From positions 1 to 64,000 of the IMG/VR virus record IMGVR_UViG_3300009093_000034: a stretch of DNA of 64,000 nucleotides; one strand, written 5' to 3'. Under the pieces are notes generated by a model, which was not told the DNA's origin, did not search any database, and worked only from the letters and a program-made list of their open reading frames with translations. The translations under genes were made by a program, and so were the position numbers. Of the stretch, positions 1 to 64,000 are shown piece after piece (positions within the stretch are counted from its first letter, which is position 1; each line of letters opens with the position of its first letter).

Positions 1-1029
1 CTGATCTCGATAAGCTTCGTAGGCTTCTTTCTTTGAAAAACCGTACTTCATCAAGTGTTGGATGATATCGTCAGTTGTTAGGTCTTTGTTAGCCATCATG
101 TGGATGGCATGTTTGATACCAAAAGATCTCGCGTCAGACTCGTTCAAGTTCTCTCCTTCTCCGGTATACCAATCTTCGTCCTTTACATCTTTGGCAGAGT
201 CAGACTCGGTCAAAGGTTCTTTAGGATTTAGACTCTTGATTCTAACTTGGGTGTAAGGAACTCCAGTCGCCTTAGAGAACTCAGACTTAGCATGTCCAGC
301 TGTGGAGTTATTGTAAACGATTGGAGTGATGTCTTCTCGGCCAAGAGCTCTTGCTTCGTAAGAACCGACCTTTCCGACTGGTGTCTTAGGAGTGGATCTG
401 CTGACAAGAGACTTGTAGGACTTGTCAACAACGTCTAGAGCTGAGAGTCTGATGAAGTCGTCTTCTGTCTTTCCATACTTTGAGGTAAAGATGTCGAAAA
501 GATCTTCGTCTGAATATCTGTTTGTGATCCAGAAGTAAGCTTTCTCTTGGTCGATTCCAAAGTCGTTGGTAAGATAAAAAGAAGCAAGTCTTGCGATCTT
601 GTCTGCGATCTCCATGTCTCTGTTCTTTAGGATAGCTTCTTCGATTCTAGGAAGAGGAGATTGTTCTAACCACTCTCCAAGAAGTTGGACAGCAAGCCCT
701 TTGATGAACTCTTGGTCTTCTGGGTCTTCTATCTTTTTACCGTCACCGACAGCTTCAACAGCTCCAGTGATGACAGCGGACATGTCGTCTTCATTCTCGA
801 TCTTATCGGGATCGAGCATACCAAGGAGATTGGTGATCTTTTCTTGAGCTTCTTCACGAAGGTCTTTTCCAATGATCTCGAAGTCTTTGACTTGAGAAAA
901 ATCGACGAACTGTCCTCTTTCGTTAACGATGACCAATCTGTCATCTTTCTTTCTAAGAAAGCCAACAAACTCCTTTTCAGTAAGAAAAGTTTTGTCAGTG
1001 TAAACAGCTTCTAACAATTGACCTATCAT
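1..1029 (-). CDS. Hypothetical protein, probably virion head-associated; 3' end runs off the window
   Basis: Not in the ORF track because it has no stop in the window. Manual translation from ATG at 1029 (MIGQLLEAVYTDKTFLTEKEFVG...KKEAYEAYRDQ) is open to base 1. Acidic, with LTES/LNES motifs; ACTAACT motif upstream on the minus strand. Confidence 0.8.
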   Translation of the reverse strand, partial: MIGQLLEAVYTDKTFLTEKEFVGFLRKKDDRLVIVNERGQFVDFSQVKDFEIIGKDLREEAQEKITNLLGMLDPDKIENEDDMSAVITGAVEAVGDGKKIEDPEDQEFIKGLAVQLLGEWLEQSPLPRIEEAILKNRDMEIADKIARLASFYLTNDFGIDQEKAYFWITNRYSDEDLFDIFTSKYGKTEDDFIRLSALDVVDKSYKSLVSRSTPKTPVGKVGSYEARALGREDITPIVYNNSTAGHAKSEFSKATGVPYTQVRIKSLNPKEPLTESDSAKDVKDEDWYTGEGENLNESDARSFGIKHAIHMMANKDLTTDDIIQHLMKYGFSKKEAYEAYRDQ

Positions 1030-1065
1030 GAGACGGTGGTTCATAGGGACTCCCTGCATATGAAT

Positions 1066-1088
1066 AGTTAGTGTCGAAACCACTAATT
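1066..1088. promoter_or_regulatory. Back-to-back ACTAAYT motifs (candidate divergent phage-sigma promoters)
   Basis: AGTTAGT at 1066-1072 (minus strand) and ACTAATT at 1082-1088 (plus strand) lie between divergent genes; the plus motif is 4 nt before ATG 1093. Confidence 0.6.
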
Positions 1089-1092
1089 TCTC

Positions 1093-2025
1093 ATGGCTGA
1101 ACAACAAGGCTCTATCAGATTCAACGCGACTTCTCTTCTATGGGAAGCTTCCTCAAATACGGCAGGAGGCGATGGTTCATTCGTCAACATCTCATTGTTT
1201 GGCCACCAACACACATCAGCAGACATAACTGATGCTACCAACGCCCCTACTCCAGAAGTCATAGCCGAGAGAGACAGTTTGGGTGGTATCTCTTTTTCCT
1301 ATATCAACATAGGAGCAACAGCAGAGAACCTTTCTACGGCTTCCATCGGTCCAAATAGGTTAACGTTAGGACCTCAAGACCCTTCCATGATCACCCAAAA
1401 CCAACAGGGACTCTCCTTGAGAGTGGGTGGAACAACGCCTCCCCTAAAGACCTTGTTGAACGATGGTTCTAACATCACTCAAGTCTTGAACGCCACAAGA
1501 GGAACCACTGTTGTTGTTGGTACCTCGACTTATAACCCTCAGTACGTAGTCACAGGGACAGCAGCAATGATTGAGTTTGGCCCTACTCTTTGGAGATTCT
1601 CCACAGCACCTTCTGGAACTGCAGGAAACCCAATCACTTGGACCTCTCAGATGAGTTTTGAGTCTGGTGGCTTTAACATTGGACCGGTTGGTTCTCCTAC
1701 CTTCGCAGTAGCCGTAGGTGGAGATGCAGTCTTTGCTAACAACGTCACCGCTGTTGCATTCAAGACAGTTTCTAAGATGTCTTTGAAGGAGAACATCAAG
1801 AAATTTGAAGAGTCTGCTCTATCTGTTATCTCAGATCTTAAGATCGTCTCCTTCAATTACAAAAAAGACAAGAAGAAGGTTCCAAGAGTCGGTATCATCG
1901 CTGACTGGACTGATGATACTAGAATCTCAGGCCCTAAGAAAGACTCTTTTGACCTTGCCAACACTGTTGGTCTTCTTCTCAAAGCAGTTCAAGAACTTAA
2001 TGAAAAGATCGAGACAAGGAGATAA
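1093..2025 (+). CDS. Tail fibre/spike-like protein with C-terminal Peptidase S74-type intramolecular chaperone
   Basis: Gly/Thr/Ser-rich beta region followed by SKMSLKENIK...LKIVSFNYK...RVGIIAD...LLLKAVQELNEKIE, typical of S74 chaperone domains. Confidence 0.75.
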   Translation: MAEQQGSIRFNATSLLWEASSNTAGGDGSFVNISLFGHQHTSADITDATNAPTPEVIAERDSLGGISFSYINIGATAENLSTASIGPNRLTLGPQDPSMITQNQQGLSLRVGGTTPPLKTLLNDGSNITQVLNATRGTTVVVGTSTYNPQYVVTGTAAMIEFGPTLWRFSTAPSGTAGNPITWTSQMSFESGGFNIGPVGSPTFAVAVGGDAVFANNVTAVAFKTVSKMSLKENIKKFEESALSVISDLKIVSFNYKKDKKKVPRVGIIADWTDDTRISGPKKDSFDLANTVGLLLKAVQELNEKIETRR

Positions 2026-2028
2026 ATT

Positions 2029-2298
2029 ATGTCAGATTCCGATAATACTACACCACAGCAGCCTACTAAAGCTCATGAGGTCTCACCTGGAGTGATCTCC
2101 ATGATGAGAGTTCAGGTTCGTAAAGCTGTGAACGTAGGTATTTTTCTATCAGTTGCAGGAGTAGCTTTGGCAGGAGCCTTAGCTATCATCGGTTCTCGTT
2201 TTGAACTTGTTCCTGTGGCCTTAGCTTTGATCGCAGGAGGACCAGCTCTTATATCAACCGCTCTTGCATGGAAAGCATGGCAAGCTCAGGCTGAGTAA
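2029..2298 (+). CDS. Small two-TM membrane protein (holin-like possible)
   Basis: Two hydrophobic segments (VGIFLSVAGVALAGALAIIG; LVPVALALIAGGPALISTALAW). Confidence 0.55.
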   Translation: MSDSDNTTPQQPTKAHEVSPGVISMMRVQVRKAVNVGIFLSVAGVALAGALAIIGSRFELVPVALALIAGGPALISTALAWKAWQAQAE

Positions 2299-2310
2299 GA
2301 AAGGAACTTT

Positions 2311-2535
2311 ATGGGTGAATGGATGATTCAGTCGGATTCTGGTGAGTTCGACGAAGCTTTTATAGACGCGGTGAGAGACATAGGAAGCATCGACGAGTTA
2401 TACTCTATGACAGATGGAGACATCGATGATGCTGCAGAAACCATAGTTGGTACTGCTCATTTCCTCAGCAACATCCCAACTGATAGGTCTGTTGTAGAAC
2501 AGGCCATCGATTTTCTTCTAAACAATGGTTTTTAA
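2311..2535 (+). CDS. Hypothetical acidic protein
   Basis: AAGGAA RBS, phage-like codon use. Confidence 0.6.
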   Translation: MGEWMIQSDSGEFDEAFIDAVRDIGSIDELYSMTDGDIDDAAETIVGTAHFLSNIPTDRSVVEQAIDFLLNNGF

Positions 2536-2548
2536 CGGAGAATCTTTA

Positions 2549-2559
2549 TGAGATATTAT
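2549..2559 (+). promoter_or_regulatory. TGAGATATT-class motif (candidate early promoter)
   Basis: TGAGATATTAT; the same motif recurs at about 10 intergenic sites. Confidence 0.6.
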
Positions 2560-2591
2560 CTATAGATACGTAAACATGACGGAGGTAGGAC

Positions 2592-3218
2592 ATGACAGAC
2601 ATTCTCAACACCCCTGTGCTTGTCTTGAACAAGCACTACGTTCCTATTGATACCACCACTGTCAAGGATGCCTTCGTTAAGCTCTGGGGCGAGATCGCCG
2701 AGGCCGTCATTGTTACGGAGCACGGAGCTTACGAGAGCTACGACTTCAAGTCTTGGGCTGATTTGACAGCTTACAGGGAGATGTTCGACGAGGCTGAGTT
2801 CATCTCAACCCCTTCGATCGAGTTGATGATCCCCAGGATCATTCGTACGATTCACTACGATCGTATGTCCCAGAAGAAACTTCAGCCTTCTCGTAGGAAC
2901 ATCTACGAGCGAGACGGATACACTTGCCAGTACTGTGGAAAGAGGAAGCCGACCAAGGAACTCAACTTGGACCACGTTCTTCCTCAGGCTCAGGGTGGAA
3001 AGAGCACTTGGACCAACTTGGTCTGTGCTTGTATCAAGTGTAACTCCAGGAAGGACTGCAGAACTCCTGCTGAAGCTCACATGCCTTTGCTTCGTCAGCC
3101 CTTCATGCCTCACGTTTCTTTCAGGATCGGGGTTCCCCTTACTGCAAGAAAGCACTACAAGTCCTGGGACCACTTCATCAGTACGATGTACTGGGAGACT
3201 CCTCTCAAAGAGGATTAG
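2592..3218 (+). CDS. HNH endonuclease (McrA/HNH_5 type)
   Basis: VLVLNKHYVP N-terminus; RRNIYERDGYTCQYCG...LNLDHVLPQAQGGKSTWTNLVCACIKCNSRK. Confidence 0.9.
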   Translation: MTDILNTPVLVLNKHYVPIDTTTVKDAFVKLWGEIAEAVIVTEHGAYESYDFKSWADLTAYREMFDEAEFISTPSIELMIPRIIRTIHYDRMSQKKLQPSRRNIYERDGYTCQYCGKRKPTKELNLDHVLPQAQGGKSTWTNLVCACIKCNSRKDCRTPAEAHMPLLRQPFMPHVSFRIGVPLTARKHYKSWDHFISTMYWETPLKED

Positions 3219-3242
3219 GTTTCAGATAAGGAAGGTCCATAA

Positions 3243-3752
3243 ATGGGATCGATGTCGGACAGCCATCTCCAGTTTCTTCTTCACGAAGAGCTGGAGACCT
3301 CACCCGGCCACATGTTGATCGTGATTCGTGGTCTCCCTGGTTCAGGGAAGTCCACTCTGGCTAAGAAGCTGAAGAGCTACTTCGACGGAGCCGCTGTGAG
3401 TGGTGAAGATGCCTTCCACAAGGCCGAACACTTTGAAGCTGACATGTTCTTCACCAAGCCTGACGGTTCGTACAACTGGACGCCTCAGGCCGTGGGCTAC
3501 GCTCACAAATGGTGTCAAGAATCCGTGTCCAAGGCTCTTGAAGATCATCAGGTCGTGATCGTGAGCAACACCTTCACTCAGATGAAGGAAATCAATCCTT
3601 ACTTGGAGATCGCGAGCAAAGCTTCGGCTAAGGTCGTAGTTCTGTCTAAGGACTTGAACGTCAACTACGGTAACGTTCATGGAGTTCCTTCTGAGACCCT
3701 GACGAAGATGAAAGAGCGTTGGGTTCCGTTCAAAGGGGAGATCATCCTCTAA
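3243..3752 (+). CDS. P-loop kinase (AAA_33 / polynucleotide-kinase-like)
   Basis: IVIRGLPGSGKST Walker A, EADMFF, VIVSNTFT, HGVP motifs. Confidence 0.8.
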   Translation: MGSMSDSHLQFLLHEELETSPGHMLIVIRGLPGSGKSTLAKKLKSYFDGAAVSGEDAFHKAEHFEADMFFTKPDGSYNWTPQAVGYAHKWCQESVSKALEDHQVVIVSNTFTQMKEINPYLEIASKASAKVVVLSKDLNVNYGNVHGVPSETLTKMKERWVPFKGEIIL

Positions 3753-3774
3753 ACAAAGTTTTCTTTGTTACCAT

Positions 3775-3804
3775 AAAGGTCGTCGAAAGACGACCTTTTT
3801 CTTT
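3775..3804 (+). terminator. Intrinsic terminator
   Basis: AAAGGTCGTC-GAAA-GACGACCTTT followed by a T-tract. Confidence 0.85.
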
Positions 3805-3816
3805 TATATTACCTAT

Positions 3817-4938
3817 ATGCAAAATTGGACAATTTCAAAACGACCCACAAAACTCTCAGAGCTTTGGGGTCTCGAAGGTCTGAAGACTTATCTATCAGAC
3901 AATAAATTTCCAAAAGCCCTACTGTTCCGTGGACAGTTTGGGTCAGGAAAAACTACCGTAGCAAAGATCATCGCTTCAATGTTGGTCTGTCAAAACCCTG
4001 GTGATCATGGAGATCCTTGTTGTGAGTGTGCCTCGTGTAAGGCAGTTATCAACGAGACTTGGGATCGTGACGTTCAGATGATCGACGGAGGAAACTCCGG
4101 AAAGTCTGATGTTCAAGATAGGATCTCAGAGTTCGTAGCAACTGGACCTTTCTATGATCGAAACAAGGTCATGATCATTGAAGAGATTCAAGAGCTATCA
4201 GACGCAGCAAGGAACTCTTTGCTCAAGTACCTAGAAGCTCCAAGAGAGAAGATCTACTTCATCCTCTTGTCCATGGAACTCTCTAAGAGTTCAGGCTTCA
4301 ACTCAAGAACAGTTCCTTTCAACTTTAACCCTGCTCCTGTCAAAGACATCATGCTCTACCTTAAGACCATGATGGAATCAGAAGGTCTTTGGAACGACGA
4401 GAACATTCCAAAAGAGTTCAAGATCAAAGGTCTTGCTACCATCGCCCAGACTTCGTCTGGTAGTTATCGACAGGCTCTTCAGACTCTTGAGCAAGCTCTT
4501 AAGGGAAAGTTCTACACACCTGAGTCCATCAGAGACAACATGGGATTGGTGGACGATGAAGAGGCTGTCGAGGTTCTTCTTCAGTTGATGGATCTTGATG
4601 TTGAGGTCTTCACCAAGATCTACAAGAACAAGAACCTCTTCCAGTTCTTTGGAATCGCTATCAGAATTCTTGGAGATGCCAAGGTCTATAAGACTCTTGA
4701 CTTCCTCCCATACGAGGACAACACTCCTTTTGCTGAGAACACCAAGAGAGTTGCTGGACACAAAAACCTAAATGCTTTGGTCAAGACCTTTATGGATCTT
4801 GAACCTCTTTCAAAGCCCTATCTCAGAGATGCCGAGTTCATTCTCCATCTTGTGAAGTTCTTTGAAGATAACCAAGGACCTTCTGGAGTTACAAGAATCC
4901 AAGAACCTGTGGTTAGAACAAGGGCGGTAAAGCAGTAA
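3817..4938 (+). CDS. dnaX: DNA polymerase III gamma/tau-like clamp loader subunit
   Basis: RPTKLSELWG, LLFRGQFGSGKTT, C4 Zn site (CQNP...CCECASC), IIEEIQEL, NSLLKYLEAP, SRT sensor, SGSYRQALQTLEQ. Confidence 0.85.
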   Translation: MQNWTISKRPTKLSELWGLEGLKTYLSDNKFPKALLFRGQFGSGKTTVAKIIASMLVCQNPGDHGDPCCECASCKAVINETWDRDVQMIDGGNSGKSDVQDRISEFVATGPFYDRNKVMIIEEIQELSDAARNSLLKYLEAPREKIYFILLSMELSKSSGFNSRTVPFNFNPAPVKDIMLYLKTMMESEGLWNDENIPKEFKIKGLATIAQTSSGSYRQALQTLEQALKGKFYTPESIRDNMGLVDDEEAVEVLLQLMDLDVEVFTKIYKNKNLFQFFGIAIRILGDAKVYKTLDFLPYEDNTPFAENTKRVAGHKNLNALVKTFMDLEPLSKPYLRDAEFILHLVKFFEDNQGPSGVTRIQEPVVRTRAVKQ

Positions 4939-5246
4939 TGAAGACCACAGTCAAGGCTCTTGAGAAAGAACACCAAGAATCTGAAGAGATGGATCAATCG
5001 TTCGAGAAGAATCCGGCCAAGAGAGCCATTCAAGAACTCTTCTCAGGTCCATTTCATGGAAATGCTTACAAACGATACTCTTTGGCACAGATCAAGGACA
5101 GAGTTGTAGAAGCTCTAGACAAGGCCATTGAGGATCCAAAGATCATGATCTACAAGGCCACAGCAACCCGTCTTCTTGCTAAAGTCAAGAAGATCAAAGA
5201 CTCCAATGAGCTCCTACTCGTATTGAACGAGTATCTGTTTACCTAA
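4938..5246 (+). CDS. Hypothetical protein
   Basis: Translationally coupled to dnaX (TAATG overlap). Confidence 0.65.
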   Translation: MKTTVKALEKEHQESEEMDQSFEKNPAKRAIQELFSGPFHGNAYKRYSLAQIKDRVVEALDKAIEDPKIMIYKATATRLLAKVKKIKDSNELLLVLNEYLFT

Positions 5247-5247
5247 A

Positions 5248-6105
5248 ATGTCAGAAAAAATAACCAAATATTCCTCGTCCAGGTTGGGAACCTTTGAATC
5301 CTGCAAGTTGAAGTATGATCTTTCATACAATCAAGGTTTGTACGCAGATGATTCCCAGCAAGCTTTAGTCACCAAAAAAGGAACAGCGTTCCACGATTTC
5401 GCAGAACGTTACACACCAGATTGGACCGAAGAGAAGATTGAAGCAGAGAGACTTGCCATCGAGACAAAGTTCTCTCTTCCTCCAGAGTTCTCTCTTAAAA
5501 ACCCAGTCAAGAGGTTCATCGAGTTCTACAATCTTGTGATCCAACCAGTCATCGATTCGGGTGGAAAGTTCCACAGAGAGATCGCATTTGACTTCAGCTT
5601 GGATGGAAAAAGTTTCACAGGTCGATTGGACATCTTGCTTGAGAAAGCAGATGGAACCTTTGTGATCCTTGACCACAAGACCAAGAAATCTACTTCTACC
5701 TCGTACTACGCAGACCAGATGCTTCTTTACGTCTGGGCTCTTCATAAGCAATTTGGGATCCCAGAGAACGAACTCGCTAGACGAGTCTCTATCTCGATCT
5801 TCTTCCCCTTTGCAAACCCTGATGAACCTGAGGTTTCAAAGTTGATCAAGGCCGTGAAGTTCACGGATGTTCAACTTAATCAAACCAGAGAAAAGAAGAA
5901 AGAGTTGATCCAGATCATTGAATCTGGAGAATGGGAACCAGAACCTACCATCTCTAAGATCTGTGAGTTCTGTTCCTTTGCAGGTATGAAGAAGTACTGC
6001 AAACTATCCGCCGACGTAGGAATTGTCCCTACTAGGGGAATCATCATAAAGACAAGAGAGTGGGCTCTAAATGTTGAGAAGACTATACCTGTTCGACGTA
6101 GATGA
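5248..6105 (+). CDS. PD-(D/E)XK nuclease, Cas4/AddB-like
   Basis: KGTAFHDFAE, GRLDILL...VILDHKT, QMLLY; one N-terminal Cys plus a C-terminal CEFC...C consistent with an Fe-S staple. Confidence 0.85.
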   Translation: MSEKITKYSSSRLGTFESCKLKYDLSYNQGLYADDSQQALVTKKGTAFHDFAERYTPDWTEEKIEAERLAIETKFSLPPEFSLKNPVKRFIEFYNLVIQPVIDSGGKFHREIAFDFSLDGKSFTGRLDILLEKADGTFVILDHKTKKSTSTSYYADQMLLYVWALHKQFGIPENELARRVSISIFFPFANPDEPEVSKLIKAVKFTDVQLNQTREKKKELIQIIESGEWEPEPTISKICEFCSFAGMKKYCKLSADVGIVPTRGIIIKTREWALNVEKTIPVRRR

Positions 6106-6646
6106 TACTTTAGTCATCTCTAAATCTCAAGTTCTTGTTAAAGTCAAGGGAGAAACCTTAAGACTTCCAACAACCAGATGGAGACATTTCAAAGCAGAGA
6201 ACCCAGATGCTGAGGTCTCTTATGAAGAGTTCATGGGTGTAGAGTCTTTGACAGAAGGTGAGTTCGGTCCTGCTTTTTCTCTCTTTACCTATTGGTGTTC
6301 AAGAAAGTACGAAGATATTGATGTCGGGATCTTGACAAATAGGTCTACAGAACCTGGAGTCATCTTCCAAGGTCTTACTGAGTTGTGTCAAAAGTTTAAT
6401 GATTCTGAATGTCATGTCAATCCAAACTTGATCTTTGCAACCAATAGTGCTTTCTACTATCCTCTGTTAAAGCACATGTCTCCATCTGAACAAAAGGCAG
6501 AGATCGTAGAAGCCATGATTCCTGAATATTCTACCATTTTTTTCATTGATGATGACCATGCTAACTTGGCTGCAGTTGGAAAGCTTCATCCTAAGATCAT
6601 CACGGTTGATCCTCATAGGTATGCCAAAGATTACTTGGCGTCTTGA
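6071..6646 (+). CDS. HAD-superfamily phosphatase
   Basis: LYLFDVDDTL (motif I), ILTNR (motif II), FFIDDD (motif IV). Confidence 0.8.
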   Translation: MLRRLYLFDVDDTLVISKSQVLVKVKGETLRLPTTRWRHFKAENPDAEVSYEEFMGVESLTEGEFGPAFSLFTYWCSRKYEDIDVGILTNRSTEPGVIFQGLTELCQKFNDSECHVNPNLIFATNSAFYYPLLKHMSPSEQKAEIVEAMIPEYSTIFFIDDDHANLAAVGKLHPKIITVDPHRYAKDYLAS

Positions 6647-6698
6647 GACGTAATCGTGGATTTTCCACTAACTATCCTATCAAAGATAGGAGATCTTC

Positions 6699-8594
6699 AT
6701 GGCAGAATTGAAGCCCGGCATTTGGCCTGTCAAACCCACTCAGTTTAAGCAAATTGACCCCAACTATCCTCATAGTGGTTTTCTACCAGCAGAACCTGGC
6801 GAGCAAGAAGGCTTTGTAACTCCTTTCAAACACAGGTATCCATCTGATGGTGGTTCTCAGAACATCCATCCTTCCCAAACCAGCGAGATCTGGAAGAACA
6901 GAGGAAAGGACAAGTATCGAGACATCAACCCAACTGAAGCTCCAGACTTTGACCGCTATTCAACTCCTCAGAGTGCCATTCAGGCTGCTAACAAAGGTGT
7001 AGCGGGAATGGGAAACCCTAACGAAGCTGATGCCTCAAACCTAGGAGCAATTGTGCAAAAGAACGATCTAGCTGTAAGGTCCAAGAGACCATCCGGTTCC
7101 TTCAAGGAAGCCATCGACATCGCCTTAGAGTATGACTCTGAACAAGACGATGAAGACTCAGAAGGTCTTGATACCCTTGAGCATGCTCACGAGCATCCTC
7201 ACACTGAGACTGAAACCACCGAAACTTACAAAGAAAGAGTTAAGAACACCGCCATCAGACTTGTTGAAGCTACCGCAAAACAGGAATCTGTTGCTGAGTT
7301 CGTTAATATGAACCCACAAGGAACTCTTGACGACTACTTGGCTTGGGCCAAGAAGAACGGAAAGCCTCCTGTTTCTTACGTCTCTTACAGAGTCATGAGA
7401 CAGAACATTCTTTCTGGAATGGCTAGTTACTTGACTCCAGAAGCTCAAGCAGCTTCTCAGAGACCTGAGTTTGACAGATCTAAGGCAACCGGTCCTCTTG
7501 CTGACCTTTTGAACCTAGTTGACACAGCAACTGATGAAGAACTCAGAACCGAAGCTTCGGTTGCTGAAAAGTTCTCTTCTATCTGGGCAACTGCTTACAA
7601 CTGTGCTAGAGGAAAGTCCATCAAGAGACACGCCTTCATCTGTGGTGCTCCTGGTGTTGGTAAGACCTTCACCTTGAAGACCGCTATTGAGAAAGGTCTT
7701 GCTCAAACCTCCGATACTCTAGTCAAGAGACGCGGTTCTATCGGTAAAGCACAATCAGACATCCTAGCCTTCCTCTATGAGAAGAAAGATGGCCACGTTA
7801 TCGTTCTTGATGACTGTGACGGCTTCCTTACCGGAGCTGATGACGACGTTATCAACATCCTCAAGGCCGCAATGGACCCAGACGATCCTGAAGTTTCCAT
7901 CTCCAGCACGATGAGAAGAATGGTTGCTAAGAAGCTTGGTCTTCTTGGTGAGTCTACTCGTCATGATGGTGTTAAGTTTCTCCAAGACAGACTTTATGGT
8001 CGTAGATTCACCGAGGACGAAGATGACCTTGCCGGCGGTGATGAGGAAGAAGAAACCCCAGAACAACCAGAGAGCGAAGACATCGAGGCAGAAGGAGAAG
8101 AGGACTTTGGAGAACTTCCAGAGACTTTCAAGTTCCTTTCTAGGATCATCTTCATCTCTAACCTCCGCAGAGCAGACGTTCCAGAAGCCATCATTGACCG
8201 TTGTAAGGTCGATGAGCTTGTTCTTTCTAGAACTGAGATCATGGAAAGAATCCGAGAGGTTCTTCCTGAGCTCTTGAAGAACGAAGACAAGTATACTCCA
8301 GAAGAACTTGATTGGGCAAAGACCAACGTTTACAAGTGGTTAGCTGCTACCGTTCAGGCAGATGCTGAAGGTGCTTCTATTCCAACTCCTCAAGGAGCTA
8401 TCGCTCCGGACATCAAGGTCAGCATTACCTTCCGACTCTTTATTGACTTGGTTGATACCTGGTTGTTCATGTCTACTCAAGGCTACCAAGAAGGATTAAC
8501 TCTTGAAGCTCTTGAGAAGAAGATGACCCTCCCATTTATCATCAGAGTTATCTTCCCAGCTCTTAAGGGTGACGCAAGACCAAAAAGGCGCTAA
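6699..8594 (+). CDS. AAA+/P-loop ATPase with long acidic N-terminal extension
   Basis: FICGAPGVGKT (Walker A), VIVLDDCD (Walker B), IIFISN sensor, AIIDRC Arg finger; ACTAACT motif at 6667 and AGGAG RBS. Confidence 0.8.
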   Translation: MAELKPGIWPVKPTQFKQIDPNYPHSGFLPAEPGEQEGFVTPFKHRYPSDGGSQNIHPSQTSEIWKNRGKDKYRDINPTEAPDFDRYSTPQSAIQAANKGVAGMGNPNEADASNLGAIVQKNDLAVRSKRPSGSFKEAIDIALEYDSEQDDEDSEGLDTLEHAHEHPHTETETTETYKERVKNTAIRLVEATAKQESVAEFVNMNPQGTLDDYLAWAKKNGKPPVSYVSYRVMRQNILSGMASYLTPEAQAASQRPEFDRSKATGPLADLLNLVDTATDEELRTEASVAEKFSSIWATAYNCARGKSIKRHAFICGAPGVGKTFTLKTAIEKGLAQTSDTLVKRRGSIGKAQSDILAFLYEKKDGHVIVLDDCDGFLTGADDDVINILKAAMDPDDPEVSISSTMRRMVAKKLGLLGESTRHDGVKFLQDRLYGRRFTEDEDDLAGGDEEEETPEQPESEDIEAEGEEDFGELPETFKFLSRIIFISNLRRADVPEAIIDRCKVDELVLSRTEIMERIREVLPELLKNEDKYTPEELDWAKTNVYKWLAATVQADAEGASIPTPQGAIAPDIKVSITFRLFIDLVDTWLFMSTQGYQEGLTLEALEKKMTLPFIIRVIFPALKGDARPKRR

Positions 8595-8598
8595 TTCC

Positions 8599-9900
8599 AT
8601 GCAAGAAAACGGTGCCATCCTCGTCACAGACGTCAGGTACAAGTCTAATCCTTTCCTAGTTAAGCAACTTAACTGGTGGAAAGAAAAGACCTTGTACGAC
8701 GTTCTGGTGAATGGAGACCTAAACTCATTGGTGTCTCATGCCTTCAAAGAAGGATATGAGCACCTCATTGTCTTGTCTCCTGAGAATGACATTGATCTTC
8801 AGGAACAAACCATTTACAGATCCTATGATAGGATGTTCGAGTCCATCAGGTTTGTAGAAGAGGTTGGACCAAGAGTTCACATGAGAGAAGCAGACCCTGC
8901 TCAGGCTCAACAACCTGGAACTCAGCAAGCTGCTCAGCCACAGCCTCAACCAGCTCCTGCCAACAGTCCAGCATCTCTAACTCTGTTTGCTATGAACGCC
9001 AACCCTCCATTGAAGGGTTTTAAGAATGTCATCAGTTCTTTCTCTGGTTTGAAACTAGCACAAGGAACCAAACTTCTTAAGGTCTTGATGCCTCCTGAGG
9101 CTAACACCCTTGGAGCAGACTTCAGATTCAGCATCCTTCCAGAGTTCTATCCAGACGCAGCAAAGTCAAAAGCTTTTGATGAAAAGGATTGGTTTCCACT
9201 AGGAACTGATCAACCAATAGCCACAACCATCCAGGGAATACTCACAGCCATGAAGGTGGCTAACCCAGCGGCCTTCCCAATCTATGTAGGTGGTAGCCAA
9301 GTTGCTGCAGCCAAGTTGATTCAGGCTCTTCAAGCTGGAGGGTTTGCTCTTCAACAAGGTCCTCAAGTCAACGGTTCTGACAATGTAGACACGACCATTG
9401 GACCAGCAGCTGTTAAGATCTGTGACCAAGCCAACATCACTGGAAAGAAACCAGAAGAGGCCAAGAAGATCAGAGACACAGCTACCAAAGGTAAGGCTGT
9501 TAAGATCGATGAGAAGCAGAAACTTGCTGTTAAGTTGTTCTTAGGATATTGGTCTTACGCCAACAACCTCATTGACCTCAAAGCTAACCCAAGATCTGGT
9601 AAGAACCTTGCTTACTTCAAGAACCTTCTTTCTGCTGAAGACAAAGCTGTTGTGGATGAAGTGTCTGATGCCATTGGTATCAAGAACGCTGTTACTGCTG
9701 CTCAGAACATTGGTAGATTGGTTGGATTGGGTCCTAACGACGAAAAAGATAAGGACAAGGACAAGAATAAAAAAGAGGAAGACAAAGCTCCCTCTCAAGA
9801 TACCACCATCTCTCCAGATGGCGGAAAACACGTATTCGATGTTGCTGCTATTGTTCTTGCTCCAGAGTTTCAATCACTCTACTCTAAGCTTGACCTTTAA
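8599..9900 (+). CDS. Hypothetical protein, probably virion-associated
   Basis: Long ORF with a Q/P-rich linker after MREA; the ATG at 8599 follows the upstream stop. Confidence 0.6.
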   Translation: MQENGAILVTDVRYKSNPFLVKQLNWWKEKTLYDVLVNGDLNSLVSHAFKEGYEHLIVLSPENDIDLQEQTIYRSYDRMFESIRFVEEVGPRVHMREADPAQAQQPGTQQAAQPQPQPAPANSPASLTLFAMNANPPLKGFKNVISSFSGLKLAQGTKLLKVLMPPEANTLGADFRFSILPEFYPDAAKSKAFDEKDWFPLGTDQPIATTIQGILTAMKVANPAAFPIYVGGSQVAAAKLIQALQAGGFALQQGPQVNGSDNVDTTIGPAAVKICDQANITGKKPEEAKKIRDTATKGKAVKIDEKQKLAVKLFLGYWSYANNLIDLKANPRSGKNLAYFKNLLSAEDKAVVDEVSDAIGIKNAVTAAQNIGRLVGLGPNDEKDKDKDKNKKEEDKAPSQDTTISPDGGKHVFDVAAIVLAPEFQSLYSKLDL

Positions 9901-10574
9901 AGCTTGAATCTGTTGGAGATCTCTTCAACTAGAGACTCTAGAGCTTTGATCTCTTTGATCCCCAAAGTATACACTTTCTCAAAAGACTCTTTCCAATTCT
10001 TGAGTCTAGGCTTTCTGATGTACATCAAGATGTAAGGTCTAGCTATCATCCTTAGATGATAAGGAGCGATCTCGTCAAAGTCCTTCAAGGTCTTTTGAAC
10101 CACTTGAAAGAAGTCTTGTTCTGAGTTGTGATCAAACTCAGGTTCGTAACTCTCATTGTGAGAGTTCACAGCACTCAAATGGAACCGCTCTGTCAACTCG
10201 CCTAACTCTGTGCTATGGTCTGTGCCATCTCCAAGAGCTGCATTGAGTGATAGTTCGCTATCCACATTTCGTTGCTTACTGCTGTAAAGAGTCTCAAGAA
10301 CCTTCCACTTTAACAGACCACCAAATGATGCTGTGACGATGAAGTCATCCTGTTCTAGATACCTAGACATGAACTTGCTGGCAGCATCGATAGCGACAGC
10401 CTGAACGTGGTCAGGATCAAGAAATTTCCTGTTCTTCGTCATCTTCAAAGCCAAAGATCTTGCGTACAAGATCAAGACCTCATACATCTTCTTCCAGGCA
10501 TCAGGATCCTTGGTTTTGAGATAGATGGTTTGGAGATTTTCTAGATCAACTTCAGTCTTAGGCTTAGCTGCCAT
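9897..10574 (-). CDS. Sigma-factor-like protein (candidate phage late sigma, gp55-like role)
   Basis: Region-2-like pattern (AWKKMYEVLILYARSLA...AIDAASKFMSRY...FGGLLKWKV) and SLNAALGD resembling region 3; size fits; co-transcribed with the clamp and recA. Confidence 0.55.
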   Translation of the reverse strand: MAAKPKTEVDLENLQTIYLKTKDPDAWKKMYEVLILYARSLALKMTKNRKFLDPDHVQAVAIDAASKFMSRYLEQDDFIVTASFGGLLKWKVLETLYSSKQRNVDSELSLNAALGDGTDHSTELGELTERFHLSAVNSHNESYEPEFDHNSEQDFFQVVQKTLKDFDEIAPYHLRMIARPYILMYIRKPRLKNWKESFEKVYTLGIKEIKALESLVEEISNRFKL

Positions 10575-10576
10575 CT

Positions 10577-11569
10577 TTACTCCGTCAACTTTGCAAACAC
10601 AACGTCAAGGTCTCTTTGTCCTGAAGAGTTCTCAAGATAGAATCTAACACCCGCTCCGTTCTGTTCATCTGGTTTTGCATCGTTAAACTCAAGAGTGACT
10701 TGGTCATCATCGCTGAGTGGTTCAATAGTTGTCTTGAGTGCATCACTGATGAGGATGAACTCTGCGTTCTCAATCTCTGGTTGAGTCTGTTCAATGATCT
10801 CTTCTACATCAAGAACCTTGTTGATGTCTGTGGTAGGATGTTGATACTTGAGGTTCAAGATCTTTTGATCGGTCCACTCAAACGTGATTGGCTTCCAGAT
10901 GCTAGCCTCGTACATGCCTGAGAAGAACTCAATAGCTTCCTTGAGCTTAGAAACCTTGATACCTAGTCTGGTTCGTCTAAGAGCATCAGGTGTGATTGCT
11001 TCAAGGTCTGAGTCACTAGGGATTGAGATGTTACAGGTTTCCACCATGATAATGAACCTGAAGTTCTTCACATAAGGGTGTTCCCAACAAACTGTTCTAG
11101 TAGCTTCGTCATAGTAGACAACGTCTGTCTGCTCTAGAAACTCGAAAAGACTGAGAACGTTCTTATGTAGAGAAAAGAAATCCAACTTGGAGTTTCCATA
11201 GTTAGCTGTCCCGTTCTCTCTGTAGATGATCGTTCTGTCAGCGTAAATCAAGTGATCCGGATAAACAGCGATCGAGTTGTTCTTGATGTTCACCCCCATG
11301 AAAGACATGGCTTTCTTAGAGAAGGTCATGAACTCAGGAGAGAGTTGAAGCTGAACACCCTTGTCCTTGATCGCAGGAGATCTGTTGTCATAGAATGACA
11401 TCAACTCCACTAGATCTGGATTGGTGAGTTCAATGTTGTTGACACTCAAGGTGATCCTATCATCCACAGCACCCTGAAGTCTCAGGGTGGTAGGAGTGAA
11501 GGTATAGATCATTTGAAGGTCGCCTTGTCCTGCGGTCTTCTTTGCTGCGTTGACAAACTTAGATGTCAC
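10577..11569 (-). CDS. Beta-type sliding clamp, C-terminal approx. 330 aa
   Basis: YADRTIIYR resembles clamp ATDGxRL; C-terminal repeat KVSKLKEAIE...FILISDALKTTIEPL..DQVTLEFND; clamp loader and recA nearby; GTG start has no clear RBS. Confidence 0.55.
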   Translation of the reverse strand: MTSKFVNAAKKTAGQGDLQMIYTFTPTTLRLQGAVDDRITLSVNNIELTNPDLVELMSFYDNRSPAIKDKGVQLQLSPEFMTFSKKAMSFMGVNIKNNSIAVYPDHLIYADRTIIYRENGTANYGNSKLDFFSLHKNVLSLFEFLEQTDVVYYDEATRTVCWEHPYVKNFRFIIMVETCNISIPSDSDLEAITPDALRRTRLGIKVSKLKEAIEFFSGMYEASIWKPITFEWTDQKILNLKYQHPTTDINKVLDVEEIIEQTQPEIENAEFILISDALKTTIEPLSDDDQVTLEFNDAKPDEQNGAGVRFYLENSSGQRDLDVVFAKLTE

Positions 11570-11783
11570 ACAATACAGCGAAAGGAGTCTCTACCTTTTC
11601 CTTGAGAGGGATCTCATAGGAGAACATGGACTTCACTCCCTTCAAGTAAACCTTGAGGGAGGTGTCCTGTAGAACGAGGTAAGATTTAGAAAAGGATGAC
11701 ATGAGGTAACTGAAAAGCTTGTTCTTGAGGACGATAGCTTTTACAGAATCATTTGATAGAGTTGTTCGTACTATGTTAGCCAT
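11559..11783 (-). CDS. Probable N-terminal segment of the sliding clamp (out of frame with 10577..11569)
   Basis: ATG 6 nt after a TATATT -10-like element; overlaps the next ORF by 11 nt in the +1 frame. Confidence 0.5.
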   Translation of the reverse strand: MANIVRTTLSNDSVKAIVLKNKLFSYLMSSFSKSYLVLQDTSLKVYLKGVKSMFSYEIPLKEKVETPFAVLCDI

Positions 11784-11803
11784 TTGATTAATATAAGATC
11801 TAG

Positions 11804-12895
11804 TTAGTCTTCAGATGAAGCATCACTTAGAACTTCTTCAGGGTTGATCTCAGGAGGAAGTGTTTCATCCTCGTCATCGTAACCAGTAGCTCCCTCAACG
11901 TCAAGAATCGTGGTTCCCATCAACATCTGGTTGATTTGATCCTTGATCTCTTTGTACTCTGCTGGGTGAGCATTGAGCCAATCTTGAACCTTCTCAAGTC
12001 CATTTAGGTTGAATCCGTACTTCTCAGACTTGTACCAAGCACCTGCACGAGTGATGACTCCTAACTGAGTAACAAAGTCAATGTACTCACTGTCGACATC
12101 AAAACCAGTTTTGAAGTTCAAGTTGAGTTCAGCATCTCGGAATGGAATGCCTGCTTTGTTCTTACCGTTTCGAACACGAATGACGATACCAACGATCTCA
12201 CCCTTGTCCTTGATGGTATCGATCTTGGTGATTCGGTTTCTAACTGAAGCGTAGAACTTGATGGCCTTTCCATCAGCAACTCTGAAGTCTGGTCCTGGTC
12301 CAAAACTCTGGTTCTCACGTTCCTGGCTGACGATGATCATTCCAACGTCGTATCGTTCCAGAATAGGGTTGAATTTCTTAAGTCCAGCTGCGAACAGACG
12401 TGCCGTTCCGCCGAAGTCAGCTTTTCCAAACTCTGCTGCCATAACTGCTGCAGAAGGAGTGGTAGAAGCACTGTCCCAGATGATCAAACCAATGTCGTTA
12501 GGGTTGGCTTTTAAGATCTCTTCAACAACTGCGAAACCCTCCTCTCCATTTTCAGGACGAATGAAGACGAACTTGTCTTCACTGATATCAAGACCTAACT
12601 TAACAGCAAAATCCTTGTCAAAGGTTCTCTCAAAGTCAACATAGATGATGACATTGTGGTCTGGCTGCTTCTGAATCTCAGCTGCGATGTAGGTAGAGAG
12701 AGTAGACTTTCCAGAGGACTCAGGTCCGTGAAACTGGAAGATACGTCCAATAGGAAAACCACCACCGAACAAGAAGTTCAATCTAGGTGAAGATAAGAAC
12801 ATTCTCTTGACAACACCTGAGACATTAACGTCTCGAATGGTAGACTGGTAGTTCTTTTTAATTTTTGCTAGGCTTGCCTTAAGATTCGAGGCCAT
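11804..12895 (-). CDS. recA: RecA/UvsX recombinase
   Basis: GGGFPIGRIFQFHGPESSGKST, YVDFE, IIWDS, VSQERE, GKAIKFYASVR, KNKAGIPFR, AGAWY. Confidence 0.95.
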   Translation of the reverse strand: MASNLKASLAKIKKNYQSTIRDVNVSGVVKRMFLSSPRLNFLFGGGFPIGRIFQFHGPESSGKSTLSTYIAAEIQKQPDHNVIIYVDFERTFDKDFAVKLGLDISEDKFVFIRPENGEEGFAVVEEILKANPNDIGLIIWDSASTTPSAAVMAAEFGKADFGGTARLFAAGLKKFNPILERYDVGMIIVSQERENQSFGPGPDFRVADGKAIKFYASVRNRITKIDTIKDKGEIVGIVIRVRNGKNKAGIPFRDAELNLNFKTGFDVDSEYIDFVTQLGVITRAGAWYKSEKYGFNLNGLEKVQDWLNAHPAEYKEIKDQINQMLMGTTILDVEGATGYDDEDETLPPEINPEEVLSDASSED

Positions 12896-13682
12896 GGATT
12901 CTCCTTAATAATAGATCCGTGTATGCGTATTTTTGTTCTGAGTAGTGAACCTCAGGAGTGGTCTTTGAGTTAGACAAGAACGAAGAGATGAACTTGTCAA
13001 AAGAATGGTAATTGAAACCGTGCTTAAGAACGTCGATGTCAAGAGTTCTTGTGACTAGAGAAAAGTCAAGAACCTTTCCTGTCGTTCTGTTTCTCACCCA
13101 ATTGATGATCTGTCCAGTGAGCTTAGAATCCCACTTCAGTGGGTTCTTAGACTGACTCAACCATGAGTGGGAGAGAAGAGTGATAACTCCACGAGCGTCT
13201 GTTCTCATCTTATCAAAGAGTGCATCGAGAGTAGGAACTGGATCAACCATCTCAAAGGCCATGGCCATTCCAAGGTTGATCTTCTCATAGAAGGACTCTT
13301 TCTTGTAAGCTTCAAGTTGAGCCACCTGCTTGGCGTTAGCAAAGACACTTAACATCGTATCAAAGTTGATCTTGATGTATCGAGCTGCTGGGAAGCCACG
13401 AGTGGATGAGTTGATTAGACTTTTCTTTTCAAGGAGTTCGAAGGCTCTCTTTTGACGAGCAGCTGGAATTCCTAACTGCTTTTGAAAGAGCCTAATTGGA
13501 CAAGGAAAAGCACCATCAGGCTCAAGTTGGTCCTGATTCTTGTTCATCTTGTGGAGGCCAATTAACTCTCCAAACAAGATTGCTGCTGTGCCAGAGTTAA
13601 CATAGCACAGCAGCTTTTTATTTACCTTTGTGAAAGCATCTTCATCAAACGCTAAAACGATATCTTCGACGTCTGTTACCAT
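12879..13682 (-). CDS. Hypothetical protein with N-terminal winged-helix (replication-initiator-like)
   Basis: FQKQLGIPAARQKRAFELLEKKSLI...RGFPAARYIKINFD resembles phage replication-protein wHTH domains. Confidence 0.5.
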   Translation of the reverse strand: MVTDVEDIVLAFDEDAFTKVNKKLLCYVNSGTAAILFGELIGLHKMNKNQDQLEPDGAFPCPIRLFQKQLGIPAARQKRAFELLEKKSLINSSTRGFPAARYIKINFDTMLSVFANAKQVAQLEAYKKESFYEKINLGMAMAFEMVDPVPTLDALFDKMRTDARGVITLLSHSWLSQSKNPLKWDSKLTGQIINWVRNRTTGKVLDFSLVTRTLDIDVLKHGFNYHSFDKFISSFLSNSKTTPEVHYSEQKYAYTDLLLRRIHGLES

Positions 13683-13705
13683 TCAAAGTAGTATAACAGA
13701 CGCGA

Positions 13706-14653
13706 TTATTCTTTCATTGAAGAGACACTTCCGAAAACAAATGACTTTTGAGCTTGTTTAATTCCAAGTGCTATCTCGACAGAGTTTGTGATAATTGATG
13801 AGTTTCTACCAATACAAACTCGAGATAAGAAATGTTTCTCGCCAATAGGCTGAGCTTCAACAAGTTGCAAGTTAATCTGGAATTGACTTGGATCATTTTT
13901 AATTGCAGATAAGATCTTGTAAGAATCAGCATCTTTGTGAGATGCAATCTCTAGATAAGTCTCTGCAAGAGGGTTTCCATAAAGTTTGATCAACTCTTTG
14001 AACTCTTCAACATTGTTTGTGTTATGAGGAAGAAGATGAGGAATGTTGTCCGCGTCATCTCCAAACACAGACTTGTAAAAAGTCACGCTGTTCAAACTTG
14101 GAAGATACCCTTTTTCTTCTAAGAAATCTGAAGGAGTCTTTGGTTCTCCATCTAAGTAAGGGAGATAATGAACTTGACTAGACAAGTATCTTGTCCAATC
14201 TGAGTCATTTGTCACCAACAACGCTGACTGTTCTTTCTCTAAGTAAGAGAACACTGGAGCAACAAGATCGTCAGCTTCTCTATTCTGAATCTGGATGGTG
14301 ATGTAATGAGGATCTTGGGCCAAGAAATAGTAACGAAGAATCGACAAAGAGTTGATGAACTCTTGTGATGCTAATCTTCTATTTCCCTTATAGTTCTCAT
14401 AGATCTGTTTTCTTCCAGAGAAGTTCTTAAAAGGTTTCTTTACAGAGGTGGAAGGCGAGAAGTAGTCAAAAAGAAGGTAAACCTTGGACTTTTCATCTCC
14501 AAACTTTTCTTTAAGTTCTTTGATCTTTTGGATGATCTTTCCAACCAAGATTGGATAGATCTCCTTTGGTCCTACGGTCTCACTAGTCTCAGTTCTGTCA
14601 TACAGTTTGTGAGCTAGGTTAAAAACATCGAGAAGAAGACAACTATAGCGCAA
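13706..14653 (-). CDS. 5'-3' exonuclease / flap endonuclease (T4 RNase H-like)
   Basis: LLLDVFNL, YKGNR, READDLVA, VTNDSDW, GDDADNIP. Confidence 0.9.
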   Translation of the reverse strand: MRYSCLLLDVFNLAHKLYDRTETSETVGPKEIYPILVGKIIQKIKELKEKFGDEKSKVYLLFDYFSPSTSVKKPFKNFSGRKQIYENYKGNRRLASQEFINSLSILRYYFLAQDPHYITIQIQNREADDLVAPVFSYLEKEQSALLVTNDSDWTRYLSSQVHYLPYLDGEPKTPSDFLEEKGYLPSLNSVTFYKSVFGDDADNIPHLLPHNTNNVEEFKELIKLYGNPLAETYLEIASHKDADSYKILSAIKNDPSQFQINLQLVEAQPIGEKHFLSRVCIGRNSSIITNSVEIALGIKQAQKSFVFGSVSSMKE

Positions 14654-14654
14654 G

Positions 14655-14840
14655 TTAACCTCTTATTCTGGTCAAGACTTTGTTAACGCCTGGTGACACT
14701 TCCATGATCTTTTGGTTGCCAGCTAAGTTCTTCTTAGCTTCTTCTAGCTGCTCAGGTGTAAGACCTGGCTTGCTAGGAGCTGGAGCTTCTACTGGCTTGT
14801 GTTGCTCTGCAAACTTTGGAGTAGCAGTGGGTTCGCTCAT
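14655..14840 (-). CDS. Hypothetical protein
   Basis: AGGAGG RBS. Confidence 0.7.
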   Translation of the reverse strand: MSEPTATPKFAEQHKPVEAPAPSKPGLTPEQLEEAKKNLAGNQKIMEVSPGVNKVLTRIRG

Positions 14841-14853
14841 ACGTTCCTCCTAA

Positions 14854-14991
14854 TCAATATGGATGGTGATCTTCCTCACCATCATCATAAAAGTCATCGG
14901 TATCAATACCGAAAACATCCTCGACATAGTTATCATCCCAGATCTCAGAAGGATCTAAGGTTTCATCTATATCTTTTTCTTGTTCACTCAA
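14854..14991 (-). CDS. 45-aa highly acidic protein (below the ORF-track cutoff)
   Basis: TTG start overlapping the upstream TGA, GGAG RBS 7 nt upstream; MSEQEKDIDETLDPSEIWDDNYVEDVFGIDTDDFYDDGEEDHHPY fills the intergenic gap. Confidence 0.65.
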   Translation of the reverse strand: MSEQEKDIDETLDPSEIWDDNYVEDVFGIDTDDFYDDGEEDHHPY

Positions 14992-15449
14992 GACTTTTCT
15001 CCAAAGCATTCCTTAGGACCAATGAAGTTGGTAACCGGAGGGTCCTTAGGGTTCAAGAGATTTAGTAGCAAACCGTATCTGGAGAGATCTTTTCCCTTTT
15101 TCACAGTGATAACGTACTTTTGCTTGTACCACATGACATCGTGGTAGATGATTGGTATGACCGCAGAGTACACGGTTTGATTCAGAAGAAGGGGCTTCTT
15201 TACTTTCTTGTTCTCATTGGTGACCCAAATTTCTGAAGTTGGATCAAAAGAACCAGGATGCAATGTGAAGACAGCTTGTTCGTATCTTTTGTCTCCTGGA
15301 AAGTCAATAGAGGAAGGGTAATCTAACTTAAGTGTCTTGAATAGATCCAAACTGAGGTTTGAACTTTCAGATCCACTTACGATTAATTCTTGGCCATCTT
15401 TAGACTGAAGCTCTATGTAACCTAGTGTCAGATCCACTAAAAATGGCAC
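14988..15449 (-). CDS. Hypothetical protein
   Basis: In operon; overlaps the upstream gene. Confidence 0.6.
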   Translation of the reverse strand: MPFLVDLTLGYIELQSKDGQELIVSGSESSNLSLDLFKTLKLDYPSSIDFPGDKRYEQAVFTLHPGSFDPTSEIWVTNENKKVKKPLLLNQTVYSAVIPIIYHDVMWYKQKYVITVKKGKDLSRYGLLLNLLNPKDPPVTNFIGPKECFGEKS

Positions 15450-16395
15450 GTCTTTCCCCTTTTGTAAAGAATTTGAGTCCTTCTGGACAGATACTTAGTA
15501 GGAACCTACCCCAATACTTCATGTACCGATTCCACTTAAATCGGTTCACGAGGTTCCACCACTTCGTTCTCTCCCACTTTTCAACATCTACCTTTCTCAT
15601 CCAAAGGTGAAACAAGTATTGAGTTTTTGTGACCCTGAACTCTTCTGGACCTTCATTTCTCCAACTAAGGAGAGTGGTGATCGGAAGATTGTGAAGATCA
15701 GCGACTTGACACATCAAACCCTGTTCTGCATAAACAGAAGGCCAACCACCTAAACCGTCTCTTTCTTTTTGGGTCAAACTGGCCTTTGAAACAACCGTGT
15801 TGTCCTTCACAAAAGAGTCGAACAAATAGAAGAAGTGTTCTCTAGCTGAACCAGGAGGGAAATAAAAGAGAGCTGTGTTTTGTGGGTTCACCGACCAATC
15901 TAACTTCACATCCATAGGAAAGTGTGGACCGAATGGGATTCCATTCTTTCTAGGATACATTCCTCTAGGGTCTTTGTGGAGAAAGAACGGTGGTTTTGGA
16001 AAGAGGAAAGAGGTCTCGAAGTCTTGGAGAAGCCAAAGGTCTGTGTCCAAACCAATGGACTCTCCATTGTTCTTAAGAGAATCTCTCCAGGCTTCAATCT
16101 TAGGAGCTCCCCATAACCCGTTAGGATATTCAAGATCTCCAGTGAACTCTTTTTTGTACTTTGTAAGAACATCGGAGTCAATCTTATCCCAAAGCTCTAA
16201 AAGACCAGCTTCGGTGATTTGACTCAACGACTCTTTGTCAGTGTAGAGAAAGACATCACCGATCCCAAACTTCTTCCAAGATATAACAGAGAGAACATAG
16301 CCAAGCTTGGTGTTGAGAAGAAGCTTCTTTGGCCTGTTGTGGTACTTGTTCTTTTTGCTGTTTGGAATCTTGTAGATTGATTGTGTTGCGTTCAT
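15400..16395 (-). CDS. Glycosyltransferase-like (GT-A, DUF6734-like) protein
   Basis: LSVISWKK...VFLYTD, WGAPKIEAW, LDTDLWL (DxD), VYAEQGLM, LFHLW. Confidence 0.55.
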   Translation of the reverse strand: MNATQSIYKIPNSKKNKYHNRPKKLLLNTKLGYVLSVISWKKFGIGDVFLYTDKESLSQITEAGLLELWDKIDSDVLTKYKKEFTGDLEYPNGLWGAPKIEAWRDSLKNNGESIGLDTDLWLLQDFETSFLFPKPPFFLHKDPRGMYPRKNGIPFGPHFPMDVKLDWSVNPQNTALFYFPPGSAREHFFYLFDSFVKDNTVVSKASLTQKERDGLGGWPSVYAEQGLMCQVADLHNLPITTLLSWRNEGPEEFRVTKTQYLFHLWMRKVDVEKWERTKWWNLVNRFKWNRYMKYWGRFLLSICPEGLKFFTKGERRAIFSGSDTRLHRASV

Positions 16396-16401
16396 TTTAT
16401 T

Positions 16402-17208
16402 TTATGAGAGTTTCTCTTCCAATGCTGGGAAAAGTTCCTTAAATCTAAGAGTTCCTTTTGTTCCAAAAGCTAGCTCAATCTTTTCTTTCAGTTGACTATC
16501 TTTTAACAGATACTCTTCTACGATAAAAGTTACCTCTTCTTTAGTAAGTTGAGCACCAAAGAAGACAGCGTTTTCCCAAGCAGTCACAGCAACTGGAACA
16601 ATAGGCTTGATGAGTTCCAAGACCTTTTTGGCCAAGTCTCGAATCTCCAACTGAGCATGGTGATGCAATCTCAAACCTAAGAAGTGAAGCAAGTTATGAA
16701 GGTCAATTGTCCACATCATCTCTGTCATCGTTGCGACAGGAAGGTTGATTCTAGACAATTCCTTAGCAGCGTTCATCGCTGTCATCTTCTTGTACAAGGA
16801 GAAAGACTCTGCCATGTTCTCATTGTACTCTGCAACCATCTCGTCAGAGTTTTCTAAGAACTCTTCTTTTCTCCCTTGCTTATTCTTGTCGGACTGAATA
16901 GGGAACGAGTCTGGAAGAAAGTAATCCTCAGGAAGATCTACGTAACGTCCGCTGATCTCATTGAAAGAACTTGTCCTGTGTCTCATCAACTGACGAGCTA
17001 CAAAGATAGGAAGCTTTACTCGGAAAGTAAATTTCACACTCTCAAAAGGAGTGGTGTGTCTGTTTCTCATCAAGTAGTTGATGAGACCCTTGTCTCCCTC
17101 GGTCAAAGAGGCAGAGTGTTTTCCATAAGAAACTCTTGCACAATTGACAATTCGAAGGTCATCGCCCATGTGATCTACGAGCTCGACCTTGATCTGATCT
17201 AATCCCAA
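16402..17208 (-). CDS. thyX: Flavin-dependent thymidylate synthase
   Basis: ARVSY, HTTPFE, PIFVARQLMRHRTSSFNEISGRY (RHRx7S), ELSRINLP, DLHNLLHFLGLR, HAQLEIR. Confidence 0.95.
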   Translation of the reverse strand: MGLDQIKVELVDHMGDDLRIVNCARVSYGKHSASLTEGDKGLINYLMRNRHTTPFESVKFTFRVKLPIFVARQLMRHRTSSFNEISGRYVDLPEDYFLPDSFPIQSDKNKQGRKEEFLENSDEMVAEYNENMAESFSLYKKMTAMNAAKELSRINLPVATMTEMMWTIDLHNLLHFLGLRLHHHAQLEIRDLAKKVLELIKPIVPVAVTAWENAVFFGAQLTKEEVTFIVEEYLLKDSQLKEKIELAFGTKGTLRFKELFPALEEKLS

Positions 17209-17247
17209 AATTTTCTCCTTAATTCTTTAGTATAAAAAGAAAAGTTA

Positions 17248-17258
17248 TGAGATATTGT
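17248..17258 (+). promoter_or_regulatory. TGAGATATTGT motif upstream of rIIA
   Basis: Exact copy of the recurring motif. Confidence 0.65.
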
Positions 17259-17288
17259 AGTCATACCTATCAGGAGTCCTATACTCGT

Positions 17289-19466
17289 ATGAAAGACCAT
17301 GTGATCACCGACAACGTCATTACAAACATGCCTTCGTCAGGTCGAAACTTTACCATCAAGGCATCGAGAAAATCCTTCCAGGTTTTGTCCAGCGGTCTTT
17401 ATGAAGACAAGATCAAGGCCATCATCAGGGAGATCTCTTGTAATGCTATCGATGCACACGTTGCCGGTGGACAAACAGAAAAGAGATTTCAGGTCCATCT
17501 TCCTACCAACTTTGAACCTTGGTTCTCGGTCAAAGACTTCGGTATCGGAATGGATGAAAACACCGTGAATGATGTTTTTACTTCTTATTTTACATCCACC
17601 AAAAGTACTTCCGATGATTACATCGGAGCTATGGGACTCGGTTCAAAGAGTCCCTTTTCTTACACGGACTCCTTTACTGTCACGTCAATCAAGGATGGGA
17701 TCAAGGTCAAGTTCGTAGCCGTTATCAACAATGAAGGCGTCCCTGATCTTCTTCCTCCTTTGGAGAATGGTCCCACGGATGAGCCTTCTGGAACGGAACT
17801 TTCCTTCCCTGTTGATACCACAGATTGTGAGACTTTTGCTGAAAAAGCTGTTAGAGTCTTCATGCACTTTGATGAAGATAAGCGTCCCGAGGTGAACACC
17901 AAGATCTATCACGACAAGCTTGCCTTCTTTGAACAGAAGTTTCAAAACTTCTACTCTGGAAAAGCAAAGAACTGGAAACTTTTCAGCATCAATAACTGGA
18001 ACATGCCTGATGGAACTTACCAAGGTTCCTGTGTATTCGTTCGAATGGGACAGATTTTGTATCCTTTCGCTGAAGATCGGATTCAGGATGACTTTATCCG
18101 AAAGACCCTTTCCAACCAGTATCAGATGGTTCTTGATGTTCCCATCGGAACCTGTGACGTTGCTCCTTCCCGTGAGAAGCTCAACTACGACGCCGAAACC
18201 ATCTCCAATGTCAACAGTCTTCTCAAAGACGCAGTCGATGAGATGATGAGCATCTTCGACGAAGATCTTAAGACTAAGACTCTTTGGGAACAGGTTTCGT
18301 TCCTTCGGGACAAGAGAACCAAGTCAAATCACCCTGCCATCGTAGCTCTTCTTCACATGCCTGAAAGGGAGAAGTTCATCACCTCTTCTACCGGCATCGG
18401 TGTGAAGATGCTCAACGCAAGCGAACAGTGGAGACCTGTGAACTCCGTCATGGCCTACAACAGAAAGACCAGAAATGATGGGTCTGTTCAACTTGGACGA
18501 AATGTGAACGCGTTCTCTGTTTATCCTGGTTCAGAAACCGTGGTAATGGACTTAACCGTTGACTTCTTAGTCAAGGGAAACAAGAAACCTCCGAAGACTC
18601 TTCCAGTTCCTCTTAGAGGAAGTCTTCGTGCTTACCTCGCCCAGAATCCTGGGGTCGAGAACATCATCACAGTTGTTAACGGCGACCAGACCGTCTTTGA
18701 CGAGATGGGAAACCCTCCTACGATCAAAGGTTCTGACCTTCCTAAGCCTCTTAAGACTACTTACGTCAAGAGGATCAAGGGTGGAAAGGACAAACCTTCA
18801 GTTGACGTTTGGGGAAGTCCAATTGAACAGGCTGTCATCGACGATGCAGATGAGATCGTAGTTCTTGAGTGGAATACTACCACTCGCAGAATGGTGGTTG
18901 GAAACACGACTTGGAAACTTGGTGACTTCAGCGGTATGAACAACATGTTTCGGGATGTTGCTCATGTCACGAAATTGAAGACGATCTTCACTCGTAGAAC
19001 CACCTTGGAGATTGAAAAGGATGCCAAAAATCCTGTCAAGAATCCTAAAGTTCTGACTTACACTGAATGGGTTAACAAACACTATGACAGTGTTTACAAG
19101 GTTCTTGAGATCGCTTATGGTGAATCTAGAAATAGTACCATCCGAAATTCTTGGATTGGTAAGATGGTTTTTGAAAACTTGGTCGTTGCTAACTCTCACC
19201 CCATCTTGATGGCCATCAAGAACATGGATGATTCTCAGATCACCAAAAGAAACAACAACATCCATGGCCTGACCATGATCTTGAATAACTCAAACCTGAA
19301 GCTTCCTGAGGATTATCAGCCCAAGATCCTTGAACAATTGGAAAACATTCTTCCCTTGCTTCATGTAGCTTCCAGAACACTTTACAGTGTGAGCATTTCT
19401 GTTGCTCAAGACATCGCTGCTTACATCAGATCCAAGAAGGATCAATTAGATACTTTGACTTTGTAA
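17289..19466 (+). CDS. rIIA: rIIA-like protein (GHKL ATPase N-terminus)
   Basis: IIREISCNAIDAH, VKDFGIGM, STKSTSDDYIGAMGLGSKSPF, GTELSFPV, VAPSREKLNYD; start moved to 17289 because of the AGGAG RBS and the promoter motif over 17247. Confidence 0.85.
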   Translation: MKDHVITDNVITNMPSSGRNFTIKASRKSFQVLSSGLYEDKIKAIIREISCNAIDAHVAGGQTEKRFQVHLPTNFEPWFSVKDFGIGMDENTVNDVFTSYFTSTKSTSDDYIGAMGLGSKSPFSYTDSFTVTSIKDGIKVKFVAVINNEGVPDLLPPLENGPTDEPSGTELSFPVDTTDCETFAEKAVRVFMHFDEDKRPEVNTKIYHDKLAFFEQKFQNFYSGKAKNWKLFSINNWNMPDGTYQGSCVFVRMGQILYPFAEDRIQDDFIRKTLSNQYQMVLDVPIGTCDVAPSREKLNYDAETISNVNSLLKDAVDEMMSIFDEDLKTKTLWEQVSFLRDKRTKSNHPAIVALLHMPEREKFITSSTGIGVKMLNASEQWRPVNSVMAYNRKTRNDGSVQLGRNVNAFSVYPGSETVVMDLTVDFLVKGNKKPPKTLPVPLRGSLRAYLAQNPGVENIITVVNGDQTVFDEMGNPPTIKGSDLPKPLKTTYVKRIKGGKDKPSVDVWGSPIEQAVIDDADEIVVLEWNTTTRRMVVGNTTWKLGDFSGMNNMFRDVAHVTKLKTIFTRRTTLEIEKDAKNPVKNPKVLTYTEWVNKHYDSVYKVLEIAYGESRNSTIRNSWIGKMVFENLVVANSHPILMAIKNMDDSQITKRNNNIHGLTMILNNSNLKLPEDYQPKILEQLENILPLLHVASRTLYSVSISVAQDIAAYIRSKKDQLDTLTL

Positions 19467-19529
19467 ACTTTGTTTTCGCCTTAGGAGCGAAACGTATATT
19501 ACTAAGTGAATTAGGAGGAGCACACCAAT

Positions 19530-20591
19530 ATGATTCGATTTGTGCAGACCCCGAAGGGAGTCTCAATCTATCTTGGCAATGACACACTCATTGTCTCGAA
19601 GACCCATGAGAACTTCCAGGCGGTCATCAATGCCTTGGCCGACGATAAGACGACCGAGGAACAGGTTCGCGAACTCGCTGACCTGAAGAAGAGCGTCGAC
19701 CTATGGTCGAAGGGAGAGCTCAAGGTAGGAGACGACGATGTCGTTACCTACAAGGCCCGCGGCCTGAGTCCCAAGCTCACGAGCAGGATCCTCAAGTTGG
19801 TCAAGGAAGTTTCGGCTAAGCCCGACAACGCCAAGACCCTCGAGATCCTCACCGCATTTCTGGGAAATCTTTTCCAGAACCCTTCAAGGACCGCTGTCGA
19901 AGGTCTCTATGGCTTCTTGGAAGCCTGTGATCTTCCTTTGACCACTGACGGTTTCTTCCTCGCCTACAAGAAGGTTCGTCCGGACTACGGTTCGATTCGC
20001 GCCACGCCTGAAGGCATCCACCTGGACAACACTCCAGGAAAGGAAGTGACCATGGATCGAAACCTGGTTGACGAGAACCCCAACAACACCTGTTCTACCG
20101 GACTTCACGTGTGCTCGTACAACTACCTCACTCACTACGGTGACAGCGAGCTCGATCGTGTGGTTGTTGTCAAGGTCAATCCGAGAGATGTTGTGGCGGT
20201 TCCTACCGACTACAGCAACCAGAAGATGCGCACCTGTGGGTACAACGTCATCGACGAGATCCCCAACAACGAGGGCGAGGTTCTTACCTCTTGGACCTAC
20301 AGCGCCAAGCCTATCAATTGGATCCGAGACACTGTCGAGGAACTCAAGAAGGCTTACGCAGAAGCGTTCAAGATCAAGATCGCCGATCTTGAGGTCAACA
20401 CGGCTCTCTTTGGCTACGGTATCACCGATCGCCAGAAGAACGAGTTCCTCATCGGTCTAGTCAAGCAGTTCAAGCTCTCTACCGGTCTTACGGACTCCAG
20501 TGCCGAAAAGATCATCGAGTGGGGTGCCAAGAACACCGGCTTTGGAAACATTCGAAGCATCCTTAAGTGGATCTCGAACTTCGCAGCCTAA
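19530..20591 (+). CDS. rIIB: rIIB-like protein
   Basis: NPSRTAVEGLYGFL, TTDGFFLAYKKV, TCSTGLHVCS, VKVNPRDVVAVPTDY, KMRTCGY; directly follows rIIA. Confidence 0.9.
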   Translation: MIRFVQTPKGVSIYLGNDTLIVSKTHENFQAVINALADDKTTEEQVRELADLKKSVDLWSKGELKVGDDDVVTYKARGLSPKLTSRILKLVKEVSAKPDNAKTLEILTAFLGNLFQNPSRTAVEGLYGFLEACDLPLTTDGFFLAYKKVRPDYGSIRATPEGIHLDNTPGKEVTMDRNLVDENPNNTCSTGLHVCSYNYLTHYGDSELDRVVVVKVNPRDVVAVPTDYSNQKMRTCGYNVIDEIPNNEGEVLTSWTYSAKPINWIRDTVEELKKAYAEAFKIKIADLEVNTALFGYGITDRQKNEFLIGLVKQFKLSTGLTDSSAEKIIEWGAKNTGFGNIRSILKWISNFAA

Positions 20592-20708
20592 AAAGTAAAG
20601 GTCTGCTACGCCTTTAGTAGAGACCTTGATTAAGTTGCCTCCTGGGAAACAGTTTAGACACCCAGGAGGATTTTTTATCTTCTGAGATATTGAGATTAGG
20701 AGACGAAA

Positions 20709-20987
20709 ATGAAGACCCTTCTTTTGCTCATCGCTCTTGGTAACGGCCACTTTCAAGAACAGATCGTCTATCCTGACCACACGGTGGAAGGAGTTGTTTC
20801 TTTCGAAAAAGAGAACAAGGTCAATGTTCAGTTGAAAGGAAACACGATCCCGTCAAGCTACAAGGTCAAGAATGACATCTTGGTCGTGGAAGAGATGGGT
20901 TTTGCTGTGGAGAATCATGGCAAGGAGATCTGGTTGATCCCGTTGACTGAAACTCACTACAACAAGATCATCCTGAAGAAGAATTAA
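20709..20987 (+). CDS. Hypothetical protein
   Basis: AGGAG RBS; TGAGATATTG motif at 20683. Confidence 0.7.
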   Translation: MKTLLLLIALGNGHFQEQIVYPDHTVEGVVSFEKENKVNVQLKGNTIPSSYKVKNDILVVEEMGFAVENHGKEIWLIPLTETHYNKIILKKN

Positions 20988-21472
20988 CGAGCGAAGTTGA
21001 TAGGAACGATAGTGGCTCCGATCGAACCTTCTTTGCTGGTGAGTCGGAGTCCTTCTTCCATGAGTAAGAAGAGTTGTTCTTCAGAATCAACTTGGTGTTG
21101 GAAAGAATCAACGATGATTCTGAGGCATCGATTGACTTGGTCTGTCAACACAGTTTTTTGTTCTTGAAGTTCCTTGATGACAGAACCAAGGCTCTCAAGA
21201 TTAGCGGTGTCTGTCTTGACACCATTGATGTCCATGCTTGGAGTGTACATCAATCCAGGCAATCCAAGGTGAGCAGTGCCAACGTTGGCAGGTTTTGAGT
21301 ACTTGTAGGTCAACTCTGCATACTTGGTCTCAGAATCAAGAAGGTCCTGAACTGCTTCATTGTACACAGGAAGAAGCTTAGAGACAAGCTCTAAGTTGCT
21401 GACAACATTTCCGTGATGTTGGTTGAACTCTGTCTTAAGTTGAGCAAGAAGCTCCTTGGCATTGACTGTCAT
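20984..21472 (-). CDS. Hypothetical protein
   Basis: Last gene of a coupled three-gene minus-strand operon. Confidence 0.7.
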   Translation of the reverse strand: MTVNAKELLAQLKTEFNQHHGNVVSNLELVSKLLPVYNEAVQDLLDSETKYAELTYKYSKPANVGTAHLGLPGLMYTPSMDINGVKTDTANLESLGSVIKELQEQKTVLTDQVNRCLRIIVDSFQHQVDSEEQLFLLMEEGLRLTSKEGSIGATIVPINFAR

Positions 21473-22011
21473 TACTTTACCTCGTAAAAGATCTTGGTTC
21501 CAGCTGGGTACTCAACACCTTCAAAGAAGGTAGATTGATTTAGTACCAAAAAAGGCAACTGAGGTTCGTGCTTAGGGTACGGAGCCACAGGAGAACCAAC
21601 GACATTGGCGAGATTTTCACTAGCAGATTGAACGTCTTCCAAGTTCTTCTTGGGATAGACAACGTTTAATTGAGCACTACGATCATTCACCCCATCTCCA
21701 CCAAACTCTGGTCCTAACTTTGCACCTTCAGGTGTGAAGAGGAAGTAATTGGCCCAAAATGAAAGGTCAGCTGCGTCAGAGTCAAAAGCTGTCTGTAGAC
21801 CCTTGAGAGCACTCACGAGAGGGTTCTCTTGGATCATACCAAACTCTTCGCTGGTAGTTCCTTGTGAGGAATTTTGAGGAGATCCTGGGATCTGAGATGG
21901 TCGATCTACAAAGTATCGCTGAGCAAACTCATCAACGTTCTCTCCTGTAGGAGGAAGAAAGTTGACGTCTTTCAGGAACTCAGCGATCGTAGATTCCTTA
22001 AAGCCTTTCAT
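21472..22011 (-). CDS. Hypothetical protein, possibly head-associated
   Basis: Starts MKGFKES; coupled by a TAATG overlap. Confidence 0.65.
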   Translation of the reverse strand: MKGFKESTIAEFLKDVNFLPPTGENVDEFAQRYFVDRPSQIPGSPQNSSQGTTSEEFGMIQENPLVSALKGLQTAFDSDAADLSFWANYFLFTPEGAKLGPEFGGDGVNDRSAQLNVVYPKKNLEDVQSASENLANVVGSPVAPYPKHEPQLPFLVLNQSTFFEGVEYPAGTKIFYEVK

Positions 22012-23693
22012 TACTTGTAAGCTCCAGCCTTTCCTAAGAGTCCTTGACCTTCGAACTCGTCCTTGTATGCTTTGAAAGCATACTGATCAAGTTCCTTGAG
22101 CCAAGCGTCATCGATCTCGTAGTACATGTTGTCAAGGCGATCTAACCATTTGTGATCTAGCTCACCTTCTTTGGCGTCTTCTTCTAATTGACCTTCTTCG
22201 TTACAATCATAGCAAGGAGCAGTTCCTTCACCGTGGCATTCTTCACAGTCGACTTGATCGATGTTTCCATCTTCGTCCTCGTCTTCAACTGTTCCTTCAC
22301 CATCGCATTCTGGACACTTTACATATCTTTTGTTGTGGCAAGAGTAACATTCTTCATGAACACCTTGAACAACATCAGCAATACTTTCAAAAATAGTGAA
22401 AACCTTTACTCCAGTATCGGTCTTAAAGATACCTTCTCTAGAAGCTAGTTCTAACATCTGGTCTTGAAGATCTGTGTCATAAGAGTTGTTGCTAAAGTAT
22501 CCTCGTTTCTCAGAGGCATACCCGTTATCAAGATACTGCATGATTCCACCATTACCGATCTGGTAGTTAGCAGCTCCAAAGAACACAACAATTGCTGCTT
22601 CATCTCCATAGGTATGTAGAATGTACTCAATGAACTCTCCCCAACTCTTGTCTTTAGCAGGACCGTTGTCTTGCCAATCTTCGTAACAAATGTCCATAAT
22701 GGTCTGGAGGAAGCCGTGTTCTTCACCACTCTTTGGGGTTGCCTTTAATTTAGAGACAAGGTTTTGGGTGATCTTTTCTTGAAGTCTTTTATCGTTCATG
22801 TTTGTTCCTTTTGTGGATTCTTCAAAATCTTCATTCAAAAACTCATTAGGATTCACTGCATTCAAGAAGTCTTGAGCCAAAAGAGTTGCTGCAGAATGAA
22901 CAATGCTTGCGTGGTCTTTTGCTAAGTGCCATCTTTTAGCATCTTCAATGAAAGAAACAATGGTTTCTAAGCTCACCATATTGTTGATCCAATTTCTAGT
23001 TTTGTCTTGGTTGTAGTCATCTTCTGAAAGAAGTTCAACTGCGTCATCAATAACTTCATCGACAATTTCATCATGCTCATGTCTAAATGAAGATTCTTCA
23101 AATCTAGTCTCGTGTTCAAAATCTTCAATCATGTCTTTTGGATCATTTAAGACTTCAAGAACTACTTCAGATAGCTCATCTGCATCAGACATGTTAGTAA
23201 TTCTTTCTACATAACTTTTAACAAAACGATCCAAACTCTTAGAGTTTTTAACCTTAGTTTTGTTTTTTATGATCATCTTGAAAACTTTTTTAACGTTTCT
23301 AATGATGTCGGCCATGTAGTTATTCCACTCATCATTCCATTCATTTACATCGTCTTCGTCTTGCTCAAAGTCCATGTTTTCAATTTTTCTTTCATGAGAC
23401 TTAAAGGCTTCGAGATCATCCTTAAGGGACTCGATAGCTATTTTGTCCAAGTTAGGTTGCATTCCGCCTCTAGCCTGCATAAGGTTCACCATAGAGTCGG
23501 AACCAAGTGATTCTGAAAGGAGATTAGAAAGAAGAGAATCTAAGGTGTTAAGTGCTTCATGAGCCTTGAAACCATGTACAAACATAGCCTTTCTTTGCGC
23601 GTCAGCTTTCTTCTTTGAACGGAATTTGTGTGGATGTTTTGGAGGATTATCTCCAACATTTTCGTAGCCACCGTCAACTTTCTCTGTGCCCAT
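22011..23693 (-). CDS. Acidic multi-domain protein with DMP19/DUF4375-like domain and DnaJ-type Zn finger
   Basis: ANYQIGNGGIMQYLDNG; four CxxCx(G)x(G)-type repeats; LDRLDNMYYE; ACTAATT motif and AAGGAG RBS upstream. Confidence 0.65.
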   Translation of the reverse strand: MGTEKVDGGYENVGDNPPKHPHKFRSKKKADAQRKAMFVHGFKAHEALNTLDSLLSNLLSESLGSDSMVNLMQARGGMQPNLDKIAIESLKDDLEAFKSHERKIENMDFEQDEDDVNEWNDEWNNYMADIIRNVKKVFKMIIKNKTKVKNSKSLDRFVKSYVERITNMSDADELSEVVLEVLNDPKDMIEDFEHETRFEESSFRHEHDEIVDEVIDDAVELLSEDDYNQDKTRNWINNMVSLETIVSFIEDAKRWHLAKDHASIVHSAATLLAQDFLNAVNPNEFLNEDFEESTKGTNMNDKRLQEKITQNLVSKLKATPKSGEEHGFLQTIMDICYEDWQDNGPAKDKSWGEFIEYILHTYGDEAAIVVFFGAANYQIGNGGIMQYLDNGYASEKRGYFSNNSYDTDLQDQMLELASREGIFKTDTGVKVFTIFESIADVVQGVHEECYSCHNKRYVKCPECDGEGTVEDEDEDGNIDQVDCEECHGEGTAPCYDCNEEGQLEEDAKEGELDHKWLDRLDNMYYEIDDAWLKELDQYAFKAYKDEFEGQGLLGKAGAYK

Positions 23694-23853
23694 TAGTGCC
23701 TATCTCCTTGCCAATGGTGAATTAGTACTTCAGATTCGTATATTATTAGAATCCGTAAATTGTGCAAAATCAGAAAAATCTAATCTAGAATTTTGGAATT
23801 TTGCACTCCACAAAACACTAATTAAGACTCGTGCACAGGAGCAAAAGTTCACC

Positions 23854-26178
23854 ATGCTGATCACCAAAAAAGATGGTTCTAACCAGCCTTTTGATGAGAA
23901 CAAGGTTCTCAAAACCCTCAAGATAAGATCTGAGGGACTATCTGGAGTTAATCAAGATAAAATTTTCAAAGAGTTCACCAAGAACATCGCCGAAGGAATC
24001 TCAACGTCTGACCTAGAGAAGATGCTGATCCTTTCCGCGTCTTCATTGGCTGAAACTCACTTGGATTATGACAAGCTTGCCACTAGACTCTTCCTTCAGA
24101 AGATCTACAAAGAGGTTCTTGGCGGAACAGCTTCAGATGAAGAAAGAGACTCTGCTCACAAGCACGCTTTCATCCATTTCATTGACTCCTCTCCTCTTCT
24201 TGACGATAGAATGAGAAACTGCTTCGACTTGGTCAGACTCTCCAATGCTCTTGATCTTGAACAAGACAAGAGGTTCAACTTCCTTGGTCTCACAAGCATC
24301 TACGAGAAGCTTCTCATTCGTGATGAAAACGGCTTCGTCAAAGAAACTCCACAGATGTTTTTCATGCGCGTCGCTATGGGTCTTTGTCTTGAAGACGTGG
24401 ATGATTTCGTCCTTGATCTTTACGGGATCTACTCTCGTCATGAAGCCATCAGTTCAACCCCAACTCTCTTTGCTTCCGGCTTGAAGAAGGCTCAATTGTC
24501 TTCTTGTGCTGGTGGAGTCGTTACCGATACCACGGAGTCCATCTTCGGAACAGCTGAAGACTCTTTCAATCTTGGTAAGTGGAGCTATGGAATCGGTACC
24601 TCTGTTTCCAAGCTTCGTGCCATCGGAAGCACAGTTAAGTCCACAAGAATCCAATCCAGCGGAATCATCCCATTCCTTCAGATATACAACGCCATCTGTA
24701 ACTCGGTCAATCGAGGAGGTCGTAAGAGAGGAGCCATGTGCTTCTACCTTGAGAACTGGCACTATGAGACTGAGGACTTCATCAAGCTTCGCAGAAACTC
24801 TGGTGATGAGAGAATGAGAACCCACGATCTCAACACCGCTCTTTTCATCTCTGATGAGTTCATGAAGAGAGTTATGAGAGACGAGCAATGGATGCTCATC
24901 GATCCTAAGGAAGCCATTGACAACGGTTACGACCTCACAGAGCTCTCTGGAAGAGCTTTCTCTCAAGCCTACAAAGAACTTGAGAACCTAGCTAAGGCCG
25001 GTAAGATCAAGCTCTTCAAGTTCATCAAGGCTAAGGACCTTTGGAAGCAACAGCTCCTTAGCCTCTTCGAGACCGGACACCCTTGGGTCACGTTCAAGGA
25101 TGCTATGAACGTCAGGAACCCAAACCAGAACTCAGGAAACATCTACTCCAGCAACCTCTGTACAGAGATCGCTCAGAACGTTCTTCCAGATGCCTCGGGA
25201 GCAGGAGAGTATTTCAACTGTTTCTTGGCTTCTGCTAACCTCGGTGAGATGTTTCATCCAGAGACCCAGTTCGATGTTGAGAAACTTACCCACGCTGTTC
25301 GAATCTTGGTACGAGCTTTGGACAATGCAAATGATTTGAACTATTACCCCACAGAAGGTGTAAGAGCCGGTTCACAACGATACCGTTCTATCGGTGTTGG
25401 AGTTATGGGATGGCAAGACCTTCTATTTAAGAACAAGATTCCTTTTGATTCTCCTGAAGCTGTTGATCTTCTTGATCGAGTAGCTGAGGTTTGGAGTTAC
25501 GCTGCAATTGATGCTTCTGCGGCTCTTGCTGTTGAAAGAGGAAGTTACCAGAACTTTGAAGGAAGTCTTTGGAGTCAAGGAATTCTTCCAGTTGACACCT
25601 TGGCCATGCTCTCAGAGTCAAGAGACCTTCCATTGACCGTAGAGTCAACCACTCGTCTGGATTGGGACGTCTTGAGAGAGAAGGTAAAGAAGGGCATGAG
25701 AAACGGTTACGTTATGTCTCCTGCTCCTAACGCTTCCACCGCTCTTTACTTGGGAGTTTATCCAGCTACTGAGGCTCAATATGCCAACATGTACTCCAAG
25801 GAGAACATGCTCGGTAAGTTCTCTATCATCAACGAGTATCTTGTAGATGATCTAGCTAAACTAGAGGGAATTGACGTTGAAGAAGTAGTTCAGAAGATCA
25901 AGAACTCTCGAGGAGATCTAGCAAAAGCTGGAATCAAGGACGAGAAGATCCTTGAGCTTTACAGAAATGCTTTTGAGGTAGATCCATTGGCACAGGTCGA
26001 ACAAGCCAAGGTGCTTGCTAAGTGGATCGACCAATCACACTCCAGGAACATCTTCCTGGACACAAACAGTGGCAAGGTCTTGAATGATGTGTATCTTCAA
26101 GGTTGGTTGGGAGGTGTTAAGACCTTCTACTACTTGAGATCCAAGGCCGCCACATCAGCAGAGAACTCGACAGAATAA
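23854..26178 (+). CDS. nrdA: Class Ia ribonucleotide reductase alpha subunit with ATP-cone
   Basis: ITKKDG cone, TPQMFFMRVA, STPTLF, QLSSC, GGRKRGA, SSNLCTEI, NCFLASANL, PAPNAS, KTFYYLRS; the likely start is ATG 23854, not 23686. Confidence 0.95.
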   Translation: MLITKKDGSNQPFDENKVLKTLKIRSEGLSGVNQDKIFKEFTKNIAEGISTSDLEKMLILSASSLAETHLDYDKLATRLFLQKIYKEVLGGTASDEERDSAHKHAFIHFIDSSPLLDDRMRNCFDLVRLSNALDLEQDKRFNFLGLTSIYEKLLIRDENGFVKETPQMFFMRVAMGLCLEDVDDFVLDLYGIYSRHEAISSTPTLFASGLKKAQLSSCAGGVVTDTTESIFGTAEDSFNLGKWSYGIGTSVSKLRAIGSTVKSTRIQSSGIIPFLQIYNAICNSVNRGGRKRGAMCFYLENWHYETEDFIKLRRNSGDERMRTHDLNTALFISDEFMKRVMRDEQWMLIDPKEAIDNGYDLTELSGRAFSQAYKELENLAKAGKIKLFKFIKAKDLWKQQLLSLFETGHPWVTFKDAMNVRNPNQNSGNIYSSNLCTEIAQNVLPDASGAGEYFNCFLASANLGEMFHPETQFDVEKLTHAVRILVRALDNANDLNYYPTEGVRAGSQRYRSIGVGVMGWQDLLFKNKIPFDSPEAVDLLDRVAEVWSYAAIDASAALAVERGSYQNFEGSLWSQGILPVDTLAMLSESRDLPLTVESTTRLDWDVLREKVKKGMRNGYVMSPAPNASTALYLGVYPATEAQYANMYSKENMLGKFSIINEYLVDDLAKLEGIDVEEVVQKIKNSRGDLAKAGIKDEKILELYRNAFEVDPLAQVEQAKVLAKWIDQSHSRNIFLDTNSGKVLNDVYLQGWLGGVKTFYYLRSKAATSAENSTE

Positions 26179-26200
26179 AGGAAAAGGAAGGAGAAGAGGT

Positions 26201-26494
26201 ATGGTTAAGATCTACACCACCAATAGCTGCGCTGTTTGCAAGCGAGCTAAGACTGATATGCTAGTTAAGGGCATTGCATATGAGGAGCACAACGTCGAAG
26301 ACAACGAACAAGACTTTGACGTGATGATTGAGGCGACTGGAAAAACTGCCGTTCCTCAATTTGACATCGATGGAGAGTGGGTGGTAGGTTACAACTCTTC
26401 GGTCATTGAGAAGGCTTCACGAGATGAAGACGACTTTGAACTTGTTGGAGTAGGTGGACAAGAGTACGCAACTTGCGAATCTTGTGAAGGTTAA
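26201..26494 (+). CDS. Glutaredoxin/NrdH-like redoxin with C-terminal CxxC tail
   Basis: KIYTTNSCAVC, TAVPQFDIDGEWVVGYN, then an acidic linker and terminal CESCEG; strong RBS. Confidence 0.85.
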   Translation: MVKIYTTNSCAVCKRAKTDMLVKGIAYEEHNVEDNEQDFDVMIEATGKTAVPQFDIDGEWVVGYNSSVIEKASRDEDDFELVGVGGQEYATCESCEG

Positions 26495-26495
26495 C

Positions 26496-27497
26496 ATGGG
26501 AATTCTAGATATCCGAGATGAGATGGAGAACAAAGAACTCCATCGAAATCCATACCCACAATTTCTCAAACACTTTACCAACGGTGTAGCCAACAACTGG
26601 ACAGTTGCTGAGATCTCTCTTCAAGACGATCAAGAGCAATGGAACGTTCCTGGAAAGTTGACTGATGAAGAGAAGCAACTTGTTCTGAAGAACCTTAAGT
26701 TCTTCGGAGTTTGTGAAGCTCTTACCATGGACAACGTTGCTGTTGCTATCCTTCCTAGAATTCAAGACGGTTACGTGAGAATGGCATTGATTCGCCAAGC
26801 TTATGAAGAAGCTCTTCACTCTCAAACCTTCTTGACCATCGCTGAGTCTCTTTCCATTAAGATCTCCGACATCTATCAAGAGTACAAGGACACGCCTTCT
26901 GTTAAGGCCAAGATTGATTTTGTTAATTATCTGATTGGACAAACAGAGAAAGACGGTTTTGATATCACAACGATTGAAGGTAAGCAAGATCTTCTTCAAG
27001 ACATGATCGGGTTTTTCCAGATCCTTGAAGGAACCTTCTTCTTCACCAACTTTGCTCAATTGTTCTCTCTTCGTCGAAAGAACAAGATGAAAGGACTATC
27101 CAGCTTCATTGACTACATTGCAAGAGACGAATCTGTTCACATTGCTATCGGCCGAGACCTGATCAACATCATCATCAAAGAGTATCCCGAGATCTGGACT
27201 CCATCTTTTAGAGAAAAAATGAGTACATCTTTTGCAACCGCGGTTAGATTAGAAGATGCTTACTTAAACGATACTATTCCAGAGACTCTTCTAGGTCTTA
27301 ATCGAGAATCGTTTAAGGATTACATTCGATTCATTGCCAATCGAAGAATGAAAGGTATTGGTCTAGAAGGTCTTTGGCCTAACATGAAAAATCCTTTCCC
27401 TTGGATGAGTACAGAGAATGATCTCCCTACTGAAACGAACTTCTTCGAGTCTAGACCAAAAGAGTACAAAACTGGCGATGTCAACATGGACTTCTAA
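26496..27497 (+). CDS. nrdB: Ribonucleotide reductase beta subunit
   Basis: NNWTVAEISL..D, QAYEEALHSQTF, LEGTFFFTNF, YIARDESVH, ETNFFESRPKEY. Confidence 0.95.
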   Translation: MGILDIRDEMENKELHRNPYPQFLKHFTNGVANNWTVAEISLQDDQEQWNVPGKLTDEEKQLVLKNLKFFGVCEALTMDNVAVAILPRIQDGYVRMALIRQAYEEALHSQTFLTIAESLSIKISDIYQEYKDTPSVKAKIDFVNYLIGQTEKDGFDITTIEGKQDLLQDMIGFFQILEGTFFFTNFAQLFSLRRKNKMKGLSSFIDYIARDESVHIAIGRDLINIIIKEYPEIWTPSFREKMSTSFATAVRLEDAYLNDTIPETLLGLNRESFKDYIRFIANRRMKGIGLEGLWPNMKNPFPWMSTENDLPTETNFFESRPKEYKTGDVNMDF

Positions 27498-27529
27498 CTC
27501 AGACTAATTGAGAAAATAGGAGAAACATT

Positions 27530-27796
27530 GTGAAATACACATTGACCTTAGACATGGCTTATGACGAAGCTGAAGACATCTTTGAATTTTTAGCACAAAT
27601 TGCTCCCTTAGGAGTTTGGACAATTCTATCTGAACGTCATAGTGCAGGTGGAGGTTGGCCTTCTTTTACTTTCGCTGCTGAAGATAAAGAAGCCTTGAAG
27701 AAACTTTATAGGATCTACAACGGTGGAGAAGCTGATGAAGAAGATGATGATTTCGATTCAGACTTTGAAGAGTTTTTTGAACAAGAGAACTCTTAG
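27530..27796 (+). CDS. Hypothetical acidic protein
   Basis: AGGAG RBS before GTG; ACTAATT at 27503. Confidence 0.7.
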   Translation: MKYTLTLDMAYDEAEDIFEFLAQIAPLGVWTILSERHSAGGGWPSFTFAAEDKEALKKLYRIYNGGEADEEDDDFDSDFEEFFEQENS

Positions 27797-27824
27797 TTGA
27801 GATATTGAATCCACGGAGGAGTTA

Positions 27825-28025
27825 ATGCCCGAAGAGACATTGACCGAACAGGACATCCGGAAAGCCTTCTCTGAAGGTAAGGTTGTCCAGGTGAAGATCC
27901 CCGGAGATTCTGGTGTGATCGATCAGCGACCTGGTTTCAAAGGGTCGGATCTGAACATCAAGTGGAACTCCGGAATGCGAACGCCGTTCTTCATGAACAA
28001 AGACACGGTCTTCACGATCAAGTAA
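27825..28025 (+). CDS. Hypothetical protein
   Basis: GGAGGAG RBS; TGAGATATTG at 27798. Confidence 0.7.
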   Translation: MPEETLTEQDIRKAFSEGKVVQVKIPGDSGVIDQRPGFKGSDLNIKWNSGMRTPFFMNKDTVFTIK

Positions 28026-28027
28026 AA

Positions 28028-28055
28028 GAAAAGGTTCCCGAAAGGGAACCTTTTT
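28028..28055. terminator. Bidirectional intrinsic terminator
   Basis: AAAAGGTTCCC-GAAA-GGGAACCTTTT between convergent genes. Confidence 0.85.
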
Positions 28056-28058
28056 CAT

Positions 28059-30278
28059 TTATGGTCTTCGAAGACCCATGGTTTGTAATCTTTTCATGGT
28101 ATCGATCTTGGCTTGTTCTGCCGTCTTTTCAACGATCTTGTCAGGGTCAAAGATCTCGTGCCCCAAGAACTCATACTTTCGTAAGAGCTCACAGTTGGCA
28201 GCTAGAACGTCTGCACCGTCTTTTGCATGGATGCCAATCATGCTGGTCAACCAGTTCTCGTCACCTTCGTAGACCAAGTCGCCGTTCGTGTGGTCGATCT
28301 TCATCGTACCAGTCTTGTGTCCTGTGGCATCTTTTCTCTTAACCATCTGAAGACTTCTCATGTTGTTCTTGGCGTGGATGTTGTGTCCCATCTTGAACCG
28401 ACCCGTCTCAACTAGACCGACAAAACCAATGTAAGGCTCAATGGTCTTGTCTACTGAGAGAAACTCAACCTCAAGACCGCGACGAAGAAGACTTTGTACA
28501 GCGGGTTCAGATTGGAACCGGTCGAAAGAGACTTTGCTGATGGTCAACATTCCCTCATCGATCAAGTCTGTGATGAAACATCTGATGGCGTCCAAGTTGA
28601 TACGTCCACCAGCAGGCGTGATCATGATCAACATGTCGTTGATGTACACGTTCTCGTACAGATCTCCACCTGAAACCTCTGCTCCAGCTCGAATGGTCTT
28701 CATCTGTTTCTCAACATGAGAGACTCCAATAGCTGCAACGTCTCCAGAGATGGATTGGTCAACAGAAACCACACGAGGAAGGTGAGGGTTTCTCCAAAAT
28801 CGATATCTATCCAAACTTCTGATGAAGAAGATGTCTTTCACTTGATTCCAGATCAACTTCTCAGGAGCATCCATAGAAGGAGCGGTCAAGTGTTTGTAGA
28901 AGGATCTAAGTTTTGGAACGAACACCCTATCCACCACACTTCCGTCGTAGAAGATCTTATCAGATGAACCAGCTGGGATACCAGCTTGGTCCTTTAGAGC
29001 CTCAAAGAGGTTTTCTTCAAAGGTAGCTTGATAGTCCTTTCTAGCTCCGTCCTTCTCTTGAAGGATCTTAGGAACCTTGATGACGTCAGGCATGTACTCA
29101 GGAACTGAGGCTCTGTCAATAACGATAGGTGGTTTACCTTTACCTCCGATGAACACGAAGAAGGCCTTGTCGTCTTTTACTTCTCCCTTTTCATCAAAGG
29201 TGTCTTCAGGAAAGTCTCTTTTGTTGAAGTGCCAACGAGAACCTCGGACGATGTAGTTCTCAGGGTTCTTAGGAGCATCATTGACGATCCAATCATCGAT
29301 TGGATTCTCAAGGGAGTTAGGAGAGGAGTCTAGAACGAACCTACCAAAGTAGTTGCTCTTCATACGAGACTCAATACGAGATCTGAGCTTGGTGAAGAAC
29401 TTGAAGACGAAGTCGTCAGACTTTCCGGCATCAGAGAAGAAGCTCAACTCGGTCATGTTTCCAACGGCGATAGTCTGTCCCAAGAGTCCGTTAGGGTTTG
29501 AGATCAACTTGAAGTTGGCACCGCCAGAGAACTGAAGAGCAGAGGTTGGAACTGCCGTTGTCCAGTAGATCTTATCGATGTTTCCCATTCTTGAGAAGTC
29601 TCGGTCCCTTTCAAGCATGGCATCTTTTGAGTGAACCTTCTCAAAGAACTCTGAGGCTTGGAGCATGTTGAGCATTGGTTCAAGAAGCAACTCAGAAGAC
29701 TTCTTCAAAGAGGTTGCTGCGTAAACTTGGGTGTAAACGGTAGCTGGAGAATGGCCTAGGTATCTCCAAGGAGCTCTCATCATGGAGAAGTTCATCCCCA
29801 AGAAGAGGTTGACTAGAACTACCATGAAGGACTTACCGAAACCAATGTAAGGGTTCAGAACCAAAGTTCTGTAAGGCTTGAGAGGATCAAGGAACTCAAT
29901 GAAAGCTTTTCTAACCCAAGGATAGATCGTGTTAGCAGTCTCTCCTAGGTATCGTGATGTCAAGAACTCTTCAGGCGTTGGTGGTTTATCTCTGAAGTTA
30001 ACCCTCCAGCTGTTGGAGAGAAGATCCTGCTTCTCAGCGTTGGACATGTGAGGGTCTGTCAAGATGAAATCAAGAGCAGCTTTGATCTGAGGAAGGCTGA
30101 TGCCTTTTACCTCTGGTCGTTCAAGTAGCGATGTGTCTCCAGCAAGGAGATCCTTGAGCATGAAGTCTAGTTCTTTCAAGACACTAGGATCAATGGAAGA
30201 CAGAGGGGCGGAAGGAAGTGCATCCAATAAAGTAGGATGCGGATTGACCAAATTTATTGGTTCTCGTTCTACATTCAT
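28059..30278 (-). CDS. Terminase large subunit
   Basis: Walker A-like LNPYIGFGKS, Walker B-like GNMTELSFF, VLDSSPN motif III, RNase H-fold VSVDQSISGD, SFDRFQSE, KDGADV. Confidence 0.75.
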   Translation of the reverse strand: MNVEREPINLVNPHPTLLDALPSAPLSSIDPSVLKELDFMLKDLLAGDTSLLERPEVKGISLPQIKAALDFILTDPHMSNAEKQDLLSNSWRVNFRDKPPTPEEFLTSRYLGETANTIYPWVRKAFIEFLDPLKPYRTLVLNPYIGFGKSFMVVLVNLFLGMNFSMMRAPWRYLGHSPATVYTQVYAATSLKKSSELLLEPMLNMLQASEFFEKVHSKDAMLERDRDFSRMGNIDKIYWTTAVPTSALQFSGGANFKLISNPNGLLGQTIAVGNMTELSFFSDAGKSDDFVFKFFTKLRSRIESRMKSNYFGRFVLDSSPNSLENPIDDWIVNDAPKNPENYIVRGSRWHFNKRDFPEDTFDEKGEVKDDKAFFVFIGGKGKPPIVIDRASVPEYMPDVIKVPKILQEKDGARKDYQATFEENLFEALKDQAGIPAGSSDKIFYDGSVVDRVFVPKLRSFYKHLTAPSMDAPEKLIWNQVKDIFFIRSLDRYRFWRNPHLPRVVSVDQSISGDVAAIGVSHVEKQMKTIRAGAEVSGGDLYENVYINDMLIMITPAGGRINLDAIRCFITDLIDEGMLTISKVSFDRFQSEPAVQSLLRRGLEVEFLSVDKTIEPYIGFVGLVETGRFKMGHNIHAKNNMRSLQMVKRKDATGHKTGTMKIDHTNGDLVYEGDENWLTSMIGIHAKDGADVLAANCELLRKYEFLGHEIFDPDKIVEKTAEQAKIDTMKRLQTMGLRRP

Positions 30279-30392
30279 AATCACTTAGTAGCGCCACATT
30301 GAATAGTTATTTATTCAATAAAAAAATTCAATCTGTTTACTAGCTCCAAGCTGTACACTAATTATTTTACCCCATTTTAGAGGTTAAAAACC

Positions 30393-31433
30393 GTGTCTGA
30401 CAGCAAAAAGGTAGGTCCAAATCGTTGGACCCGAAGGTTCTTTACAGCAGGAACCGCCGTGCTTGGATTCATTCTCATTCTGTTCACAGTCTTCTATGCT
30501 AAAACTGTGTCCTTGAAGGCTCAAGAAGAGGATTCTATCCTTAAACTTAGAAACCTTCAATTCAACTACGTTTCTGGTGTCTTAGCTGAAGAGTTAAGAG
30601 ACGCTGACAAGTTCTCCAAGGAACTTACGTTGAACATCAGAAAGGACATTGTTTCTTACTACAGAGACCACCCTGGAAAAAGTTTGGCCTACGACTTGAC
30701 CAACCTTAACCAGAACAACAACCCAGTTACCAACGCTATCGCTGATAACTTCAGGGGACAGTGGTTGAACAACATCGAGAACGACAACAACGATCCATGG
30801 TCTGCTATGTCTGGTGTTGGTATCATCTCTGACTTGAGTGTTAACTGTTCTGCAGCCGGAAGAACAAGAAGCTTTGACGAAGAGTACAAGCTTCATGCTG
30901 TTCCAGAGCTTGCTAAGAAAGCTGTTGCAAGGATTCTTGATCAAGATCCTACTCTTGCATCAGAAGGTAGATTAGATCACATCATTGGTTGGAGCTTCTT
31001 GAAGCCAGCCAAACCTGAGTATGTAGTTGAAGACTTCACTCTTAAGAACTTAAGAGAAAAGTTTGTAAAGTATGGAACCCTGGACACTCTAGCAAGTTAT
31101 GAGTTCTTGGTTCCACAATATATCGATCAAGATCAAGACTTGGTCGGAGTCAGAACGGTCTCAAACCGAGGTCTCAGAGAGGCTAGAGTTCATCAGATCG
31201 TTATCGTTTCTGGATTTAATTTGGTAGATCAGTTTAAAGCTGTCGACGCACACCTCTACGCATACAACAACTTTGAAACTGACATCGCGACGATCAAAGA
31301 TCATTATGACTTTGATATCTTCATGGAACAGATCTTCAGTTTCATCATCGCGGTTGTTTTCTTCATCTGTTTTGGTGCAGTTTACTCTTTGGAAGGTACG
31401 CTAGAAGACAAGCTTCGCTCATCTGACGAATAA
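30393..31433 (+). CDS. Membrane protein with N- and C-terminal TM helices and a large extracytoplasmic domain
   Basis: TM at approx. aa 17-37 and 317-336; GAGGT RBS, GTG start; ACTAATT at 30357. Confidence 0.7.
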   Translation: MSDSKKVGPNRWTRRFFTAGTAVLGFILILFTVFYAKTVSLKAQEEDSILKLRNLQFNYVSGVLAEELRDADKFSKELTLNIRKDIVSYYRDHPGKSLAYDLTNLNQNNNPVTNAIADNFRGQWLNNIENDNNDPWSAMSGVGIISDLSVNCSAAGRTRSFDEEYKLHAVPELAKKAVARILDQDPTLASEGRLDHIIGWSFLKPAKPEYVVEDFTLKNLREKFVKYGTLDTLASYEFLVPQYIDQDQDLVGVRTVSNRGLREARVHQIVIVSGFNLVDQFKAVDAHLYAYNNFETDIATIKDHYDFDIFMEQIFSFIIAVVFFICFGAVYSLEGTLEDKLRSSDE

Positions 31434-31458
31434 CTAATTTTTGCTTGAGGTGAGCAGT

Positions 31459-31794
31459 ATGATAAATCTTGATAGTTTCCTACAGAGTTTTTTGTGCGTT
31501 ATGTTCACCTTGGCTGGAATTGTCATTCGAGACTTTTTTCTAAAGTCTAGCAGAAAGAAACACTGGCGCCACAAGATGGTTCTTAGTTTTGTTCTAGGCC
31601 TTCTTCTTTTTTTCGGAAAGAGCTTGATGTTCCCTCAAGTTAAGGATGAGTTTGCCATAGCTTTTGTTGCTGTGCTCGTAGGTCTAATTGGAGATATGCT
31701 CTTCTTAACCTTCCTTAACAAACCTTTCAAGTTCTTTGAGTTGATGAAAGGGATGAAGGAGCTCTCGAAAGACGAAGATGAAAAGAAGAAATGA
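31459..31794 (+). CDS. Three-TM holin-like protein
   Basis: Three hydrophobic segments and a highly charged C-terminus (ELSKDEDEKKK). Confidence 0.55.
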   Translation: MINLDSFLQSFLCVMFTLAGIVIRDFFLKSSRKKHWRHKMVLSFVLGLLLFFGKSLMFPQVKDEFAIAFVAVLVGLIGDMLFLTFLNKPFKFFELMKGMKELSKDEDEKKK

Positions 31795-32546
31795 CCCTTT
31801 TAGAAATAACAGAACCTGTCGTCACAGCAGCCACCACAACCAACACCGACGTTAACTCGGCTCTCACCTCTATCTGGAATGGGTTCAGTGCCCTTTACAA
31901 TTCTAGTCCAGCCTTTCAAACCATCATTCTCGCGAGTTTTTGGGGTATAGTTCTACTCATCTTGTTAGGTGTTATCTCGAAAAAAGACAAGGATAAGAAA
32001 ACAGCTTCTGGTCCAACAGATCCTAAGAACATCTACTGGAAGAACAAGAAAGACCTATACGACAAGCTAAGAAAGACCACAAGAGATTTTGGAAACTCTT
32101 ATAGTACTTTGTTGAACTCTGAGTTTTACAGACGAGCTCTTGAGGTTGGGGTTCCATCCAAGTATCTCTTCTCGTGGGAAGAAGCAAAAGACTGGAACTC
32201 CTTTTTCTCTGCTCTTGGAACAAGGGTCTTGACCCAACTCTTTGATGATATCGAGAACAATGGCTTCGAGACCATAGCTGATGAAGAGGTTGAAAGTTTC
32301 CTGTCGCATAAGGTAGCTCTTCAACGAGGAAAGATCTACCAAGCTGTGACCGAAGAGTTTCAACAGGAGATCTTTCACAGAGGGCCTCAAGGCGACTTCT
32401 ACTCAAGAACAAGGATCATGACTTACGGAGAGATCTCATTGATCATAGAGAAAGCCATGTCTTTTCTTGAACTTGAGGTCAGAAAGATCTATAAGACAGC
32501 CATCGACGAGGCCAAAAAGGTCCAAAGACTGATCGAAGAAGACTAA
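31791..32546 (+). CDS. Single-TM protein with soluble C-terminal domain
   Basis: TM FQTIILASFWGIVLLILLGVIS followed by KKDKDKK; ATGA coupling. Confidence 0.65.
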   Translation: MTLLEITEPVVTAATTTNTDVNSALTSIWNGFSALYNSSPAFQTIILASFWGIVLLILLGVISKKDKDKKTASGPTDPKNIYWKNKKDLYDKLRKTTRDFGNSYSTLLNSEFYRRALEVGVPSKYLFSWEEAKDWNSFFSALGTRVLTQLFDDIENNGFETIADEEVESFLSHKVALQRGKIYQAVTEEFQQEIFHRGPQGDFYSRTRIMTYGEISLIIEKAMSFLELEVRKIYKTAIDEAKKVQRLIEED

Positions 32547-32782
32547 GCACTTTTTGATCATTTGACACTAATTGAACATCTTAAGGTAAGCGCTTTAGTC
32601 CTTAAGAAATCTTGGAAAATATGCCGAATATGCCAAACCTAAATGAAGAGGCCAATGGTGCTGGCCAAACGTCTCGACCCTTATATGTTGAGCAAAAACC
32701 AAGCAACTCCGTATGGTGTTGCATACACTTTCATCGTCCTCTAATCTTATAAGCGCAAAAGATCAAGACACAAGGGAAACTA

Positions 32783-34033
32783 ATGAGTTTCAACGTAAAA
32801 GAATTTAAGGAGCGCGCAAAGGCCGCTGCTCTTAAGGAAGCTGCTGCCGCTGGCAGAGCTCCAGCACAGGCTCCTGCTCCTGCAGCAAAGCCTACTAACG
32901 ACAAGATCGCTTCTCTCAAAGAAAAGATCCAGACCAAGCTCGCTGAGAAGAAGGCTGCTCAAGCCGCTGCACCAGCAGGAGATGCTGATCGACAAGCTAG
33001 ACTCAAGGCTTTCAAGGAAAACTTGATTACTAAGAGGAGAGCCGCTAAGCTCCAAGAGAATCGTGTTGCAAGAAACACCGCAGCCAAGGAAACCGGACGC
33101 AACCTCAAGGAAGAGACTCTTCTTCTTAAGAAGAGAGTTCAGAACTTGAAGAACTGGTTCAAGGAGAACGAAGGAGTTCTCGGAGCCGGTGTAGATCCTT
33201 ACGCAGCAGGAACCATCCCAGGTCAAGCTGTTCCAGGTCTAGAACCTTCCATGGATCCTAACGCTCCAGCTCAACCTCCTGTTCAGCTTCCTCCAGAAGT
33301 CGTTGCAGAGATTCAGAGCATCGCAACCGCAGCAGAGTCTTTGGCTCAGCTCGCCGGTATCGAACCTGCTACCAACCTCGGTGCAGAACCTGGTTCTGAT
33401 GTTCCAGCAACCACTGCAGATGGAGAAGGCGGAGCTCTTCCTCAGGCACAACCTGGTGTAAACCCTGTTCTTGAGTCCATCAGGAAGAGAAAGATCGACT
33501 CTATCAAGGAGAAGCTTGCTGCTCGTAAGGCAGAGAGCCTCGCTGAGAAGAAGACCACTGAAGATGACGAGATCGCCGCTCTTCAGGAAAAGGCTGCAAA
33601 GCGCAGAGCTGCTCTTCAAGAGCTTCGTGCTAAGGTCATGGCAGAGTCTTTCAATGATCAAGAAGCAACTGATGACCTCGTTCAGGCTCTTGAGATCAAC
33701 CCTTCTTACCCTTACCCTACCGCTCCAAAGTACACCGACCGCTCTGAAGTTCTTCCAACCGCAGGAACTAAGAGAGGCAACGAGACAGGTTCCTTTACCC
33801 CCGGTAAGAACACTCTCAAGCCTGGTCATGTCTGGAAGCCTGGCACCTTGAAGGTCTCTGGTTCTACCAAGGAACTTCAGATCCACAACCAATCCGCAGA
33901 CGCTCCTGAGGGAACCGCTCTTCGTGAAGATGGTCAGTTGGATCCTGAGAACTGGGCAGATCGCCACGTTCTTAAGATGACTGAGAGCAAGGTTGACTTC
34001 CAAGCTCTTCTTAAGAAGGGACTTCTCGGTTAA
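32783..34033 (+). CDS. Head scaffold / prohead core-like protein
   Basis: Ala/Lys/Glu-rich coiled-coil with Pro-rich linkers and many L/M-x-E-S motifs; lies just upstream of the protease. Confidence 0.55.
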   Translation: MSFNVKEFKERAKAAALKEAAAAGRAPAQAPAPAAKPTNDKIASLKEKIQTKLAEKKAAQAAAPAGDADRQARLKAFKENLITKRRAAKLQENRVARNTAAKETGRNLKEETLLLKKRVQNLKNWFKENEGVLGAGVDPYAAGTIPGQAVPGLEPSMDPNAPAQPPVQLPPEVVAEIQSIATAAESLAQLAGIEPATNLGAEPGSDVPATTADGEGGALPQAQPGVNPVLESIRKRKIDSIKEKLAARKAESLAEKKTTEDDEIAALQEKAAKRRAALQELRAKVMAESFNDQEATDDLVQALEINPSYPYPTAPKYTDRSEVLPTAGTKRGNETGSFTPGKNTLKPGHVWKPGTLKVSGSTKELQIHNQSADAPEGTALREDGQLDPENWADRHVLKMTESKVDFQALLKKGLLG

Positions 34034-34053
34034 TCAATCGTTAGTCTGATGTT

Positions 34054-34088
34054 AAAACCTCCACCCTAGGGTGGAGGTTTTCTTTTTT
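34054..34088 (+). terminator. Intrinsic terminator
   Basis: AAAACCTCCACC-CTAG-GGTGGAGGTTTT plus T-tract. Confidence 0.85.
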
Positions 34089-34118
34089 CAAAGCACTAAC
34101 TAAGAATAAGGAATCATT

Positions 34119-36110
34119 ATGGGACAACTTCAGAGATTTAGAGAATCCTTCACCATGCAACAAGGTCAATTCGAAAGAATTCCTTTGACCGAAGCTCTCC
34201 AAGAAAAGTATCACATTCCTGAGACCGTCAAGAGACTTACTGAATCTACCAAATATCAAGAGGCTACGACTAGACTTGTTGAAAAGGCTTTCAAAGACCT
34301 TGAGGAATCAGGTACTTCAGTAGAACTTATCTCTAGATTACGAGAAGCTCTAAAAGTAACACTTCCTGAAAACAGGAACCTTTACAAGTTTCCAGTCTCA
34401 AAGTACGACAACCTAAACATCAACAAGCGCCGATACCCAAAGAAACTTTGGGAAAGAGTTATTCATGATCAAGAAGATCGTTGGAAAGGACTCTCAGGTC
34501 TTGCTGACCACCCATCTGACGATTCTGATGGAGAGTTCAAGAACTCATCTATCGTTTGGTTGGACATGGAGATCGACCCAAAAACTAACCTAGTTTGGGG
34601 TGTGGGTGTTTTTGTTGGTCCTTACGGAAGACTTGCACAAGAGATCATTGACGTTGGTGGACGTGTTGGATTCAGCTCTTCAGGTTTTGGAGAGCTTGGT
34701 TATGACGGTGAGACCGTTGATCCAGAGTCCTACATCATCGAGCGTGTTGCAGACCTAGTTCTAAACCCTTCTCAAGGTGTTTATGGTGCTTCTGACAACA
34801 ACTTGAATGTAGAGTACTCGTCTCAGAAACCTGTTAAAGAAAATTCTACTAATTCTCTAGAAACCCTTTCTCGGGTGGAGGAAAAACACCGAATGTCTGA
34901 ACAAACTAAACCTGCTATTAGCAAGATCGAGGAGAAGAAGTTCCGAAGAGACGTTGAGTCTCTCTTGAACGACGCTTCTAAGTTAGCCGACCCTCAGGTT
35001 CGTCTTGTAGAACTCACAGAGATCCTCGACGCCTTTGAGGAAGGAATTGCTCCTGATCTTAGAGAAAAGGTTGAGACCGAGATCTTAGCTGAGAAGCTCA
35101 AGATCGAGACCATGCTTCGTGAAACAAGCGAGACCCTTTCCGCTTTTGGAGCTACTAGCCCTGATGCTATCAAGGCCGGAGTTGCTCTTCTTGCCGAAGA
35201 GGTTAACCTAGTCGCTGCTGAGGCAAAAGACTGGGAGAAGATCGCTATTGCCCTAAGAGACAGCAACAAGTCTCTTAAGGAAGAGAACCAGAAGCTCTCT
35301 GCAGAGCTTTCTATCCGTCCTTCTGTTGATGCTTTCGGAAAACTCACTGAGAAGGTCAAGGTTCTTGAAGAACAAAAGCACAAGTTCGCTACTAAGTATC
35401 TTCAGGAAGCTGAAGAAGAGAACGAAACATCAGAAGAGATGGAAAAGAAGATGGAGTCTCTTAACAATGAGATCTCTGGTCTTAAGTCCAAGATTCTTGA
35501 GTTCGTCTCCCAAGAGAAGAAGTTCGCTTCTGCTCATGCTGCCGAGATCACCGAGTCCAAGAAAGAAGTTGAGTCAGCTAAGAAGTTGGCCGAGGAATCT
35601 AAGCTTGCTCTAGAAGAAGCCGAGACCACCATCGACCTTCAGGAACAACAGATCACCAGACTTCAGAACAGTCTCAAGGAAACTAGAGTCGCTGCTCAGA
35701 AGCTTGAGGAAGAATACGTAAACTTCCAGAATCAAGTTAAGCTTGAGAGTGCACCTCCTAAGATCGTTCCTCGCTTTGAGGAGAGAGTCAATGGACTCTT
35801 GAACTTCAGAGAGAACAACGGTGTTGAAGTTGAAGCTCTTTGGCAGACCTTGACCGATCGTCACGGTTCTGCTATTAAGCCTTTTGAGAAGAACATCAGA
35901 GGAGCCAAGACCATCAGAGAGGCTACCTCAGCTTACTACCGAGCACTTCCTGAGTTTGAAGAGAACAACATCGCTCTTCACGAAGCTGAACTTCCAGATT
36001 CTACCTCTGTTACCAGACAAGAAAGAGTTGAGATGTTCGAGCGCCAAGGTGTTAAGTTTGGTGGAAAGACCTTGATCGACAGAGTCCTTGAGAGAAAGGG
36101 CTACCAGTAA
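34119..36110 (+). CDS. Prohead protease (T4 gp21/S77-like) fused to a long coiled-coil scaffold
   Basis: NINKRRYPKKLWE, GLADHP (His), GPYG, VGFSSSGFG (Ser), ADLVLNPS; C-terminal approx. 400 aa heptad-rich. Confidence 0.85.
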   Translation: MGQLQRFRESFTMQQGQFERIPLTEALQEKYHIPETVKRLTESTKYQEATTRLVEKAFKDLEESGTSVELISRLREALKVTLPENRNLYKFPVSKYDNLNINKRRYPKKLWERVIHDQEDRWKGLSGLADHPSDDSDGEFKNSSIVWLDMEIDPKTNLVWGVGVFVGPYGRLAQEIIDVGGRVGFSSSGFGELGYDGETVDPESYIIERVADLVLNPSQGVYGASDNNLNVEYSSQKPVKENSTNSLETLSRVEEKHRMSEQTKPAISKIEEKKFRRDVESLLNDASKLADPQVRLVELTEILDAFEEGIAPDLREKVETEILAEKLKIETMLRETSETLSAFGATSPDAIKAGVALLAEEVNLVAAEAKDWEKIAIALRDSNKSLKEENQKLSAELSIRPSVDAFGKLTEKVKVLEEQKHKFATKYLQEAEEENETSEEMEKKMESLNNEISGLKSKILEFVSQEKKFASAHAAEITESKKEVESAKKLAEESKLALEEAETTIDLQEQQITRLQNSLKETRVAAQKLEEEYVNFQNQVKLESAPPKIVPRFEERVNGLLNFRENNGVEVEALWQTLTDRHGSAIKPFEKNIRGAKTIREATSAYYRALPEFEENNIALHEAELPDSTSVTRQERVEMFERQGVKFGGKTLIDRVLERKGYQ

Positions 36111-36142
36111 TAGATAAAAGAGACAGCGCCCAAGTCGTCTCG

Positions 36143-36172
36143 AGCCTTCTCGTAAGAGAAGGCTTTTTTTTT
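36143..36172 (+). terminator. Intrinsic terminator
   Basis: AGCCTTCTC-GTAA-GAGAAGGCT plus T-tract. Confidence 0.85.
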
Positions 36173-36199
36173 GCTCTTAACTAATTACCTAAAGGAACA

Positions 36200-37714
36200 A
36201 TGATGCAAAAGAAAGCTTCATCATTCGATGAACTCTGGGACAGGGTTTACTCACAGTACCAAGAAGACGCTGCCATAGAGCTCGGACACAACCCTCAAGC
36301 AAAACCTGGGGATGAAGAAGCTACCGCTTGGTTCAGAAACACGAAGAACGGGCAGTATGACATCCCAAGCTCTGAGAACTACATCAAGACCGTTGCCAAT
36401 CAATTGAAGATGGGTCCAACCCCTTTGCCACAAGACTTTGTGGCCTTTCTTAACTCTGCTGTCAAGCAATTTGGTCCTCAGATGCCTGATGTCATTGTTT
36501 ATGACCAGTTAGACCAAAAGACCATCAACAACATCAACTCAAGATTCCCTAATTTCTTCATCACAAGTGTCGTTCAGATCAAGGACCATAACACAGGAAA
36601 ACCTGTTGGTGTTTGGGGAGTCTTCAAACCTTCTAGCAACGCTACCGCAGCTTATGACAACACTAGAGTCATGAAAAGACTTGACACCATGAAAGAAGCC
36701 GGAGGCCCTTTGAGCATTGGAAACAGCTTCTTAGGTTCACTCTATGGTGCAGCAGGAAACATGATCACCAAAGGTGTTGGAAAGCTCTTCAATAAAGACG
36801 CAAGCAAGCCAACCACTCCAGTCAGTCCTCAACCTCAACAAGTCTCTACTGCTCAACAAACCGACAACCCAGCTTCTCCTAACAGACCTGGTATCTCCGT
36901 CCAAGGTGTGACCGCTGGTCCTGAAGAGTACCAGAAGGTTGATCAACTTGTTCAAGCTTTGATCAAGACCTTTGGTTCTCAACCAAAGAAAGAAGACTTG
37001 TCCTCTGAAGCCAGAGAGTTCATCAAGGCTTATGGTCTTGAAAAGATGTTTGAAGCAGACCTTCGTTCTGGTCTTCAAAGTGTCCAGACCTTCTTAAGAA
37101 CCCTTCAGGGAAAAGGAAGCTCTCAAAAGTGGGGACTTCAAGATTTCCAGAACCTCTCCACTCTTCTTGATGATCCAGATGTTCAAGCTCTTCTAAAACA
37201 AAAGAAGATCGTCTCAAACTTGAACAAAGCTGACTTCCAGATCTTGATTCAAACTGTTGAACAAAAGACCGGTAAAGATCAAGGCAACAAACAGAACCAA
37301 GCCATCAAAACAAGCTCAGACCCTAGAGTTGTGGCAGCTGGATACACGGATCTCTTCAAGAAACTCGCTATGGATCCAAAAGCCAAAGGTGAAGCCGTCA
37401 ATCTTTGGAGAGCTAACCACCAATCTACAGATTTAACCACTTGGTCTGTTAATGACCTCAAGACAATCGACAACTTAGCTGCAACCTTCTTAGGTCCTAA
37501 CATGGTGATCAACGCTAATCTAGTTAAGAACTCTGAGAACCCATCTTTGACTCTTGGTGGAAAACAAGTTCAATCAGCACCTGTTCCACAAGCAACTCCA
37601 GGAGCAAATAAAGCTACAGTTGATGCCATTACTAAATACATGAATACACATAAGATGATAGCTGCAGACAAAGAAGCCTTTTCTAGAGTTCTTAGATTGT
37701 TGAAATCTAATTAA
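36200..37714 (+). CDS. Hypothetical virion protein
   Basis: Lies between the protease and MCP; ACTAATT at 36180; YQEDA/MKEA/MFEA motifs. Confidence 0.6.
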   Translation: MMQKKASSFDELWDRVYSQYQEDAAIELGHNPQAKPGDEEATAWFRNTKNGQYDIPSSENYIKTVANQLKMGPTPLPQDFVAFLNSAVKQFGPQMPDVIVYDQLDQKTINNINSRFPNFFITSVVQIKDHNTGKPVGVWGVFKPSSNATAAYDNTRVMKRLDTMKEAGGPLSIGNSFLGSLYGAAGNMITKGVGKLFNKDASKPTTPVSPQPQQVSTAQQTDNPASPNRPGISVQGVTAGPEEYQKVDQLVQALIKTFGSQPKKEDLSSEAREFIKAYGLEKMFEADLRSGLQSVQTFLRTLQGKGSSQKWGLQDFQNLSTLLDDPDVQALLKQKKIVSNLNKADFQILIQTVEQKTGKDQGNKQNQAIKTSSDPRVVAAGYTDLFKKLAMDPKAKGEAVNLWRANHQSTDLTTWSVNDLKTIDNLAATFLGPNMVINANLVKNSENPSLTLGGKQVQSAPVPQATPGANKATVDAITKYMNTHKMIAADKEAFSRVLRLLKSN

Positions 37715-37946
37715 AATAGAAGAGTTTTTATCTTTTTCGAAAGCTGCTACTAACTTATCAGGATTAGCGATACTAACTAAATCGTAAGCTAATAATTCGG
37801 CTTTATATGCCGAGAATTGATAATGGGATACCTTAAACTGCCCAACAACGGATCTGTCAACAACATATGGACAACGAGAATTGCCGGATGTGCTTCGAGT
37901 CACTTTTACTCAGACGTTTTTACAATACACGCAAAAGGAAAACATT

Positions 37947-39725
37947 ATGTCAGGTGGAATCACCGGAAGAATGAACAGCGAATTGCGCGAAGCTATCACT
38001 GATAAGCTTTACCGCGATGAGCGCTCCTACCGCGACGACAAGCTCGTTGAAAAGTGGAACAGAATTCCCGAGGTAGGAAAGAATATTAAGAAGCTCGACG
38101 AAGGAACCGCAAGGCTCTTGGCTCGTCACTTGGAAAACCAAGCTCGCTTCATGGGTCGCTTGACTGAGGCCCAACTCTCTAGCGGATTCCAGGGTTTCTC
38201 CCCTGAGAACATGCTTCGTTTGGTTCGTTTGGCATACCCAAACACCATCAGAAACAAGCTCTTCACCGAGTTCGCAATGGAATCCGCAAAGGACTCCATC
38301 AAGTATATCCGCCCTGTCTACACCACCACCGCTAACGGTCAGAACTTGAACGATCGTACCTTCGGTGTTCCTGGTTGGTCAAACGCTGGCGATGCCTACG
38401 ATCCTGCCGATCCTTGGAACCTTAACGGTTCGAACGACATCAACAACAGCGACTACCGCAGAGCAATGTACGAAACCAACGAAGATCGTTACACCAACCC
38501 AATGGCTAACGCTCTTGTTGCAACTTTCGACGGAACTCACACTTGGACCGTTTACGACTCTGTTAAGGCAGTTCAGACGTTCTCTGCCGTTACCGACACA
38601 TCAGCTGTTGCTAACGTTGGTGGAACCACTCTAACCCTTAACACCACCGGAACTTGGGTCATCTATGGTACTCTTACCATCGGTACCACCCACGCCGCAG
38701 TCGGTTCTTCTGCCTTCTCTCTCGGCTACGTCGATGGATACGCTTCTCTCTTCACTGCAGCAGACAGCTATCCTCCTTCCGCCGGAACTGGTTGGCACCT
38801 TCAGGAGCAGAACGTCATCGCTACTCAGAACAAGACTGGCGCTGCTCTCTCCGTTAACGGATCTTGGATGATCAAGTCTGGATCCACTCTCACCATCACC
38901 GCAACCTCCCTCGTTGGTGTGTTCGCTCTCGGTGGTGCAGATGCCGCAAACGTCCGCGGTGGTTATGGCCGTTTTAACCCAGAAGGTGACTTCCAGGGTA
39001 ACTTCCTTGGTGAAGTTGAGTTGATCATGACCGACTACTGGTTCAGACCACAGCCAACTACCATTGGTGTTACGTGGAGCCAGTTGACCGAGCTTGTTCT
39101 CGACACCTCCTTCGGAGTTGCCGCTGAGGAGCTCTTGGTTGACTACGCTGGCCAGGAAATCAAGAGATCTCTCGACGTTCGCGCCGTAAAGATCGCTTAC
39201 CAAGCCGCCAAGATGAACCCAAGCTACTACACGATCACCTTTGATGCATCCTCTGGAAATAGCACGGACGACTCTTACCTCTCTACCGCTCAGACCTTCA
39301 CTCAGGCTATCGCCCGTGTTGCAGACGTTCAATTGAACGATATCAACCGTGGTGGAGTTAGCCGAATGGTTGGTGGACCTGCAGCAATGACTTACCTCCG
39401 CATGGTCGGTGGTTTCTCTGCTAAGGGCCAGATGACCCCAGTCGGTGGTCACCAGATTGGAGAGCTTCAGGGCATTCCATTGTTCAAGGTTCCTTCTAAC
39501 GTCATCCCTGATGACGAGATCCTTTGTGTTTGGAAGAACGACGAGAACGAGGCAGACGTTGCAGTTGCCTTCGGTACCTTGGTTCCTTTCTTCAGCACTG
39601 GTATCATCCAGAGGAAGAACTTCTACAAGGAAGCAGGTCTTTCGACCTACGGTGACTGGAACGTTCTAAACAGACGTTACCTTGGTCTTATCAAGATCAC
39701 CGGTCTCCGCCAGCTCCAGAACTAA
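37947..39725 (+). CDS. Major capsid protein (T4 gp23-like, HK97 fold) with large Thr/Gly-rich insertion
   Basis: LVEKWNRIP, LENQ, LTE-AQ maturation-like site, MLRLVRLAYPN, GEVELIM, QEIKRSLD, strong codon bias, followed by a terminator; likely start is ATG 37947 (AAGGAA RBS). Confidence 0.9.
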   Translation: MSGGITGRMNSELREAITDKLYRDERSYRDDKLVEKWNRIPEVGKNIKKLDEGTARLLARHLENQARFMGRLTEAQLSSGFQGFSPENMLRLVRLAYPNTIRNKLFTEFAMESAKDSIKYIRPVYTTTANGQNLNDRTFGVPGWSNAGDAYDPADPWNLNGSNDINNSDYRRAMYETNEDRYTNPMANALVATFDGTHTWTVYDSVKAVQTFSAVTDTSAVANVGGTTLTLNTTGTWVIYGTLTIGTTHAAVGSSAFSLGYVDGYASLFTAADSYPPSAGTGWHLQEQNVIATQNKTGAALSVNGSWMIKSGSTLTITATSLVGVFALGGADAANVRGGYGRFNPEGDFQGNFLGEVELIMTDYWFRPQPTTIGVTWSQLTELVLDTSFGVAAEELLVDYAGQEIKRSLDVRAVKIAYQAAKMNPSYYTITFDASSGNSTDDSYLSTAQTFTQAIARVADVQLNDINRGGVSRMVGGPAAMTYLRMVGGFSAKGQMTPVGGHQIGELQGIPLFKVPSNVIPDDEILCVWKNDENEADVAVAFGTLVPFFSTGIIQRKNFYKEAGLSTYGDWNVLNRRYLGLIKITGLRQLQN

Positions 39726-39749
39726 TCTAGACTAGATTCTTAAGTCAAG

Positions 39750-39780
39750 AAAAACCCTCTCGAAAGAGAGGGTTTTTTAT
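39750..39780 (+). terminator. Intrinsic terminator after MCP
   Basis: AAAAACCCTCTC-GAAA-GAGAGGGTTTTT. Confidence 0.9.
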
Positions 39781-39807
39781 TTTATACTTAGACATAAGGA
39801 AAACTAT

Positions 39808-40338
39808 ATGACACACTACTTCAGCACAGAAGATCTAGAACGACTCATGATGAATCAGATCCAATACCAAAAGGATCTAGATGAAGAATTTAAGGTTCCT
39901 CTTCTTGACATTGGTTCAACTCTTGAACGTCACCTTCGAAGCATTGAGATCCCATCGGATAGAGTCAAGATCTTGGTGATGAACACCTCTGTTGAGAAGT
40001 TCACCATCAACAACACTGAGGTGATCATCCATGCAAAGCCGATCCCAACTCTGGAGTCAAAGGATCTCGAGTTCTTTCCAGAGCAAAAGAGATACATTGA
40101 AGAAAACATTCAAGACGTGTTTGATACTCTGACAGAGTTCGACTTCTTGGTCTTCGGTCTTTTCATCCCATATGTGTTGAATGGAACCATGACTTGGAAC
40201 ACTGACATCAATGAACAACCTAACGCTCTTAAGACCTCAGCCTTCTTGGGAGGTTACATGGTCTTAACCACAAAGACATCTCCTTACTCGTTGGATGCTT
40301 ACTCCAAGGAATGGAGAAAGATGCTTGACAATAGTTAG
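39808..40338 (+). CDS. Mini MCP-paralogue 1
   Basis: LERLMMNQIQYQKDL and DFLVFGLFIPYVLNG resemble MCP LARHLENQARFMGRL and DVAVAFGTLVPFFSTG. Confidence 0.55.
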   Translation: MTHYFSTEDLERLMMNQIQYQKDLDEEFKVPLLDIGSTLERHLRSIEIPSDRVKILVMNTSVEKFTINNTEVIIHAKPIPTLESKDLEFFPEQKRYIEENIQDVFDTLTEFDFLVFGLFIPYVLNGTMTWNTDINEQPNALKTSAFLGGYMVLTTKTSPYSLDAYSKEWRKMLDNS

Positions 40339-40367
40339 GTTTATACTATGTTGATTAGGAGATCCTT

Positions 40368-40910
40368 ATGATCGAAGTTCCAGAAACAGAACTCTATGGA
40401 ATGTTTCAAAACCAACTTAAGTTCCAAGAAAGACTTCCTGAGACTAACACTTTTCTAAAGTTCCTTCCTCCGATCGATGTGGGAACTAAGATTAGAAAGG
40501 TCTTTGGAACTCTAAATGTTCCTGAGAATACTAAAATCATCTCTTTGGATACAGCCAAAGCTGCCTATTCTTACAAAAAAGATGCTCTAGATAAAGCTCT
40601 TTTCTTTCCAGAAGAAGGAGATTCTGTCTACTACTTCAGAGTTAGACCAATCTCCTTACTAGGTGAAGTTTACACCCATCCTTCAGATCAAGAAAGAGAC
40701 TTTTTCTTAGATTTCAAGAACAATCTAGAAAACTTCATTAACGAGATCTCAAACAAAACAAATGATCCTTCTAAAAAGATAGTTCTAGGAATTCTAGTTC
40801 CATTCTTCCTTACTGGAGCTATTCAAAGAGAGAACTTCTTCAAGGACTCTCAATTGGCTCTGTATGGGGATTGGACCACTATTGATGTTCAGGTAAAATC
40901 AGATGATTGA
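40368..40910 (+). CDS. Mini MCP-paralogue 2
   Basis: IVLGILVPFFLTGAIQRENFFKDSQLALYGDWTTI vs MCP VAFGTLVPFFSTGIIQRKNFYKEAGLSTYGDWNVL; FQNQLKFQERLPE vs LENQARFMGRLTE. Confidence 0.8.
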   Translation: MIEVPETELYGMFQNQLKFQERLPETNTFLKFLPPIDVGTKIRKVFGTLNVPENTKIISLDTAKAAYSYKKDALDKALFFPEEGDSVYYFRVRPISLLGEVYTHPSDQERDFFLDFKNNLENFINEISNKTNDPSKKIVLGILVPFFLTGAIQRENFFKDSQLALYGDWTTIDVQVKSDD

Positions 40911-41409
40911 AGAGACTTTGATAAAGGTGATCTCCCAATCTCAGCTTGATCAACTTTACGAGAACCAAAAAAACTATTACTACACCCTAAACGACCATCA
41001 TCCTTTGGTAGATGCTCTCCCTCTCTATAAGGTCAAAGAAGCCTTGGAACAAGTCTTTCAAGGTCTCAATGTTCCAAATAATGTTGATTTTCATGTTGTA
41101 AGTAACCCAAACGGATTGAATGATCCAGGAGATTGGTACAACTATGATAGGTTTACCGATGAAGGAGAGAAGGTCTCAGTTCAATATTGGTTTAGACTTT
41201 ATCCTGGAAAGGTCATAGTAGAGTTGACTCCATCGTTCTTAGATGATTACAAGAAAGAGTTTCAGAACTACATCAACAAGAACTTAGCAGAGATTAAGAG
41301 ATGGCATCCTAGAAAAAAGATGGTCATGACGATTGCCATTTGGATTCCTTTCTGGTTTAACACTTCAAGTAGAAATGTGAACTTGTTCGGCGACCATCTC
41401 ATTCATTAA
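40903..41409 (+). CDS. Mini MCP-paralogue 3
   Basis: LYENQKNY, VFQGLNVPNN, YWFRLYP, KKMVMTIAIWIPFW..LFGD shared with paralogue 2. Confidence 0.6.
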   Translation: MIEETLIKVISQSQLDQLYENQKNYYYTLNDHHPLVDALPLYKVKEALEQVFQGLNVPNNVDFHVVSNPNGLNDPGDWYNYDRFTDEGEKVSVQYWFRLYPGKVIVELTPSFLDDYKKEFQNYINKNLAEIKRWHPRKKMVMTIAIWIPFWFNTSSRNVNLFGDHLIH

Positions 41410-41418
41410 GGAAAAAGT

Positions 41419-42372
41419 ATGAAACTATCTTATGAACAAAAGATTCAAATCTTAATTGATAATCAACTAAAGTACATGAAAACTCTTAAAGACGAAGACA
41501 AGAAACGTTTTCCCTTTAAAGAAGAACATGTAGAAAAGATGGTAAGAACCATCTTCAAAGAAGATGGTGTGATCAATCAAATGTTTGATTGGACAACTTC
41601 TCCTGTAGGAGAACCATTAACCACAGATTACCTGGTAACATCTATGTCTGGTCCAGAAGATGGGATTCCAGAAGTTACTCTTGATATAAAAACCCATACG
41701 TTCACAAAGGGTCATCATTCTTATCTAGTAACATCGTCATCTAAACTTGACGAGATTAAAGAAAGTATGAAAATATGGGGAGAAGAAGTTCTTATTCAGA
41801 TTGTAGCTGAAGCACTACGAAACAGTTTAGGGTCTCGTTTCATCAAAGAGATTCAAAAAATCATTGAGTTGAATCCTTATTACAAAAGCCTATTTGATAT
41901 ACCTTTCTCTATAGAAGAGACAGAGGGAAGATCGTTTGTTAAATCGGTAGACGTTTCATTCGTTCAAAATTATGTTCATGCTGAAGCAAGTATGTACAGA
42001 CAACTCACTAGAGGTGGAGTTACTCATATTTTATCAGGTGTTTTAATGGATTCTTATTGGAGAGTCCACCAGCAATTTGATTGGAGATCTGCTACTCAAC
42101 CAGTTTTTATTCATAGAACGGGATCTATCCAAGGAATCCAGATGTGGAGAGGCCCAAAACATCTTATTGAAGAAAGTTCTGGTTATTTTCTTTGGAAAAA
42201 TCCAGATATAGAAGAAGATAAGCTAATGACTCTCGCTATTCAAACCCCTTTTATTTTAAGTAACAGATCAAACGATTTCTCTTCTAACGAGTTCTTCTTT
42301 GACGGAGACTTAGTAGTCTTTCAACCAGGATACGTAAGAGAGATTAAACTCTTAGGTTTGCCATCCATCTAA
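41419..42372 (+). CDS. Compact MCP-paralogue (near-complete HK97 core without the insertion)
   Basis: Collinear matches to MCP: LIDNQLKYM; PEVTLDI; EEVLIQIVAEALRNSL; NPYYKSLFD; LTRGGVTHILSG; GSIQGIQMW; WKNPDIEED; TPF; GDLVVF..GYVREIKLLGL. Confidence 0.8.
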   Translation: MKLSYEQKIQILIDNQLKYMKTLKDEDKKRFPFKEEHVEKMVRTIFKEDGVINQMFDWTTSPVGEPLTTDYLVTSMSGPEDGIPEVTLDIKTHTFTKGHHSYLVTSSSKLDEIKESMKIWGEEVLIQIVAEALRNSLGSRFIKEIQKIIELNPYYKSLFDIPFSIEETEGRSFVKSVDVSFVQNYVHAEASMYRQLTRGGVTHILSGVLMDSYWRVHQQFDWRSATQPVFIHRTGSIQGIQMWRGPKHLIEESSGYFLWKNPDIEEDKLMTLAIQTPFILSNRSNDFSSNEFFFDGDLVVFQPGYVREIKLLGLPSI

Positions 42373-42389
42373 CTATTAACTAATTTAAC

Positions 42390-42641
42390 ATGCCACTAAA
42401 ACCTCGAATCGGTGTCCACTACGAAAGCATCAGGCCACAAGAAACCGCTGAGATGGCCATTCAACGACTTAAGATCAGACCTAAGGATTGGGTCATTCTT
42501 CCTATCATCAAACTTTCTGGATCTCAAAAGATCCTTCCACTTAAGTTCTCAGGTATCTCAGACTCGATGACTAAGATCGAAGGACCTGGTTTTATCATTG
42601 AAAAAATGTACGATCTTTTGACTAAATCCCAAATCTCTTAA
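42390..42641 (+). CDS. Hypothetical protein (candidate leaderless)
   Basis: ACTAATT-N4-ATG. Confidence 0.65.
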   Translation: MPLKPRIGVHYESIRPQETAEMAIQRLKIRPKDWVILPIIKLSGSQKILPLKFSGISDSMTKIEGPGFIIEKMYDLLTKSQIS

Positions 42642-42659
42642 GATATTGTAAGACGAGAG

Positions 42660-42962
42660 GTGAACATGATCGGAAAACTGATTGGTGGTGTGGTCCTCGT
42701 GATCATCGCTGCTATTCTGTTCTGGCTGATTTGGGGTCTTCTGACCCCCTGGATCGTCAATTCCATCCCCGCTGGGGAGTGGAAAGCTTTCATGGGTGTG
42801 GTGGTCACCATCGTCGTGGGTTGGTTTGGAGGAATCGTTCTTCCTCTGGTCCCCCTGATTGCTGGTATCGTCTTCATCTTCAAGTTCTTCGGTCAGGCTT
42901 TTGCCTTGGCCACCGGTTCGAACATCGGTAAGTATCGTTACCGTGGTCGTCCCTACCAGTAA
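42660..42962 (+). CDS. Membrane protein
   Basis: Two to three TM segments; GAGGTG RBS; AAGATATTGT motif upstream. Confidence 0.75.
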   Translation: MNMIGKLIGGVVLVIIAAILFWLIWGLLTPWIVNSIPAGEWKAFMGVVVTIVVGWFGGIVLPLVPLIAGIVFIFKFFGQAFALATGSNIGKYRYRGRPYQ

Positions 42963-42983
42963 GAACTTTCAGTTTTGTTAAAG

Positions 42984-43008
42984 ATCCTCCCGAAAGGGAG
43001 GATTTTTT
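42984..43008 (+). terminator. Intrinsic terminator
   Basis: ATCCTCCC-GAAA-GGGAGGAT plus T-tract. Confidence 0.85.
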
Positions 43009-43029
43009 ATTGTCTTCTAGATATACTAC

Positions 43030-43040
43030 TGAGATATTGT
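43030..43040 (+). promoter_or_regulatory. TGAGATATTGT motif heading the accessory gene array
   Basis: Exact motif, 7 nt before ATG 43048. Confidence 0.65.
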
Positions 43041-43047
43041 AGCCATC

Positions 43048-43272
43048 ATGGATGAACTTACTTGGGAACAGGTGAAAGACGGTAAGCACGAAGAGTGGAA
43101 CGCCGTCCAGAAAGATCACGTTCAGGCTTACATCAAGAGACTCTCTGCTTTTCGTCTCGATGTGAAGTTTCGGAACCCGACCATTGAGGACTTTGAGTTC
43201 CTCGGTTCTTTGGGAGAAGCTAAGTCTTTGACCCGAGAAGAACTGGCTAAGGTCGAACCCATCTCAAAGTAG
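43048..43272 (+). CDS. Hypothetical protein
   Basis: First ORF of a tightly packed array. Confidence 0.7.
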   Translation: MDELTWEQVKDGKHEEWNAVQKDHVQAYIKRLSAFRLDVKFRNPTIEDFEFLGSLGEAKSLTREELAKVEPISK

Positions 43273-43279
43273 GAATAAC

Positions 43280-43492
43280 ATGGCCGAAGTTCACGCCGAG
43301 ATTGAATATATCCATCCCACCGAAGGACACTCTGTCCACAGTGACATCTGTCCTCCTGATTGTGACTCTGAAGGACTTTCTGATCTTGAGTATCGGAAGT
43401 TTCTTCATGATTGTCTTGACGAGTGGTTGGACAAGTCCAAAGGCACTGGCATCTTCTACATCAAGAATGTCGATGCTAAGATTGATTTTTAA
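43280..43492 (+). CDS. Hypothetical protein
   Basis: AGGA RBS, packed. Confidence 0.7.
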   Translation: MAEVHAEIEYIHPTEGHSVHSDICPPDCDSEGLSDLEYRKFLHDCLDEWLDKSKGTGIFYIKNVDAKIDF

Positions 43493-43512
43493 CCTGTAAA
43501 GGAACTAGAAGA

Positions 43513-43761
43513 ATGAGTCAGTATGTCAACGAAAACGTTGCCATTGAGTTTGCCCAGACGGGTACCTTGATTGGCAAGACCGAGCCTTCCAGGGAAACCA
43601 AGTGGACCTGGTGGGAAGTTTATACCAAGGACGACAGAATCGTCGCTTGTGTTGTCGATGAAGAGAACGGAATCATCTGCGGAGAAGAGATCTCCAGGCA
43701 GGAACTCCCTGGATACGTTGACGATATCGAGAATGCCCTAGAGACCCTCGTGGAGGCCTAA
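43513..43761 (+). CDS. Hypothetical protein
   Basis: AAGGAA RBS. Confidence 0.7.
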   Translation: MSQYVNENVAIEFAQTGTLIGKTEPSRETKWTWWEVYTKDDRIVACVVDEENGIICGEEISRQELPGYVDDIENALETLVEA

Positions 43762-43762
43762 C

Positions 43763-44044
43763 ATGCCCGCAGTTCGATTTGAGTCCAATCTGGACGTCCT
43801 GAAAGGAAAGATAGGTGGAACCTTTGATCATTGGGAAGGAGAACTTCCTAAGGTTGGAGATCAACTAAGGATCACCACTCAGAAAGGAGAACTCAGATTC
43901 GAGATCTTGTCAAAGACATGGTTTCTTGGATCCTCTCCTACTTGTGTCTTTTACGTGAGTGTTCCTACCGATCTCTACAAGGAAGAAGGAACTTCTAAGA
44001 TGAAGACTCTTCCTAAAGAATGGACTGACGTCTACTACAAGTAA
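43763..44044 (+). CDS. Hypothetical protein
   Basis: GGAGG RBS. Confidence 0.7.
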   Translation: MPAVRFESNLDVLKGKIGGTFDHWEGELPKVGDQLRITTQKGELRFEILSKTWFLGSSPTCVFYVSVPTDLYKEEGTSKMKTLPKEWTDVYYK

Positions 44045-44053
44045 GGAGATTCT

Positions 44054-44254
44054 ATGGACTTCGGAAAGTACTTTCAGAGCATGTTGGACATCAATGCACA
44101 ACGATGGAAGTTGGCTCTTACTCCTGAAGGGATCGTAATAGACATTGCCGCAATCCTTTTGATCGTAGGAATCACACTTTGGATCAAGTGGGATGACGTT
44201 CGAGATGTCTTCAGTACTCTTAAGAAGATGAGAGATCTTAAAAAGAAAAAGTAA
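44054..44254 (+). CDS. Small single-TM protein
   Basis: IVIDIAAILLIVGITLWI; AGGAG RBS. Confidence 0.7.
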   Translation: MDFGKYFQSMLDINAQRWKLALTPEGIVIDIAAILLIVGITLWIKWDDVRDVFSTLKKMRDLKKKK

Positions 44255-44261
44255 CAACATC

Positions 44262-44753
44262 ATGAAAAAATTTATCTTCCTCGATATTGACGGAGTTCTC
44301 GCAACCACTTGGCACAAACGCCTTGAGGATGGAGAGCTCTGTTTCAATGAGGCACCAGTCAGAAACTTTAACGATCTTTGTACGGCGGTACCTGATGCAA
44401 AGATCATCATCACCTCAACATGGCGTCTTGGTAGAACTGTTGATGAGTTGAGAGCTATCTTCAAGTTTAGAGGTTTTCTTTATCCTGAGAGGATCATCGA
44501 TAAAACTCTCAGATTCTTCTACAACTACGACCTCAGCGATGGAACCTCTGCATCTAAAGGAGTTCCTAGAGGTGTTGAGATCGCTCATTGGATGGATCAT
44601 CATCTCATTGATGAGGATGAGATCTCCTACTTGATTCTTGATGACGACTCAGACATGATGCTCCGTCAAGGCAACCATTTCCTTCGAACCAATAGTTCTA
44701 GAGGTTTGACTTCGACAAACGTCAAAAGAGCGATTAAGATCCTAAATGGCTAG
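44262..44753 (+). CDS. HAD phosphatase, Swiss-Army-Knife RNA-repair-like type
   Basis: FIFLDIDGVL, IIITSTWR, RGVEIAHWM, YLILDDDSDM, GLT. Confidence 0.85.
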   Translation: MKKFIFLDIDGVLATTWHKRLEDGELCFNEAPVRNFNDLCTAVPDAKIIITSTWRLGRTVDELRAIFKFRGFLYPERIIDKTLRFFYNYDLSDGTSASKGVPRGVEIAHWMDHHLIDEDEISYLILDDDSDMMLRQGNHFLRTNSSRGLTSTNVKRAIKILNG

Positions 44754-44940
44754 AACGATCCTCATCACCGGAAATTTTCCTATCTACAAAAACGGTCACA
44801 AGACTGGAAAGACTGAGTTCGTTGTCTCTCATGGAGTCAACGAAGAGACAGGAAGGAACGTGATTCTTCCCTGTGAACACCCTGCCATGCTCGGTGCAAA
44901 GTTCGACTCACAACTTCAAGAGTGGGTGTTGGAGAATTAA
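44746..44940 (+). CDS. Hypothetical protein
   Basis: Overlap-coupled. Confidence 0.65.
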   Translation: MARTILITGNFPIYKNGHKTGKTEFVVSHGVNEETGRNVILPCEHPAMLGAKFDSQLQEWVLEN

Positions 44941-44941
44941 T

Positions 44942-45136
44942 ATGCAAAGTCTCTACGATTGGTTTGATCCCAGTCTTATTACTCATCTTCGTGCTTTACG
45001 GTATGCAGATGAACATGGCCATTTTCCTGAAGATTTCATCGTAAATGGTGTTGAGGTCGGGCCTACTGACATCATTGGTATCTACGCTAAGGTAGCTCAA
45101 GCTCACCTTACCGAGAAGCTTGGACCAAGGAAATAA
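44942..45136 (+). CDS. Hypothetical protein
   Basis: GGAG RBS; likely start MQSLYDWF. Confidence 0.65.
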   Translation: MQSLYDWFDPSLITHLRALRYADEHGHFPEDFIVNGVEVGPTDIIGIYAKVAQAHLTEKLGPRK

Positions 45137-45138
45137 CC

Positions 45139-45585
45139 ATGTTCAGATTTTCAAAACCAAAAGAAGCTCCTACTCGTCACGAAGTAGAAGAAGCCCAAGA
45201 ACTTTACGACAAAGATCCTGAAGGTTTGGTCTTTTTCCGTAAACTCCAGTCCATGGAGCCACCCTACACTCTTAAGAGACACTTTGGATTTTTCTTCGGC
45301 GGAAACTCTTCCATCATGTACCAAGATACCCGAATTCATACTATGCAGGACTTGAGTGCTAAGGCAACAGTTCTCATAGCCAATGGTGCTTACAGAGAAG
45401 GTATGCTCCATCAATGGAATGAGACTCGAACCAAGGTTGATGAACTCATCTCTACTTTGAAGAAGACAGCTAAGAATCTCAAAGATGATACTTTGGTCTC
45501 AATGGCCGAAGGAATGGCCAACGAGATAATTGCCAAGACCATTGAAGAAGTGATCATTCAAGAGATCAAGAAACTTCGATCATGA
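45139..45585 (+). CDS. Hypothetical protein
   Basis: Packed array. Confidence 0.7.
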   Translation: MFRFSKPKEAPTRHEVEEAQELYDKDPEGLVFFRKLQSMEPPYTLKRHFGFFFGGNSSIMYQDTRIHTMQDLSAKATVLIANGAYREGMLHQWNETRTKVDELISTLKKTAKNLKDDTLVSMAEGMANEIIAKTIEEVIIQEIKKLRS

Positions 45586-45962
45586 TGGCTCCTGTGTTTC
45601 CTTTTTTTATGTTCGCTGGACTCTTTTCTAAAAAGAAAGAAGAGACTAAGGTACCAGAGGTTCAAACTTATCCTGATCGATTCTTCGCTTTAGATCAATC
45701 AGAGACTGAAAGACTCATGAAGGATCATGAAAATGGAGATCCTCATATCTCTTTCCGGGTCTACAAGAATCTTCAATACTACCGAAAGTTGGTAGCTAAT
45801 TACAACGAAAAGTACCAGATGTCAGTAGTCATTTCTCCTAACGAGATGAAGTTATTCAAGAAAGAAAGAGACGATGATCTAGAAGTACTCAGGGAGTACT
45901 CTCGTCAGATCATTGCTCATTTACGGGAAGAAGCTTTTACAGGATTTTATTGGAAAAAATGA
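45582..45962 (+). CDS. Hypothetical protein
   Basis: ATGA coupling. Confidence 0.65.
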   Translation: MMAPVFPFFMFAGLFSKKKEETKVPEVQTYPDRFFALDQSETERLMKDHENGDPHISFRVYKNLQYYRKLVANYNEKYQMSVVISPNEMKLFKKERDDDLEVLREYSRQIIAHLREEAFTGFYWKK

Positions 45963-46103
45963 TGTCTAAAATTAAAACGTGTGATGAAAAAATTGTCTTT
46001 TGAACGATTTTTGCTCTTGTAGCAAGATCCAAATCTCTCCTCTTTATCTAGTTGTCATAGCAATCGGATTAGCTATAGGAATTGCTTTGATCAAGGTTTT
46101 TAT

Positions 46104-46532
46104 ATGAGATTCACTCAAGAATGGTTTAGAAACTCACCACAAGAAGAAGTCAAGCTATTGAATGGTGAGGAAGTTTGGGTCTGCGATTACAGATTCACCT
46201 CATTAGGCAACAAGCCTATTCGAGTCATTGTTCCGACTCTTTGTATCATCCACGTCAGTTTTTACGTGGACAAGTACTATCCTAGAGGAAACCCGATTCC
46301 TGTTGTAGAACTCAAGATCAAGAAGAACGGAAAAGATCTTAAGGTAGAAGACAACACAACGGCCTACAACAACTGGCTGAAGATCTTTAACGATGAACAA
46401 GAGTGCAGAGCTTTCTTCAGAGAACAAATGACCGAAAACCTTGATGACCTAGACGAGTGGGAAAAAGGTCAGATAGAAAGAGCTGCAGAACTCAGAGCTA
46501 CAATGCACAAGCTCCTAAAGGAACACGGATGA
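46104..46532 (+). CDS. Hypothetical protein
   Basis: Packed array. Confidence 0.65.
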   Translation: MRFTQEWFRNSPQEEVKLLNGEEVWVCDYRFTSLGNKPIRVIVPTLCIIHVSFYVDKYYPRGNPIPVVELKIKKNGKDLKVEDNTTAYNNWLKIFNDEQECRAFFREQMTENLDDLDEWEKGQIERAAELRATMHKLLKEHG

Positions 46533-47329
46533 GCAACAAATTTAAGAACGATTCACTTGGAACAAGGATGAAGGAGAACTATGAGAACAGATCAAAGATC
46601 TTTCTCCCTCGTAGAACCTACATCATCCTTCGTGTGGATGGCAAAGCTTTTCACACATACACGCGTGGTCTATTAAGGCCTTTCGACCAGGGTTTGGTCG
46701 AAGACATGGACGCTACGGCAATCTACCTTTGCAAGAACATCATGGGTGCTCAGTTCGCCTATGTACAGTCTGACGAGATCTCTATTCTTCTCACAGACTT
46801 TGACACCAACGAGACCCAATCTTGGTTTGACAACAATGTCCAGAAGCTTGCCTCAGTCTCTGCTTCTATGGCAACCTCAGCTTTCAACAAGGCCAGGATT
46901 TCAAGGTTCATGGCTACTACGACAGCAGTTCCTCTCGAGGATGCTGTGGACAAATTGACTTGGGCAGAGTTTGACTCTCGTGCCTTCCAGATCCCTCAGA
47001 AAGTTGAAGTAGAGAACTACTTCATCTGGCGTCAGCAGGATGCTACAAGAAACGCCATCTCCAGTGCTGCTCAATCTGTCTACTCCCACAAAGAACTTGA
47101 GGGAAAGTCTGGAGATGAGAAGCAAGAGATGATGTTTCAGAGAGGCATCAACTTCAACGACTATGATCCTAAGTACAAAAGAGGTCGTTTGATCGTTACA
47201 GAAACTTTTCCAAGTATCTCAGTTACATCAGGTGACATGGCAATTAGAACAAAATGGGTCTCCACGGCCGCTCCTATCTTCACTCAAGATAGAGATGATC
47301 TCTCTGATAGAATTCCAGAAAGTAGGTAA
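46529..47329 (+). CDS. thg1: tRNA(His) guanylyltransferase / 3'-5' polymerase
   Basis: RMKENYE, IILRVDGKAFHTYT, YVQSDEISILL, WFDNNVQKLASVSAS, FDSRAF, YFIWRQQDATRNAI, YKRG. Confidence 0.92.
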   Translation: MSNKFKNDSLGTRMKENYENRSKIFLPRRTYIILRVDGKAFHTYTRGLLRPFDQGLVEDMDATAIYLCKNIMGAQFAYVQSDEISILLTDFDTNETQSWFDNNVQKLASVSASMATSAFNKARISRFMATTTAVPLEDAVDKLTWAEFDSRAFQIPQKVEVENYFIWRQQDATRNAISSAAQSVYSHKELEGKSGDEKQEMMFQRGINFNDYDPKYKRGRLIVTETFPSISVTSGDMAIRTKWVSTAAPIFTQDRDDLSDRIPESR

Positions 47330-47332
47330 GAC

Positions 47333-47662
47333 ATGGAACGAGACACAGGTCCATTTAGGATCGAAGACGAAGAAGAACCAGACCTCGGACCAACCTCTGA
47401 GATTGAAGTAGTTGAAGGAGCTAGTTCTTCTGCTGAAGATAGCGAAGATTACTCCCCAAATGTCAAGATCTTCATTGACAAGGACTACTCTGGAGCCCTT
47501 TGGGTTCCTGAGAGAGATCTTCTTGAGAACATGAGTGTGGACCAGTTGGTTCTTTATTGGAGTGATCCTTATGCTCCTATCGAAGTTCCTGCTCATGTGG
47601 TAGCTCAGCTTAAAGCCAAGGCTCACAGCCAGCTAGGATACTTGAACAAGAAACGAAGGTAA
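47333..47662 (+). CDS. Hypothetical acidic protein
   Basis: Packed array. Confidence 0.65.
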   Translation: MERDTGPFRIEDEEEPDLGPTSEIEVVEGASSSAEDSEDYSPNVKIFIDKDYSGALWVPERDLLENMSVDQLVLYWSDPYAPIEVPAHVVAQLKAKAHSQLGYLNKKRR

Positions 47663-47666
47663 GAAC

Positions 47667-47900
47667 ATGAGCTGTTTAGTTTGTGGCCAAAATGCGTTTG
47701 ATAGGATTGACATCACTATCCCTGGAGTTCCCAGAGTATATTTGAAATCCTCTAGAGGAGAAGTTGATCTTTCATTTTGCACGATCTGCGGAACTGTCAA
47801 AGCTGACGTGCCCTTCCCATCTACAACTAGAGCTGCTTTGTTAGAAGATAGATATAAAAAGATCTTAGAAAGAAACAGTGGTTTGTCCACAGATCCTTGA
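47667..47900 (+). CDS. Small Zn-ribbon protein
   Basis: CLVCG...CTICG. Confidence 0.65.
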   Translation: MSCLVCGQNAFDRIDITIPGVPRVYLKSSRGEVDLSFCTICGTVKADVPFPSTTRAALLEDRYKKILERNSGLSTDP

Positions 47901-47931
47901 GATATTGTAGTCAACTCAAGGAGGTTTCATC

Positions 47932-48162
47932 ATGCCCGCTATTTCGGATATGGTCGAGAAGTACAAGGAACGAGTGATCGTTCTGGAACGGAAGATCTCG
48001 AACGCTGGTTACGGTGGATCCTCTGACTACACGTCGGAGACTGAACGTGAGACCTTGATTGAGGTCATCAATGATCTCGAGGCCATGTCTGGTCTCGAAA
48101 GAACCATCTTCCCTGAACCCTTCAAGGAAGGTTGGCACGGAATGATTGGAGGTCCGAACTAA
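47932..48162 (+). CDS. Hypothetical protein
   Basis: AGGAGG RBS; TGAGATATTGT at 47898. Confidence 0.75.
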   Translation: MPAISDMVEKYKERVIVLERKISNAGYGGSSDYTSETERETLIEVINDLEAMSGLERTIFPEPFKEGWHGMIGGPN

Positions 48163-48546
48163 ATGGACGACACTGCTAAGGCATTTTCAGGACTTGCGAT
48201 TCTTCTTCTGCTCATCTTGTGGTGTTGTGGAAGTTGCATCGGGACGGTCAGCAATCAGGCTGACATGACCGCTACTGTTATCAAAGCAGAACGGATTAAC
48301 AATAGGTCCAACAACGGATCTCGTTACTTGGTCTTTACCAAGGACGTGAAGAGTCTGAGCGGAGACAGCTCTGCAACTGAAGAGGTCTTCGAAGACACCG
48401 ATGAGTGGGTCTTCGGAAAGTTCAACTCTTCGGATCTGTACGGAAGCCTGACTCCCGGTACTCGTTATCAGTTCCACGTGTCTGGTGTTCGTAACCAGAT
48501 GTTCTCGTGGTATCGCAACATCATCAAAGCTGAAGAGGTGAAGTAA
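48163..48546 (+). CDS. Membrane-anchored/secreted phage protein
   Basis: N-terminal hydrophobic segment, then YLVFT...FEDTD..FGKFNSSDLYGSL...WYRNII. Confidence 0.7.
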   Translation: MDDTAKAFSGLAILLLLILWCCGSCIGTVSNQADMTATVIKAERINNRSNNGSRYLVFTKDVKSLSGDSSATEEVFEDTDEWVFGKFNSSDLYGSLTPGTRYQFHVSGVRNQMFSWYRNIIKAEEVK

Positions 48547-48547
48547 C

Positions 48548-49006
48548 ATGTCCAAGACTCCTGCTGAACAACTTTCCATTGCGATCTCGATCGCTTCGAA
48601 GGGCCATGAAGGGGTCTTGGATAAGGGCGGCTCGCCCTACATCCTTCATCCTCTTCACGTGATGAACGCTGTTGCCCATCTTGGCTATCTGTGCATGGCT
48701 GCTGGTGTTCTTCATGACACTATTGAAGACACTGACACCACTGCTCAGAATCTGCGTGACGCTGGTCTCGAAGAGAACGTGGTCATGACTGTCTTGGCCG
48801 TCTCTCGCCCTAATGGAGTTCTCTATGATGACTTCATCAAGGCGATTGGAGCTACCCCCGGTATCGTAGGAACTTGGGCTCGGGCCATCAAGTTGGCTGA
48901 CATCGAACACAACTCTACCGTCACTCGCCTCAAGGGTGTGGCTAAGAAGGACTTCGATCGTCTTCAGAAGTATGTCTATGCATACCAGTATCTGAAGGAA
49001 GTGTAA
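48548..49006 (+). CDS. HD-domain small alarmone hydrolase-like (SpoT HD/Mesh1 family)
   Basis: HEGVLDKGGSPYILHPLHV, AGVLHDTIEDT, IKLADIEHN. Confidence 0.85.
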   Translation: MSKTPAEQLSIAISIASKGHEGVLDKGGSPYILHPLHVMNAVAHLGYLCMAAGVLHDTIEDTDTTAQNLRDAGLEENVVMTVLAVSRPNGVLYDDFIKAIGATPGIVGTWARAIKLADIEHNSTVTRLKGVAKKDFDRLQKYVYAYQYLKEV

Positions 49007-49007
49007 G

Positions 49008-49190
49008 ATGAGTTTCAACTCTGTGGTTACTGCTGTTACTCCTACCTCTCCTCTCAACAAGAAGAACAAGACCAACTTTGGTTTGGAATTCTGGAAGAAG
49101 CTAGCTTCCAAACAGAAGGAAGCAGATCCTGAACGTCACGAATCCAAAGAATACCTTCAGCAACACACCGAAGGATGGGAGGATCTCTAA
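49008..49190 (+). CDS. Hypothetical protein
   Basis: Packed array. Confidence 0.6.
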   Translation: MSFNSVVTAVTPTSPLNKKNKTNFGLEFWKKLASKQKEADPERHESKEYLQQHTEGWEDL

Positions 49191-49432
49191 TGAGTAAAGG
49201 TACTCTTTTCATCCAAGGTAGTGTTGGCCAGGTCTCTGATGCTGATAAGGCTTGGGACCTCGTGGTCAAGGCTGGCGAAGAGAAGATGGATTTAGCTGAT
49301 CGTCTTATTGGCTACAAAGAAAAGTCCATCATGTATGGCTTTGCTTTGAAAGAGATCCGTAAGCTCATCGCTGGTAAGAAAGATACTACCTCGATGGCCA
49401 TCCGAAAGATCATCCTAGAAATTCAATCATGA
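49190..49432 (+). CDS. Hypothetical protein
   Basis: TAATG coupling, GGAGG RBS. Confidence 0.65.
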   Translation: MSKGTLFIQGSVGQVSDADKAWDLVVKAGEEKMDLADRLIGYKEKSIMYGFALKEIRKLIAGKKDTTSMAIRKIILEIQS

Positions 49433-49740
49433 GTTCTGCTACTATTGACGTAGATCCTAAAGATTTGAAAGTCATGAACTCTCATGGCTATGACAACGTT
49501 TTCTTCTGGGATGAAATTCCTTGTACGTGCGACGCCTGTCGACATGTGGTCTCACGTAAGACTCTTGTGAGATCCCAAGAACAAGGGGTCTTTCTTTTGA
49601 TCCACCCTACGAAGTACAGTGAGTACAGCACCATTGTGAACTCCATCTTTCTCAACAGAGTTTTCACTGGAAATGAGATCTGGTTAAGATCTGAGTGCAA
49701 ACGATATGGGATCAAGATCCTCAAAGAGATTCGACTATGA
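49429..49740 (+). CDS. Hypothetical protein
   Basis: ATGA coupling. Confidence 0.65.
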   Translation: MSSATIDVDPKDLKVMNSHGYDNVFFWDEIPCTCDACRHVVSRKTLVRSQEQGVFLLIHPTKYSEYSTIVNSIFLNRVFTGNEIWLRSECKRYGIKILKEIRL

Positions 49741-50069
49741 CAAACAAAAAGAAAAGTATCAAAGATCAAATGAATGATTTGATTTTATCAGACTCTAACA
49801 CCATTCAAGGAAAGTTCAAGATCATCAAAAGCATCAATTGGGATAAATTCCAAGATCATCTTCGACTTGGAATCTTTATCTTTTTGGGAGTTTGGTGTGT
49901 CTTTTCTTTTGTCTGGTGGTGCTTTCACATTCATGGTTGGGGACAAGACCGATCCTTCTTTGGGTTTGCTTGGGCCATTACAGTCAGCATGGAAGGCGTA
50001 ATAGCTGGAATTGGAGCATTCGTTCTTTTTGTCATGTTTGTTCTGTGGCTATTTAAGGTAAACAAATGA
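49737..50069 (+). CDS. Two-TM membrane protein
   Basis: Two hydrophobic segments; ATGA coupling. Confidence 0.65.
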   Translation: MTNKKKSIKDQMNDLILSDSNTIQGKFKIIKSINWDKFQDHLRLGIFIFLGVWCVFSFVWWCFHIHGWGQDRSFFGFAWAITVSMEGVIAGIGAFVLFVMFVLWLFKVNK

Positions 50070-50542
50070 AGATTGCAGAAGCCCGTGAAAAAGTCAAAGA
50101 TCTCATCTGGAACCAAGCTAATGTCTATGGTGACCAGATCATGAGTCGAGATACTCTCGACGCCATTCGTGCTGTTTTGAAAGACAGCCAGAGAAACGCA
50201 AAGAAGACTCCCAAGATTGTCAAGACTCCTAATTTCATGGTAGGTCTTCCTAAGTTTGAAGGAAAGATCGGTGAAGAGATTCCTGTAAAGTTTGGAAACA
50301 AAGTTTACAAGACTAGAATCGACCACATGGGAACTCAAAGATTTCTCCCCATCCCCGGCTACGAAAAGTACGCTGAAGACTTCATGATCGATGGTGGACC
50401 TAACGAGTGGATAGCCCGTATGTACAAGGGAGAACTTACTAGTCAGGAAGTTTTCAATCGTAGAATCGGTGGTTATAGTATCAGTGGTTTCTGTGATTGC
50501 TACCCTAGCTACCAGTGCATCAATCCTCTTTGGGAGACCTGA
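50066..50542 (+). CDS. Hypothetical protein
   Basis: ATGA coupling. Confidence 0.7.
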   Translation: MKIAEAREKVKDLIWNQANVYGDQIMSRDTLDAIRAVLKDSQRNAKKTPKIVKTPNFMVGLPKFEGKIGEEIPVKFGNKVYKTRIDHMGTQRFLPIPGYEKYAEDFMIDGGPNEWIARMYKGELTSQEVFNRRIGGYSISGFCDCYPSYQCINPLWET

Positions 50543-50548
50543 AGTTCA

Positions 50549-50791
50549 ATGAGAATCAAACCTCCTGTTCCAGACCCTTACGAACACATTCATGGAAAGT
50601 TCGTCCCCTTCTTCTACAGAACTTGTTTAGATTGTAAAGACAAGGTTAAGGGAGAACCTGTGTGGCAGGTTATCATCCATGAGTTCCACGGTTTCGAAGA
50701 TCCTCGTGTACCAAAGACAAAGTACATTTGCTTTCAATGTGCTCCTGACATTGCCAAAGCTAATAAAATAAGAAAGGAACATAGCAGATGA
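50549..50791 (+). CDS. Small Zn-binding protein
   Basis: CLDC...CFQC. Confidence 0.65.
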   Translation: MRIKPPVPDPYEHIHGKFVPFFYRTCLDCKDKVKGEPVWQVIIHEFHGFEDPRVPKTKYICFQCAPDIAKANKIRKEHSR

Positions 50792-50991
50792 AAGATCTTA
50801 TCGAAGCTCTCCAGATTTTCCTAAAGTACAGTGATACAGACTACCCAACTAACTGTACTCATGATTGTCTTTATGTCGATGTGGATCCTGAACTTGTATC
50901 AGATGAAGACAAAGTTCATCTTAGCGAACTAAGCTTTGATCCTGATGAGGATAGTCCAGGATTTTACTCTTATCGTTTTGGGTCTTGCTAA
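50788..50991 (+). CDS. Conserved-type small phage protein
   Basis: DLIEALQIFLKY...PTNCTHDCLYV...SYRFGSC. Confidence 0.7.
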   Translation: MKDLIEALQIFLKYSDTDYPTNCTHDCLYVDVDPELVSDEDKVHLSELSFDPDEDSPGFYSYRFGSC

Positions 50992-51426
50992 ATGACTTTA
51001 GTTTGGAAGGACCTAGGTCCCATCGATGATCGTAAACCTAACGCTGTAGATCGTTGGGATGCTACTAAGGTTTATACTCTTGGTAACATCGTAAACTATC
51101 AAGCTCACTTCTACAAAGTAAAGTACTTTATGGAAGGAGAGGAAGAACCTCCTGAAGCTACAGTTGTCCAAGTAGGTCTTCCTCCTGGAACTAAGATAGA
51201 GAAAGGTCCTCTTCTTGGACTATTAGAGAAGATGAGAGCCGAGGCCATGAACTCCTTAACTTCGAGTTCCAAAGTGCTAGAACGTCTCACTTCTACCAAT
51301 CTCAACTTTCCTAGACTTGGTGCGATCAACGACATAATGATTGAACGAAGTAATGTCTTGGAAAGAATCAGAACCATCGATGAGATTGTCATCGAGGCAC
51401 AATACTTAGGATTGATCAAAATATGA
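50992..51426 (+). CDS. Hypothetical protein (N-terminal carbohydrate-binding-like W-x-A-x-x-V-Y motif)
   Basis: WDATKVYTLGNIVNYQAHFYK resembles ChtBD3/CBM5-12 modules. Confidence 0.5.
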   Translation: MTLVWKDLGPIDDRKPNAVDRWDATKVYTLGNIVNYQAHFYKVKYFMEGEEEPPEATVVQVGLPPGTKIEKGPLLGLLEKMRAEAMNSLTSSSKVLERLTSTNLNFPRLGAINDIMIERSNVLERIRTIDEIVIEAQYLGLIKI

Positions 51427-51722
51427 AAGCACTAGATCAAAATTCAGAAGAACTTAATCCTGGAGACAGGATCGCTTGGGCCTCTCAGCATGGTCACACT
51501 TGCTATCTCAAGATTGGCAAGATCATCTCTGTCGAGATGAAGAAGGTTAATGAGTGGTCTGATCGGGTCAAGTGCGTGATCAAGGCCGAGACCACAATGG
51601 TTGAACCTTGGACCTGGAATGGTCAAGACCAACGTAAGACTTACGTTGGAAGAGTGGAGAGCACTCGACTTATTTCTGACGATAGCTCAGACTATTACTT
51701 TGCACAGGCGGTGAAACTATGA
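51423..51722 (+). CDS. Hypothetical SH3-like protein
   Basis: DQNSEELNPGDRIAW. Confidence 0.65.
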   Translation: MKALDQNSEELNPGDRIAWASQHGHTCYLKIGKIISVEMKKVNEWSDRVKCVIKAETTMVEPWTWNGQDQRKTYVGRVESTRLISDDSSDYYFAQAVKL

Positions 51723-52108
51723 AGAAGATTCTCTTAGCTCTTGCTGTCTTTCTTTTGGTCTCTTTTCAAGCTACGGCTTCTATTGCTCCGCCTGAGAAGT
51801 TGACCAATCCAAACCCAGATCCACAAACAGAAGCTCCTGAACCTCAAGTTCAAGGAGAAGATGATCAACAAGTTCCGGATGACGGAATAGAAGATCTTGT
51901 GGTTATCTGGGCAGAGAAGCTTGAAGATCTTAAGGACATGGTCCATGAGTTCTTCGACAAAGGTTATGTCGCTATCGACACGATAAAAGAAGCCATGATG
52001 GCTGAACGAGACGAGAATGGCAATATGACAGGAAACGTTCTGTACGTGTACATTCAAAAGATGGTGAAGTTCAAGACTCCACCTCAAACCCCTCCTGAGG
52101 TAGATTAA
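51719..52108 (+). CDS. Secreted hypothetical protein
   Basis: Signal peptide MKKILLALAVFLLVSFQATA. Confidence 0.7.
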   Translation: MKKILLALAVFLLVSFQATASIAPPEKLTNPNPDPQTEAPEPQVQGEDDQQVPDDGIEDLVVIWAEKLEDLKDMVHEFFDKGYVAIDTIKEAMMAERDENGNMTGNVLYVYIQKMVKFKTPPQTPPEVD

Positions 52109-52109
52109 G

Positions 52110-52448
52110 ATGGATCCTTCTGAAAAGTTCATCGATGAGTTCAAGTCTAATGCTCAAGACATCGTAAGGAAGTGGCTTCCTGGCCAGAGCTATGGTTACA
52201 ACGAAGTTGTCATTGAACTCGAAGAGATCCTTAGGATCACTATCGACAACATCGCTGGAGTTTGGCGCGTTGAAGATGACACCATCAAGTCAAAGCGTCG
52301 TGATATGGTCAAGATTCTTGCTCACTACTCTCAAAGAGATATGGACGTTGGTTTCTTTAACCAAGGACCACATGAATTGGCTAGAAAGGCCAAAGCTCTT
52401 GTAGATGAAGTGTACAAGATCACCGACCAAAAGTCTAAGCTAACTTAA
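52110..52448 (+). CDS. Hypothetical protein
   Basis: Packed array. Confidence 0.7.
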   Translation: MDPSEKFIDEFKSNAQDIVRKWLPGQSYGYNEVVIELEEILRITIDNIAGVWRVEDDTIKSKRRDMVKILAHYSQRDMDVGFFNQGPHELARKAKALVDEVYKITDQKSKLT

Positions 52449-52477
52449 CTCAGTTTACAAATTCTAACTAAGTTAAG

Positions 52478-53125
52478 ATGAGATTTACTATGAAAAAGCT
52501 ATTCATCACAGTGATGATCTCTCTTTTCTTGTGGGGTTGTACGGTAACCAAGACCGTTGAGGTCTCTCCTACACCTACACCAGATCCTATCGCAGTACAA
52601 CCTCCAACTTTCATTCCTCAAACCATCGAGATGCCCTTGGAGTTTCAACTTCCCATGAAGGACCCTATCGTTACAAGCCGTTTTGGATATCGAAATGACT
52701 TGAAGAAAGGTCCAATGGGTGGTGGAGACTCTATTCACATGGGACTCGACATGATCCCGAAGAATAGAAAGTTGATCCATGCTCCTATCTTGGCAGCAGC
52801 GGATGGAGAGGTTGTTATTGTTTATCCTCCTCCGAGCAAGAAGTTCAAAGGTCATGTCGTTTTTGGTGGTTGTATTCAGATCAAGAGTGACTCCGGCTGG
52901 AGAACCAAGTCTGGAAAGATCATTTGGGCGTACACCTTGTACGGACACATGAGTGATGTTTGGATGACAGAAGGCACCATGGTCAAAGCTGGTCAAGTCA
53001 TAGGTCTGATGGGAAACACAGGACAAGCTGAAGGCTATCACCTCCACTTCGAGGTCTCATTTGACCCTGAAGACTTTCTTCCAGAGCTTGATGCTCTTCC
53101 TACTCTACGAAAGGCTCAAGACTAA
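52478..53125 (+). CDS. M23 family peptidase, predicted lipoprotein
   Basis: Lipobox LWGC; VTSRFGYR, HMGLDM (HxxxD), YGHMS, GQVIGLMGNTG, YHLHFEV. Confidence 0.9.
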   Translation: MRFTMKKLFITVMISLFLWGCTVTKTVEVSPTPTPDPIAVQPPTFIPQTIEMPLEFQLPMKDPIVTSRFGYRNDLKKGPMGGGDSIHMGLDMIPKNRKLIHAPILAAADGEVVIVYPPPSKKFKGHVVFGGCIQIKSDSGWRTKSGKIIWAYTLYGHMSDVWMTEGTMVKAGQVIGLMGNTGQAEGYHLHFEVSFDPEDFLPELDALPTLRKAQD

Positions 53126-53126
53126 C

Positions 53127-53621
53127 ATGTCAGACGAAAAGAAAGTCTACGAAGAAAAGAGAGTTTACATCTACGTCCAAGAACCTGGTCAATATTGCAT
53201 GAGATGCCCAGAGTGTCATGAAGAACATGATCTTCTTTGGTCGGAGTTCAAGAGCTCTATCTGGTGTAACAAGTGCCAGAAGGATCAGTATCTTCCATTG
53301 GACTCTACAGATAGTGGAGTCTTCTCTGGTCCGATCATGCTTCATACCTCTGAGCTCTTAGGCATGCGATTTGATCGTCTCTACATTGAACAAGACAAGA
53401 TCCTTGTTCAAGAGGTCTACATCGACATGACAGACTCAGAGGATGAGATCGTAGAGAAGATCAAGAAGGGAGAGATCGAACTTCTTGATGGACCACAGTA
53501 CCTTGAGTACTTGGACAAACGAAGAAAACATCTTGAGAGCCAAATGTCTACTGGACTGAAGGCTGAGATCAAGGATACTAGGGAACAACAAAATGACACC
53601 GATGATTCAAAAGTTGATTGA
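53127..53621 (+). CDS. Zn-ribbon protein
   Basis: CPEC...WCNKC. Confidence 0.65.
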   Translation: MSDEKKVYEEKRVYIYVQEPGQYCMRCPECHEEHDLLWSEFKSSIWCNKCQKDQYLPLDSTDSGVFSGPIMLHTSELLGMRFDRLYIEQDKILVQEVYIDMTDSEDEIVEKIKKGEIELLDGPQYLEYLDKRRKHLESQMSTGLKAEIKDTREQQNDTDDSKVD

Positions 53622-53904
53622 GAAAAGAGATCGTCAACTCCAACAAAAGAAAGACAAAGATAAGAAAGACAAGCAAAAGGGAACCATCAAGGTTATCAAG
53701 ATGATTGAGAAGATCATCCGAAAAGGACGATTTCCACTACCTGATTGGAACCCAAATTACTTGGGTGGGTTCGATCTTTCTAATCTTCCTAAGTTTAGTT
53801 TGAAGAAGGTTCAGGAAAAGTTTCCTGATCTTAATCTTTCATGGAACTCTAATGAGACTAGTAGTGACGAGTATTCTTTAGACATCTATTTGAAGAGAGT
53901 CTAA
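53593..53904 (+). CDS. Hypothetical basic protein
   Basis: Packed array. Confidence 0.55.
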   Translation: MTPMIQKLIEKRDRQLQQKKDKDKKDKQKGTIKVIKMIEKIIRKGRFPLPDWNPNYLGGFDLSNLPKFSLKKVQEKFPDLNLSWNSNETSSDEYSLDIYLKRV

Positions 53905-54081
53905 ATGAAAAAACCAAAAGAACAAAAACCTAAAGTTGAAGTTGAAGAACATGTAACTGGATCCGTGTTCTCTTTCCAGTTACCAGACTCTTTCTATGAG
54001 TCTGAGATCTACAAGAACAACTCTGGTGGTACAATGACCACAGAACAGTGTCAAAGAGCCAGAGAGAACTATCGTTGGTAA
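53905..54081 (+). CDS. Small hypothetical protein (below the ORF-track cutoff)
   Basis: MKKPKEQKPKVEVEEHVTG...RARENYRW fills the gap. Confidence 0.5.
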   Translation: MKKPKEQKPKVEVEEHVTGSVFSFQLPDSFYESEIYKNNSGGTMTTEQCQRARENYRW

Positions 54082-54082
54082 C

Positions 54083-54412
54083 ATGAAAAAACTTTATCAC
54101 AGAATCAAAAAAGTCTATGGTGTTTTTCCCAAGTATGATCTTCACACCTTTCAATTTGAAGGTTCAGAAACTACTATTTTTTTCAGAGTAGTTTCTGATA
54201 GTCCTAGAGTCAATGGAATTTTCACTTTCTTAGATTTTCTCCAAAAGAATGGAGATCTTTTGGTGATTGAAGAGATCACCAAGAAAAAGTTCAAACCTCT
54301 TCCTGATCATCTTTGCGATGGTTGTGGGGAAGAACGAAAATATCACCATGCTGGAACTTTGTGTAGTGATAACAACGGTGGTTTCACTCTTAAAGAAGAA
54401 GATATGATATGA
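54083..54412 (+). CDS. Hypothetical protein
   Basis: Packed array. Confidence 0.6.
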   Translation: MKKLYHRIKKVYGVFPKYDLHTFQFEGSETTIFFRVVSDSPRVNGIFTFLDFLQKNGDLLVIEEITKKKFKPLPDHLCDGCGEERKYHHAGTLCSDNNGGFTLKEEDMI

Positions 54413-54675
54413 GTGGTCCAGCTCCAAAGCATGGACAACCTACCCACCATGAAGCTGTTCATCACGTTTATCTTACTGTAGAACAGATGGAGAAGATGAC
54501 AACTCAACGTCTTCTAGCTTACTTCAAGAAACACTTGATGCATGATCCATTCTATCCTTCCAGTGAAAAAGAAAAACATGACGAGTGGGAGATGGTTAGA
54601 GCTAAAGCTCAAAGTATACTATCAAGTAGAGAACATGTTCCTTCTAAGAGGGAACTCCAAAAGAGAAAGAAATGA
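54409..54675 (+). CDS. Hypothetical protein
   Basis: ATGA coupling. Confidence 0.65.
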   Translation: MSGPAPKHGQPTHHEAVHHVYLTVEQMEKMTTQRLLAYFKKHLMHDPFYPSSEKEKHDEWEMVRAKAQSILSSREHVPSKRELQKRKK

Positions 54676-55094
54676 CACGATACGTTTTAGGTTTTCTTTT
54701 TGATGACGAAAAGAACACGGTCGTCTTGATCAAGAAAAACAAGCCTGTTTGGCAAAAAGGTCTCTTGAACGGTGTTGGTGGGAAGATCGAAGAAGGTGAA
54801 CTTCCTATAGTCGCTATGGTAAGAGAGTTTGAAGAGGAAACGTCTGTGAAAACAGACAACCTTGATTGGAAGCACTTTGCTGGTGTTGAAGGCGAAGGTT
54901 ACTCCATCGCTTGTTTCTACACCATCAGTTCTGACTACATGAAAAACGTCAAGACCATGGAAGAAGAAGTGATCGAGATTCGTAGGATTCGAGATCTTCA
55001 AGATCTTCCTATAGTCTCCAATCTTCTTTGGTTGGTTCACCTTGCAAAAGATGAAAACAATGGTAACCATCCTACTGTTCAAGTAAAGTACTAA
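54672..55094 (+). CDS. Nudix hydrolase
   Basis: LNGVGGKIEEGELPIVAMVREFEEETSV (Nudix box). Confidence 0.9.
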   Translation: MTRYVLGFLFDDEKNTVVLIKKNKPVWQKGLLNGVGGKIEEGELPIVAMVREFEEETSVKTDNLDWKHFAGVEGEGYSIACFYTISSDYMKNVKTMEEEVIEIRRIRDLQDLPIVSNLLWLVHLAKDENNGNHPTVQVKY

Positions 55095-55128
55095 ATGACT
55101 GTTATTCTTCTGTGTGTACTAATTGTAC

Positions 55129-55590
55129 ATGAGAAGAACCTATAGAATAGAAAAGTCTTTAGATATTGAGGAGTTCATTAGAATAACTAATGAATCGTTA
55201 ACCATGAAACAAGCTGCTGTGAAACTTGGTCTTCATTTTAATAGTTTCAGAAGAATAGCAGTAAAGTATGGAGTTTATCGACCTAATCGTGGAGGCAAAG
55301 GAACCCATAAGCATAAAGAAAATGGGACTACACCTCTTACTGAAATTTTGGAAGGAAACCATCCATCATATCAAACGTTTAGATTAAAACTTAGATTAAT
55401 TTCAGAAGGAATTTTTATTCCAGAATGTTCTGAATGCAAAAATACTCAATGGAATAAAAAAGAAATTCCTTTAGAGTTAGATCACATAGATGGAAATTCT
55501 TCTAACCATCTTTTAGACAACTTACGATTGTTATGTCCAAATTGTCATGCACAAACTGAGACGTATAGAGGAAAAAACAAAAAGTTTTGA
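55129..55590 (+). CDS. HNH endonuclease (homing-type)
   Basis: CSECKN...LELDHIDGNSSNHLLDNLRLLCPNCHAQT; AT-rich; ACTAATT-N4-ATG. Confidence 0.9.
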   Translation: MRRTYRIEKSLDIEEFIRITNESLTMKQAAVKLGLHFNSFRRIAVKYGVYRPNRGGKGTHKHKENGTTPLTEILEGNHPSYQTFRLKLRLISEGIFIPECSECKNTQWNKKEIPLELDHIDGNSSNHLLDNLRLLCPNCHAQTETYRGKNKKF

Positions 55591-55610
55591 GATATTACTC
55601 AAGCAAGTGA

Positions 55611-55721
55611 GCGGGAGTGGAGAAATGGTGAGACTCAGCGGACTTATGAATGCATTCTAACTAGTGCATTGAATAAATCCGCTGCTTAAGAGGCGTGCCG
55701 GTTCGAGTCCGGTCTCCCGCA
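55611..55721 (+). tRNA. tRNA-Leu (UAA if spliced at 35/36) with a 28-nt anticodon-loop insert; no encoded CCA
   Basis: Acceptor GCGGGAG/CTCCCGC-A73, D stem GAG/CTC, anticodon stem GCGGA/TCCGC, long variable arm, T-arm GCCGG-TTCGAGT-CCGGT, A15:U48; insert at 55647-55674; TGAGATATT motif at 55588. Confidence 0.8.
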
Positions 55722-55769
55722 GAAGTTGGACCGTAGAGTTCAACGATTTCCCAAAGAGGAGGATAACCA

Positions 55770-56222
55770 ATGAGTTATCTCACTGCTACTACTCAGGACA
55801 TTCAGGACGTCGCTAAGACCCTGATTTATGCCACTGACAAGACCACGTCCCGCGACATTCTGGAGAAGATGCGCGCCGACAATTACTGGATCAACCAGAC
55901 CGAGGTCGCTGCTGCGCTTCGTGATCTTCTGGCCACGGATCCTTCCTACGTTCGGACCTTTCAGCCCGATGCCTCGGTTCCTACCGGTGGCTACTTCATC
56001 TACGGCCTTGCGAGCGTGATCAAGACCACGGCCTCTGCCCCTGTCTACCCTGCGAAGGTGAAGAAGGTTCAGACTGTTGGTGACTACGAAGCTCGTGACA
56101 AGAACGATCCCAACTGGACCCTCGTTCGTTACGACAACGTCACCGAGAACCAGGCCAAGCATCTCTTCTCCGAAGAGTACGGCGTCGCCTACACTGACGT
56201 TCGCGTCAAGAAGGCTGTCTAA
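55770..56222 (+). CDS. Hypothetical protein, two-domain
   Basis: GAGGAGG RBS, strong codon bias; C-terminal module shared with the ORF at 1..1029. Confidence 0.8.
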   Translation: MSYLTATTQDIQDVAKTLIYATDKTTSRDILEKMRADNYWINQTEVAAALRDLLATDPSYVRTFQPDASVPTGGYFIYGLASVIKTTASAPVYPAKVKKVQTVGDYEARDKNDPNWTLVRYDNVTENQAKHLFSEEYGVAYTDVRVKKAV

Positions 56223-56261
56223 GAAAAAAGTTTCTCTTGAAAAGAGAGGCTGAGATATTGT

Positions 56262-56370
56262 ATACGTAATGACCTAGAGCTTGAGCATAGGTTAAGCCAA
56301 ACGGTAAAGTAAAGGCCGCCAAATAGCAAAAGGGAGGGTTTCTATCTTCTAAAGATCTAAACCACTATAT
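56262..56370 (+). ncRNA. Candidate small structured RNA
   Basis: Lies between the TGAGATATTGT motif (56251) and a terminator-like hairpin (approx. 56398-56430); no ORF; stems ACCTA/TAGGT and GGTTT..ATCTT/AAGAT..AAACC. Confidence 0.35.
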
Positions 56371-56397
56371 TTTGTTTTTTTAATAGATTGTTTTTCG

Positions 56398-56430
56398 AAA
56401 AGGGAACCTGTTGGTTCCCTTTTCCTTTTT
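56398..56430 (+). terminator. Terminator-like hairpin
   Basis: AAAAGGGAAC-CTGTTG-GTTCCCTTTT. Confidence 0.75.
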
Positions 56431-56440
56431 GTGAAGAGAA

Positions 56441-56451
56441 TGAGATATTGT
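56441..56451 (+). promoter_or_regulatory. TGAGATATTGT motif upstream of PARP
   Basis: Exact motif. Confidence 0.65.
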
Positions 56452-56480
56452 AGACAACTTATAGTTCATGGAGACTACAG

Positions 56481-57692
56481 ATGGCCCGTATTGAAAAGCT
56501 GATCATGGTGACCGGTGAAGAGAATCACAACAAGGTCTATGAGCTGATCGACAACGAGAACGGTACTTGTACCGCCAAGTGGGGTCGGGTTGGCGCTGCT
56601 CTTCAGGAGTGCAACTACCCCATCAGCGAGTTTGAAAAGAAGCTCAAGGAAAAGGTCAAGAAGGGCTATCGCGTGATCACCGATCTTCTGTCTGTCGAGA
56701 AAAGTGATGGTAAGACCACCACTACGGACGACGAAGAGGTAAAGATCCAGAACATGTCCCGTGAGGCCATGGAGTTGATCAACTTCCTCCAGAGTTGTGC
56801 TAAGGGCATCGTCAAGCAGAACTACACCGTCAAAGTTGCCGACGTTACTCAGAAGCAGATCGACGCTGCTCAGGCCATCCTGGACGGACTGGTTGCTCTG
56901 TCCAACCAGAACTGGTCTCGTGAAGAGGCCAACAAGATCCTTTTGGATCTTTACAACACCATCCCCCGGAAGATGAGCAACACCAAGAACTTCCTCATCC
57001 AGATCGACAACATCACGAAGAAGCGCCTTCAGGAGTTGATCTCCAGTGAAGCCGATCTTCTTGACGTTATGCGCGGTCAGGTTCAGACCACGAACGTTGC
57101 TCCCAAGTCTTCCACTGGCGAAGTCAAGTTGGATATTGAGATTCGTCTCGCTACTCCCGATGAGATCGATGAGATCTCCAAGAAGACTGACTTTGATGTT
57201 CGTAGTGCTGCAAGGATCTATCGGGTGGAGAACACCAAGACCAAGAATCGCTACGAAAGTATCAACAAGCAGAATGAACAGCTTCTCTACCACGGTTCTC
57301 GCAGCCAGAACTGGTGGTCGATCATCAACGGCGGTTTGAAGATTCGTCCGACCAACGCCGTTCACACTGGCTCGATGTTCTCCGATGGTATCTACGCTGC
57401 TGACAAAGCTCAGAAGTCTCTCGGTTACACCGACGGTGGTTATTGGACTGGTAGCAGTGGTTCCTCGAAGAGGTTCCTCGGCATCTACAGTTTCAACCTC
57501 GGTCGTCAGTGGGATCTGTTCGCTGGTGGTCAGCGTCATGCCAGCTGGATGATGCAGCTCAACCTGAAGAAGATCAACGACAAGGGTTTTGACTCTCTGT
57601 TCGCTAAGGGTGGAGCAGATCTTCGCAACAATGAGATGATCGTGTTCGAAGAGGCTCGCTGCACCATCAAGTATCTGATCGAGATGCGTTAA
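56481..57692 (+). CDS. Poly(ADP-ribose) polymerase-like ADP-ribosyltransferase (WGR + regulatory + catalytic)
   Basis: NHNKVY...AKWGRVG (WGR); LYNTIPRK (regulatory); LLYHGS, GSMFSDGIYAADKAQKSLGY, NNEMIVF...KYLIEM (H-Y-E triad). Confidence 0.92.
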   Translation: MARIEKLIMVTGEENHNKVYELIDNENGTCTAKWGRVGAALQECNYPISEFEKKLKEKVKKGYRVITDLLSVEKSDGKTTTTDDEEVKIQNMSREAMELINFLQSCAKGIVKQNYTVKVADVTQKQIDAAQAILDGLVALSNQNWSREEANKILLDLYNTIPRKMSNTKNFLIQIDNITKKRLQELISSEADLLDVMRGQVQTTNVAPKSSTGEVKLDIEIRLATPDEIDEISKKTDFDVRSAARIYRVENTKTKNRYESINKQNEQLLYHGSRSQNWWSIINGGLKIRPTNAVHTGSMFSDGIYAADKAQKSLGYTDGGYWTGSSGSSKRFLGIYSFNLGRQWDLFAGGQRHASWMMQLNLKKINDKGFDSLFAKGGADLRNNEMIVFEEARCTIKYLIEMR

Positions 57693-57694
57693 CC

Positions 57695-57931
57695 ATGTCA
57701 AAGTTTGAGATCTCCATCGAAGCTGGTCTCCTTATGAAAGGTCAGGTTAGACGTCTCCTTGAAAAAACCAAGAGAGATCTTCTTTGGAACAATCCTCAAG
57801 CTTACGTTGAGATCTACGAAGAATCATACTTTCTTGAATCTGAATTTACCTTCAGGGTCAAGAACATCAACGAAGTCGAACGTCTTGCTCTTCTGAAGTA
57901 TTTTCAGAAGATCGACCAGGAGACCTTATGA
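57695..57931 (+). CDS. Hypothetical protein
   Basis: Packed array. Confidence 0.7.
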   Translation: MSKFEISIEAGLLMKGQVRRLLEKTKRDLLWNNPQAYVEIYEESYFLESEFTFRVKNINEVERLALLKYFQKIDQETL

Positions 57932-58039
57932 GAACTTCTTGGCAAAGAGGCTACGATGCCTATTGGGACTATCCTGAGATGGTTCCTGATTTGAGCTCTC
58001 CTAGAGAGTTCAGAATGGGCTGGTGGGCAGCCTACGACG

Positions 58040-58339
58040 ATGATCATGATTGGGGAGTTTGGTATGCCTACTGAAAAGATCTCTCATTTCCTTGTCTTCC
58101 ACCAAGAAGACGAACACTTCGGTATCTATGGAGTGTTTAACTCCATGGAAGACATCTTCGTCTCCATCAACAAAGAATCTCCGATGACCAAAGTTCGTTT
58201 GATCCACATGGGCCGAATCCATGAGATGGAAGGTACCGAGATCGTTGATGAGATCTACATCGACGAGGTGAAAGAGTTCATCGATGTTGGTCTTGAAGAA
58301 CTCACCATTGCTCAAGAGAATGGGATGGAGGAGATCTGA
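58040..58339 (+). CDS. Hypothetical acidic protein
   Basis: Packed array. Confidence 0.65.
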   Translation: MIMIGEFGMPTEKISHFLVFHQEDEHFGIYGVFNSMEDIFVSINKESPMTKVRLIHMGRIHEMEGTEIVDEIYIDEVKEFIDVGLEELTIAQENGMEEI

Positions 58340-58560
58340 TGATCAAGATTGAGATTGAAGGTTACGAACCTAACTCGGTTGAGTTCCTTCGTAAGGAACA
58401 TGGTCTCTACCATCATCTGAGAGATCTTTTCAACAAAGGTGAGCTCACCATTTGGGAGATGAACACGGTCGACAAGATCATGAATGGTCATCTCAGAGAC
58501 ATCAAGAGAGGCCTCATTGAAAGAGGTCTCATGACCGAAAAAGAAGTAGAAAAGGTTTAA
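58339..58560 (+). CDS. Hypothetical protein
   Basis: TGATG coupling, GGAGG RBS. Confidence 0.7.
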   Translation: MIKIEIEGYEPNSVEFLRKEHGLYHHLRDLFNKGELTIWEMNTVDKIMNGHLRDIKRGLIERGLMTEKEVEKV

Positions 58561-58562
58561 CC

Positions 58563-58802
58563 ATGCCTCTTGTTTTTGTTTACGTTCCGATCTTTCCTCA
58601 TCCAATGTATCGAAGTGGAGGTGGAGGCGATCCTAGGATCGTATTTGTTTGCCTTGGAGCTATTCTTCTTTCTGTTGTACTTTGTCTTTTGGCCAAATGG
58701 GCCTTTGACACGTACGAAAAAATGAAAGACAACAGAAAGTTCCGAAGGTTCTCTCCTCCTAAAAGGAACAACAAGAGAGTTCCTAGAAAGTGGTTGAGTT
58801 AA
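58563..58802 (+). CDS. Single-TM protein
   Basis: IVFVCLGAILLSVVLCLLA. Confidence 0.65.
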   Translation: MPLVFVYVPIFPHPMYRSGGGGDPRIVFVCLGAILLSVVLCLLAKWAFDTYEKMKDNRKFRRFSPPKRNNKRVPRKWLS

Positions 58803-58814
58803 GGAAGTTTTGAA

Positions 58815-59147
58815 ATGAGTCTTTTTCTTTCAGACAGTCGATCATCTTTTGATGAAAATTCTCCTGTCCAAGCCAACACCTACTCTCCCCGCCTTGGAAA
58901 GAAACTTAGCGGAAAGGTTCATGTTGGAAACCTGGAGATTGACAACAGCGATTTTTGCGAGTTGGTCCTTTACTTTTTGACCAACACAGACCTTGATCCT
59001 GAACATGATTCCAGAGAGTCTCTTTTGAAGACTCTCAAAGAGTTGAATATCACGGAACACGGCTACAATCAGGGCTATCGAAGGATCATCTGGAACCCAA
59101 CCAACGATCCTAACGCCGGTAAATGGGTCGACAACGAGAACCAGTAG
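58815..59147 (+). CDS. Hypothetical protein
   Basis: AAGGAAG RBS. Confidence 0.7.
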   Translation: MSLFLSDSRSSFDENSPVQANTYSPRLGKKLSGKVHVGNLEIDNSDFCELVLYFLTNTDLDPEHDSRESLLKTLKELNITEHGYNQGYRRIIWNPTNDPNAGKWVDNENQ

Positions 59148-59153
59148 TATACT

Positions 59154-59726
59154 ATGACCATGGAATTTTACGAAGCAAACTACCAAATCCAGATGGACCC
59201 AGTGTTCCTAGAGAACATCAAATGGGGAAAGCCCAGGTCTGGTCACGATGAAGGAACCATTCACGCTCACATCGACGAACTTTGTCGAAACCTTGAGAAA
59301 GTAGAGAAGATCTCTGATCTGGAGAAGAACAAGCTTCTCTTCATGATCCTTGTTCACGACACTTTTAAGAAGGATGCCACTCCGGACTCTGCGATTGAGG
59401 ATCCTAACTCTCATGCCTCTTTGGCTGTCCAGTACGCCAAGAAGTTCACAGATGACAAGGATGTTTTGACGATCCTTCAGTACCACGATCTGAACTTCTC
59501 TTTGTCCAAGTCTTTCCAGAAGACAGGCTCCTACAACGTAGGAAGGCTCTACAACCTTATTGGAAAGTTAACAGATGATGGAGTCAAGCTTCTTATCATC
59601 TTCACCTACATTGATGGGTGGACCAAAGGTAAGGACCATAGCAAACTTCCTTGGTTCAAGGATGAGATCCTGAACAAGAGGGCCATTCACTGGTCAGAAC
59701 AATGGATCGAACAATTTAAGGACTAA
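59154..59726 (+). CDS. HD-domain phosphohydrolase
   Basis: HDEGTIHAH, LVHDTFK, HASLA, QYHD, TYIDG. Confidence 0.75.
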   Translation: MTMEFYEANYQIQMDPVFLENIKWGKPRSGHDEGTIHAHIDELCRNLEKVEKISDLEKNKLLFMILVHDTFKKDATPDSAIEDPNSHASLAVQYAKKFTDDKDVLTILQYHDLNFSLSKSFQKTGSYNVGRLYNLIGKLTDDGVKLLIIFTYIDGWTKGKDHSKLPWFKDEILNKRAIHWSEQWIEQFKD

Positions 59727-59728
59727 CA

Positions 59729-60220
59729 ATGAAAACTGTAGCAGAATATACGAAGATTCGATTTAAGAACCCAATGGTTCCAGCATACGGAGACGTCATC
59801 TCTGTAGTCTTGTCAGATGCTAAGAACATCGCCATCGCTGACGGTAAACGAGAGGTCAGCAACAACGATCTTCTTGTTGCTGCTAGGAAGTATCTCATTG
59901 ATCTCTATGAGACTTGCCTCTCTATCTCTGTTGCCACTGGTCATCACGGAGCTCTTGGTCCTTCTGTTCCTGATGAACTAAAGTCCAAGATCGCAGTTGC
60001 CTATCATGTGTTCTTTCCTGACGTGAAGACGCCTGACGAGACCAACAAACTTGTGGAGTCTTACATGGCCTCCAATGGTCTCTCTTATGAGATCAAGAAT
60101 CTCAACCAGATCAAGAACGCTTTTGCTCTTGATGAAACCCTAGACTGGGTGGCCTTTAGACTTTGGACTAGCGCTAACCTCGCTATCCCTGAAAAGAAAG
60201 ACAAAAAGAAAAAGGAATAA
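59729..60220 (+). CDS. Hypothetical protein
   Basis: Packed array. Confidence 0.7.
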   Translation: MKTVAEYTKIRFKNPMVPAYGDVISVVLSDAKNIAIADGKREVSNNDLLVAARKYLIDLYETCLSISVATGHHGALGPSVPDELKSKIAVAYHVFFPDVKTPDETNKLVESYMASNGLSYEIKNLNQIKNAFALDETLDWVAFRLWTSANLAIPEKKDKKKKE

Positions 60221-60223
60221 AGT

Positions 60224-60460
60224 ATGGAAGTTAAGATCAAGCTCCTAGACGGTACAGACGTTACCTACGCTATCCCCGACGAAGGAAAGGGAACCCCAAA
60301 TTGTCAAGGTATCTGTGTGATCCTCACACCTGATGACAAGAAGAACATTGAGGCCATGCCTGCCGAATCAAGGAAGTATCTTCTGTTTGACAATGAGAAG
60401 ATGACCGAAGATGAAGCAAGAACTTTCATCGGTTCTGCCGGCTTCACAGAACTCGTATGA
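60224..60460 (+). CDS. Hypothetical protein
   Basis: Packed array. Confidence 0.7.
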   Translation: MEVKIKLLDGTDVTYAIPDEGKGTPNCQGICVILTPDDKKNIEAMPAESRKYLLFDNEKMTEDEARTFIGSAGFTELV

Positions 60461-60626
60461 CACATCTTGTCTGCCCAGCATGTGAAGCACTAGTAGAAGA
60501 AAAAGATTGGATTAAGGTTGAGATCAAAAATGCTCAGTATGAAAATTATAGTGACGTAGGTCCTATAGTTGCATGTCCAATCTGTGGGAGTATCAAACTA
60601 AAGTTCCTCCCAGATAGGAAACAGAA

Positions 60627-61556
60627 ATGAGTGACGCAGTAGAAAAGAAAGAACCCACGTATGATGAGATCGTCAAAAGCGCTAAAGAGTACTTTGAAGA
60701 ACTCAAAGCCAAGATCAAGGTCTCTAACGATGAGCTTCTTGACCAGATCTCCACAAACTCAGCTCAGCTCTTTGCTCAGCTAGAGAGAACTGGACAGATT
60801 CAGGCCATGAAGAAACTTGTGGCTCACATTGCCTTGATTGAAAAGGAACACGAGATCATCAAGTCTGGGATCAACACCTTTGTGACCACAGATGAGATCA
60901 AAGAGTTCATTGACAAGGTTGATGGACGTGTGGTGAATCTCATTGAGCTGCATAAGTATGAGCGTGAGGTTCCTGAGAACGTGATCCAGAAGTACGAGAA
61001 GGTCAAACATCTTTTCACCACCTTCTTCGTTCTTTTCACTGACTACACAAAAGAACACGCCAAAAAGATCGCCAAGGAAAGAGATCCTATTCTCTTTGGT
61101 ATGCTTCAAGACGCTGGAACCAAGGCCACGACTCAGCGTATGTATGTGATCGGTGACTGGGAAGATGAGTATTGTGATCTTACTTTGGACCGACTTGTGT
61201 CCGAAGCCGCTGGTCTCTTTGACAGACCGATCGCTATTCAGTTCAGAGATCCTTTGTCCCTTGACGAGATGAGAGCTAAGCTCAAGATGTTGGATGGAGA
61301 GTCCAAATCTGATAACTCTAGATGGGCAATGAACAATGTCGTGGTTACCGGAACCACTGCTTCCATGCAAAACATCTACGTTCCTGTAGTTCCATCAGAA
61401 CAGGATTTTAAAGATAAGAGCATTCCTGATGAAGTTCAAGAAGTCGCAAAAGACGTTGTTGAAGAGGAAGAAACTCGAAGTCTTCTCACTAAAGATTCTG
61501 AGATTGACACCATGATTCTCCAAGAGACCAAGAAGCCTTGGTGGAAGTTCTGGTAA
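60627..61556 (+). CDS. Hypothetical protein
   Basis: AGGA RBS; DPILFG and YVIGDWEDEYCDLTLD motifs. Confidence 0.75.
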   Translation: MSDAVEKKEPTYDEIVKSAKEYFEELKAKIKVSNDELLDQISTNSAQLFAQLERTGQIQAMKKLVAHIALIEKEHEIIKSGINTFVTTDEIKEFIDKVDGRVVNLIELHKYEREVPENVIQKYEKVKHLFTTFFVLFTDYTKEHAKKIAKERDPILFGMLQDAGTKATTQRMYVIGDWEDEYCDLTLDRLVSEAAGLFDRPIAIQFRDPLSLDEMRAKLKMLDGESKSDNSRWAMNNVVVTGTTASMQNIYVPVVPSEQDFKDKSIPDEVQEVAKDVVEEEETRSLLTKDSEIDTMILQETKKPWWKFW

Positions 61557-61559
61557 ACT

Positions 61560-61976
61560 ATGCTCTCAGACGTAGACCTGACCAGAGATAGAATCTTAGG
61601 TCAAGAACCTACATCAGCAAAGGACAACTTCATACAGATCTTAGAAGGGCCTTCTAGACATAGACTTTCAATTGGAAGAAAACATGCCTCAGTCCTTTTT
61701 TACGATCTTATTGGAGAAGAGCTCCCTAAAGAACAAGATCACTTTAGAACTGATGAAAAGTTTGGGGATTGGTGGCAAGGTGGAACTTACAAAGACATCT
61801 TGAAAAGACGCGTTGATCCGTTCCATGAACAGAAAGACGATAGTTGTTACCGATGTGGAACCACGTTACTCCTATGGGAGAAACACTCAGAACTTTGTCC
61901 AGAGTGTGAACGGACCATGTCCATTCAACCCAGAAGTTCTGATGAGACTATTGAAGGGATCTTAGGTTTAAGATAA
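61560..61976 (+). CDS. Hypothetical Zn-ribbon protein
   Basis: CYRCG...CPEC. Confidence 0.65.
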   Translation: MLSDVDLTRDRILGQEPTSAKDNFIQILEGPSRHRLSIGRKHASVLFYDLIGEELPKEQDHFRTDEKFGDWWQGGTYKDILKRRVDPFHEQKDDSCYRCGTTLLLWEKHSELCPECERTMSIQPRSSDETIEGILGLR

Positions 61977-61986
61977 GGAGAAGACT

Positions 61987-62199
61987 ATGTTCTTCAAGAT
62001 ACTTTGTGCAGTGTTTCTTAACATTGCTCTAGGAATTGCTTTCTATGGCGTGGCTGTTCCGTATGCAGTCAATGAGCTTCCAGGAGGCTCTGGTTTCATC
62101 TTGGTCGGAGTAGGAATCATCCTACAGCTCTGGATCAACTGGACCATTTTCAAGAAGCCTCTCAAGGCTCTTGGTGAAAAGATTAAGGAGGACTTCTAA
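61987..62199 (+). CDS. Two-TM membrane protein
   Basis: AGGAG RBS, hydrophobic; precedes the SPFH gene. Confidence 0.7.
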   Translation: MFFKILCAVFLNIALGIAFYGVAVPYAVNELPGGSGFILVGVGIILQLWINWTIFKKPLKALGEKIKEDF

Positions 62200-62202
62200 A
62201 AT

Positions 62203-63066
62203 ATGAGAAGTTTCAAGTTCATTTCGTTGCTGGCAGTTGTTCTGTTGGCACTGGCAAGCTGTTCTCAGCTCCAGGTTAAGGCAGGTCACGTTGGTATCAT
62301 CGTTGACCAGTACGGATCTGGTTCTGGTGTTGAACAGCAGGTCGTAGGTGTAGGTTATCACAGTCTTGGCTGGAATCAGCAAGGATATGACTACCCGATC
62401 TATAAGATCCAGTACCAGTTCAAGAACAATGGCAAAGAAGGAGTGGATGAATCGATCCCCTTCCAATCTAAGGAAGGTGTGAAGTGCTCGGCTGATGTGG
62501 CCATTCAGGTCCAGGTCGAGAACGATAACAAGTCGATCATCAACTTGTTCACCAGTTACCGAGAGGACATCGAGACCGTCGTCCATACCCAGGTTCATAA
62601 TCGACTTCGTGACTACATGGGTCTCTACGCATCCAAGATGACCGTAGATGATCTGTATGGAAACAAGCGCTTTGACATGTTGATTGATGTTACCAAGGCC
62701 CTAGCGGACGAGTTCTCCAAGCAAGGTCTGATCATTGACAACCTTAGCTTCTTGGGTGTTGTTGAGTTCCCTGAGACTATCAAGTCTGCCATTGATGCAA
62801 AGATGGCTGCTACTCAAAAGGCTCAGCAGAGAGACAACGAGATCGCGACTGCTCAGGCAAGTGCTGCTATCCAGGTCACCCAGGCTAAAGGTGAGGCCGA
62901 TTCTAACCGAATCTTGGCTGCTTCGATCAGTCCTGAGATCCTGAAGCTCAAGGAGCTCCAGAACCAAGAGAAGTTCATCGAGGCTCTTTCCACAGGAAAG
63001 GCTACGATGCCTACCACGTATGTGGCAGGTGGTTCTAACTCCCAGACCTTCATTCCTTTGAAGTAA
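62203..63066 (+). CDS. SPFH/Band 7 (prohibitin-like) protein
   Basis: VKAGHVGIIVD, SKEGV, AIDAKMAATQKAQQRDNEI, AKGEADSNRILAASISPEIL; N-terminal lipobox-like LASC. Confidence 0.9.
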   Translation: MRSFKFISLLAVVLLALASCSQLQVKAGHVGIIVDQYGSGSGVEQQVVGVGYHSLGWNQQGYDYPIYKIQYQFKNNGKEGVDESIPFQSKEGVKCSADVAIQVQVENDNKSIINLFTSYREDIETVVHTQVHNRLRDYMGLYASKMTVDDLYGNKRFDMLIDVTKALADEFSKQGLIIDNLSFLGVVEFPETIKSAIDAKMAATQKAQQRDNEIATAQASAAIQVTQAKGEADSNRILAASISPEILKLKELQNQEKFIEALSTGKATMPTTYVAGGSNSQTFIPLK

Positions 63067-63085
63067 GTCATTTGATTTACTGATC

Positions 63086-63113
63086 AAGGCCCTCGTAAGA
63101 GGGCCTTTTTATT
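63086..63113 (+). terminator. Intrinsic terminator
   Basis: AAGGCCCTC-GTAA-GAGGGCCTTTT. Confidence 0.85.
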
Positions 63114-63125
63114 TACTAATTGATC

Positions 63126-63464
63126 ATGCCATTCAAGAAATCTTTAGACGTTCCTATCATCATTCGAAGAGCAACCTCGCTTTATCATCAGATCTCTGAG
63201 AAATTTCCAAATGAGTCCGGAGTCTACAGCACAGCCTTCTTTCAATATGGTCTTCAAGTAGATGTGATGTTTGAGCCAGCTGAAGGTAAAGACTCTCCTG
63301 CAATTGAAGCTTGGGGAATTTATACTGTAAAGAGAAAGAATGGAAAAGGTTACACGTCTGGGACCTTCCCCATCTTCTATCCTGAAGCTTACAAGCTAGG
63401 TATAGTTCCAAGAGACGAGGCAGTAAATGTCCATGAACAGCTCCCTGTGGGAGCACACAGCTAA
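63126..63464 (+). CDS. Hypothetical protein (candidate leaderless)
   Basis: ACTAATT-N4-ATG. Confidence 0.65.
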   Translation: MPFKKSLDVPIIIRRATSLYHQISEKFPNESGVYSTAFFQYGLQVDVMFEPAEGKDSPAIEAWGIYTVKRKNGKGYTSGTFPIFYPEAYKLGIVPRDEAVNVHEQLPVGAHS

Positions 63465-63465
63465 A

Positions 63466-63894
63466 ATGAAAAAAGCTGCCGATAAATGGGCAGCTAAACA
63501 AAAACCCCAATGGGGTGATGAAAAATGGCAAAGAGATCTAGACGAGTTTGGTGGTCTTGGTTACGATATCGTTCAAGACATAGTAGATGATCTAGATCGG
63601 AAGCACCAAAAGAGTGAAGACAACAAGAAGAGCATCTTCTACGAGTCTAAGTTGATCCACAAACTTGATGATAGTTTGTTCTGGGCTTTAGATAATAAAT
63701 TACCTGTTGGATGGGTAGAAGTCTCACCTGATGTTTGGGATGGTTTACAACTAAGTCCTAACTTTGTTAGGCTTGATTCAACCATGGCCAATTATAGAGG
63801 CTTTGTCATTTACAGAGTGAATGAAGGAAAAGAGCTTTGTTCTCTTCATCCTGGAGATGAAGCTCCCCCAGGATTTCAATTACAGAAACAGTGA
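63466..63894 (+). CDS. Hypothetical protein
   Basis: Coupled to the upstream ORF. Confidence 0.6.
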   Translation: MKKAADKWAAKQKPQWGDEKWQRDLDEFGGLGYDIVQDIVDDLDRKHQKSEDNKKSIFYESKLIHKLDDSLFWALDNKLPVGWVEVSPDVWDGLQLSPNFVRLDSTMANYRGFVIYRVNEGKELCSLHPGDEAPPGFQLQKQ

Positions 63895-64000
63895 TTACCT
63901 ACTGAAACTTCTAGCTAGAACATCTACGAACCAATCGCAAGCTTGTTCATACTCACGTTCGTTAGAAACTTTATCTAGTCTCATTCTTAGTTGAGGAACT

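What the first reader, a model, noticed from the sequence alone, without database searches (positions are those of the whole stretch)
23854..26494. RNR alpha lacks its C-terminal shuttle cysteines, and the adjacent redoxin carries them instead
Seen: NrdA has all catalytic motifs (QLSSC, NLCTE, NCFL, YY) but stops 13 residues after YY (YYLRSKAATSAENSTE), with no terminal Cys pair. The next gene is a CAVC glutaredoxin/NrdH followed by an acidic linker and a terminal EYATCESCEG. It has its own strong RBS and is in a different frame, so simple readthrough does not join them. Known: class Ia alpha subunits use a flexible C-terminal CxxC/CxxxxC tail to re-reduce the active site, and that tail is in turn reduced by Trx/Grx. 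Inference: the tail now works in trans on the redoxin, making the phage RNR dependent on a private reductant. This probably arose by fission of an alpha-Grx-tail fusion.
Basis: partly seen in the sequence, partly recalled or inferred. Interest (0 to 1): 0.7.

Follow-up and report, generated by a model that had tools for sequence, protein, structure and literature searches.

The report
RNR shuttle cysteines moved onto glutaredoxin
In this soil jumbo phage the large subunit of ribonucleotide reductase has lost the flexible cysteine tail that normally recharges its active site, and that tail sits instead at the end of a small glutaredoxin encoded by the next gene, an arrangement conserved in a small phage clade and not described before for this enzyme class.

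Summary
nrdA (23854-26178) has all the catalytic motifs and stops 14 residues after YY without any cysteine. The next gene (26201-26494, own Shine-Dalgarno, +1 frame) is a 97-aa glutaredoxin with CAVC, a disordered acidic linker and a terminal CESCEG.

This is not chance or an assembly error. Among relatives, 133/150, 116/119 and 76/76 NrdAs end in a Cys pair. Three other contigs (NrdA 48-78% identical) also carry a tail-less nrdA followed by a ~97-99-aa grx, and the two Grx that could be read end CASCEG and CESCQ. The four NrdAs form one 100%-supported clade. An independent metagenome contig matches the nrdA stop and spacer exactly.

The Grx-linker-CxxC module aligns end to end with the C-termini of natural NrdA-Grx-tail fusions (S-TIM5, PhiW-14, C48C1, nACB2, S-CBWM1).

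Best reading: one small protein carries both the shuttle cysteine pair, acting in trans, and the redoxin that recharges it. This mechanism is inferred; the one docking prediction gave no verdict.

Corrections: the beta subunit is class Ic-like (Phe at the radical Tyr site), not Ia. No fused ancestor was found inside this NrdA clade.

It is a new variant of known kinds: Grx-RNR fusions and the class II NrdJa/NrdJb split.

The parts
23854..26178 (+). nrdA, the catalytic (alpha) subunit of a class I RNR, 774 aa: ATP-cone, all-alpha domain and barrel. It has the active-site Cys pair, the thiyl Cys and YY, but no C-terminal Cys pair.
   Evidence: The Pfam barrel domain scores 3.3e-150. The best PDB match, 5im3, aligns only up to residue 918 of 963.
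26128..26178 (+). The truncated C-terminus of NrdA, YYLRSKAATSAENSTE plus TAA. The break lies just after the conserved A-E-(K/N)-S-T motif that ends the ordered body.
   Evidence: L003 (AERSSE*) and P0008 (AEKSTQ*) break at the same point; L106 breaks a few residues earlier (SATNNNG*).
26179..26200 (+). Intergenic spacer carrying the Shine-Dalgarno sequence (AAGGAAGGAGAAGAGG) for grx. No terminator lies between nrdA and grx.
26201..26494 (+). grx-tail gene, 97 aa: a glutaredoxin fold (residues 1-73), a flexible acidic linker (74-91) and a terminal Cys pair.
   Evidence: In the AF2 model the fold has pLDDT ~90 and residues 76-91 are below 50.
26228..26239 (+). Redox-active site of the Grx fold, CAVC (C10, C13).
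   Evidence: These cysteines are invariant in alignments A1 and A2.
26423..26449 (+). Linker motif DEDDFELVG. It may be a docking element for the detached tail.
   Evidence: The same kind of motif occurs in the L106 Grx linker (PDDFLSGI) and in the stand-alone tail ORF of L012 (DDDDFLSGI). DDF[LE] occurs in 0 of 307 covalent NrdA tails.
26474..26485 (+). Terminal shuttle-type Cys pair, CESC (C92, C95), followed by EG and the stop codon.
   Evidence: The pair is invariant in A1 and A2, and the ending matches those of canonical NrdA tails.
26496..27497 (+). nrdB, the radical-generating (beta) subunit, 333 aa, class Ic-like. It starts 1 nt after the grx stop codon.
   Evidence: The motif is EEALHSQTF, with Phe where class Ia has the radical Tyr, and the first ligand is Glu in CEAL. 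The best PDB matches are 6y2n and 1syy.
27530..27796 (+). An 88-aa, very acidic ORF of unknown function, last in the same transcription unit.
   Evidence: no Pfam match. It is included only as operon context.
28028..28055 (.). A 12-bp bidirectional terminator-like hairpin that closes the nrdA-grx-nrdB unit.

Best explanation
The phage encodes a three-gene class I (Ic-like) ribonucleotide reductase. In it, the C-terminal redox shuttle of the alpha subunit has been moved onto a separate 97-aa protein.

Proposed cycle, all steps inferred:
1. After each turnover the active-site cysteines of alpha (C218 and C456) form a disulfide.
2. The flexible tail of the Grx protein (C92-x-x-C95, on a ~19-residue disordered linker) enters the active site and reduces that disulfide.
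3. The oxidised tail is then reduced by the CAVC site of the same or a second Grx molecule.
4. CAVC is recharged by a host system, either glutathione or thioredoxin reductase. Which one is unknown.

The acidic DEDDFELVG stretch in the linker may tether the carrier to alpha. That step is speculative.

Shown here: the anatomy, the rarity of a tail-less NrdA, the conservation and single origin of the arrangement, the likeness of the Grx-tail module to the C-terminal modules of fused NrdA-Grx-tail proteins, and purifying selection on the tail.

Inferred: that the tail acts in trans, that the electrons flow in this order, and that the enzyme depends on this protein.
For: 1. Alpha is complete apart from the tail. 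In relatives the tail is nearly universal: 133/150, 116/119 and 76/76.
2. The tail-less nrdA plus grx arrangement occurs in four contigs whose NrdAs form one 100%-supported clade, with internal path lengths above 1 change per site. The three Grx sequences available all keep CxxC at the very end: CESCEG, CASCEG and CESCQ.
3. The module aligns end to end with the Grx-linker-CxxC(E/Q)(G/A) modules that follow the YY motif in fused NrdAs of C48C1, PhiW-14, nACB2, S-TIM5 and S-CBWM1. Many marine metagenome fragments carry the same module.
4. For linker plus tail, pN is 0.11 against pS 0.64. This equals the Grx domain (pN 0.108) over a divergence where synonymous sites are saturated.
5. The tail sits on a disordered linker, as expected of a swinging arm.
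6. The three genes form one operon with no internal terminator. grx has its own SD, and nrdB starts 1 nt after the grx stop.
7. It is the only Grx in the complete 305.8-kb genome, which holds only one sub-threshold thioredoxin-like match.
8. Precedent: class II NrdJa/NrdJb keeps the electron-shuttling C-terminal domain on a separate gene (PMC5704485; 10.1101/2022.04.23.489257). Fused Grx domains are proven RNR reductants (PMC6187632).
9. From established knowledge: E. coli NrdA tail Cys-to-Ser mutants work with DTT but not with thioredoxin or glutaredoxin (Mao et al. 1992, as cited in 10.1101/2022.04.23.489257).
Against: - There is no experimental or structural evidence for binding. The only complex prediction gave no verdict, so nothing speaks for or against docking.
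- A free 97-aa carrier loses the high local concentration of a covalent tail.
- CAVC is an unusual Grx active site, and the glutathione-binding motifs are only partly kept (TAVPQ; VGYNSS instead of GGYDD). The upstream reductant is therefore unknown.
- Other tail-less NrdAs exist with no tail gene in the sequence available downstream (L099; about 100 nt in L011). Class I alpha subunits may therefore have other ways to be reduced.
- The clade is tiny, with four contigs in all public data searched.
Confidence: 0.62

Rival explanations
1. The Grx fold reduces the alpha active-site disulfide directly with its CAVC site. Loss of the tail makes the site accessible. The terminal CxxC is a leftover or serves another purpose, such as resolving mixed disulfides or regulation.
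For: - Direct use of thioredoxin by an RNR is reported for a class III enzyme (Wei et al. 2014, as cited in PMC9531940).
- Tail-less NrdAs with no tail gene in the available downstream sequence exist (L099).
- The Grx fold is intact.
Against: - The terminal pair is invariant, and the linker plus tail are as constrained as the fold.
- The fused homologues keep the pair at the extreme C-terminus behind the Grx. That placement is pointless if the Grx acted directly.
- From established knowledge, the class I active site is too narrow for a folded redoxin.
Confidence: 0.13
2. Alpha is re-reduced by a host factor, either a small dithiol or a host redoxin. The phage Grx-tail is an accessory general thiol reductant, not dedicated to RNR.
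For: - The Burnim et al. preprint suggests small-molecule reductants for class II RNRs without C-terminal cysteines (10.1101/2022.04.23.489257).
- Phage glutaredoxins are common outside RNR operons.
Against: - In all four clade members the grx sits between nrdA and nrdB or directly after nrdA.
- Its tail has the canonical NrdA ending.
- The co-occurrence of a tail-less alpha with a tail-bearing Grx would be an unexplained coincidence.
Confidence: 0.1
3. The four cysteines (CAVC plus CESC) bind a metal or an Fe-S cluster. The protein would then be a sensor or cluster carrier rather than an electron shuttle.
For: - Some glutaredoxins bridge Fe-S clusters (established knowledge).
- Class II RNR C-terminal domains contain a zinc finger (PMC5704485).
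Against: - The tail sits on a long linker predicted to be disordered.
- The pair has the sequence and position of the class I redox pair.
- There is no likeness to the class II cysteine-rich domain.
- Fe-S glutaredoxins normally lack a dithiol CxxC of this type.
Confidence: 0.05
4. The two genes are really one. The split would be an assembly indel, or a programmed frameshift or readthrough would produce a fused NrdA-Grx-tail protein.
For: - The grx frame is open for 21 codons upstream of its ATG and overlaps the end of nrdA.
- A TARA contig (L096) shows a fused-type gene broken by a simple frameshift.
Against: - An independent contig matches the nrdA stop and spacer exactly.
- Four contigs share the split but have different spacers (22, 10, 29 and 42 nt) and different frame relations (+1, +1, -1 and 0).
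- Each grx that could be read has its own SD.
- There is no slippery site, and the TAA-A stop context is strong.
Confidence: 0.04

Closest known systems
NrdA with a C-terminal glutaredoxin fusion in phages. Rozman Grinberg et al. 2018 (PMC6187632, Table S1) list Cyanophage S-TIM5 and Delftia phage phiW-14. C48C1, nACB2, SH-Ab 15599, S-TIM54/61/66 and S-CBWM1 were also seen here.
   Same: The module order is the same: alpha body, then Grx fold with CxxC, then linker, then terminal CxxC(E/Q)(G/A). The Grx-tail part aligns end to end.
   Different: - In those phages it is one polypeptide; here there are a stop codon, a spacer and a separate SD between the body and the Grx.
- The fused alphas belong to other NrdA subclasses and lack an ATP-cone.
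- Grx identity is only 23-35%.
- No fused form was found in the window's own clade.
Class II NrdJa + NrdJb, e.g. in Pseudomonas aeruginosa (PMC5704485; 10.1101/2022.04.23.489257)
   Same: The C-terminal domain that carries the electron-shuttling cysteines is encoded by a separate gene next to the catalytic gene.
   Different: - It is a different RNR class.
- NrdJb is a 150-220-aa zinc-finger/IscU-like domain, not a redoxin carrying a short tail.
- There is no sequence relation between the two.
Grx::NrdB fusion of Facklamia ignava, also found in Francisella and several viruses (PMC6187632)
   Same: A dedicated glutaredoxin is physically tied to the RNR operon or enzyme and serves as its reductant.
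   Different: There the Grx is fused to beta, and it reduces a C-terminal pair that is still on NrdA. Here the Grx is free and carries the pair itself.
NrdH-redoxin of class Ib operons, and T4 NrdC
   Same: A small, operon- or phage-encoded redoxin with a Grx-like fold, dedicated to RNR.
   Different: - NrdH and NrdC have no C-terminal Cys tail, and their alpha subunits keep the pair.
- The window protein scores below the NrdH cut-off (36.5 against 85.75 bits).
Genes-in-pieces NrdA of Aeromonas phage Aeh1 (PMC3045599)
   Same: A phage nrdA is split into separately translated pieces that must reassemble. There, new peptide tails act as interaction domains.
   Different: The Aeh1 split lies inside the catalytic core and was caused by a homing endonuclease gene. 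Here the cut lies at the boundary between body and tail, and no mobile element is present.
Class Ic RNR of Chlamydia trachomatis (PDB 1syy, 4d8f)
   Same: NrdB has Phe at the radical-Tyr position and Glu as the first metal ligand.
   Different: No Grx-tail protein is described for that system. The metal content of the phage protein is untested.

Membership tests
Class I RNR catalytic subunit (NrdA) | Ten-stranded barrel domain with an N-terminal all-alpha domain | tested here: met
   PF02867 3.3e-150 and PF00317 3.8e-14. The protein aligns with 5im3 over residues 3-773.
Class I RNR catalytic subunit (NrdA) | Thiyl-radical Cys with Asn and Glu (NLCTE), the active-site redox Cys pair, and the YY radical-transfer pair | tested here: met
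   C436 in NLCTE, C218 in QLSSC, C456 in FNCFL and Y759-Y760.
Class I RNR catalytic subunit (NrdA) | A C-terminal redox-active Cys pair on a flexible tail. PMC6187632 states that all class I RNRs have it. | tested here: not met
   The protein ends 14 residues after YY with no Cys. Among relatives the pair is present in 133/150, 116/119 and 76/76.
Glutaredoxin (PF00462) | Thioredoxin-fold domain scoring above the Pfam cut-off, with an N-terminal CxxC and a cis-Pro (VP) motif | tested here: met
   46.6 bits against 22.9. CAVC and AVPQ are present, and the protein aligns with E. coli Grx3 (1fov) at 4.6e-10. The AF2 model shows a Grx fold.
Glutaredoxin (PF00462) | The canonical CPYC active site and the glutathione-binding GG(Y/C)DD motif | tested here: inconclusive
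   The protein has CAVC and VGYNSS instead. The sequence cannot show whether it uses glutathione.
NrdH-redoxin | A match above the NCBIfam NrdH cut-off, with the C(V/M)QC and WSGFRP motifs | tested here: not met
   TIGR02194 scores 36.5 bits against a cut-off of 85.75. No WSGFRP motif is present.
NrdA-Grx-tail fusion proteins (S-TIM5 / PhiW-14 type) | A Grx fold followed by a linker and a terminal CxxC(E/Q)(G/A) | tested here: met
   In alignment A1 the columns C10, C13, VPQ, C92 and C95 are invariant.
NrdA-Grx-tail fusion proteins (S-TIM5 / PhiW-14 type) | The Grx-tail module is covalently joined to the alpha body | tested here: not met
   A TAA stop, a 22-nt spacer, an SD and a +1 frame separate them. 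An independent contig confirms this.
Class Ic RNR beta subunit | Phe in place of the radical Tyr (position i+4 after the first His ligand), and Glu as the first carboxylate ligand | tested here: met
   EEALHSQTF and CEAL align with C. trachomatis EEAVHTHTF and AESL.
Class Ic RNR beta subunit | A Mn/Fe heterobinuclear cofactor | not testable with these tools
   This needs metal analysis of the purified protein.
Split class II RNR (NrdJa/NrdJb) | A B12-dependent catalytic chain, with a separate cysteine-rich zinc-finger domain protein | tested here: not met
   The alpha is class I and has an adjacent nrdB. The carrier is a Grx, not a cysteine-rich domain. The likeness is one of principle only.

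The most novel reading that the evidence does not exclude
Detaching the shuttle tail may be a recurrent solution in class I RNR, one that needs a small docking motif.

- The Grx-tail proteins of the window clade carry DEDDFELVG (window, L003) or PDDFLSGI (L106).
- An unrelated 42-aa tail-only mini-protein lies behind a tail-less, intein-bearing NrdA in L012. It carries DDDDFLSGI followed by KACSIDNPDCEACQ.
- All of these share an acidic DDF[LE] motif that is absent from 307 covalent tails.

If the motif tethers free tail carriers to alpha, these would be portable redox-shuttle peptides. The tail would then be a separable, exchangeable subunit of the enzyme.
Probability: 0.25. Interest if true: 0.75.

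Novelty: new variant of a known kind. Interest (0 to 1): 0.6.

Why it matters
The field's stated rule is that every class I RNR alpha carries its own C-terminal cysteine pair (PMC6187632). [quoted passage not shown]

Here a conserved natural system breaks that rule in an informative way. The shuttle pair and the redoxin that recharges it sit on one 97-aa protein, separate from the catalytic subunit.

- The system allows tail entry, tail re-reduction and redoxin specificity to be studied with separable parts.
- It shows one end of an evolutionary series: tail on alpha, then Grx inserted before the tail, then Grx-tail set free.
- If dependence is real, the phage enzyme would be insulated from, or selectively coupled to, the host's thiol systems.

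The clade is small and the mechanism is untested, so this is a lead for RNR biochemistry rather than a new principle.

Tried and rejected
- **Complex prediction.** NrdA(88-774) with Grx-tail scored 0.07, under the mark of 0.34, and gave no verdict. It is not evidence either way.
- **Structure prediction with A1.** It was redone with admissible sequences (A2).
- **DNA search of the phage collection.** The operon found no match.
- **Searches for more split-type members.**
  - Two protein searches, with P0002 alone and with the A1 profile, added only L003 as a true member.
  - Viral-contig scans with P0002, P0001 and P0394 found only the same phage or unrelated glutaredoxins.
  - The one metagenome scan found only ordinary glutaredoxins without tails.
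- **P0008 contig.** Its DNA could not be fetched. The neighbouring 97-aa Grx is therefore known only by length and Pfam family.
- **Short tail-bearing 'glutaredoxins'.** The hits proved to be fragments of fused NrdA genes (L097, a scaffold gap) or a frameshifted fused gene (L096). L095 is too short to tell.
- **Programmed frameshift or readthrough.** Rejected, because the frame relations differ among clade members and each grx has its own SD.
- **Other tail-less NrdAs.**
  - P0118 (L099) has no tail or Grx gene downstream.
  - The P0099 contig gave no DNA.
  - The P0037 contig ends about 100 nt after the nrdA stop.
- **L012 mini-ORF.** Relatives of the L012 NrdA in IMG/VR keep covalent tails. 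The mini-ORF itself was too short to use as a query.
Full report
**Context**

The window is the first 64 kb of a complete 305,833-bp jumbo phage genome with direct terminal repeats and 43.7% G+C. It was recovered from rhizosphere and soil metagenomes. No sequenced phage resembles it at the DNA level.

**The observation**

- nrdA runs from 23854 to 26178 (774 aa). It has an ATP-cone, the all-alpha domain and the barrel.
- Its best solved relative is Pseudomonas aeruginosa NrdA (5im3). That alignment runs to residue 918 of 963, so the last ~45 residues of a normal alpha are missing.
- All catalytic residues are present: C218 in QLSSC, C436 in NLCTE, C456 in FNCFL, and Y759-Y760.
- The protein ends YYLRSKAATSAENSTE.
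- After TAA comes a 22-nt spacer with AAGGAAGGAGAAGAGG. A 97-aa ORF then starts at 26201 in the +1 frame.
- That ORF is a glutaredoxin (PF00462, 46.6 bits). It has a CAVC site, an acidic linker (SRDEDDFELVGVGGQEYAT) and the end CESCEG.
- nrdB starts 1 nt after the grx stop codon.
- There is no terminator inside the unit. A strong hairpin closes it at 28028-28055.

**More than chance, and not an artefact**

- Of the 150 nearest NrdA cluster representatives among 1.84 billion proteins, 133 end in a Cys pair and 11 look truncated. Only 6 have a complete body without a pair.
- 116 of 119 relatives of P0008 have the pair, as do 76 of 76 complete IMG/VR relatives.
- A contig from an unrelated study (X4, a mine metagenome) covers 25946-26201 without a single difference. 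The probable source run holds the whole stretch at depth 12.7.

**The same split in three other contigs**

| Contig | NrdA | NrdA end | Spacer | Grx |
|---|---|---|---|---|
| L003 (GCA_037025285.1) | 78% identical to the window | ...AERSSE | 10 nt | 99 aa, GTG start, CAVC, ends ...YETCASCEG |
| L106 (ENA) | P0275, carries an intein | ...SATNNNG | hairpin and SD | 99 aa, CSAC, ends ...YPDDFLSGIMVNEEEPEVCESCQ |
| P0008 contig (ENA) | 48% identical to the window | ...AEKSTQ | 29 nt | 97 aa, no DNA available |

- In a tree of 74 NrdAs these four form one clade with 100% support and long internal branches. The arrangement therefore arose once and has been kept.
- Between the window and L003, synonymous sites are saturated (pS 0.64-0.78). 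Yet pN is 0.11 for linker plus tail, the same as for the Grx fold.
- The frame relation of grx to nrdA is +1, +1, -1 and 0 in the four contigs. This argues against a conserved recoding event.

**What the tail is**

- CESCQ (L106) is the commonest ending of NrdA in this family. CE.CEG also occurs as an NrdA ending.
- A tblastn search with the window Grx covered the protein's full length only inside the large-subunit gene of phage C48C1.
- That protein is an alpha body, then a Grx (CPWC), then a linker, then ...DECRACEG.
- The same architecture is present in Delftia phage PhiW-14, Acinetobacter phages nACB2 and SH-Ab 15599, cyanophages S-TIM5/54/61/66 and S-CBWM1. It also appears in many marine metagenome fragments.
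- In the joint alignment both Cys pairs and VPQ are invariant, and the window protein aligns end to end.
- Rozman Grinberg et al. 2018 list Grx:NrdA fusions for S-TIM5 and phiW-14 in their Table S1, and state that all class I NrdAs have the C-terminal pair. I found no description of the split form in five literature searches.

**Mechanism**

- The AF2 model gives a confident Grx fold for residues 1-73. The linker is disordered (residues 76-91 have pLDDT below 50), so the Cys pair sits on a swinging arm.
- The most economical reading follows. The arm does what the covalent tail does in other class I enzymes, namely reduce the C218-C456 disulfide. It is then reduced by CAVC, within one molecule or between two, which in turn draws on a host system.
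- This is inference from homology and from established RNR chemistry. The only docking prediction gave no verdict.
- The source of electrons is open. The protein is nearest to Grx3 and to YruB-type glutaredoxins, and it fails the NrdH cut-off. However, it has CAVC and only partial glutathione-binding motifs.
- It is the only Grx in the genome, which holds only one sub-threshold thioredoxin-like match.

**Origin**

One TARA contig even shows such a fusion broken by a frameshift (L096).
- No fused form lies in or near the window's clade, and the sister clade has ordinary covalent tails.
- The window's Grx is no closer to the fused modules (23-35% identity) than to free glutaredoxins.
- Insertion of a grx gene, with its own start signal, into the linker of an ordinary nrdA would give the same result. 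The data do not decide between the two routes.

**Correction of class**

NrdB has EEALHSQTF, with Phe where class Ia has the radical Tyr, and Glu as the first ligand. Its best solved relatives are 6y2n and C. trachomatis R2c (1syy, 4d8f). L003 and L106 share the Phe. The enzyme is class Ic-like, not Ia.

**A lead beyond the finding**

- Tail loss happened at least three times among the 74 NrdAs in the tree.
- In L012, an intein-bearing NrdA stops at TAA. Eleven in-frame codons later, behind an AGGAAG, starts a 42-aa ORF: MSQVDSSSSVDMNDDDDFLSGITPQDVPKACSIDNPDCEACQ. This is a tail-only mini-protein.
- Its DDDDFLSGI matches PDDFLSGI in the L106 Grx linker and resembles DEDDFELVG in the window.
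- DDF[LE] occurs in 0 of 307 covalent tails, and [DE]DF in 2.
- The motif may be a docking element that detached tails need. This is untested.

**Comparison with known systems**

- The nearest relatives by descent are the NrdA-Grx-tail fusions. The defining feature 'one polypeptide' is not met here.
- The nearest in principle is class II NrdJa/NrdJb, where the shuttle domain is a separate gene. That is another RNR class with an unrelated domain.
- Also related in spirit are the Grx::NrdB fusion of F. ignava, NrdH and T4 NrdC, and the genes-in-pieces NrdA of phage Aeh1.

**Verdict**

The feature is real and conserved. It is a new variant of known kinds, and it matters mainly to RNR enzymology.

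Noticed in passing
window 26496-27497 (motif at 26805-26831): NrdB has Phe at the position of the radical tyrosine (EEALHSQTF) and Glu as the first metal ligand. Its best PDB matches are 6y2n and Chlamydia trachomatis class Ic R2 (1syy). L003 and L106 share the Phe. The RNR is therefore class Ic-like, not Ia.
   Followed up: partly
L012:7559-7723: An intein-bearing phage NrdA (P0047) ends at an in-frame TAA. Eleven codons later a 42-aa ORF with its own SD encodes only a linker plus the canonical tail (...DDDDFLSGITPQDVPKACSIDNPDCEACQ). This is a stand-alone shuttle-tail mini-protein. A relative (P0037, L011) stops at the same point. Closer IMG/VR relatives (L108, L109) keep covalent tails.
   Followed up: partly
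window 26423-26449; L106:4255-4278; L012:7634-7660: An acidic DDF[LE] motif (DEDDFELVG, PDDFLSGI, DDDDFLSGI) is shared by all detached tail carriers that could be read. It is absent from 307 covalent NrdA tails. The window NrdB ends ...GDVNMDF, so mimicry of the beta tail is conceivable.
   Followed up: partly
L096:461-1316: A TARA contig carries a fused-type NrdA-Grx-tail gene broken by a single frameshift just before the Grx. This is either an assembly error or a very recent fission.
   Followed up: no
ENA contig of P0099 (no DNA fetched): A 1300-aa tail-less NrdA has DNA polymerase III beta-clamp domains (PF00712, PF02768) in front of its ATP-cone, according to precomputed Pfam hits. This would be an unusual clamp-RNR fusion.
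   Followed up: no
L003:5691-5915 and L106:4324-4584: Two clade members have an extra small ORF (74 and 86 aa) between grx and nrdB. The two ORFs are unrelated to each other, and the L003 ORF, the only one scanned, has no Pfam match. The window has none; its nrdB follows grx by 1 nt.
   Followed up: no
window 22011-23693 (- strand): A 560-aa ORF diverges from nrdA. It has a very acidic middle and a C-terminal run of CxxCxGxG-like repeats. Its DnaJ zinc-finger match is weak (E 0.0013, below the cut-off). Its function is unknown.
   Followed up: no
window 27530-27796: An 88-aa, strongly acidic ORF with no family match is the last gene of the nrdA-grx-nrdB unit, before the terminator at 28028-28055.
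   Followed up: no
L106:3984-4008: In L106 a perfect GC-rich hairpin (GCGGGGTCTTAAGACCCCGC) lies between the nrdA stop and the grx SD. The window has no counterpart. It may tune the relative expression of the two genes.
   Followed up: no

What the first reader, a model, noticed from the sequence alone, without database searches (positions are those of the whole stretch)
39808..42372. Tandem array of four shrunken major-capsid-protein paralogues directly after the MCP terminator
Seen: the 317-aa ORF aligns collinearly with the MCP core (NQ helix; EV-x-L; EE-x-L...R-x-SL; NPYYKSLFD vs NPSYYTITFD; RGGV; G-x-I/L-QGI; WKN; GD; IK-x-x-GL) but lacks the insertion and pro-peptide. Three 168-180-aa ORFs keep only the N-terminal NQ helix region, a Y-x-(F)R-P strand and the C-terminal VPFF..GD strands; the 40368 ORF is strikingly close to the MCP C-terminus. 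They are separated from the MCP by a strong terminator, lack the ACTAAYT motif, have TATACT-like -10 elements upstream (approx. 39783, 40343) and look more AT-rich than the MCP, so they do not resemble bulk structural genes. Known: T4 gp24 is a single full-length MCP paralogue; satellites redirect capsid assembly; defences such as CapRel are triggered by phage capsid proteins. Inference: a family of capsid-derived non-structural proteins acting as decoys for capsid-sensing immunity, as dominant-negative inhibitors of competing phage assembly, or as assembly/size regulators. I do not know of a described system like the approx. 170-aa mini forms.
Basis: partly seen in the sequence, partly recalled or inferred. 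Interest (0 to 1): 0.85.

Follow-up and report, generated by a model that had tools for sequence, protein, structure and literature searches.

The report
Domain-deleted capsid-protein paralogue operon
Right after its major capsid gene, an uncultured 306-kb phage carries four intact genes that are cut-down copies of that capsid protein, three of them missing the central domain of the capsid fold; I found no description of such mini forms, and their role (extra capsid parts, assembly modulators or immune decoys) is untested.

Summary
Window 39808-42372 has four same-strand ORFs (O1 176, O2 180, O3 168, O4 317 aa) between two strong terminators, just after a gp23-type major capsid protein (MCP).

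- O4 matches the MCP core over about 230 residues (hhalign 98.7%, E 4e-16). It lacks the propeptide and the ~230-residue insert.
- O2 matches the MCP C-terminus directly (E 1e-12).
- O3 (via O2, E 1e-10) and O1 (profile, 94%) are linked only transitively.
- A profile of 11 small-family members hits many independent MCPs in three collinear blocks. One distant member (P0014) is plainly an internally deleted MCP.
- O2 gives a confident model (pLDDT 83): N-terminal helices, short strands, one long helix and a C-terminal hairpin, with no A domain.

The genes are intact, have ribosome-binding sites, are translationally coupled and are under purifying selection. They diverge far faster than the MCP (30-60% versus 94% identity between two phages). 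The array occurs only in this phage and one close relative. About 15 related MCP loci lack it, and 1.84 billion protein representatives hold only about 6 further clusters.

Function is inferred. I favour capsid-lattice-binding accessory proteins (about 0.45), against decoy or interference roles (about 0.3). This is a new variant of MCP duplication; interest 0.62.

The parts
37944..39725 (+). Major capsid protein, gp23 type, 593 aa counted from the ATG at 37944; parent of the paralogues
   Evidence: Pfam Gp23 6e-6, above the curated cut-off. PHROG 138 major head protein 5e-7. AAGGA ribosome-binding site before ATG 37944. Homologues start at the same position.
39749..39778 (+). Intrinsic terminator between the MCP and the array
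   Evidence: 13-bp stem plus T-run. About -20 kcal/mol, and an equivalent hairpin follows the MCP in L006.
39808..40338 (+). O1, 176 aa, the most diverged small-family member
   Evidence: hhalign against the O2/O3 profile: 94%, E 8.5e-8, 125 columns. Not significant against the MCP directly. Its slot holds a Lar-family gene in L006.
40368..40910 (+). O2, 180 aa, mini-MCP. It aligns with MCP 58-127, 361-375, about 400-411 and 528-583; the A domain, the insert and the propeptide are missing
   Evidence: BLASTP against the MCP 1e-12. MCP-clade HMM 2e-12. Block map. AF2 pLDDT 82.9, pTM 0.80. 59-60% identical orthologue in L006.
40903..41409 (+). O3, 168 aa, mini-MCP; its start overlaps the O2 stop by 8 nt
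   Evidence: O2 to O3 6.5e-11 over the full length. 30% identical orthologue in L006 with the same 8-nt overlap.
41419..42372 (+). O4, 317 aa. It keeps the shared N-terminal module plus the MCP C-terminal core, which I read as E-loop strand, P and A domains; it lacks the propeptide and the large insert
   Evidence: 48% identical orthologue in L006.
42379..42385 (+). ACTAATT motif 5 nt before the O5 start; the same motif precedes several head genes
42390..42641 (+). O5, 83 aa, unknown function, conserved directly after O4 in L006
   Evidence: 62% identity, E 3e-33; dN/dS about 0.16.
42660..42962 (+). O6, 100 aa hydrophobic (membrane-type) protein, also conserved after O5 in L006
   Evidence: tblastn 39% over 59 aa, E 4e-13.
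42980..43007 (+). Intrinsic terminator closing the unit
   Evidence: 12-bp stem plus T-run.

Best explanation
O1-O4 are a lineage-specific, translationally coupled operon of internally deleted paralogues of the phage's own gp23-type MCP.

Shown:
- O4 keeps the shared N-terminal helix module and the whole C-terminal core of the MCP. It lacks the propeptide and the ~230-residue insert (MCP about 128-354).
- O1-O3 keep only the N-terminal segment (MCP 58-127), one strand (361-375), a shortened helix and the C-terminal hairpin (528-583). They therefore also lack the A domain.
- All four begin about where the mature MCP N-terminus would lie.

Inferred:
- The retained pieces are the ones that in T4 make lateral contacts between subunits and capsomers (N-arm/N-fist, E-loop, P domain). 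The lost pieces build the capsomer centre (A domain), clamp within a capsomer (I domain) or act before maturation (propeptide).
- The proteins therefore most likely bind the edges of MCP capsomers or the MCP lattice.
- I favour auxiliary, dispensable capsid-associated factors of the phage's own very large head. O4 would be a special-position (for example penton-type) subunit, and the minis interface-filling cement or assembly cofactors, made at a low dose by read-through of the MCP terminator.
For: - Homology and collinear block structure.
- P0014 is an intermediate that still carries the MCP N-terminus (3e-8) and C-terminus (1e-9).
- Confident compact O2 model.
- Real genes: ribosome-binding sites, and 8-nt start/stop overlaps conserved in L006.
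- Purifying selection: dN/dS about 0.16-0.23 where dS can be computed, and dS saturated for O2 and O4.
- Position directly after the MCP in a head module, following a protease/scaffold-like gene and a 504-aa gene.
- T4 precedent: gp24 arose from gp23 by duplication, the I domain is inserted in the E-loop, and the N-arm/N-fist contacts four neighbouring subunits (PMC9958956).
- Lineage-restricted, fast-diverging, dispensable-looking genes also fit decoration proteins.
Against: - No direct evidence of virion association or of MCP binding.
- No extra MCP-derived ORF within 6-10 kb of the MCP in about 15 related phages, whose MCPs are mostly 39-62% identical over the full length (L022 about 26%).
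- O2, O3 and O4 are 60, 30 and 48% identical between two phages whose MCP C-termini are 94% identical. That is a lot of change for partners of a nearly invariant lattice.
- There is no ACTAAYT motif of the kind that precedes several head genes.
- GC3 of O2 and O4 is at the 7th and 2nd percentile.
- O1's slot holds a Lar anti-restriction gene in L006.
- Distant members lie among small non-structural ORFs.
- The O2 model was built with MCP rows in the alignment and has no significant fold match.
Confidence: 0.45

Rival explanations
1. Conflict proteins. The MCP mimics would bind host sensors that recognise the capsid protein (Avs7/8/10-type, CapRel-type or Lit-type) without activating them. Alternatively they would poison capsid assembly of co-infecting relatives or satellites.
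For: - Patchy, lineage-specific distribution and fast divergence under purifying selection.
- A variable slot shared with a Lar anti-restriction gene.
- Distant members sit among small accessory ORFs.
- Low GC3 and no head-gene motif.
- Capsid-sensing immunity is now known to be widespread, and it reads either the HK97 shape or short MCP motifs (10.64898/2026.01.04.697583).
- A satellite MCP homologue, Ccm, redirects assembly (PMC8569155).
Against: - No experimental or contextual link to any defence system, and no PADLOC match.
- Per, Avs7 extensively engages the A domain, which the minis lack.
- A mimic that carries the sensed epitope could just as well trigger the sensor.
- Expression timing is unknown, and the promoter-like elements are at chance level.
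- The location, tightly behind the MCP in the head module, suits a structural role.
Confidence: 0.3
2. Only O4 is functional, as a gp24-like penton protein. O1-O3 are by-products of duplication and deletion with little or no function.
For: O4 alone keeps a complete core. O1 is replaceable. O3 is only 30% identical between the two phages.
Against: - O2 and O3 are intact in both phages although synonymous sites are saturated. They keep conserved 8-nt overlaps and ribosome-binding sites.
- The small family persists as single genes in at least 6 other unrelated contig sets.
- The O2 model is compact and confident.
Confidence: 0.1
3. Chance similarity, or non-coding remnants of the MCP gene.
For: O1 and O3 are not individually significant against the MCP.
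Against: E-values of 1e-12 to 1e-21 for O2 and O4. Profile links for O1 and O3. Orthologues in a second phage. dN/dS below 1.
Confidence: 0.02

Closest known systems
T4 gp24 (vertex/penton paralogue of gp23)
   Same: It arose by duplication of the MCP gene, is encoded just downstream of it, and has the same fold (PMC9958956). O4 keeps the shared core and the position.
   Different: From general knowledge of T4, gp24 is near full length and keeps the I domain. O4 lacks the insert and the propeptide, and is missing from the MCP neighbourhood of related phages. The A-domain-less forms O1-O3 have no gp24 counterpart.
SaPIbov5 Ccm (satellite-encoded MCP homologue that takes the penton positions and redirects capsid size)
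   Same: An MCP homologue that acts by taking MCP positions in the lattice (PMC8569155). It is a model for how O4 could alter or poison assembly.
   Different: Ccm is encoded by a satellite, keeps a delta (scaffolding) domain and has a full HK97 core. The present genes sit in the phage itself, lack the propeptide, and three of them lack the A domain.
Dispensable decoration or cement proteins (T4 Soc and Hoc, lambda gpD)
   Same: They are accessory, lineage-variable proteins, and cement proteins bind between capsomers. That is the functional analogy I favour for the minis.
   Different: There is no sequence or fold relation. To my knowledge the known decoration proteins are not derived from the MCP itself. 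No binding was shown here.
Truncated large-terminase paralogue next to the full-length gene in Rak2-like jumbo phages (CBB_274/CBB_275)
   Same: It is a precedent for a conserved, truncated copy of a morphogenesis gene beside the full-length gene in a T4-related jumbo phage (PMC5259590).
   Different: It is a different protein family and a single copy, and its function is likewise unknown.

Membership tests
gp23-type MCP family (Pfam PF07068 Gp23) | The protein itself matches the family model above the curated cut-off | tested here: not met
   The MCP matches (26.3 bits against a cut-off of 24.4). None of O1-O4 matches Pfam Gp23 or PHROG 138. They are derived relatives detectable only through this clade's own MCPs.
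gp23-type MCP family (homology to the resident MCP) | Significant collinear similarity to the MCP | tested here: met
   O4 2e-21 and O2 2e-12 against the MCP-clade HMM. The small-family HMM hits MCPs in three collinear blocks. O1 and O3 are linked only transitively.
HK97 fold (complete) | N-arm, E-loop, P domain and A domain all present | tested here: inconclusive
   O4 aligns over the MCP region that should hold the E-loop strand, spine helix, A domain and P strands, but its model failed (pLDDT 36). The O2 alignment and model lack the A-domain segment, MCP about 412-527. Foldseek gives no significant hit; the best is a capsid protein at E 0.057.
T4 gp24-type vertex protein | MCP paralogue encoded next to the MCP in the head module | tested here: met
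   O4 lies 1.7 kb downstream of the MCP on the same strand.
T4 gp24-type vertex protein | Near-full-length copy that retains the insertion (I) domain | tested here: not met
   O4 has no counterpart of MCP about 128-354.
T4 gp24-type vertex protein | Conserved in phages that share the MCP type | tested here: not met
   No second MCP-derived ORF within 6-10 kb of the MCP in L003, L021, L022 and L033-L051. The rest of those genomes was not searched.
T4 gp24-type vertex protein | Forms pentamers at capsid vertices | not testable with these tools
   Needs virion proteomics or cryo-EM.
Ccm-type capsid-redirecting MCP homologue | Encoded by a satellite (PICI/SaPI) and acts on a helper phage | tested here: not met
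   The genes lie inside a 305.8-kb phage contig beside its own MCP.
Ccm-type capsid-redirecting MCP homologue | Retains an N-terminal delta/scaffolding domain | tested here: not met
   O1-O4 start at about MCP residue 50 and lack the propeptide. Only the distant member P0014 keeps it.
Known anti-phage defence proteins | Match to a PADLOC model | tested here: not met
   No hit at E up to 0.1. No anti-defence library was available.

The most novel reading that the evidence does not exclude
Phages encode domain-deleted mimics of their own capsid protein. These keep only the peripheral contact and recognition elements. They would act as antagonists of capsid-sensing immunity, or as assembly poisons against competing phages and satellites, and their paralogue number and sequence would turn over in an arms race.
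Probability: 0.25. Interest if true: 0.85.

Novelty: new variant of a known kind. Interest (0 to 1): 0.62.

Why it matters
MCP duplication is known to have produced one specialised shell subunit (T4 gp24) and one satellite weapon (Ccm).

This locus shows a graded series of deletion derivatives: the full MCP, then a core-only copy, then copies without the A domain. The series is kept under selection in one operon, and the mini form also occurs as single genes in other uncultured phages.

- If the minis bind the capsid, they would be, as far as I know, the first decoration or cement proteins derived from the MCP itself. They would also show that the peripheral half of the HK97 fold can exist as a stand-alone protein.
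- If they act in conflict, they would be a new counter-measure to capsid-sensing immunity or to capsid piracy.

Either way they give a compact, testable handle on which parts of the HK97 fold suffice for lattice contacts.

Tried and rejected
- AF2 of O4 with a 2-sequence alignment gave pLDDT 36 and was unusable.
- PDB sequence searches with 2- and 10-member MCP profiles did not reach T4 gp23 or gp24. The domain names therefore rest on the Pfam Gp23 match, collinearity and the O2 model.
- Foldseek of the O2 model against PDB and BFVD found nothing at E up to 0.001. There was only a weak excess of HK97 capsid and encapsulin hits.
The single-protein scan of genomes found nothing. The O4 profile found only the window's own contig in metagenomes.
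- Megablast and tblastn against deposited phages gave no relative of the array and only a 24.5% MCP hit.
- Pfam, PHROGs, NCBIfam and PADLOC gave nothing for O1-O6.
- P0013 (961 aa) is a coiled-coil repeat protein and I take it as a false positive.
The 7-mer TTATACT is absent from L006, where a TATACT lies at a different spacing from the start codon.
- A 'silent cassettes for MCP gene conversion' idea was rejected. Identity to the MCP is too low, and each copy is an intact ORF with its own ribosome-binding site.
- The N-terminal 'NQ helix' link to the MCP was not significant with window sequences alone. It became significant only through P0014, P0011 and the enlarged profile.
Full report
**Setting**

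The window is the first 64 kb of IMGVR_UViG_3300009093_000034, a 305.8-kb viral contig. An identical copy lies on a 111-kb contig.

The window carries rIIA/rIIB and NrdAB. It then has a head module:
- a 663-aa protein with a weak prohead-protease match and a long charged, helix-rich tail (34119-36110);
- a 504-aa gene;
- the major capsid protein (MCP).

The MCP matches Pfam Gp23 at 6e-6, above the curated cut-off, and PHROG 138 'major head protein'. I count the MCP from the ATG at 37944 (593 aa). That ATG has an AAGGA ribosome-binding site, and homologues begin at the same position.

The clade is essentially uncultured. Megablast finds nothing among deposited phages, and tblastn finds one 24.5% hit to a Pseudomonas phage head protein.

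**The observation**

Four + strand ORFs lie at 39808-40338 (O1), 40368-40910 (O2), 40903-41409 (O3) and 41419-42372 (O4). They are followed by O5 (83 aa) and by O6 (100 aa, hydrophobic). The whole unit is bracketed by strong terminator-like hairpins at 39749-39778 and 42980-43007.

Similarity to the MCP:
- **O4** matches at BLASTP 2e-18. hhalign gives 98.7%, E 3.7e-16, over 229 columns against MCP 355-589. A 10-member MCP-clade HMM gives 2e-21.
- **O2** matches the last 45 MCP residues at 47% identity, E 1e-12, and the clade HMM at 2e-12.
- **O3 and O1** are not individually significant against the MCP. O3 is related to O2 over its full length (6.5e-11). O1 matches an O2/O3 profile at 94% probability over 125 columns.
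- **All four** share an N-terminal module of about 55 residues.

**Bridging the small forms to the MCP**

An exhaustive HMMER search of 1.84 billion representatives with the small-family profile returned 12 hits. Six are further small proteins of 144-228 aa: P0008-P0011, P0014 and P0015. One hit is an MCP C-terminal fragment and one is a coiled-coil false positive.

P0014 aligns with the window MCP in three collinear blocks:
- residues 33-134 with MCP 30-133 (3e-8);
- a Y-x-F-x-P strand with MCP 359-372 (weak);
- residues 178-204 with MCP 546-572 (1e-9).

It is therefore an internally deleted MCP that still carries the propeptide region.

An HMM of the 11 small-family members hits the window MCP (2e-14) and independent MCPs in the same three blocks. 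P0011 also matches the MCP clade at both ends. In a joint alignment, O2 maps onto the MCP as follows:

| O2 residues | MCP residues |
|---|---|
| 8-75 | 58-127 |
| 84-98 | 361-375 |
| about 112-121 | about 400-411 |
| 125-180 | 528-583 |

The O4 HMM additionally hits the 'ENQ' helix of other MCPs with its residues 9-47.

**What was kept and what was lost**

Both O4 and the minis lack MCP residues about 1-50 and about 128-354. The minis also lack about 412-527.

The T4 head review states that the I domain of gp23 is inserted in the E-loop. It also states that the mature N-arm/N-fist contacts four neighbouring subunits, that P domains mediate inter-capsomer binding, and that gp24 probably arose from gp23 by duplication (PMC9958956).

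By collinearity I read the regions as follows:
- 128-354 is the I-domain-type insert;
- 412-527 is the A domain;
- the retained pieces are the N-arm region, an E-loop strand, a shortened spine helix and the C-terminal P-domain hairpin.

This reading is an inference. MCP profiles did not reach T4 gp23 or gp24 in the PDB by sequence.

The minis start at a position that aligns with MCP residue 50, next to an L-D-E motif of the kind cut by T4-type prohead proteases. That last point rests on my own knowledge and was not tested.

**Structure**

O4 with a 2-row alignment failed (pLDDT 36).

O2 with the 20-row alignment gave pLDDT 82.9 and pTM 0.80. The model has three N-terminal helices, four short strands, a 20-residue helix and a long C-terminal hairpin. 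One caveat is that the alignment contained MCP rows, which may pull the model towards the MCP.

Foldseek found no significant match in the PDB or BFVD. The best hit was a phage procapsid protein at E 0.057, with many HK97 capsids and encapsulins among the weak hits. The mini form is therefore not a recognised stand-alone fold.

**Are they genes?**

Yes, on the following evidence:
- O1, O2 and O4 have AAGGA or AGGAG ribosome-binding sites.
- The O3 start overlaps the O2 stop by 8 nt.
- A second phage, on a 3.2-kb contig (L006, GCA_037025285.1), has this order: MCP C-terminus, terminator, a Lar-family gene, an O2 orthologue, an O3 orthologue, an O4 orthologue, then O5 and O6 orthologues. It has the same 8-nt overlaps at O2b/O3b and O3b/O4b.

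Divergence between the two phages:

| Gene | Amino-acid identity | dN | dS |
|---|---|---|---|
| MCP C-terminus | 94% | 0.043 | 0.55 |
| O2 | 60% | 0.33 | saturated |
| O3 | 30% | 0.79 | 3.4 |
| O4 | 48% | 0.43 | saturated |
| O5 | 62% | 0.26 | 1.6 |

The paralogues are thus under purifying selection but change much faster than the MCP.

In a core tree, O4 and O4b sit on a very long stem outside all the MCPs. They are about 1.3 substitutions per site apart. One caveat is that only O5 gives a view of background divergence, so the contrast may partly reflect an unusually conserved, codon-biased MCP.

Within O4 the N-terminal module is the best conserved part (66-73% identity over residues 31-90).

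**Distribution**

- O2 and O4 have only the L006 orthologues among 5.8 billion protein clusters.
- The O4 profile finds only the window's own contig in 241 million metagenome records.
- Nothing was found in genome contigs or in deposited phages.
- About 15 related MCP loci have no second MCP-derived ORF within 6-10 kb. Their MCPs are mostly 39-62% identical over the full length, with L022 at about 26%.
- Distant small-family members occur singly on short contigs among small ORFs, an epimerase or a RecU-like gene, not beside an MCP.

**Regulation**

- ACTAAYT is not enriched overall. It does lie 5-36 nt before several head-gene starts, often just after terminators. It is absent before O1-O4 and present before O5.
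- Sigma-70-like and TATACT elements are at chance level.
- Expression timing cannot be decided from the sequence.
- A terminator after an MCP gene can simply lower the dose of downstream genes, as with T7 T-phi (my own knowledge). It is therefore not evidence against a structural role.

**Interpretation**

What is shown is a selectively maintained, translationally coupled operon of internally deleted MCP paralogues. They form a graded series: the full MCP, then core-only O4, then the A-domain-less O1-O3.

The mechanism is inferred. The copies keep what I read as the lateral-contact elements and lose the centre-forming and pre-maturation parts, so they should bind MCP capsomer edges or factors that recognise those surfaces.

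I rank the readings as follows:
- **Auxiliary capsid-associated proteins** (a penton-type or special-position O4, with the minis as cement or assembly cofactors): about 0.45.
- **Conflict roles** (immune decoys, or poisons of competing capsids): about 0.3.
- **Only O4 is functional**: about 0.1.
- **Chance similarity**: about 0.02.
- The remainder is for something I have not thought of.

Patchy distribution and fast divergence fit both of the first two readings. Dispensable decoration proteins (T4 Soc and Hoc, from general knowledge) behave in a similar way.

**Comparison with what is known, and novelty**

The closest known cases are T4 gp24 and the satellite protein Ccm. Ccm is an MCP homologue that takes the penton positions (PMC8569155). 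O4 fails the membership features of both: it has no I domain, it is not conserved next to related MCPs, it is not satellite-encoded and it has no delta domain.

I found no description of A-domain-less MCP derivatives. A truncated terminase copy beside the full-length gene in Rak2-like jumbo phages is a loose precedent.

My verdict is a new variant of a known kind (MCP duplication), with function untested.

Noticed in passing
L021 4508-7374 and L033 476-3555: In two related large phages the MCP gene is split. An N-terminal piece of 98 or 121 aa is followed by an insert of more than 1 kb and then the rest of the gene. In L021 the insert holds a 303-aa Cys-rich ORF at 4908-5819. This looks like an intron or homing-endonuclease insertion in the MCP gene.
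   Followed up: no
window 1082, 6667, 30357, 34095, 36180, 37749/37772, 42379, 55118, 63115: ACTAAYT lies 5-36 nt (109 nt for the MCP) upstream of gene starts, often directly after terminator hairpins, although the total count is at chance level. It is a candidate phage promoter element, possibly a late one.
   Followed up: partly
L006 382-612: In the sister phage, O1's slot just after the MCP terminator holds a Lar-family restriction-alleviation gene (Pfam 7e-11). The likely true start is an internal ATG, because the annotated GTG lies inside the terminator hairpin.
   Followed up: partly
window 34119-36110; L003 4547-6523; L022 3834-5825: A conserved protein of about 660 aa upstream of the MCP combines a weak prohead-protease (Peptidase_S77) match with a long charged, helix-rich tail. 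It may be a protease-scaffold fusion.
   Followed up: no
L003 12138-16657: In the 62%-identity relative, the MCP is followed by three large Cys-rich ORFs (641, 432 and 343 aa) that look like radical-SAM enzymes to me. This was not tested against any library.
   Followed up: no
L021 8513-13212 (- strand): Downstream of the MCP lies a run of paralogous ORFs (three of 273-278 aa, plus 214 and 261 aa) that look like DNA methyltransferases from their sequence motifs. This was not tested.
   Followed up: no
window 42390-42962: O5 (83 aa, no family) and O6 (100 aa, hydrophobic) are conserved right after the array in L006. They may belong functionally to the unit. O5 has its own ACTAATT motif.
   Followed up: partly
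window 17247-20591 and 23686-27497: rIIA and rIIB homologues and NrdA/NrdB, consistent with a T4-superfamily jumbo phage.
   Followed up: partly

What the first reader, a model, noticed from the sequence alone, without database searches (positions are those of the whole stretch)
55611..55721. tRNA-Leu with a 28-nt hairpin inserted in the anticodon, next to an HNH endonuclease
Seen: an otherwise complete Leu-type cloverleaf has 35 nt between the anticodon stem strands instead of 7. The extra 28 nt (TGAATGCATTCTAACTAGTGCATTGAAT) fold as AATGCATT/AGTGCATT with a CTAACT loop. Only excision at 35/36 restores CU-UAA-AA; excision at the canonical 37/38 would give anticodon UAU on a Leu body. Known: bacterial tRNA introns are self-splicing group I introns of about 200 nt or more; short protein-spliced introns are archaeal/eukaryotic and need a bulge-helix-bulge, which I can only partly fit here. 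Inference: either an unknown phage/bacterial splicing route, a collapsed intron remnant, or an unspliced tRNA-like decoy immune to anticodon nucleases. It has its own promoter motif, suggesting it is expressed.
Basis: partly seen in the sequence, partly recalled or inferred. Interest (0 to 1): 0.7.

Follow-up and report, generated by a model that had tools for sequence, protein, structure and literature searches.

The report
Interrupted tRNA-Leu at intron homing site
A soil jumbo phage's only candidate UUA/UUG-leucine tRNA gene is split inside its anticodon by a 28-base hairpin, one base from where related phages carry a self-splicing intron and beside the matching homing-endonuclease gene, so it is more likely a by-product of that mobile-element traffic than a new kind of intron, although no RNA data exist to test this.

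Summary
Window 55611-55721 (+) is a complete long-variable-arm tRNA (Rfam tRNA 42 bits, threshold 29) with 28 extra nt (55647-55674) in the anticodon loop. Only excision between A35 and A36 gives tRNA-Leu(UAA). With the insert, the anticodon arm folds into one continuous rod. There is no bulge-helix-bulge motif and no group I core.

The context explains the site. The adjacent HNH (55123-55590) belongs to the T5 F-TflIV-like family. In 63 of 80 homologue loci a tRNA lies within 150 nt, and 45 of those are Leu(UAA). In 16 of 148 loci that tRNA carries all or part of a ~198-nt group I intron at 34/35, and in one locus (L105) the HNH is encoded inside the intron. Another phage (L147) has an unrelated 41-nt insert at the same site.

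Best reading (about 0.5): a non-catalytic filler at the intron homing site, either a collapsed intron or a break-repair product. It probably spoils the HNH target and leaves the tRNA unable to decode. Sequence tests do not show descent from the known intron (P=0.41).

A protein-spliced mini-intron remains possible (about 0.2). The phage has three RNA ligases and no other UUR decoder. No RNA run was listed.

The parts
55611..55646 (+). tRNA-Leu(UAA) 5' part: acceptor strand, D arm, 5' anticodon-stem strand, and loop nucleotides C32 U33 U34 A35
   Evidence: ARAGORN intron mode and in-silico deletion; Rfam RF00005 at 42 bits over 55611-55721
55647..55674 (+). 28-nt insert TGAATGCATTCTAACTAGTGCATTGAAT between A35 and A36. 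It forms an 8-bp hairpin with a 6-nt loop. Its end bases U1 and A27/U28 pair into a 4-bp helix with U33, U34, A35, A36 and A37, extending the anticodon stem into one rod
   Evidence: Exact and single-copy in the genome; fold and z-scores; pairing table; no 3-4-3 BHB; no Rfam family other than tRNA
55675..55721 (+). tRNA-Leu(UAA) 3' part: A36 A37 A38, 3' anticodon-stem strand, long variable arm, T arm, acceptor strand, discriminator A73; CCA not encoded
55123..55590 (+). Free-standing HNH homing endonuclease of the T5 F-TflIV-like family (155 aa from TTG at 55123; an ATG lies at 55129). It is AT-rich (about 29-37% GC against 44% for the genome) and its stop codon lies 20 nt before the tRNA
   Evidence: Pfam PF01844 at 22 bits (cut-off 21.4) and PHROG 10822 at E=1.7e-31; tblastn to BF23 hegA/F-TflIV, 47.5% identity over aa 73-152; composition; 45 of 63 tRNA-adjacent homologues lie beside tRNA-Leu(UAA)
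55591..55610 (+). 20-nt spacer between the HNH stop codon and the tRNA 5' end. No sigma-70-like promoter was detected here or upstream on this strand, so co-transcription with the HNH is the simplest reading

Best explanation
Shown: this is a phage tRNA-Leu(UAA) gene that travels with a free-standing F-TflIV-type HNH homing endonuclease. The gene is interrupted between A35 and A36 by a 28-nt, non-catalytic, hairpin-forming insert. That position is one nucleotide from the site (34/35) where homologous HNH-linked tRNA-Leu(UAA) genes in other phages carry a self-splicing group I intron.

Inferred: the insert is a product of homing traffic at that site. It is either the collapsed stub of an intron or sequence captured during repair of an endonuclease-induced break. 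At the DNA level it splits the intron-less exon junction, which is the kind of site that homing endonucleases of this type recognise. That would make the allele resistant to cleavage and let it hitch-hike with the HNH gene.

Inferred: at the RNA level the insert cannot self-splice, and no known bacterial or phage enzyme set removes such a sequence. The transcript is probably co-transcribed with the HNH and trimmed by RNase P and 3' processing. It most likely stays a tRNA-shaped RNA with a 35-nt anticodon rod that cannot decode. On this reading the gene is a recently disabled, or selfishly maintained, tRNA gene.
For: (1) The HNH family is tied to this tRNA. Of 80 IMG/VR loci with homologues, 63 have a tRNA within 150 nt, and 45 of those are Leu(UAA), plus 5 other Leu isoacceptors. 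The same holds in the T4-like phage ACG-C40, Klebsiella phage Muenster, Aeromonas phage avDM5 and the 642-kb phage LR756502.

(2) Sixteen of 148 loci carry all or part of a ~198-nt group I intron in that tRNA. Where the junction was mapped (eight loci) it is CTT|A...G|AAAA, which is position 34/35. Rfam RF00028 scores 58-69 bits (gathering 50) in five of them.

(3) In L105 the HNH, 49% identical to ours, is encoded inside the intron between the 5' exon and the intron core. So the family includes a true intron homing endonuclease.

(4) A second, unrelated phage (L147=L149=L152, HNH 40% identical) has an unrelated 41-nt insert at 34/35 or 35/36 of its HNH-adjacent tRNA(UAA). That insert shows marginal colinear similarity to the intron (P=0.027).

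(5) Decayed introns and dead tRNA-Leu genes occur in the same system: L139, L164 and L193.

(6) Our insert has no group I core. Rfam finds no family but tRNA, the genome has no RF00028 match, and there is no BHB motif. The phage encodes no EndA, RtcB or RNase III.

(7) The first 5 nt of the insert, read in the 34/35 frame (ATGAA), equal the intron's first 5 nt (P about 0.005).

(8) The HNH is AT-rich relative to the genome. A relative in run X8 seems to lack the NUDIX-HNH-tRNA block. Both fit a mobile cassette.
Against: (1) The 28 nt show no significant similarity to the intron beyond the 5-nt prefix. Local alignment gives P=1.0, the 3' end P=0.86, and the colinear-block test P=0.41. The insert ends in U rather than the omega-G of a group I intron, and it sits at 35/36 rather than 34/35.

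(2) Most HNH genes of this family sit beside an uninterrupted tRNA-Leu(UAA) with the same CTTAAAA loop, found in 46 of 53 tRNA(UAA) genes. So an insert is clearly not required for self-immunity, and the HNH target site is unknown.

(3) The tRNA body is flawless and the insert is much more structured than chance. That would also fit a maintained intron.

(4) The phage has about 50 tRNAs but no other credible UUR decoder, while UUA and UUG make up 31% of its Leu codons.

(5) Short anticodon-loop inserts are not significantly enriched at the HNH-adjacent position (5/159 against 4/341, p=0.15).

(6) All genomes carrying our insert are at least 99.9% identical. So neither decay nor constraint can be read from them.
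Confidence: 0.5

Rival explanations
1. Protein-spliced mini-intron. The rod is cut on both strands inside the 4-bp helix by a double-strand-specific endonuclease from the host or phage, releasing the 28-nt hairpin. The resulting 3'-OH and 5'-phosphate ends, held together by the anticodon stem, are sealed by one of the phage's Rnl2-family RNA ligases. This would yield the phage's only tRNA-Leu(UAA).
For: The cloverleaf is perfect and precise excision gives the canonical CUUAAAA loop. The rod is strongly structured and coaxial with the anticodon stem. Both junctions lie 3' of the two nucleotides of one base pair (A35-U28'), 10 and 12 nt from the apical loop. The genome has three PF09414 RNA-ligase genes, two of them within the tRNA cluster region. 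It shows no PNK3P-type end-healing enzyme, and none would be needed for 3'-OH/5'-P ends. The phage has no other UUR decoder while 31% of its Leu codons are UUR.

There is precedent for short, non-group-I, conserved 'enigmatic' tRNA introns of 79-93 nt in Lak megaphages (PMC6784885). Other interrupted phage tRNAs also have intact bodies: L114, L120 and L195. L195 has a clean filled/empty allele pair.
Against: No endonuclease candidate was identified. The required cuts would leave 1-nt 3' overhangs in the predicted pairing, not the 2 nt of RNase III. The interrupted arms of the other cases share no fold or junction position, so there is no common recognition motif. No case of such splicing is known in bacteria (my own knowledge). 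The other contigs are too fragmentary to test co-occurrence with ligases. No RNA run was listed.
Confidence: 0.22
2. An unspliced but functional tRNA-like RNA. LeuRS does not read the anticodon, so the RNA could still be charged. It might serve as a decoy for anticodon-loop nucleases, as a non-ribosomal leucine donor, or simply as an RNase P/3'-processing signal that cuts the HNH message right after its stop codon and so limits HNH expression.
For: The acceptor, D and T domains and A73 are intact. The tRNA lies 20 nt after the HNH stop codon with no promoter in between. In T4, tRNA processing next to segB has been proposed to limit endonuclease expression (PMC2330249).
Against: An uninterrupted tRNA would serve as a processing signal equally well, and that is what most HNH homologues have. 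Nothing in the data points to a decoy or donor role. There is no conservation beyond one phage lineage.
Confidence: 0.1
3. An archaeal or eukaryal-type intron removed by a bulge-helix-bulge splicing endonuclease.
For: The insert is short and lies in the anticodon loop. The central helix in the fold is 4 bp long.
Against: An exhaustive search finds no 3-4-3 BHB. The loops flanking the 4-bp helix are 1x1 and 1x2, and the required junctions lie inside the helix rather than in bulges. The phage has no PF01974 endonuclease and no RtcB. The gene context is bacterial-phage-like, with T4/T5-type HNH relatives and a strong Shine-Dalgarno sequence downstream.
Confidence: 0.01
4. An assembly or sequencing artefact.
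For: The insert contains a 10-bp palindrome, and palindromes can disturb assembly.
Against: The same sequence is present in two IMG/VR assemblies from different samples. A 74-kb Logan contig from run X1 carries it too, but X1 may be the window's own source sample. The 3' junction is seen in run X2 from another study.
Confidence: 0.01

Closest known systems
Group I intron in the anticodon of tRNA-Leu(UAA), classically in cyanobacteria and plastids and found here in phage tRNA genes
   Same: Same tRNA species, same anticodon loop (CUUAAAA), and an insertion point within one nucleotide. The same family of HNH gene lies next to it, or inside it in L105.
   Different: Our insert is 28 nt against about 198 nt. 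It has no catalytic core (no RF00028 match), sits at 35/36 rather than 34/35, follows A rather than U, ends in U rather than G, and shows no significant sequence similarity apart from ATGAA.
[quoted passage not shown]
   Same: The HNH is homologous to F-TflIV. It lies directly against a tRNA gene. The 20-nt spacing recalls the overlap of tRNA processing with the segB 3' end (PMC2330249).
   Different: Those enzymes sit among uninterrupted tRNA genes. Here the neighbouring tRNA is interrupted in its anticodon, and the unit lies 50 kb away from the phage's main tRNA cluster.
Collaborative homing: a free-standing endonuclease gene plus an ORF-less intron that disrupts its target (described for T-even-like phages; recalled from my own knowledge, not checked in the library)
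   Same: An endonuclease gene lies beside a gene carrying an insert at the presumptive target. Loci such as L135, L140 and L144 fit this pattern exactly, with a real intron.
   Different: In our locus the insert cannot self-splice, so immunity, if any, would cost the tRNA its function. The HNH target site has not been determined.
'Enigmatic' conserved introns in Lak megaphage tRNAs (Devoto et al. 2019, PMC6784885)
   Same: Both are short, non-group-I inserts with no Rfam match, in the anticodon loops of tRNAs of very large phages, and no mechanism is known.
   Different: The Lak inserts are 79-93 nt and reported identical across cohorts. Ours is 28 nt, known from one lineage only, and sits at a group I homing site beside an HNH gene.
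Archaeal and eukaryal BHB tRNA introns
   Same: Both are short inserts in the anticodon loop that leave the mature tRNA domain intact.
   Different: There is no BHB motif, no splicing endonuclease and no RtcB.

Membership tests
tRNA (Rfam RF00005), class II leucine type | Covariance-model score at or above the gathering threshold over a complete cloverleaf | tested here: met
   42 bits against 29, E=8.7e-8, model positions 1-71, window 55611-55721
tRNA (Rfam RF00005), class II leucine type | Long variable arm, 3-bp D stem, A73, and nearest relatives being tRNA-Leu(UAA) | tested here: met
   ARAGORN cloverleaf. Closest tRNAs in the fetched loci are Leu(UAA), 71-77% identical. An identical anticodon arm occurs in three unrelated phage Leu(UAA) genes.
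tRNA (Rfam RF00005), class II leucine type | 7-nt anticodon loop presenting a readable anticodon | tested here: not met
   The gene has 35 nt between the stem strands. A 7-nt CUUAAAA loop exists only after hypothetical removal of 55647-55674.
Group I intron (Rfam RF00028) | Catalytic core (P3-P9) detectable by the covariance model | tested here: not met
   No RF00028 match in the region at E up to 10 or anywhere in the genome at E up to 0.01. The same model scores 58-69 bits in L135, L140, L144, L184 and L245.
Group I intron (Rfam RF00028) | 5' exon ending in U (U-G pair in P1) and intron ending in G | tested here: not met
   In the only Leu-restoring frame the 5' exon ends in A35 and the insert ends in U. 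The phage introns show CTT|A...G|AAAA.
Group I intron (Rfam RF00028) | Sequence descent from the tRNA-Leu(UAA) intron family (collapsed remnant) | tested here: inconclusive
   The prefix ATGAA is identical (P about 0.005). The colinear-block alignment gives P=0.41 and the 3' end P=0.86.
BHB (archaeal/eukaryal) tRNA intron | Two 3-nt bulges separated by a 4-bp helix, with the splice sites in the bulges | tested here: not met
   An exhaustive search of the arm finds no 3-4-3 motif. The junctions lie inside the 4-bp helix.
BHB (archaeal/eukaryal) tRNA intron | A splicing endonuclease (PF01974) and an RtcB-type ligase are available | tested here: not met
   Neither is found in the phage genome, and the control genomes gave hits. 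The host is unknown, so host enzymes cannot be tested.
HNH homing endonuclease, F-TflIV-like | HNH/His-Me finger motif and homology to characterised members | tested here: met
   PF01844 at 22 bits (cut-off 21.4); PHROG 10822 at E=1.7e-31; 47.5% identity to BF23 F-TflIV over aa 73-152
HNH homing endonuclease, F-TflIV-like | Genomic association with the presumed target gene or intron | tested here: met
   45 of 63 tRNA-adjacent homologues lie beside tRNA-Leu(UAA). 16 of 148 loci have all or part of the group I intron. The HNH is intron-encoded in L105.
HNH homing endonuclease, F-TflIV-like | Site-specific cleavage or nicking of the insert-less allele | not testable with these tools
   This needs a biochemical assay. 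The target site is unknown.
Collaborative-homing unit (free-standing endonuclease plus protective insert) | The insert lies in the endonuclease's recognition site and blocks cleavage | not testable with these tools
   This is only inferred from the 1-nt distance to the intron insertion site. Most homologues sit beside uninterrupted tRNA-Leu(UAA), which argues that an insert is not needed.
Collaborative-homing unit (free-standing endonuclease plus protective insert) | The insert is phenotypically neutral because it self-splices | tested here: not met
   No ribozyme core is present.
Lak-type short phage tRNA introns | A short insert with no Rfam match in the anticodon loop of a huge-phage tRNA | tested here: met
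Lak-type short phage tRNA introns | The insert is conserved across diverged genomes | tested here: inconclusive
   Only near-identical genomes (at least 99.9%) carry it. Pattern scans of viral, metagenome and genome collections found no other tRNA with this stem plus an insert.

The most novel reading that the evidence does not exclude
Phages may possess a protein-only tRNA splicing route. Short hairpin inserts that occupy group I homing sites in tRNA anticodons, such as this 28-nt rod and perhaps the 41-94-nt inserts seen in other phages and the Lak 'enigmatic introns', would be cut out by a double-strand-specific endonuclease. The anticodon loop would then be resealed by phage Rnl2-family RNA ligases. 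That would give both immunity to the neighbouring homing endonuclease and a working tRNA.
Probability: 0.2. Interest if true: 0.85.

Novelty: new variant of a known kind. Interest (0 to 1): 0.5.

Why it matters
If the insert is only a filler, the locus is still a useful natural snapshot. One HNH family is seen in four states: inside the tRNA-Leu(UAA) group I intron, free-standing beside an intron-containing tRNA, beside an intron-less tRNA, and beside tRNAs whose homing site holds short non-catalytic inserts. That series bears on how mobile introns are assembled and how they decay, and on how phages become immune to each other's homing endonucleases.

The locus also shows that default tRNA finders miss such genes. 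Group I introns in phage tRNA genes appear under-reported. The Lak paper states that introns in phage tRNAs had not been reported before it.

If the insert is instead removed at the RNA level, it would be the first protein-dependent tRNA splicing known in a bacterial system. It would also offer a mechanism for the unexplained Lak-type introns.

Tried and rejected
- Default ARAGORN and the whole-window Rfam gathering search found no tRNA. This was a filter and penalty effect, not absence.
- A BHB motif was rejected by exhaustive search.
- Repeat-family or MITE origin was rejected because the insert is single-copy in the genome.
- Synteny through flanking proteins failed. The downstream ORF matches only itself among 5.8 billion proteins, and the PARP-like gene finds only the same phage.
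- Pattern scans for the same anticodon stem plus an insert of 1-31 nt returned only ordinary hairpins besides the source contig. These covered viral (inserts up to 29 nt), metagenome and genome collections.
- Scans with each tRNA half found no empty-site allele in IMG/VR.
- No RNA run was listed. DNA runs showed no insert-less allele.
- The collapsed-intron hypothesis was tested by local, end and colinear-block alignments. It is not supported for our insert.
- Enrichment of short inserts at the HNH-adjacent position is not significant.
- Co-occurrence of RNA ligase or RtcB with interrupted tRNAs in other contigs is uninformative, because those contigs are 2-49% complete.
- A possible second tRNA(UAA) at genome 111582-111661 is not credible by the covariance model.
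- The 85-nt L195 insert has no match in GenBank phages or Rfam.
- Two ARAGORN 'intron' calls of 134-140 nt (L182, L187) were set aside as probably mis-joined neighbouring genes.
- The L147, L215 and L193 interrupted tRNAs are supported by ARAGORN and by eye but did not reach the Rfam thresholds used.

Full report
**The object**

The window is the first 64 kb of a 305,833-bp IMG/VR phage contig with direct terminal repeats, from rhizosphere and soil metagenomes.

At 55611-55721 on the + strand lies a complete class II tRNA cloverleaf. Its anticodon-stem strands (GCGGA/TCCGC) are separated by 35 nt instead of 7. Default ARAGORN and the whole-window Rfam search missed it. ARAGORN in intron mode finds it with a 28-nt intron. 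Rfam's tRNA model run on the small region scores 42 bits against a threshold of 29 (E=8.7e-8) over exactly these coordinates.

Of the eight possible 28-nt excision frames, only 35/36 restores the loop CUUAAAA with anticodon UAA. The group I site 34/35 would give UUA, and 36/37 to 38/39 would give UAU. After deletion of 55647-55674 ARAGORN calls an 83-nt tRNA-Leu(taa). The resulting anticodon arm, CAGCGGACUUAAAAUCCGCUG, is identical to that of uninterrupted Leu(UAA) genes in three unrelated phage contigs.

The insert is single-copy in the genome. It is present in an independent IMG/VR assembly of the same phage (99.97% identical). Its 3' junction appears in a contig from another soil study. So it is not an artefact.

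**Structure**

With the insert, the anticodon arm folds into one rod. The order is:
- the anticodon stem;
- a C32-A38 mismatch;
- a 4-bp helix made of U33-A37, U34-A36, A35-U28' and U1'-A27';
- a G/GA internal loop;
- an 8-bp helix;
- a CUAACU loop.

The energy is -18.8 kcal/mol, with z=-5.5 against dinucleotide shuffles and z=-3.1 when only the interior is shuffled. Both junctions needed to make Leu(UAA) lie inside the 4-bp helix, each 3' of one member of the A35-U28' pair. In that pairing the cuts would leave 1-nt 3' overhangs.

An exhaustive search finds no 3-4-3 bulge-helix-bulge. No Rfam family other than tRNA matches.

**Genome context**

The phage has about 50 tRNA genes at 108-160 kb, including Leu(GAG) and Leu(CAG) but no other UUR decoder. 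A weak candidate at 111.6 kb is not credible by the covariance model. UUA plus UUG make up 31% of leucine codons.

The interrupted gene sits alone at 55.6 kb, 20 nt downstream of an AT-rich HNH gene. It lies between a NUDIX gene and an ORFan followed by a WGR-PARP-like gene. No sigma-70-like promoter precedes it on its strand.

The phage encodes no EndA-type endonuclease, RtcB, RNase III or PNK3P-type phosphatase. It has three PF09414 RNA ligases and no group I intron.

**The neighbour explains the site**

The HNH is homologous to T5/BF23 F-TflIV. The F-Tfl genes lie in the T5 tRNA cluster (PMC2330249).

Of 80 IMG/VR loci encoding homologues, 77 have a tRNA within 1.5 kb and 63 have one within 150 nt. 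Of those 63, 45 are tRNA(UAA) and 5 are other Leu isoacceptors. The same pairing is seen in cultured phages ACG-C40, Muenster and avDM5, and in the 642-kb phage LR756502.

I then ran a census that does not depend on where an insert lies, by finding every T arm plus acceptor pairing not explained by default ARAGORN. It revealed that many of these HNH-adjacent tRNA(UAA) genes are about 280 nt long.
- They carry an intron of about 198 nt at CTT|ATGAAAATTGAG...GTGGTAAG|AAAATC, which is position 34/35.
- Rfam confirms a group I intron, at 58-69 bits against a threshold of 50.
- By blastn, 16 of 148 loci carry all or part of it.
- In L105 the HNH, 49% identical to ours, lies inside the intron. The 5' exon is upstream of the ORF, and the intron core and 3' exon are downstream.

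So the HNH family is a tRNA-Leu(UAA) group I intron homing-endonuclease family. It is seen intron-encoded, free-standing beside intron-containing genes, and free-standing beside intron-less genes.

Fragments of the intron and truncated tRNA-Leu genes also occur, in L139, L164 and L193.

**Other short inserts**

Intron-mode ARAGORN and the census found further interrupted tRNAs in these loci.
- L147=L149=L152: a 41-nt insert at 34/35 or 35/36 of a tRNA(UAA) beside an HNH 40% identical to ours.
- L114: an insert of about 35 nt, Rfam tRNA 45 bits.
- L120: about 94 nt, 34 bits.
- L195=L196=L197: 85 nt at 34/35 of tRNA-Thr(AGU), 53.5 bits.
- L215: 36 nt.

For L195, uninterrupted orthologues in the same position in L186, L187 and L205 give a clean filled/empty pair.

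These inserts are unrelated in sequence, fold and exact position. Their enrichment at the HNH-adjacent position is not significant (5/159 against 4/341, p=0.15).

Short, Rfam-negative tRNA introns of 79-93 nt have been reported as 'enigmatic' in Lak megaphages (PMC6784885). I found no later paper that resolves them.

**Is our insert a collapsed intron?**

Read in the 34/35 frame, it begins ATGAA like the intron (P about 0.005 by shuffling). Nothing else is significant: local similarity gives P=1.0, 3'-end similarity P=0.86, and an end-to-end colinear-block alignment that allows free long deletions P=0.41. L147's insert is marginal in the last test (P=0.027).

Descent from this intron family is therefore not shown for our case. 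It is also not excluded, since only one intron lineage was available for comparison.

**Interpretation**

What is shown:
- the gene is a tRNA-Leu(UAA) interrupted one nucleotide from the classic group I insertion site;
- it lies beside a homing endonuclease of the family that serves that intron;
- the insert has no ribozyme core and no BHB;
- no known splicing endonuclease is encoded by the phage.

What is inferred:
- the insert arose from homing traffic at this site, either as an intron stub or as captured sequence at a repaired break;
- it splits the exon junction that such endonucleases normally recognise;
- it leaves a non-decoding tRNA-shaped RNA.

I give this about 0.5. The main weaknesses are the following.
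- Most family members coexist with an uninterrupted neighbour, so the insert is not needed for immunity.
- The cloverleaf is flawless and the rod is strongly structured.
- The phage lacks any other UUR decoder.

These points keep a protein-spliced mini-intron alive at about 0.2. The model would be a double-strand-specific cut followed by sealing by one of the three Rnl2-family ligases. An unspliced functional RNA gets about 0.1.

All genomes carrying the insert are at least 99.9% identical, and no RNA run was listed. So neither evolutionary constraint nor splicing could be tested.

**Verdict**

The feature is best filed as a new variant within the known tRNA-Leu(UAA) intron and HNH homing system. 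It is of moderate interest in its own right, and of high interest only if RNA evidence shows excision.

Noticed in passing
genome G000:C1:159775-159849 (outside the window): A tRNA with anticodon CUA, of the amber-suppressor type (ARAGORN labels it 'Pyl'). TAG is the rarest stop codon in a crude ORF set (15 of 254). I made no claim of recoding and did not test it.
   Followed up: no
genome G000:C1:145485-146273, 155937-156881, 222433-223527 (outside the window): Three PF09414 RNA-ligase family genes. The second carries an N-terminal HNH-like CxxC...HH motif fused to the ligase domain, and the third has a PHA02142 OB-fold domain.
   Followed up: partly
window 54672-55094 and 56481-57692: A NUDIX hydrolase and a WGR+PARP-catalytic-domain protein (PHROG 23333) flank the HNH-tRNA unit, forming a possible NAD/ADP-ribose module.
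   Followed up: no
window 54558-55750: In mine-metagenome run X8, a contig of a roughly 90%-identical relative joins 54558 to 55750 with 149 other letters between. The NUDIX-HNH-tRNA block therefore seems absent or replaced there. One side of the joint is only 33 nt, so this is a lead and not a finding.
   Followed up: partly
L105:1401-2175: A tRNA-Leu(UAA) gene with an intron of about 690 nt. An HNH ORF, 49% identical to the window's HNH, lies between the 5' splice site and the group I core, so it is a true intron-encoded homing endonuclease in a phage tRNA gene.
   Followed up: yes
L195:1923-2083 (also L196 and L197), compared with L186:1400-1475, L187:1980-2055 and L205:1932-2007: An 85-nt, three-hairpin insert lies exactly between A34 and G35 of tRNA-Thr(AGU), downstream of an HNH homologue. 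Uninterrupted orthologues sit in the same position in related contigs. The insert has no Rfam or GenBank-phage match.
   Followed up: partly
L098-L177, tRNA(UAA) genes beside HNH homologues: Many 'tRNA-Leu(UAA)' genes next to HNH homologues are only 73-77 nt long, meaning they have a short variable arm unlike bacterial tRNA-Leu. Some of these also carry the group I intron (L170, L184).
   Followed up: no
L165:2214-2529 (minus strand): A permuted tmRNA (RF04321, 94 bits) lies in a phage tRNA cluster near an HNH homologue.
   Followed up: no
genome G000:C1:108387-108545 (outside the window): A second, partial paralogue of the HNH (51% identity over aa 102-153) lies between two tRNA genes in the main tRNA cluster.
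   Followed up: no
genome G000:C1:111582-111661 (outside the window): An 81-nt tRNA-shaped sequence with a CUUAAAC loop and a good T arm and acceptor. It is not supported by the tRNA covariance model, with only an 18.9-bit tRNA-Sec-like match. It may be a degenerate tRNA(UAA).
   Followed up: partly
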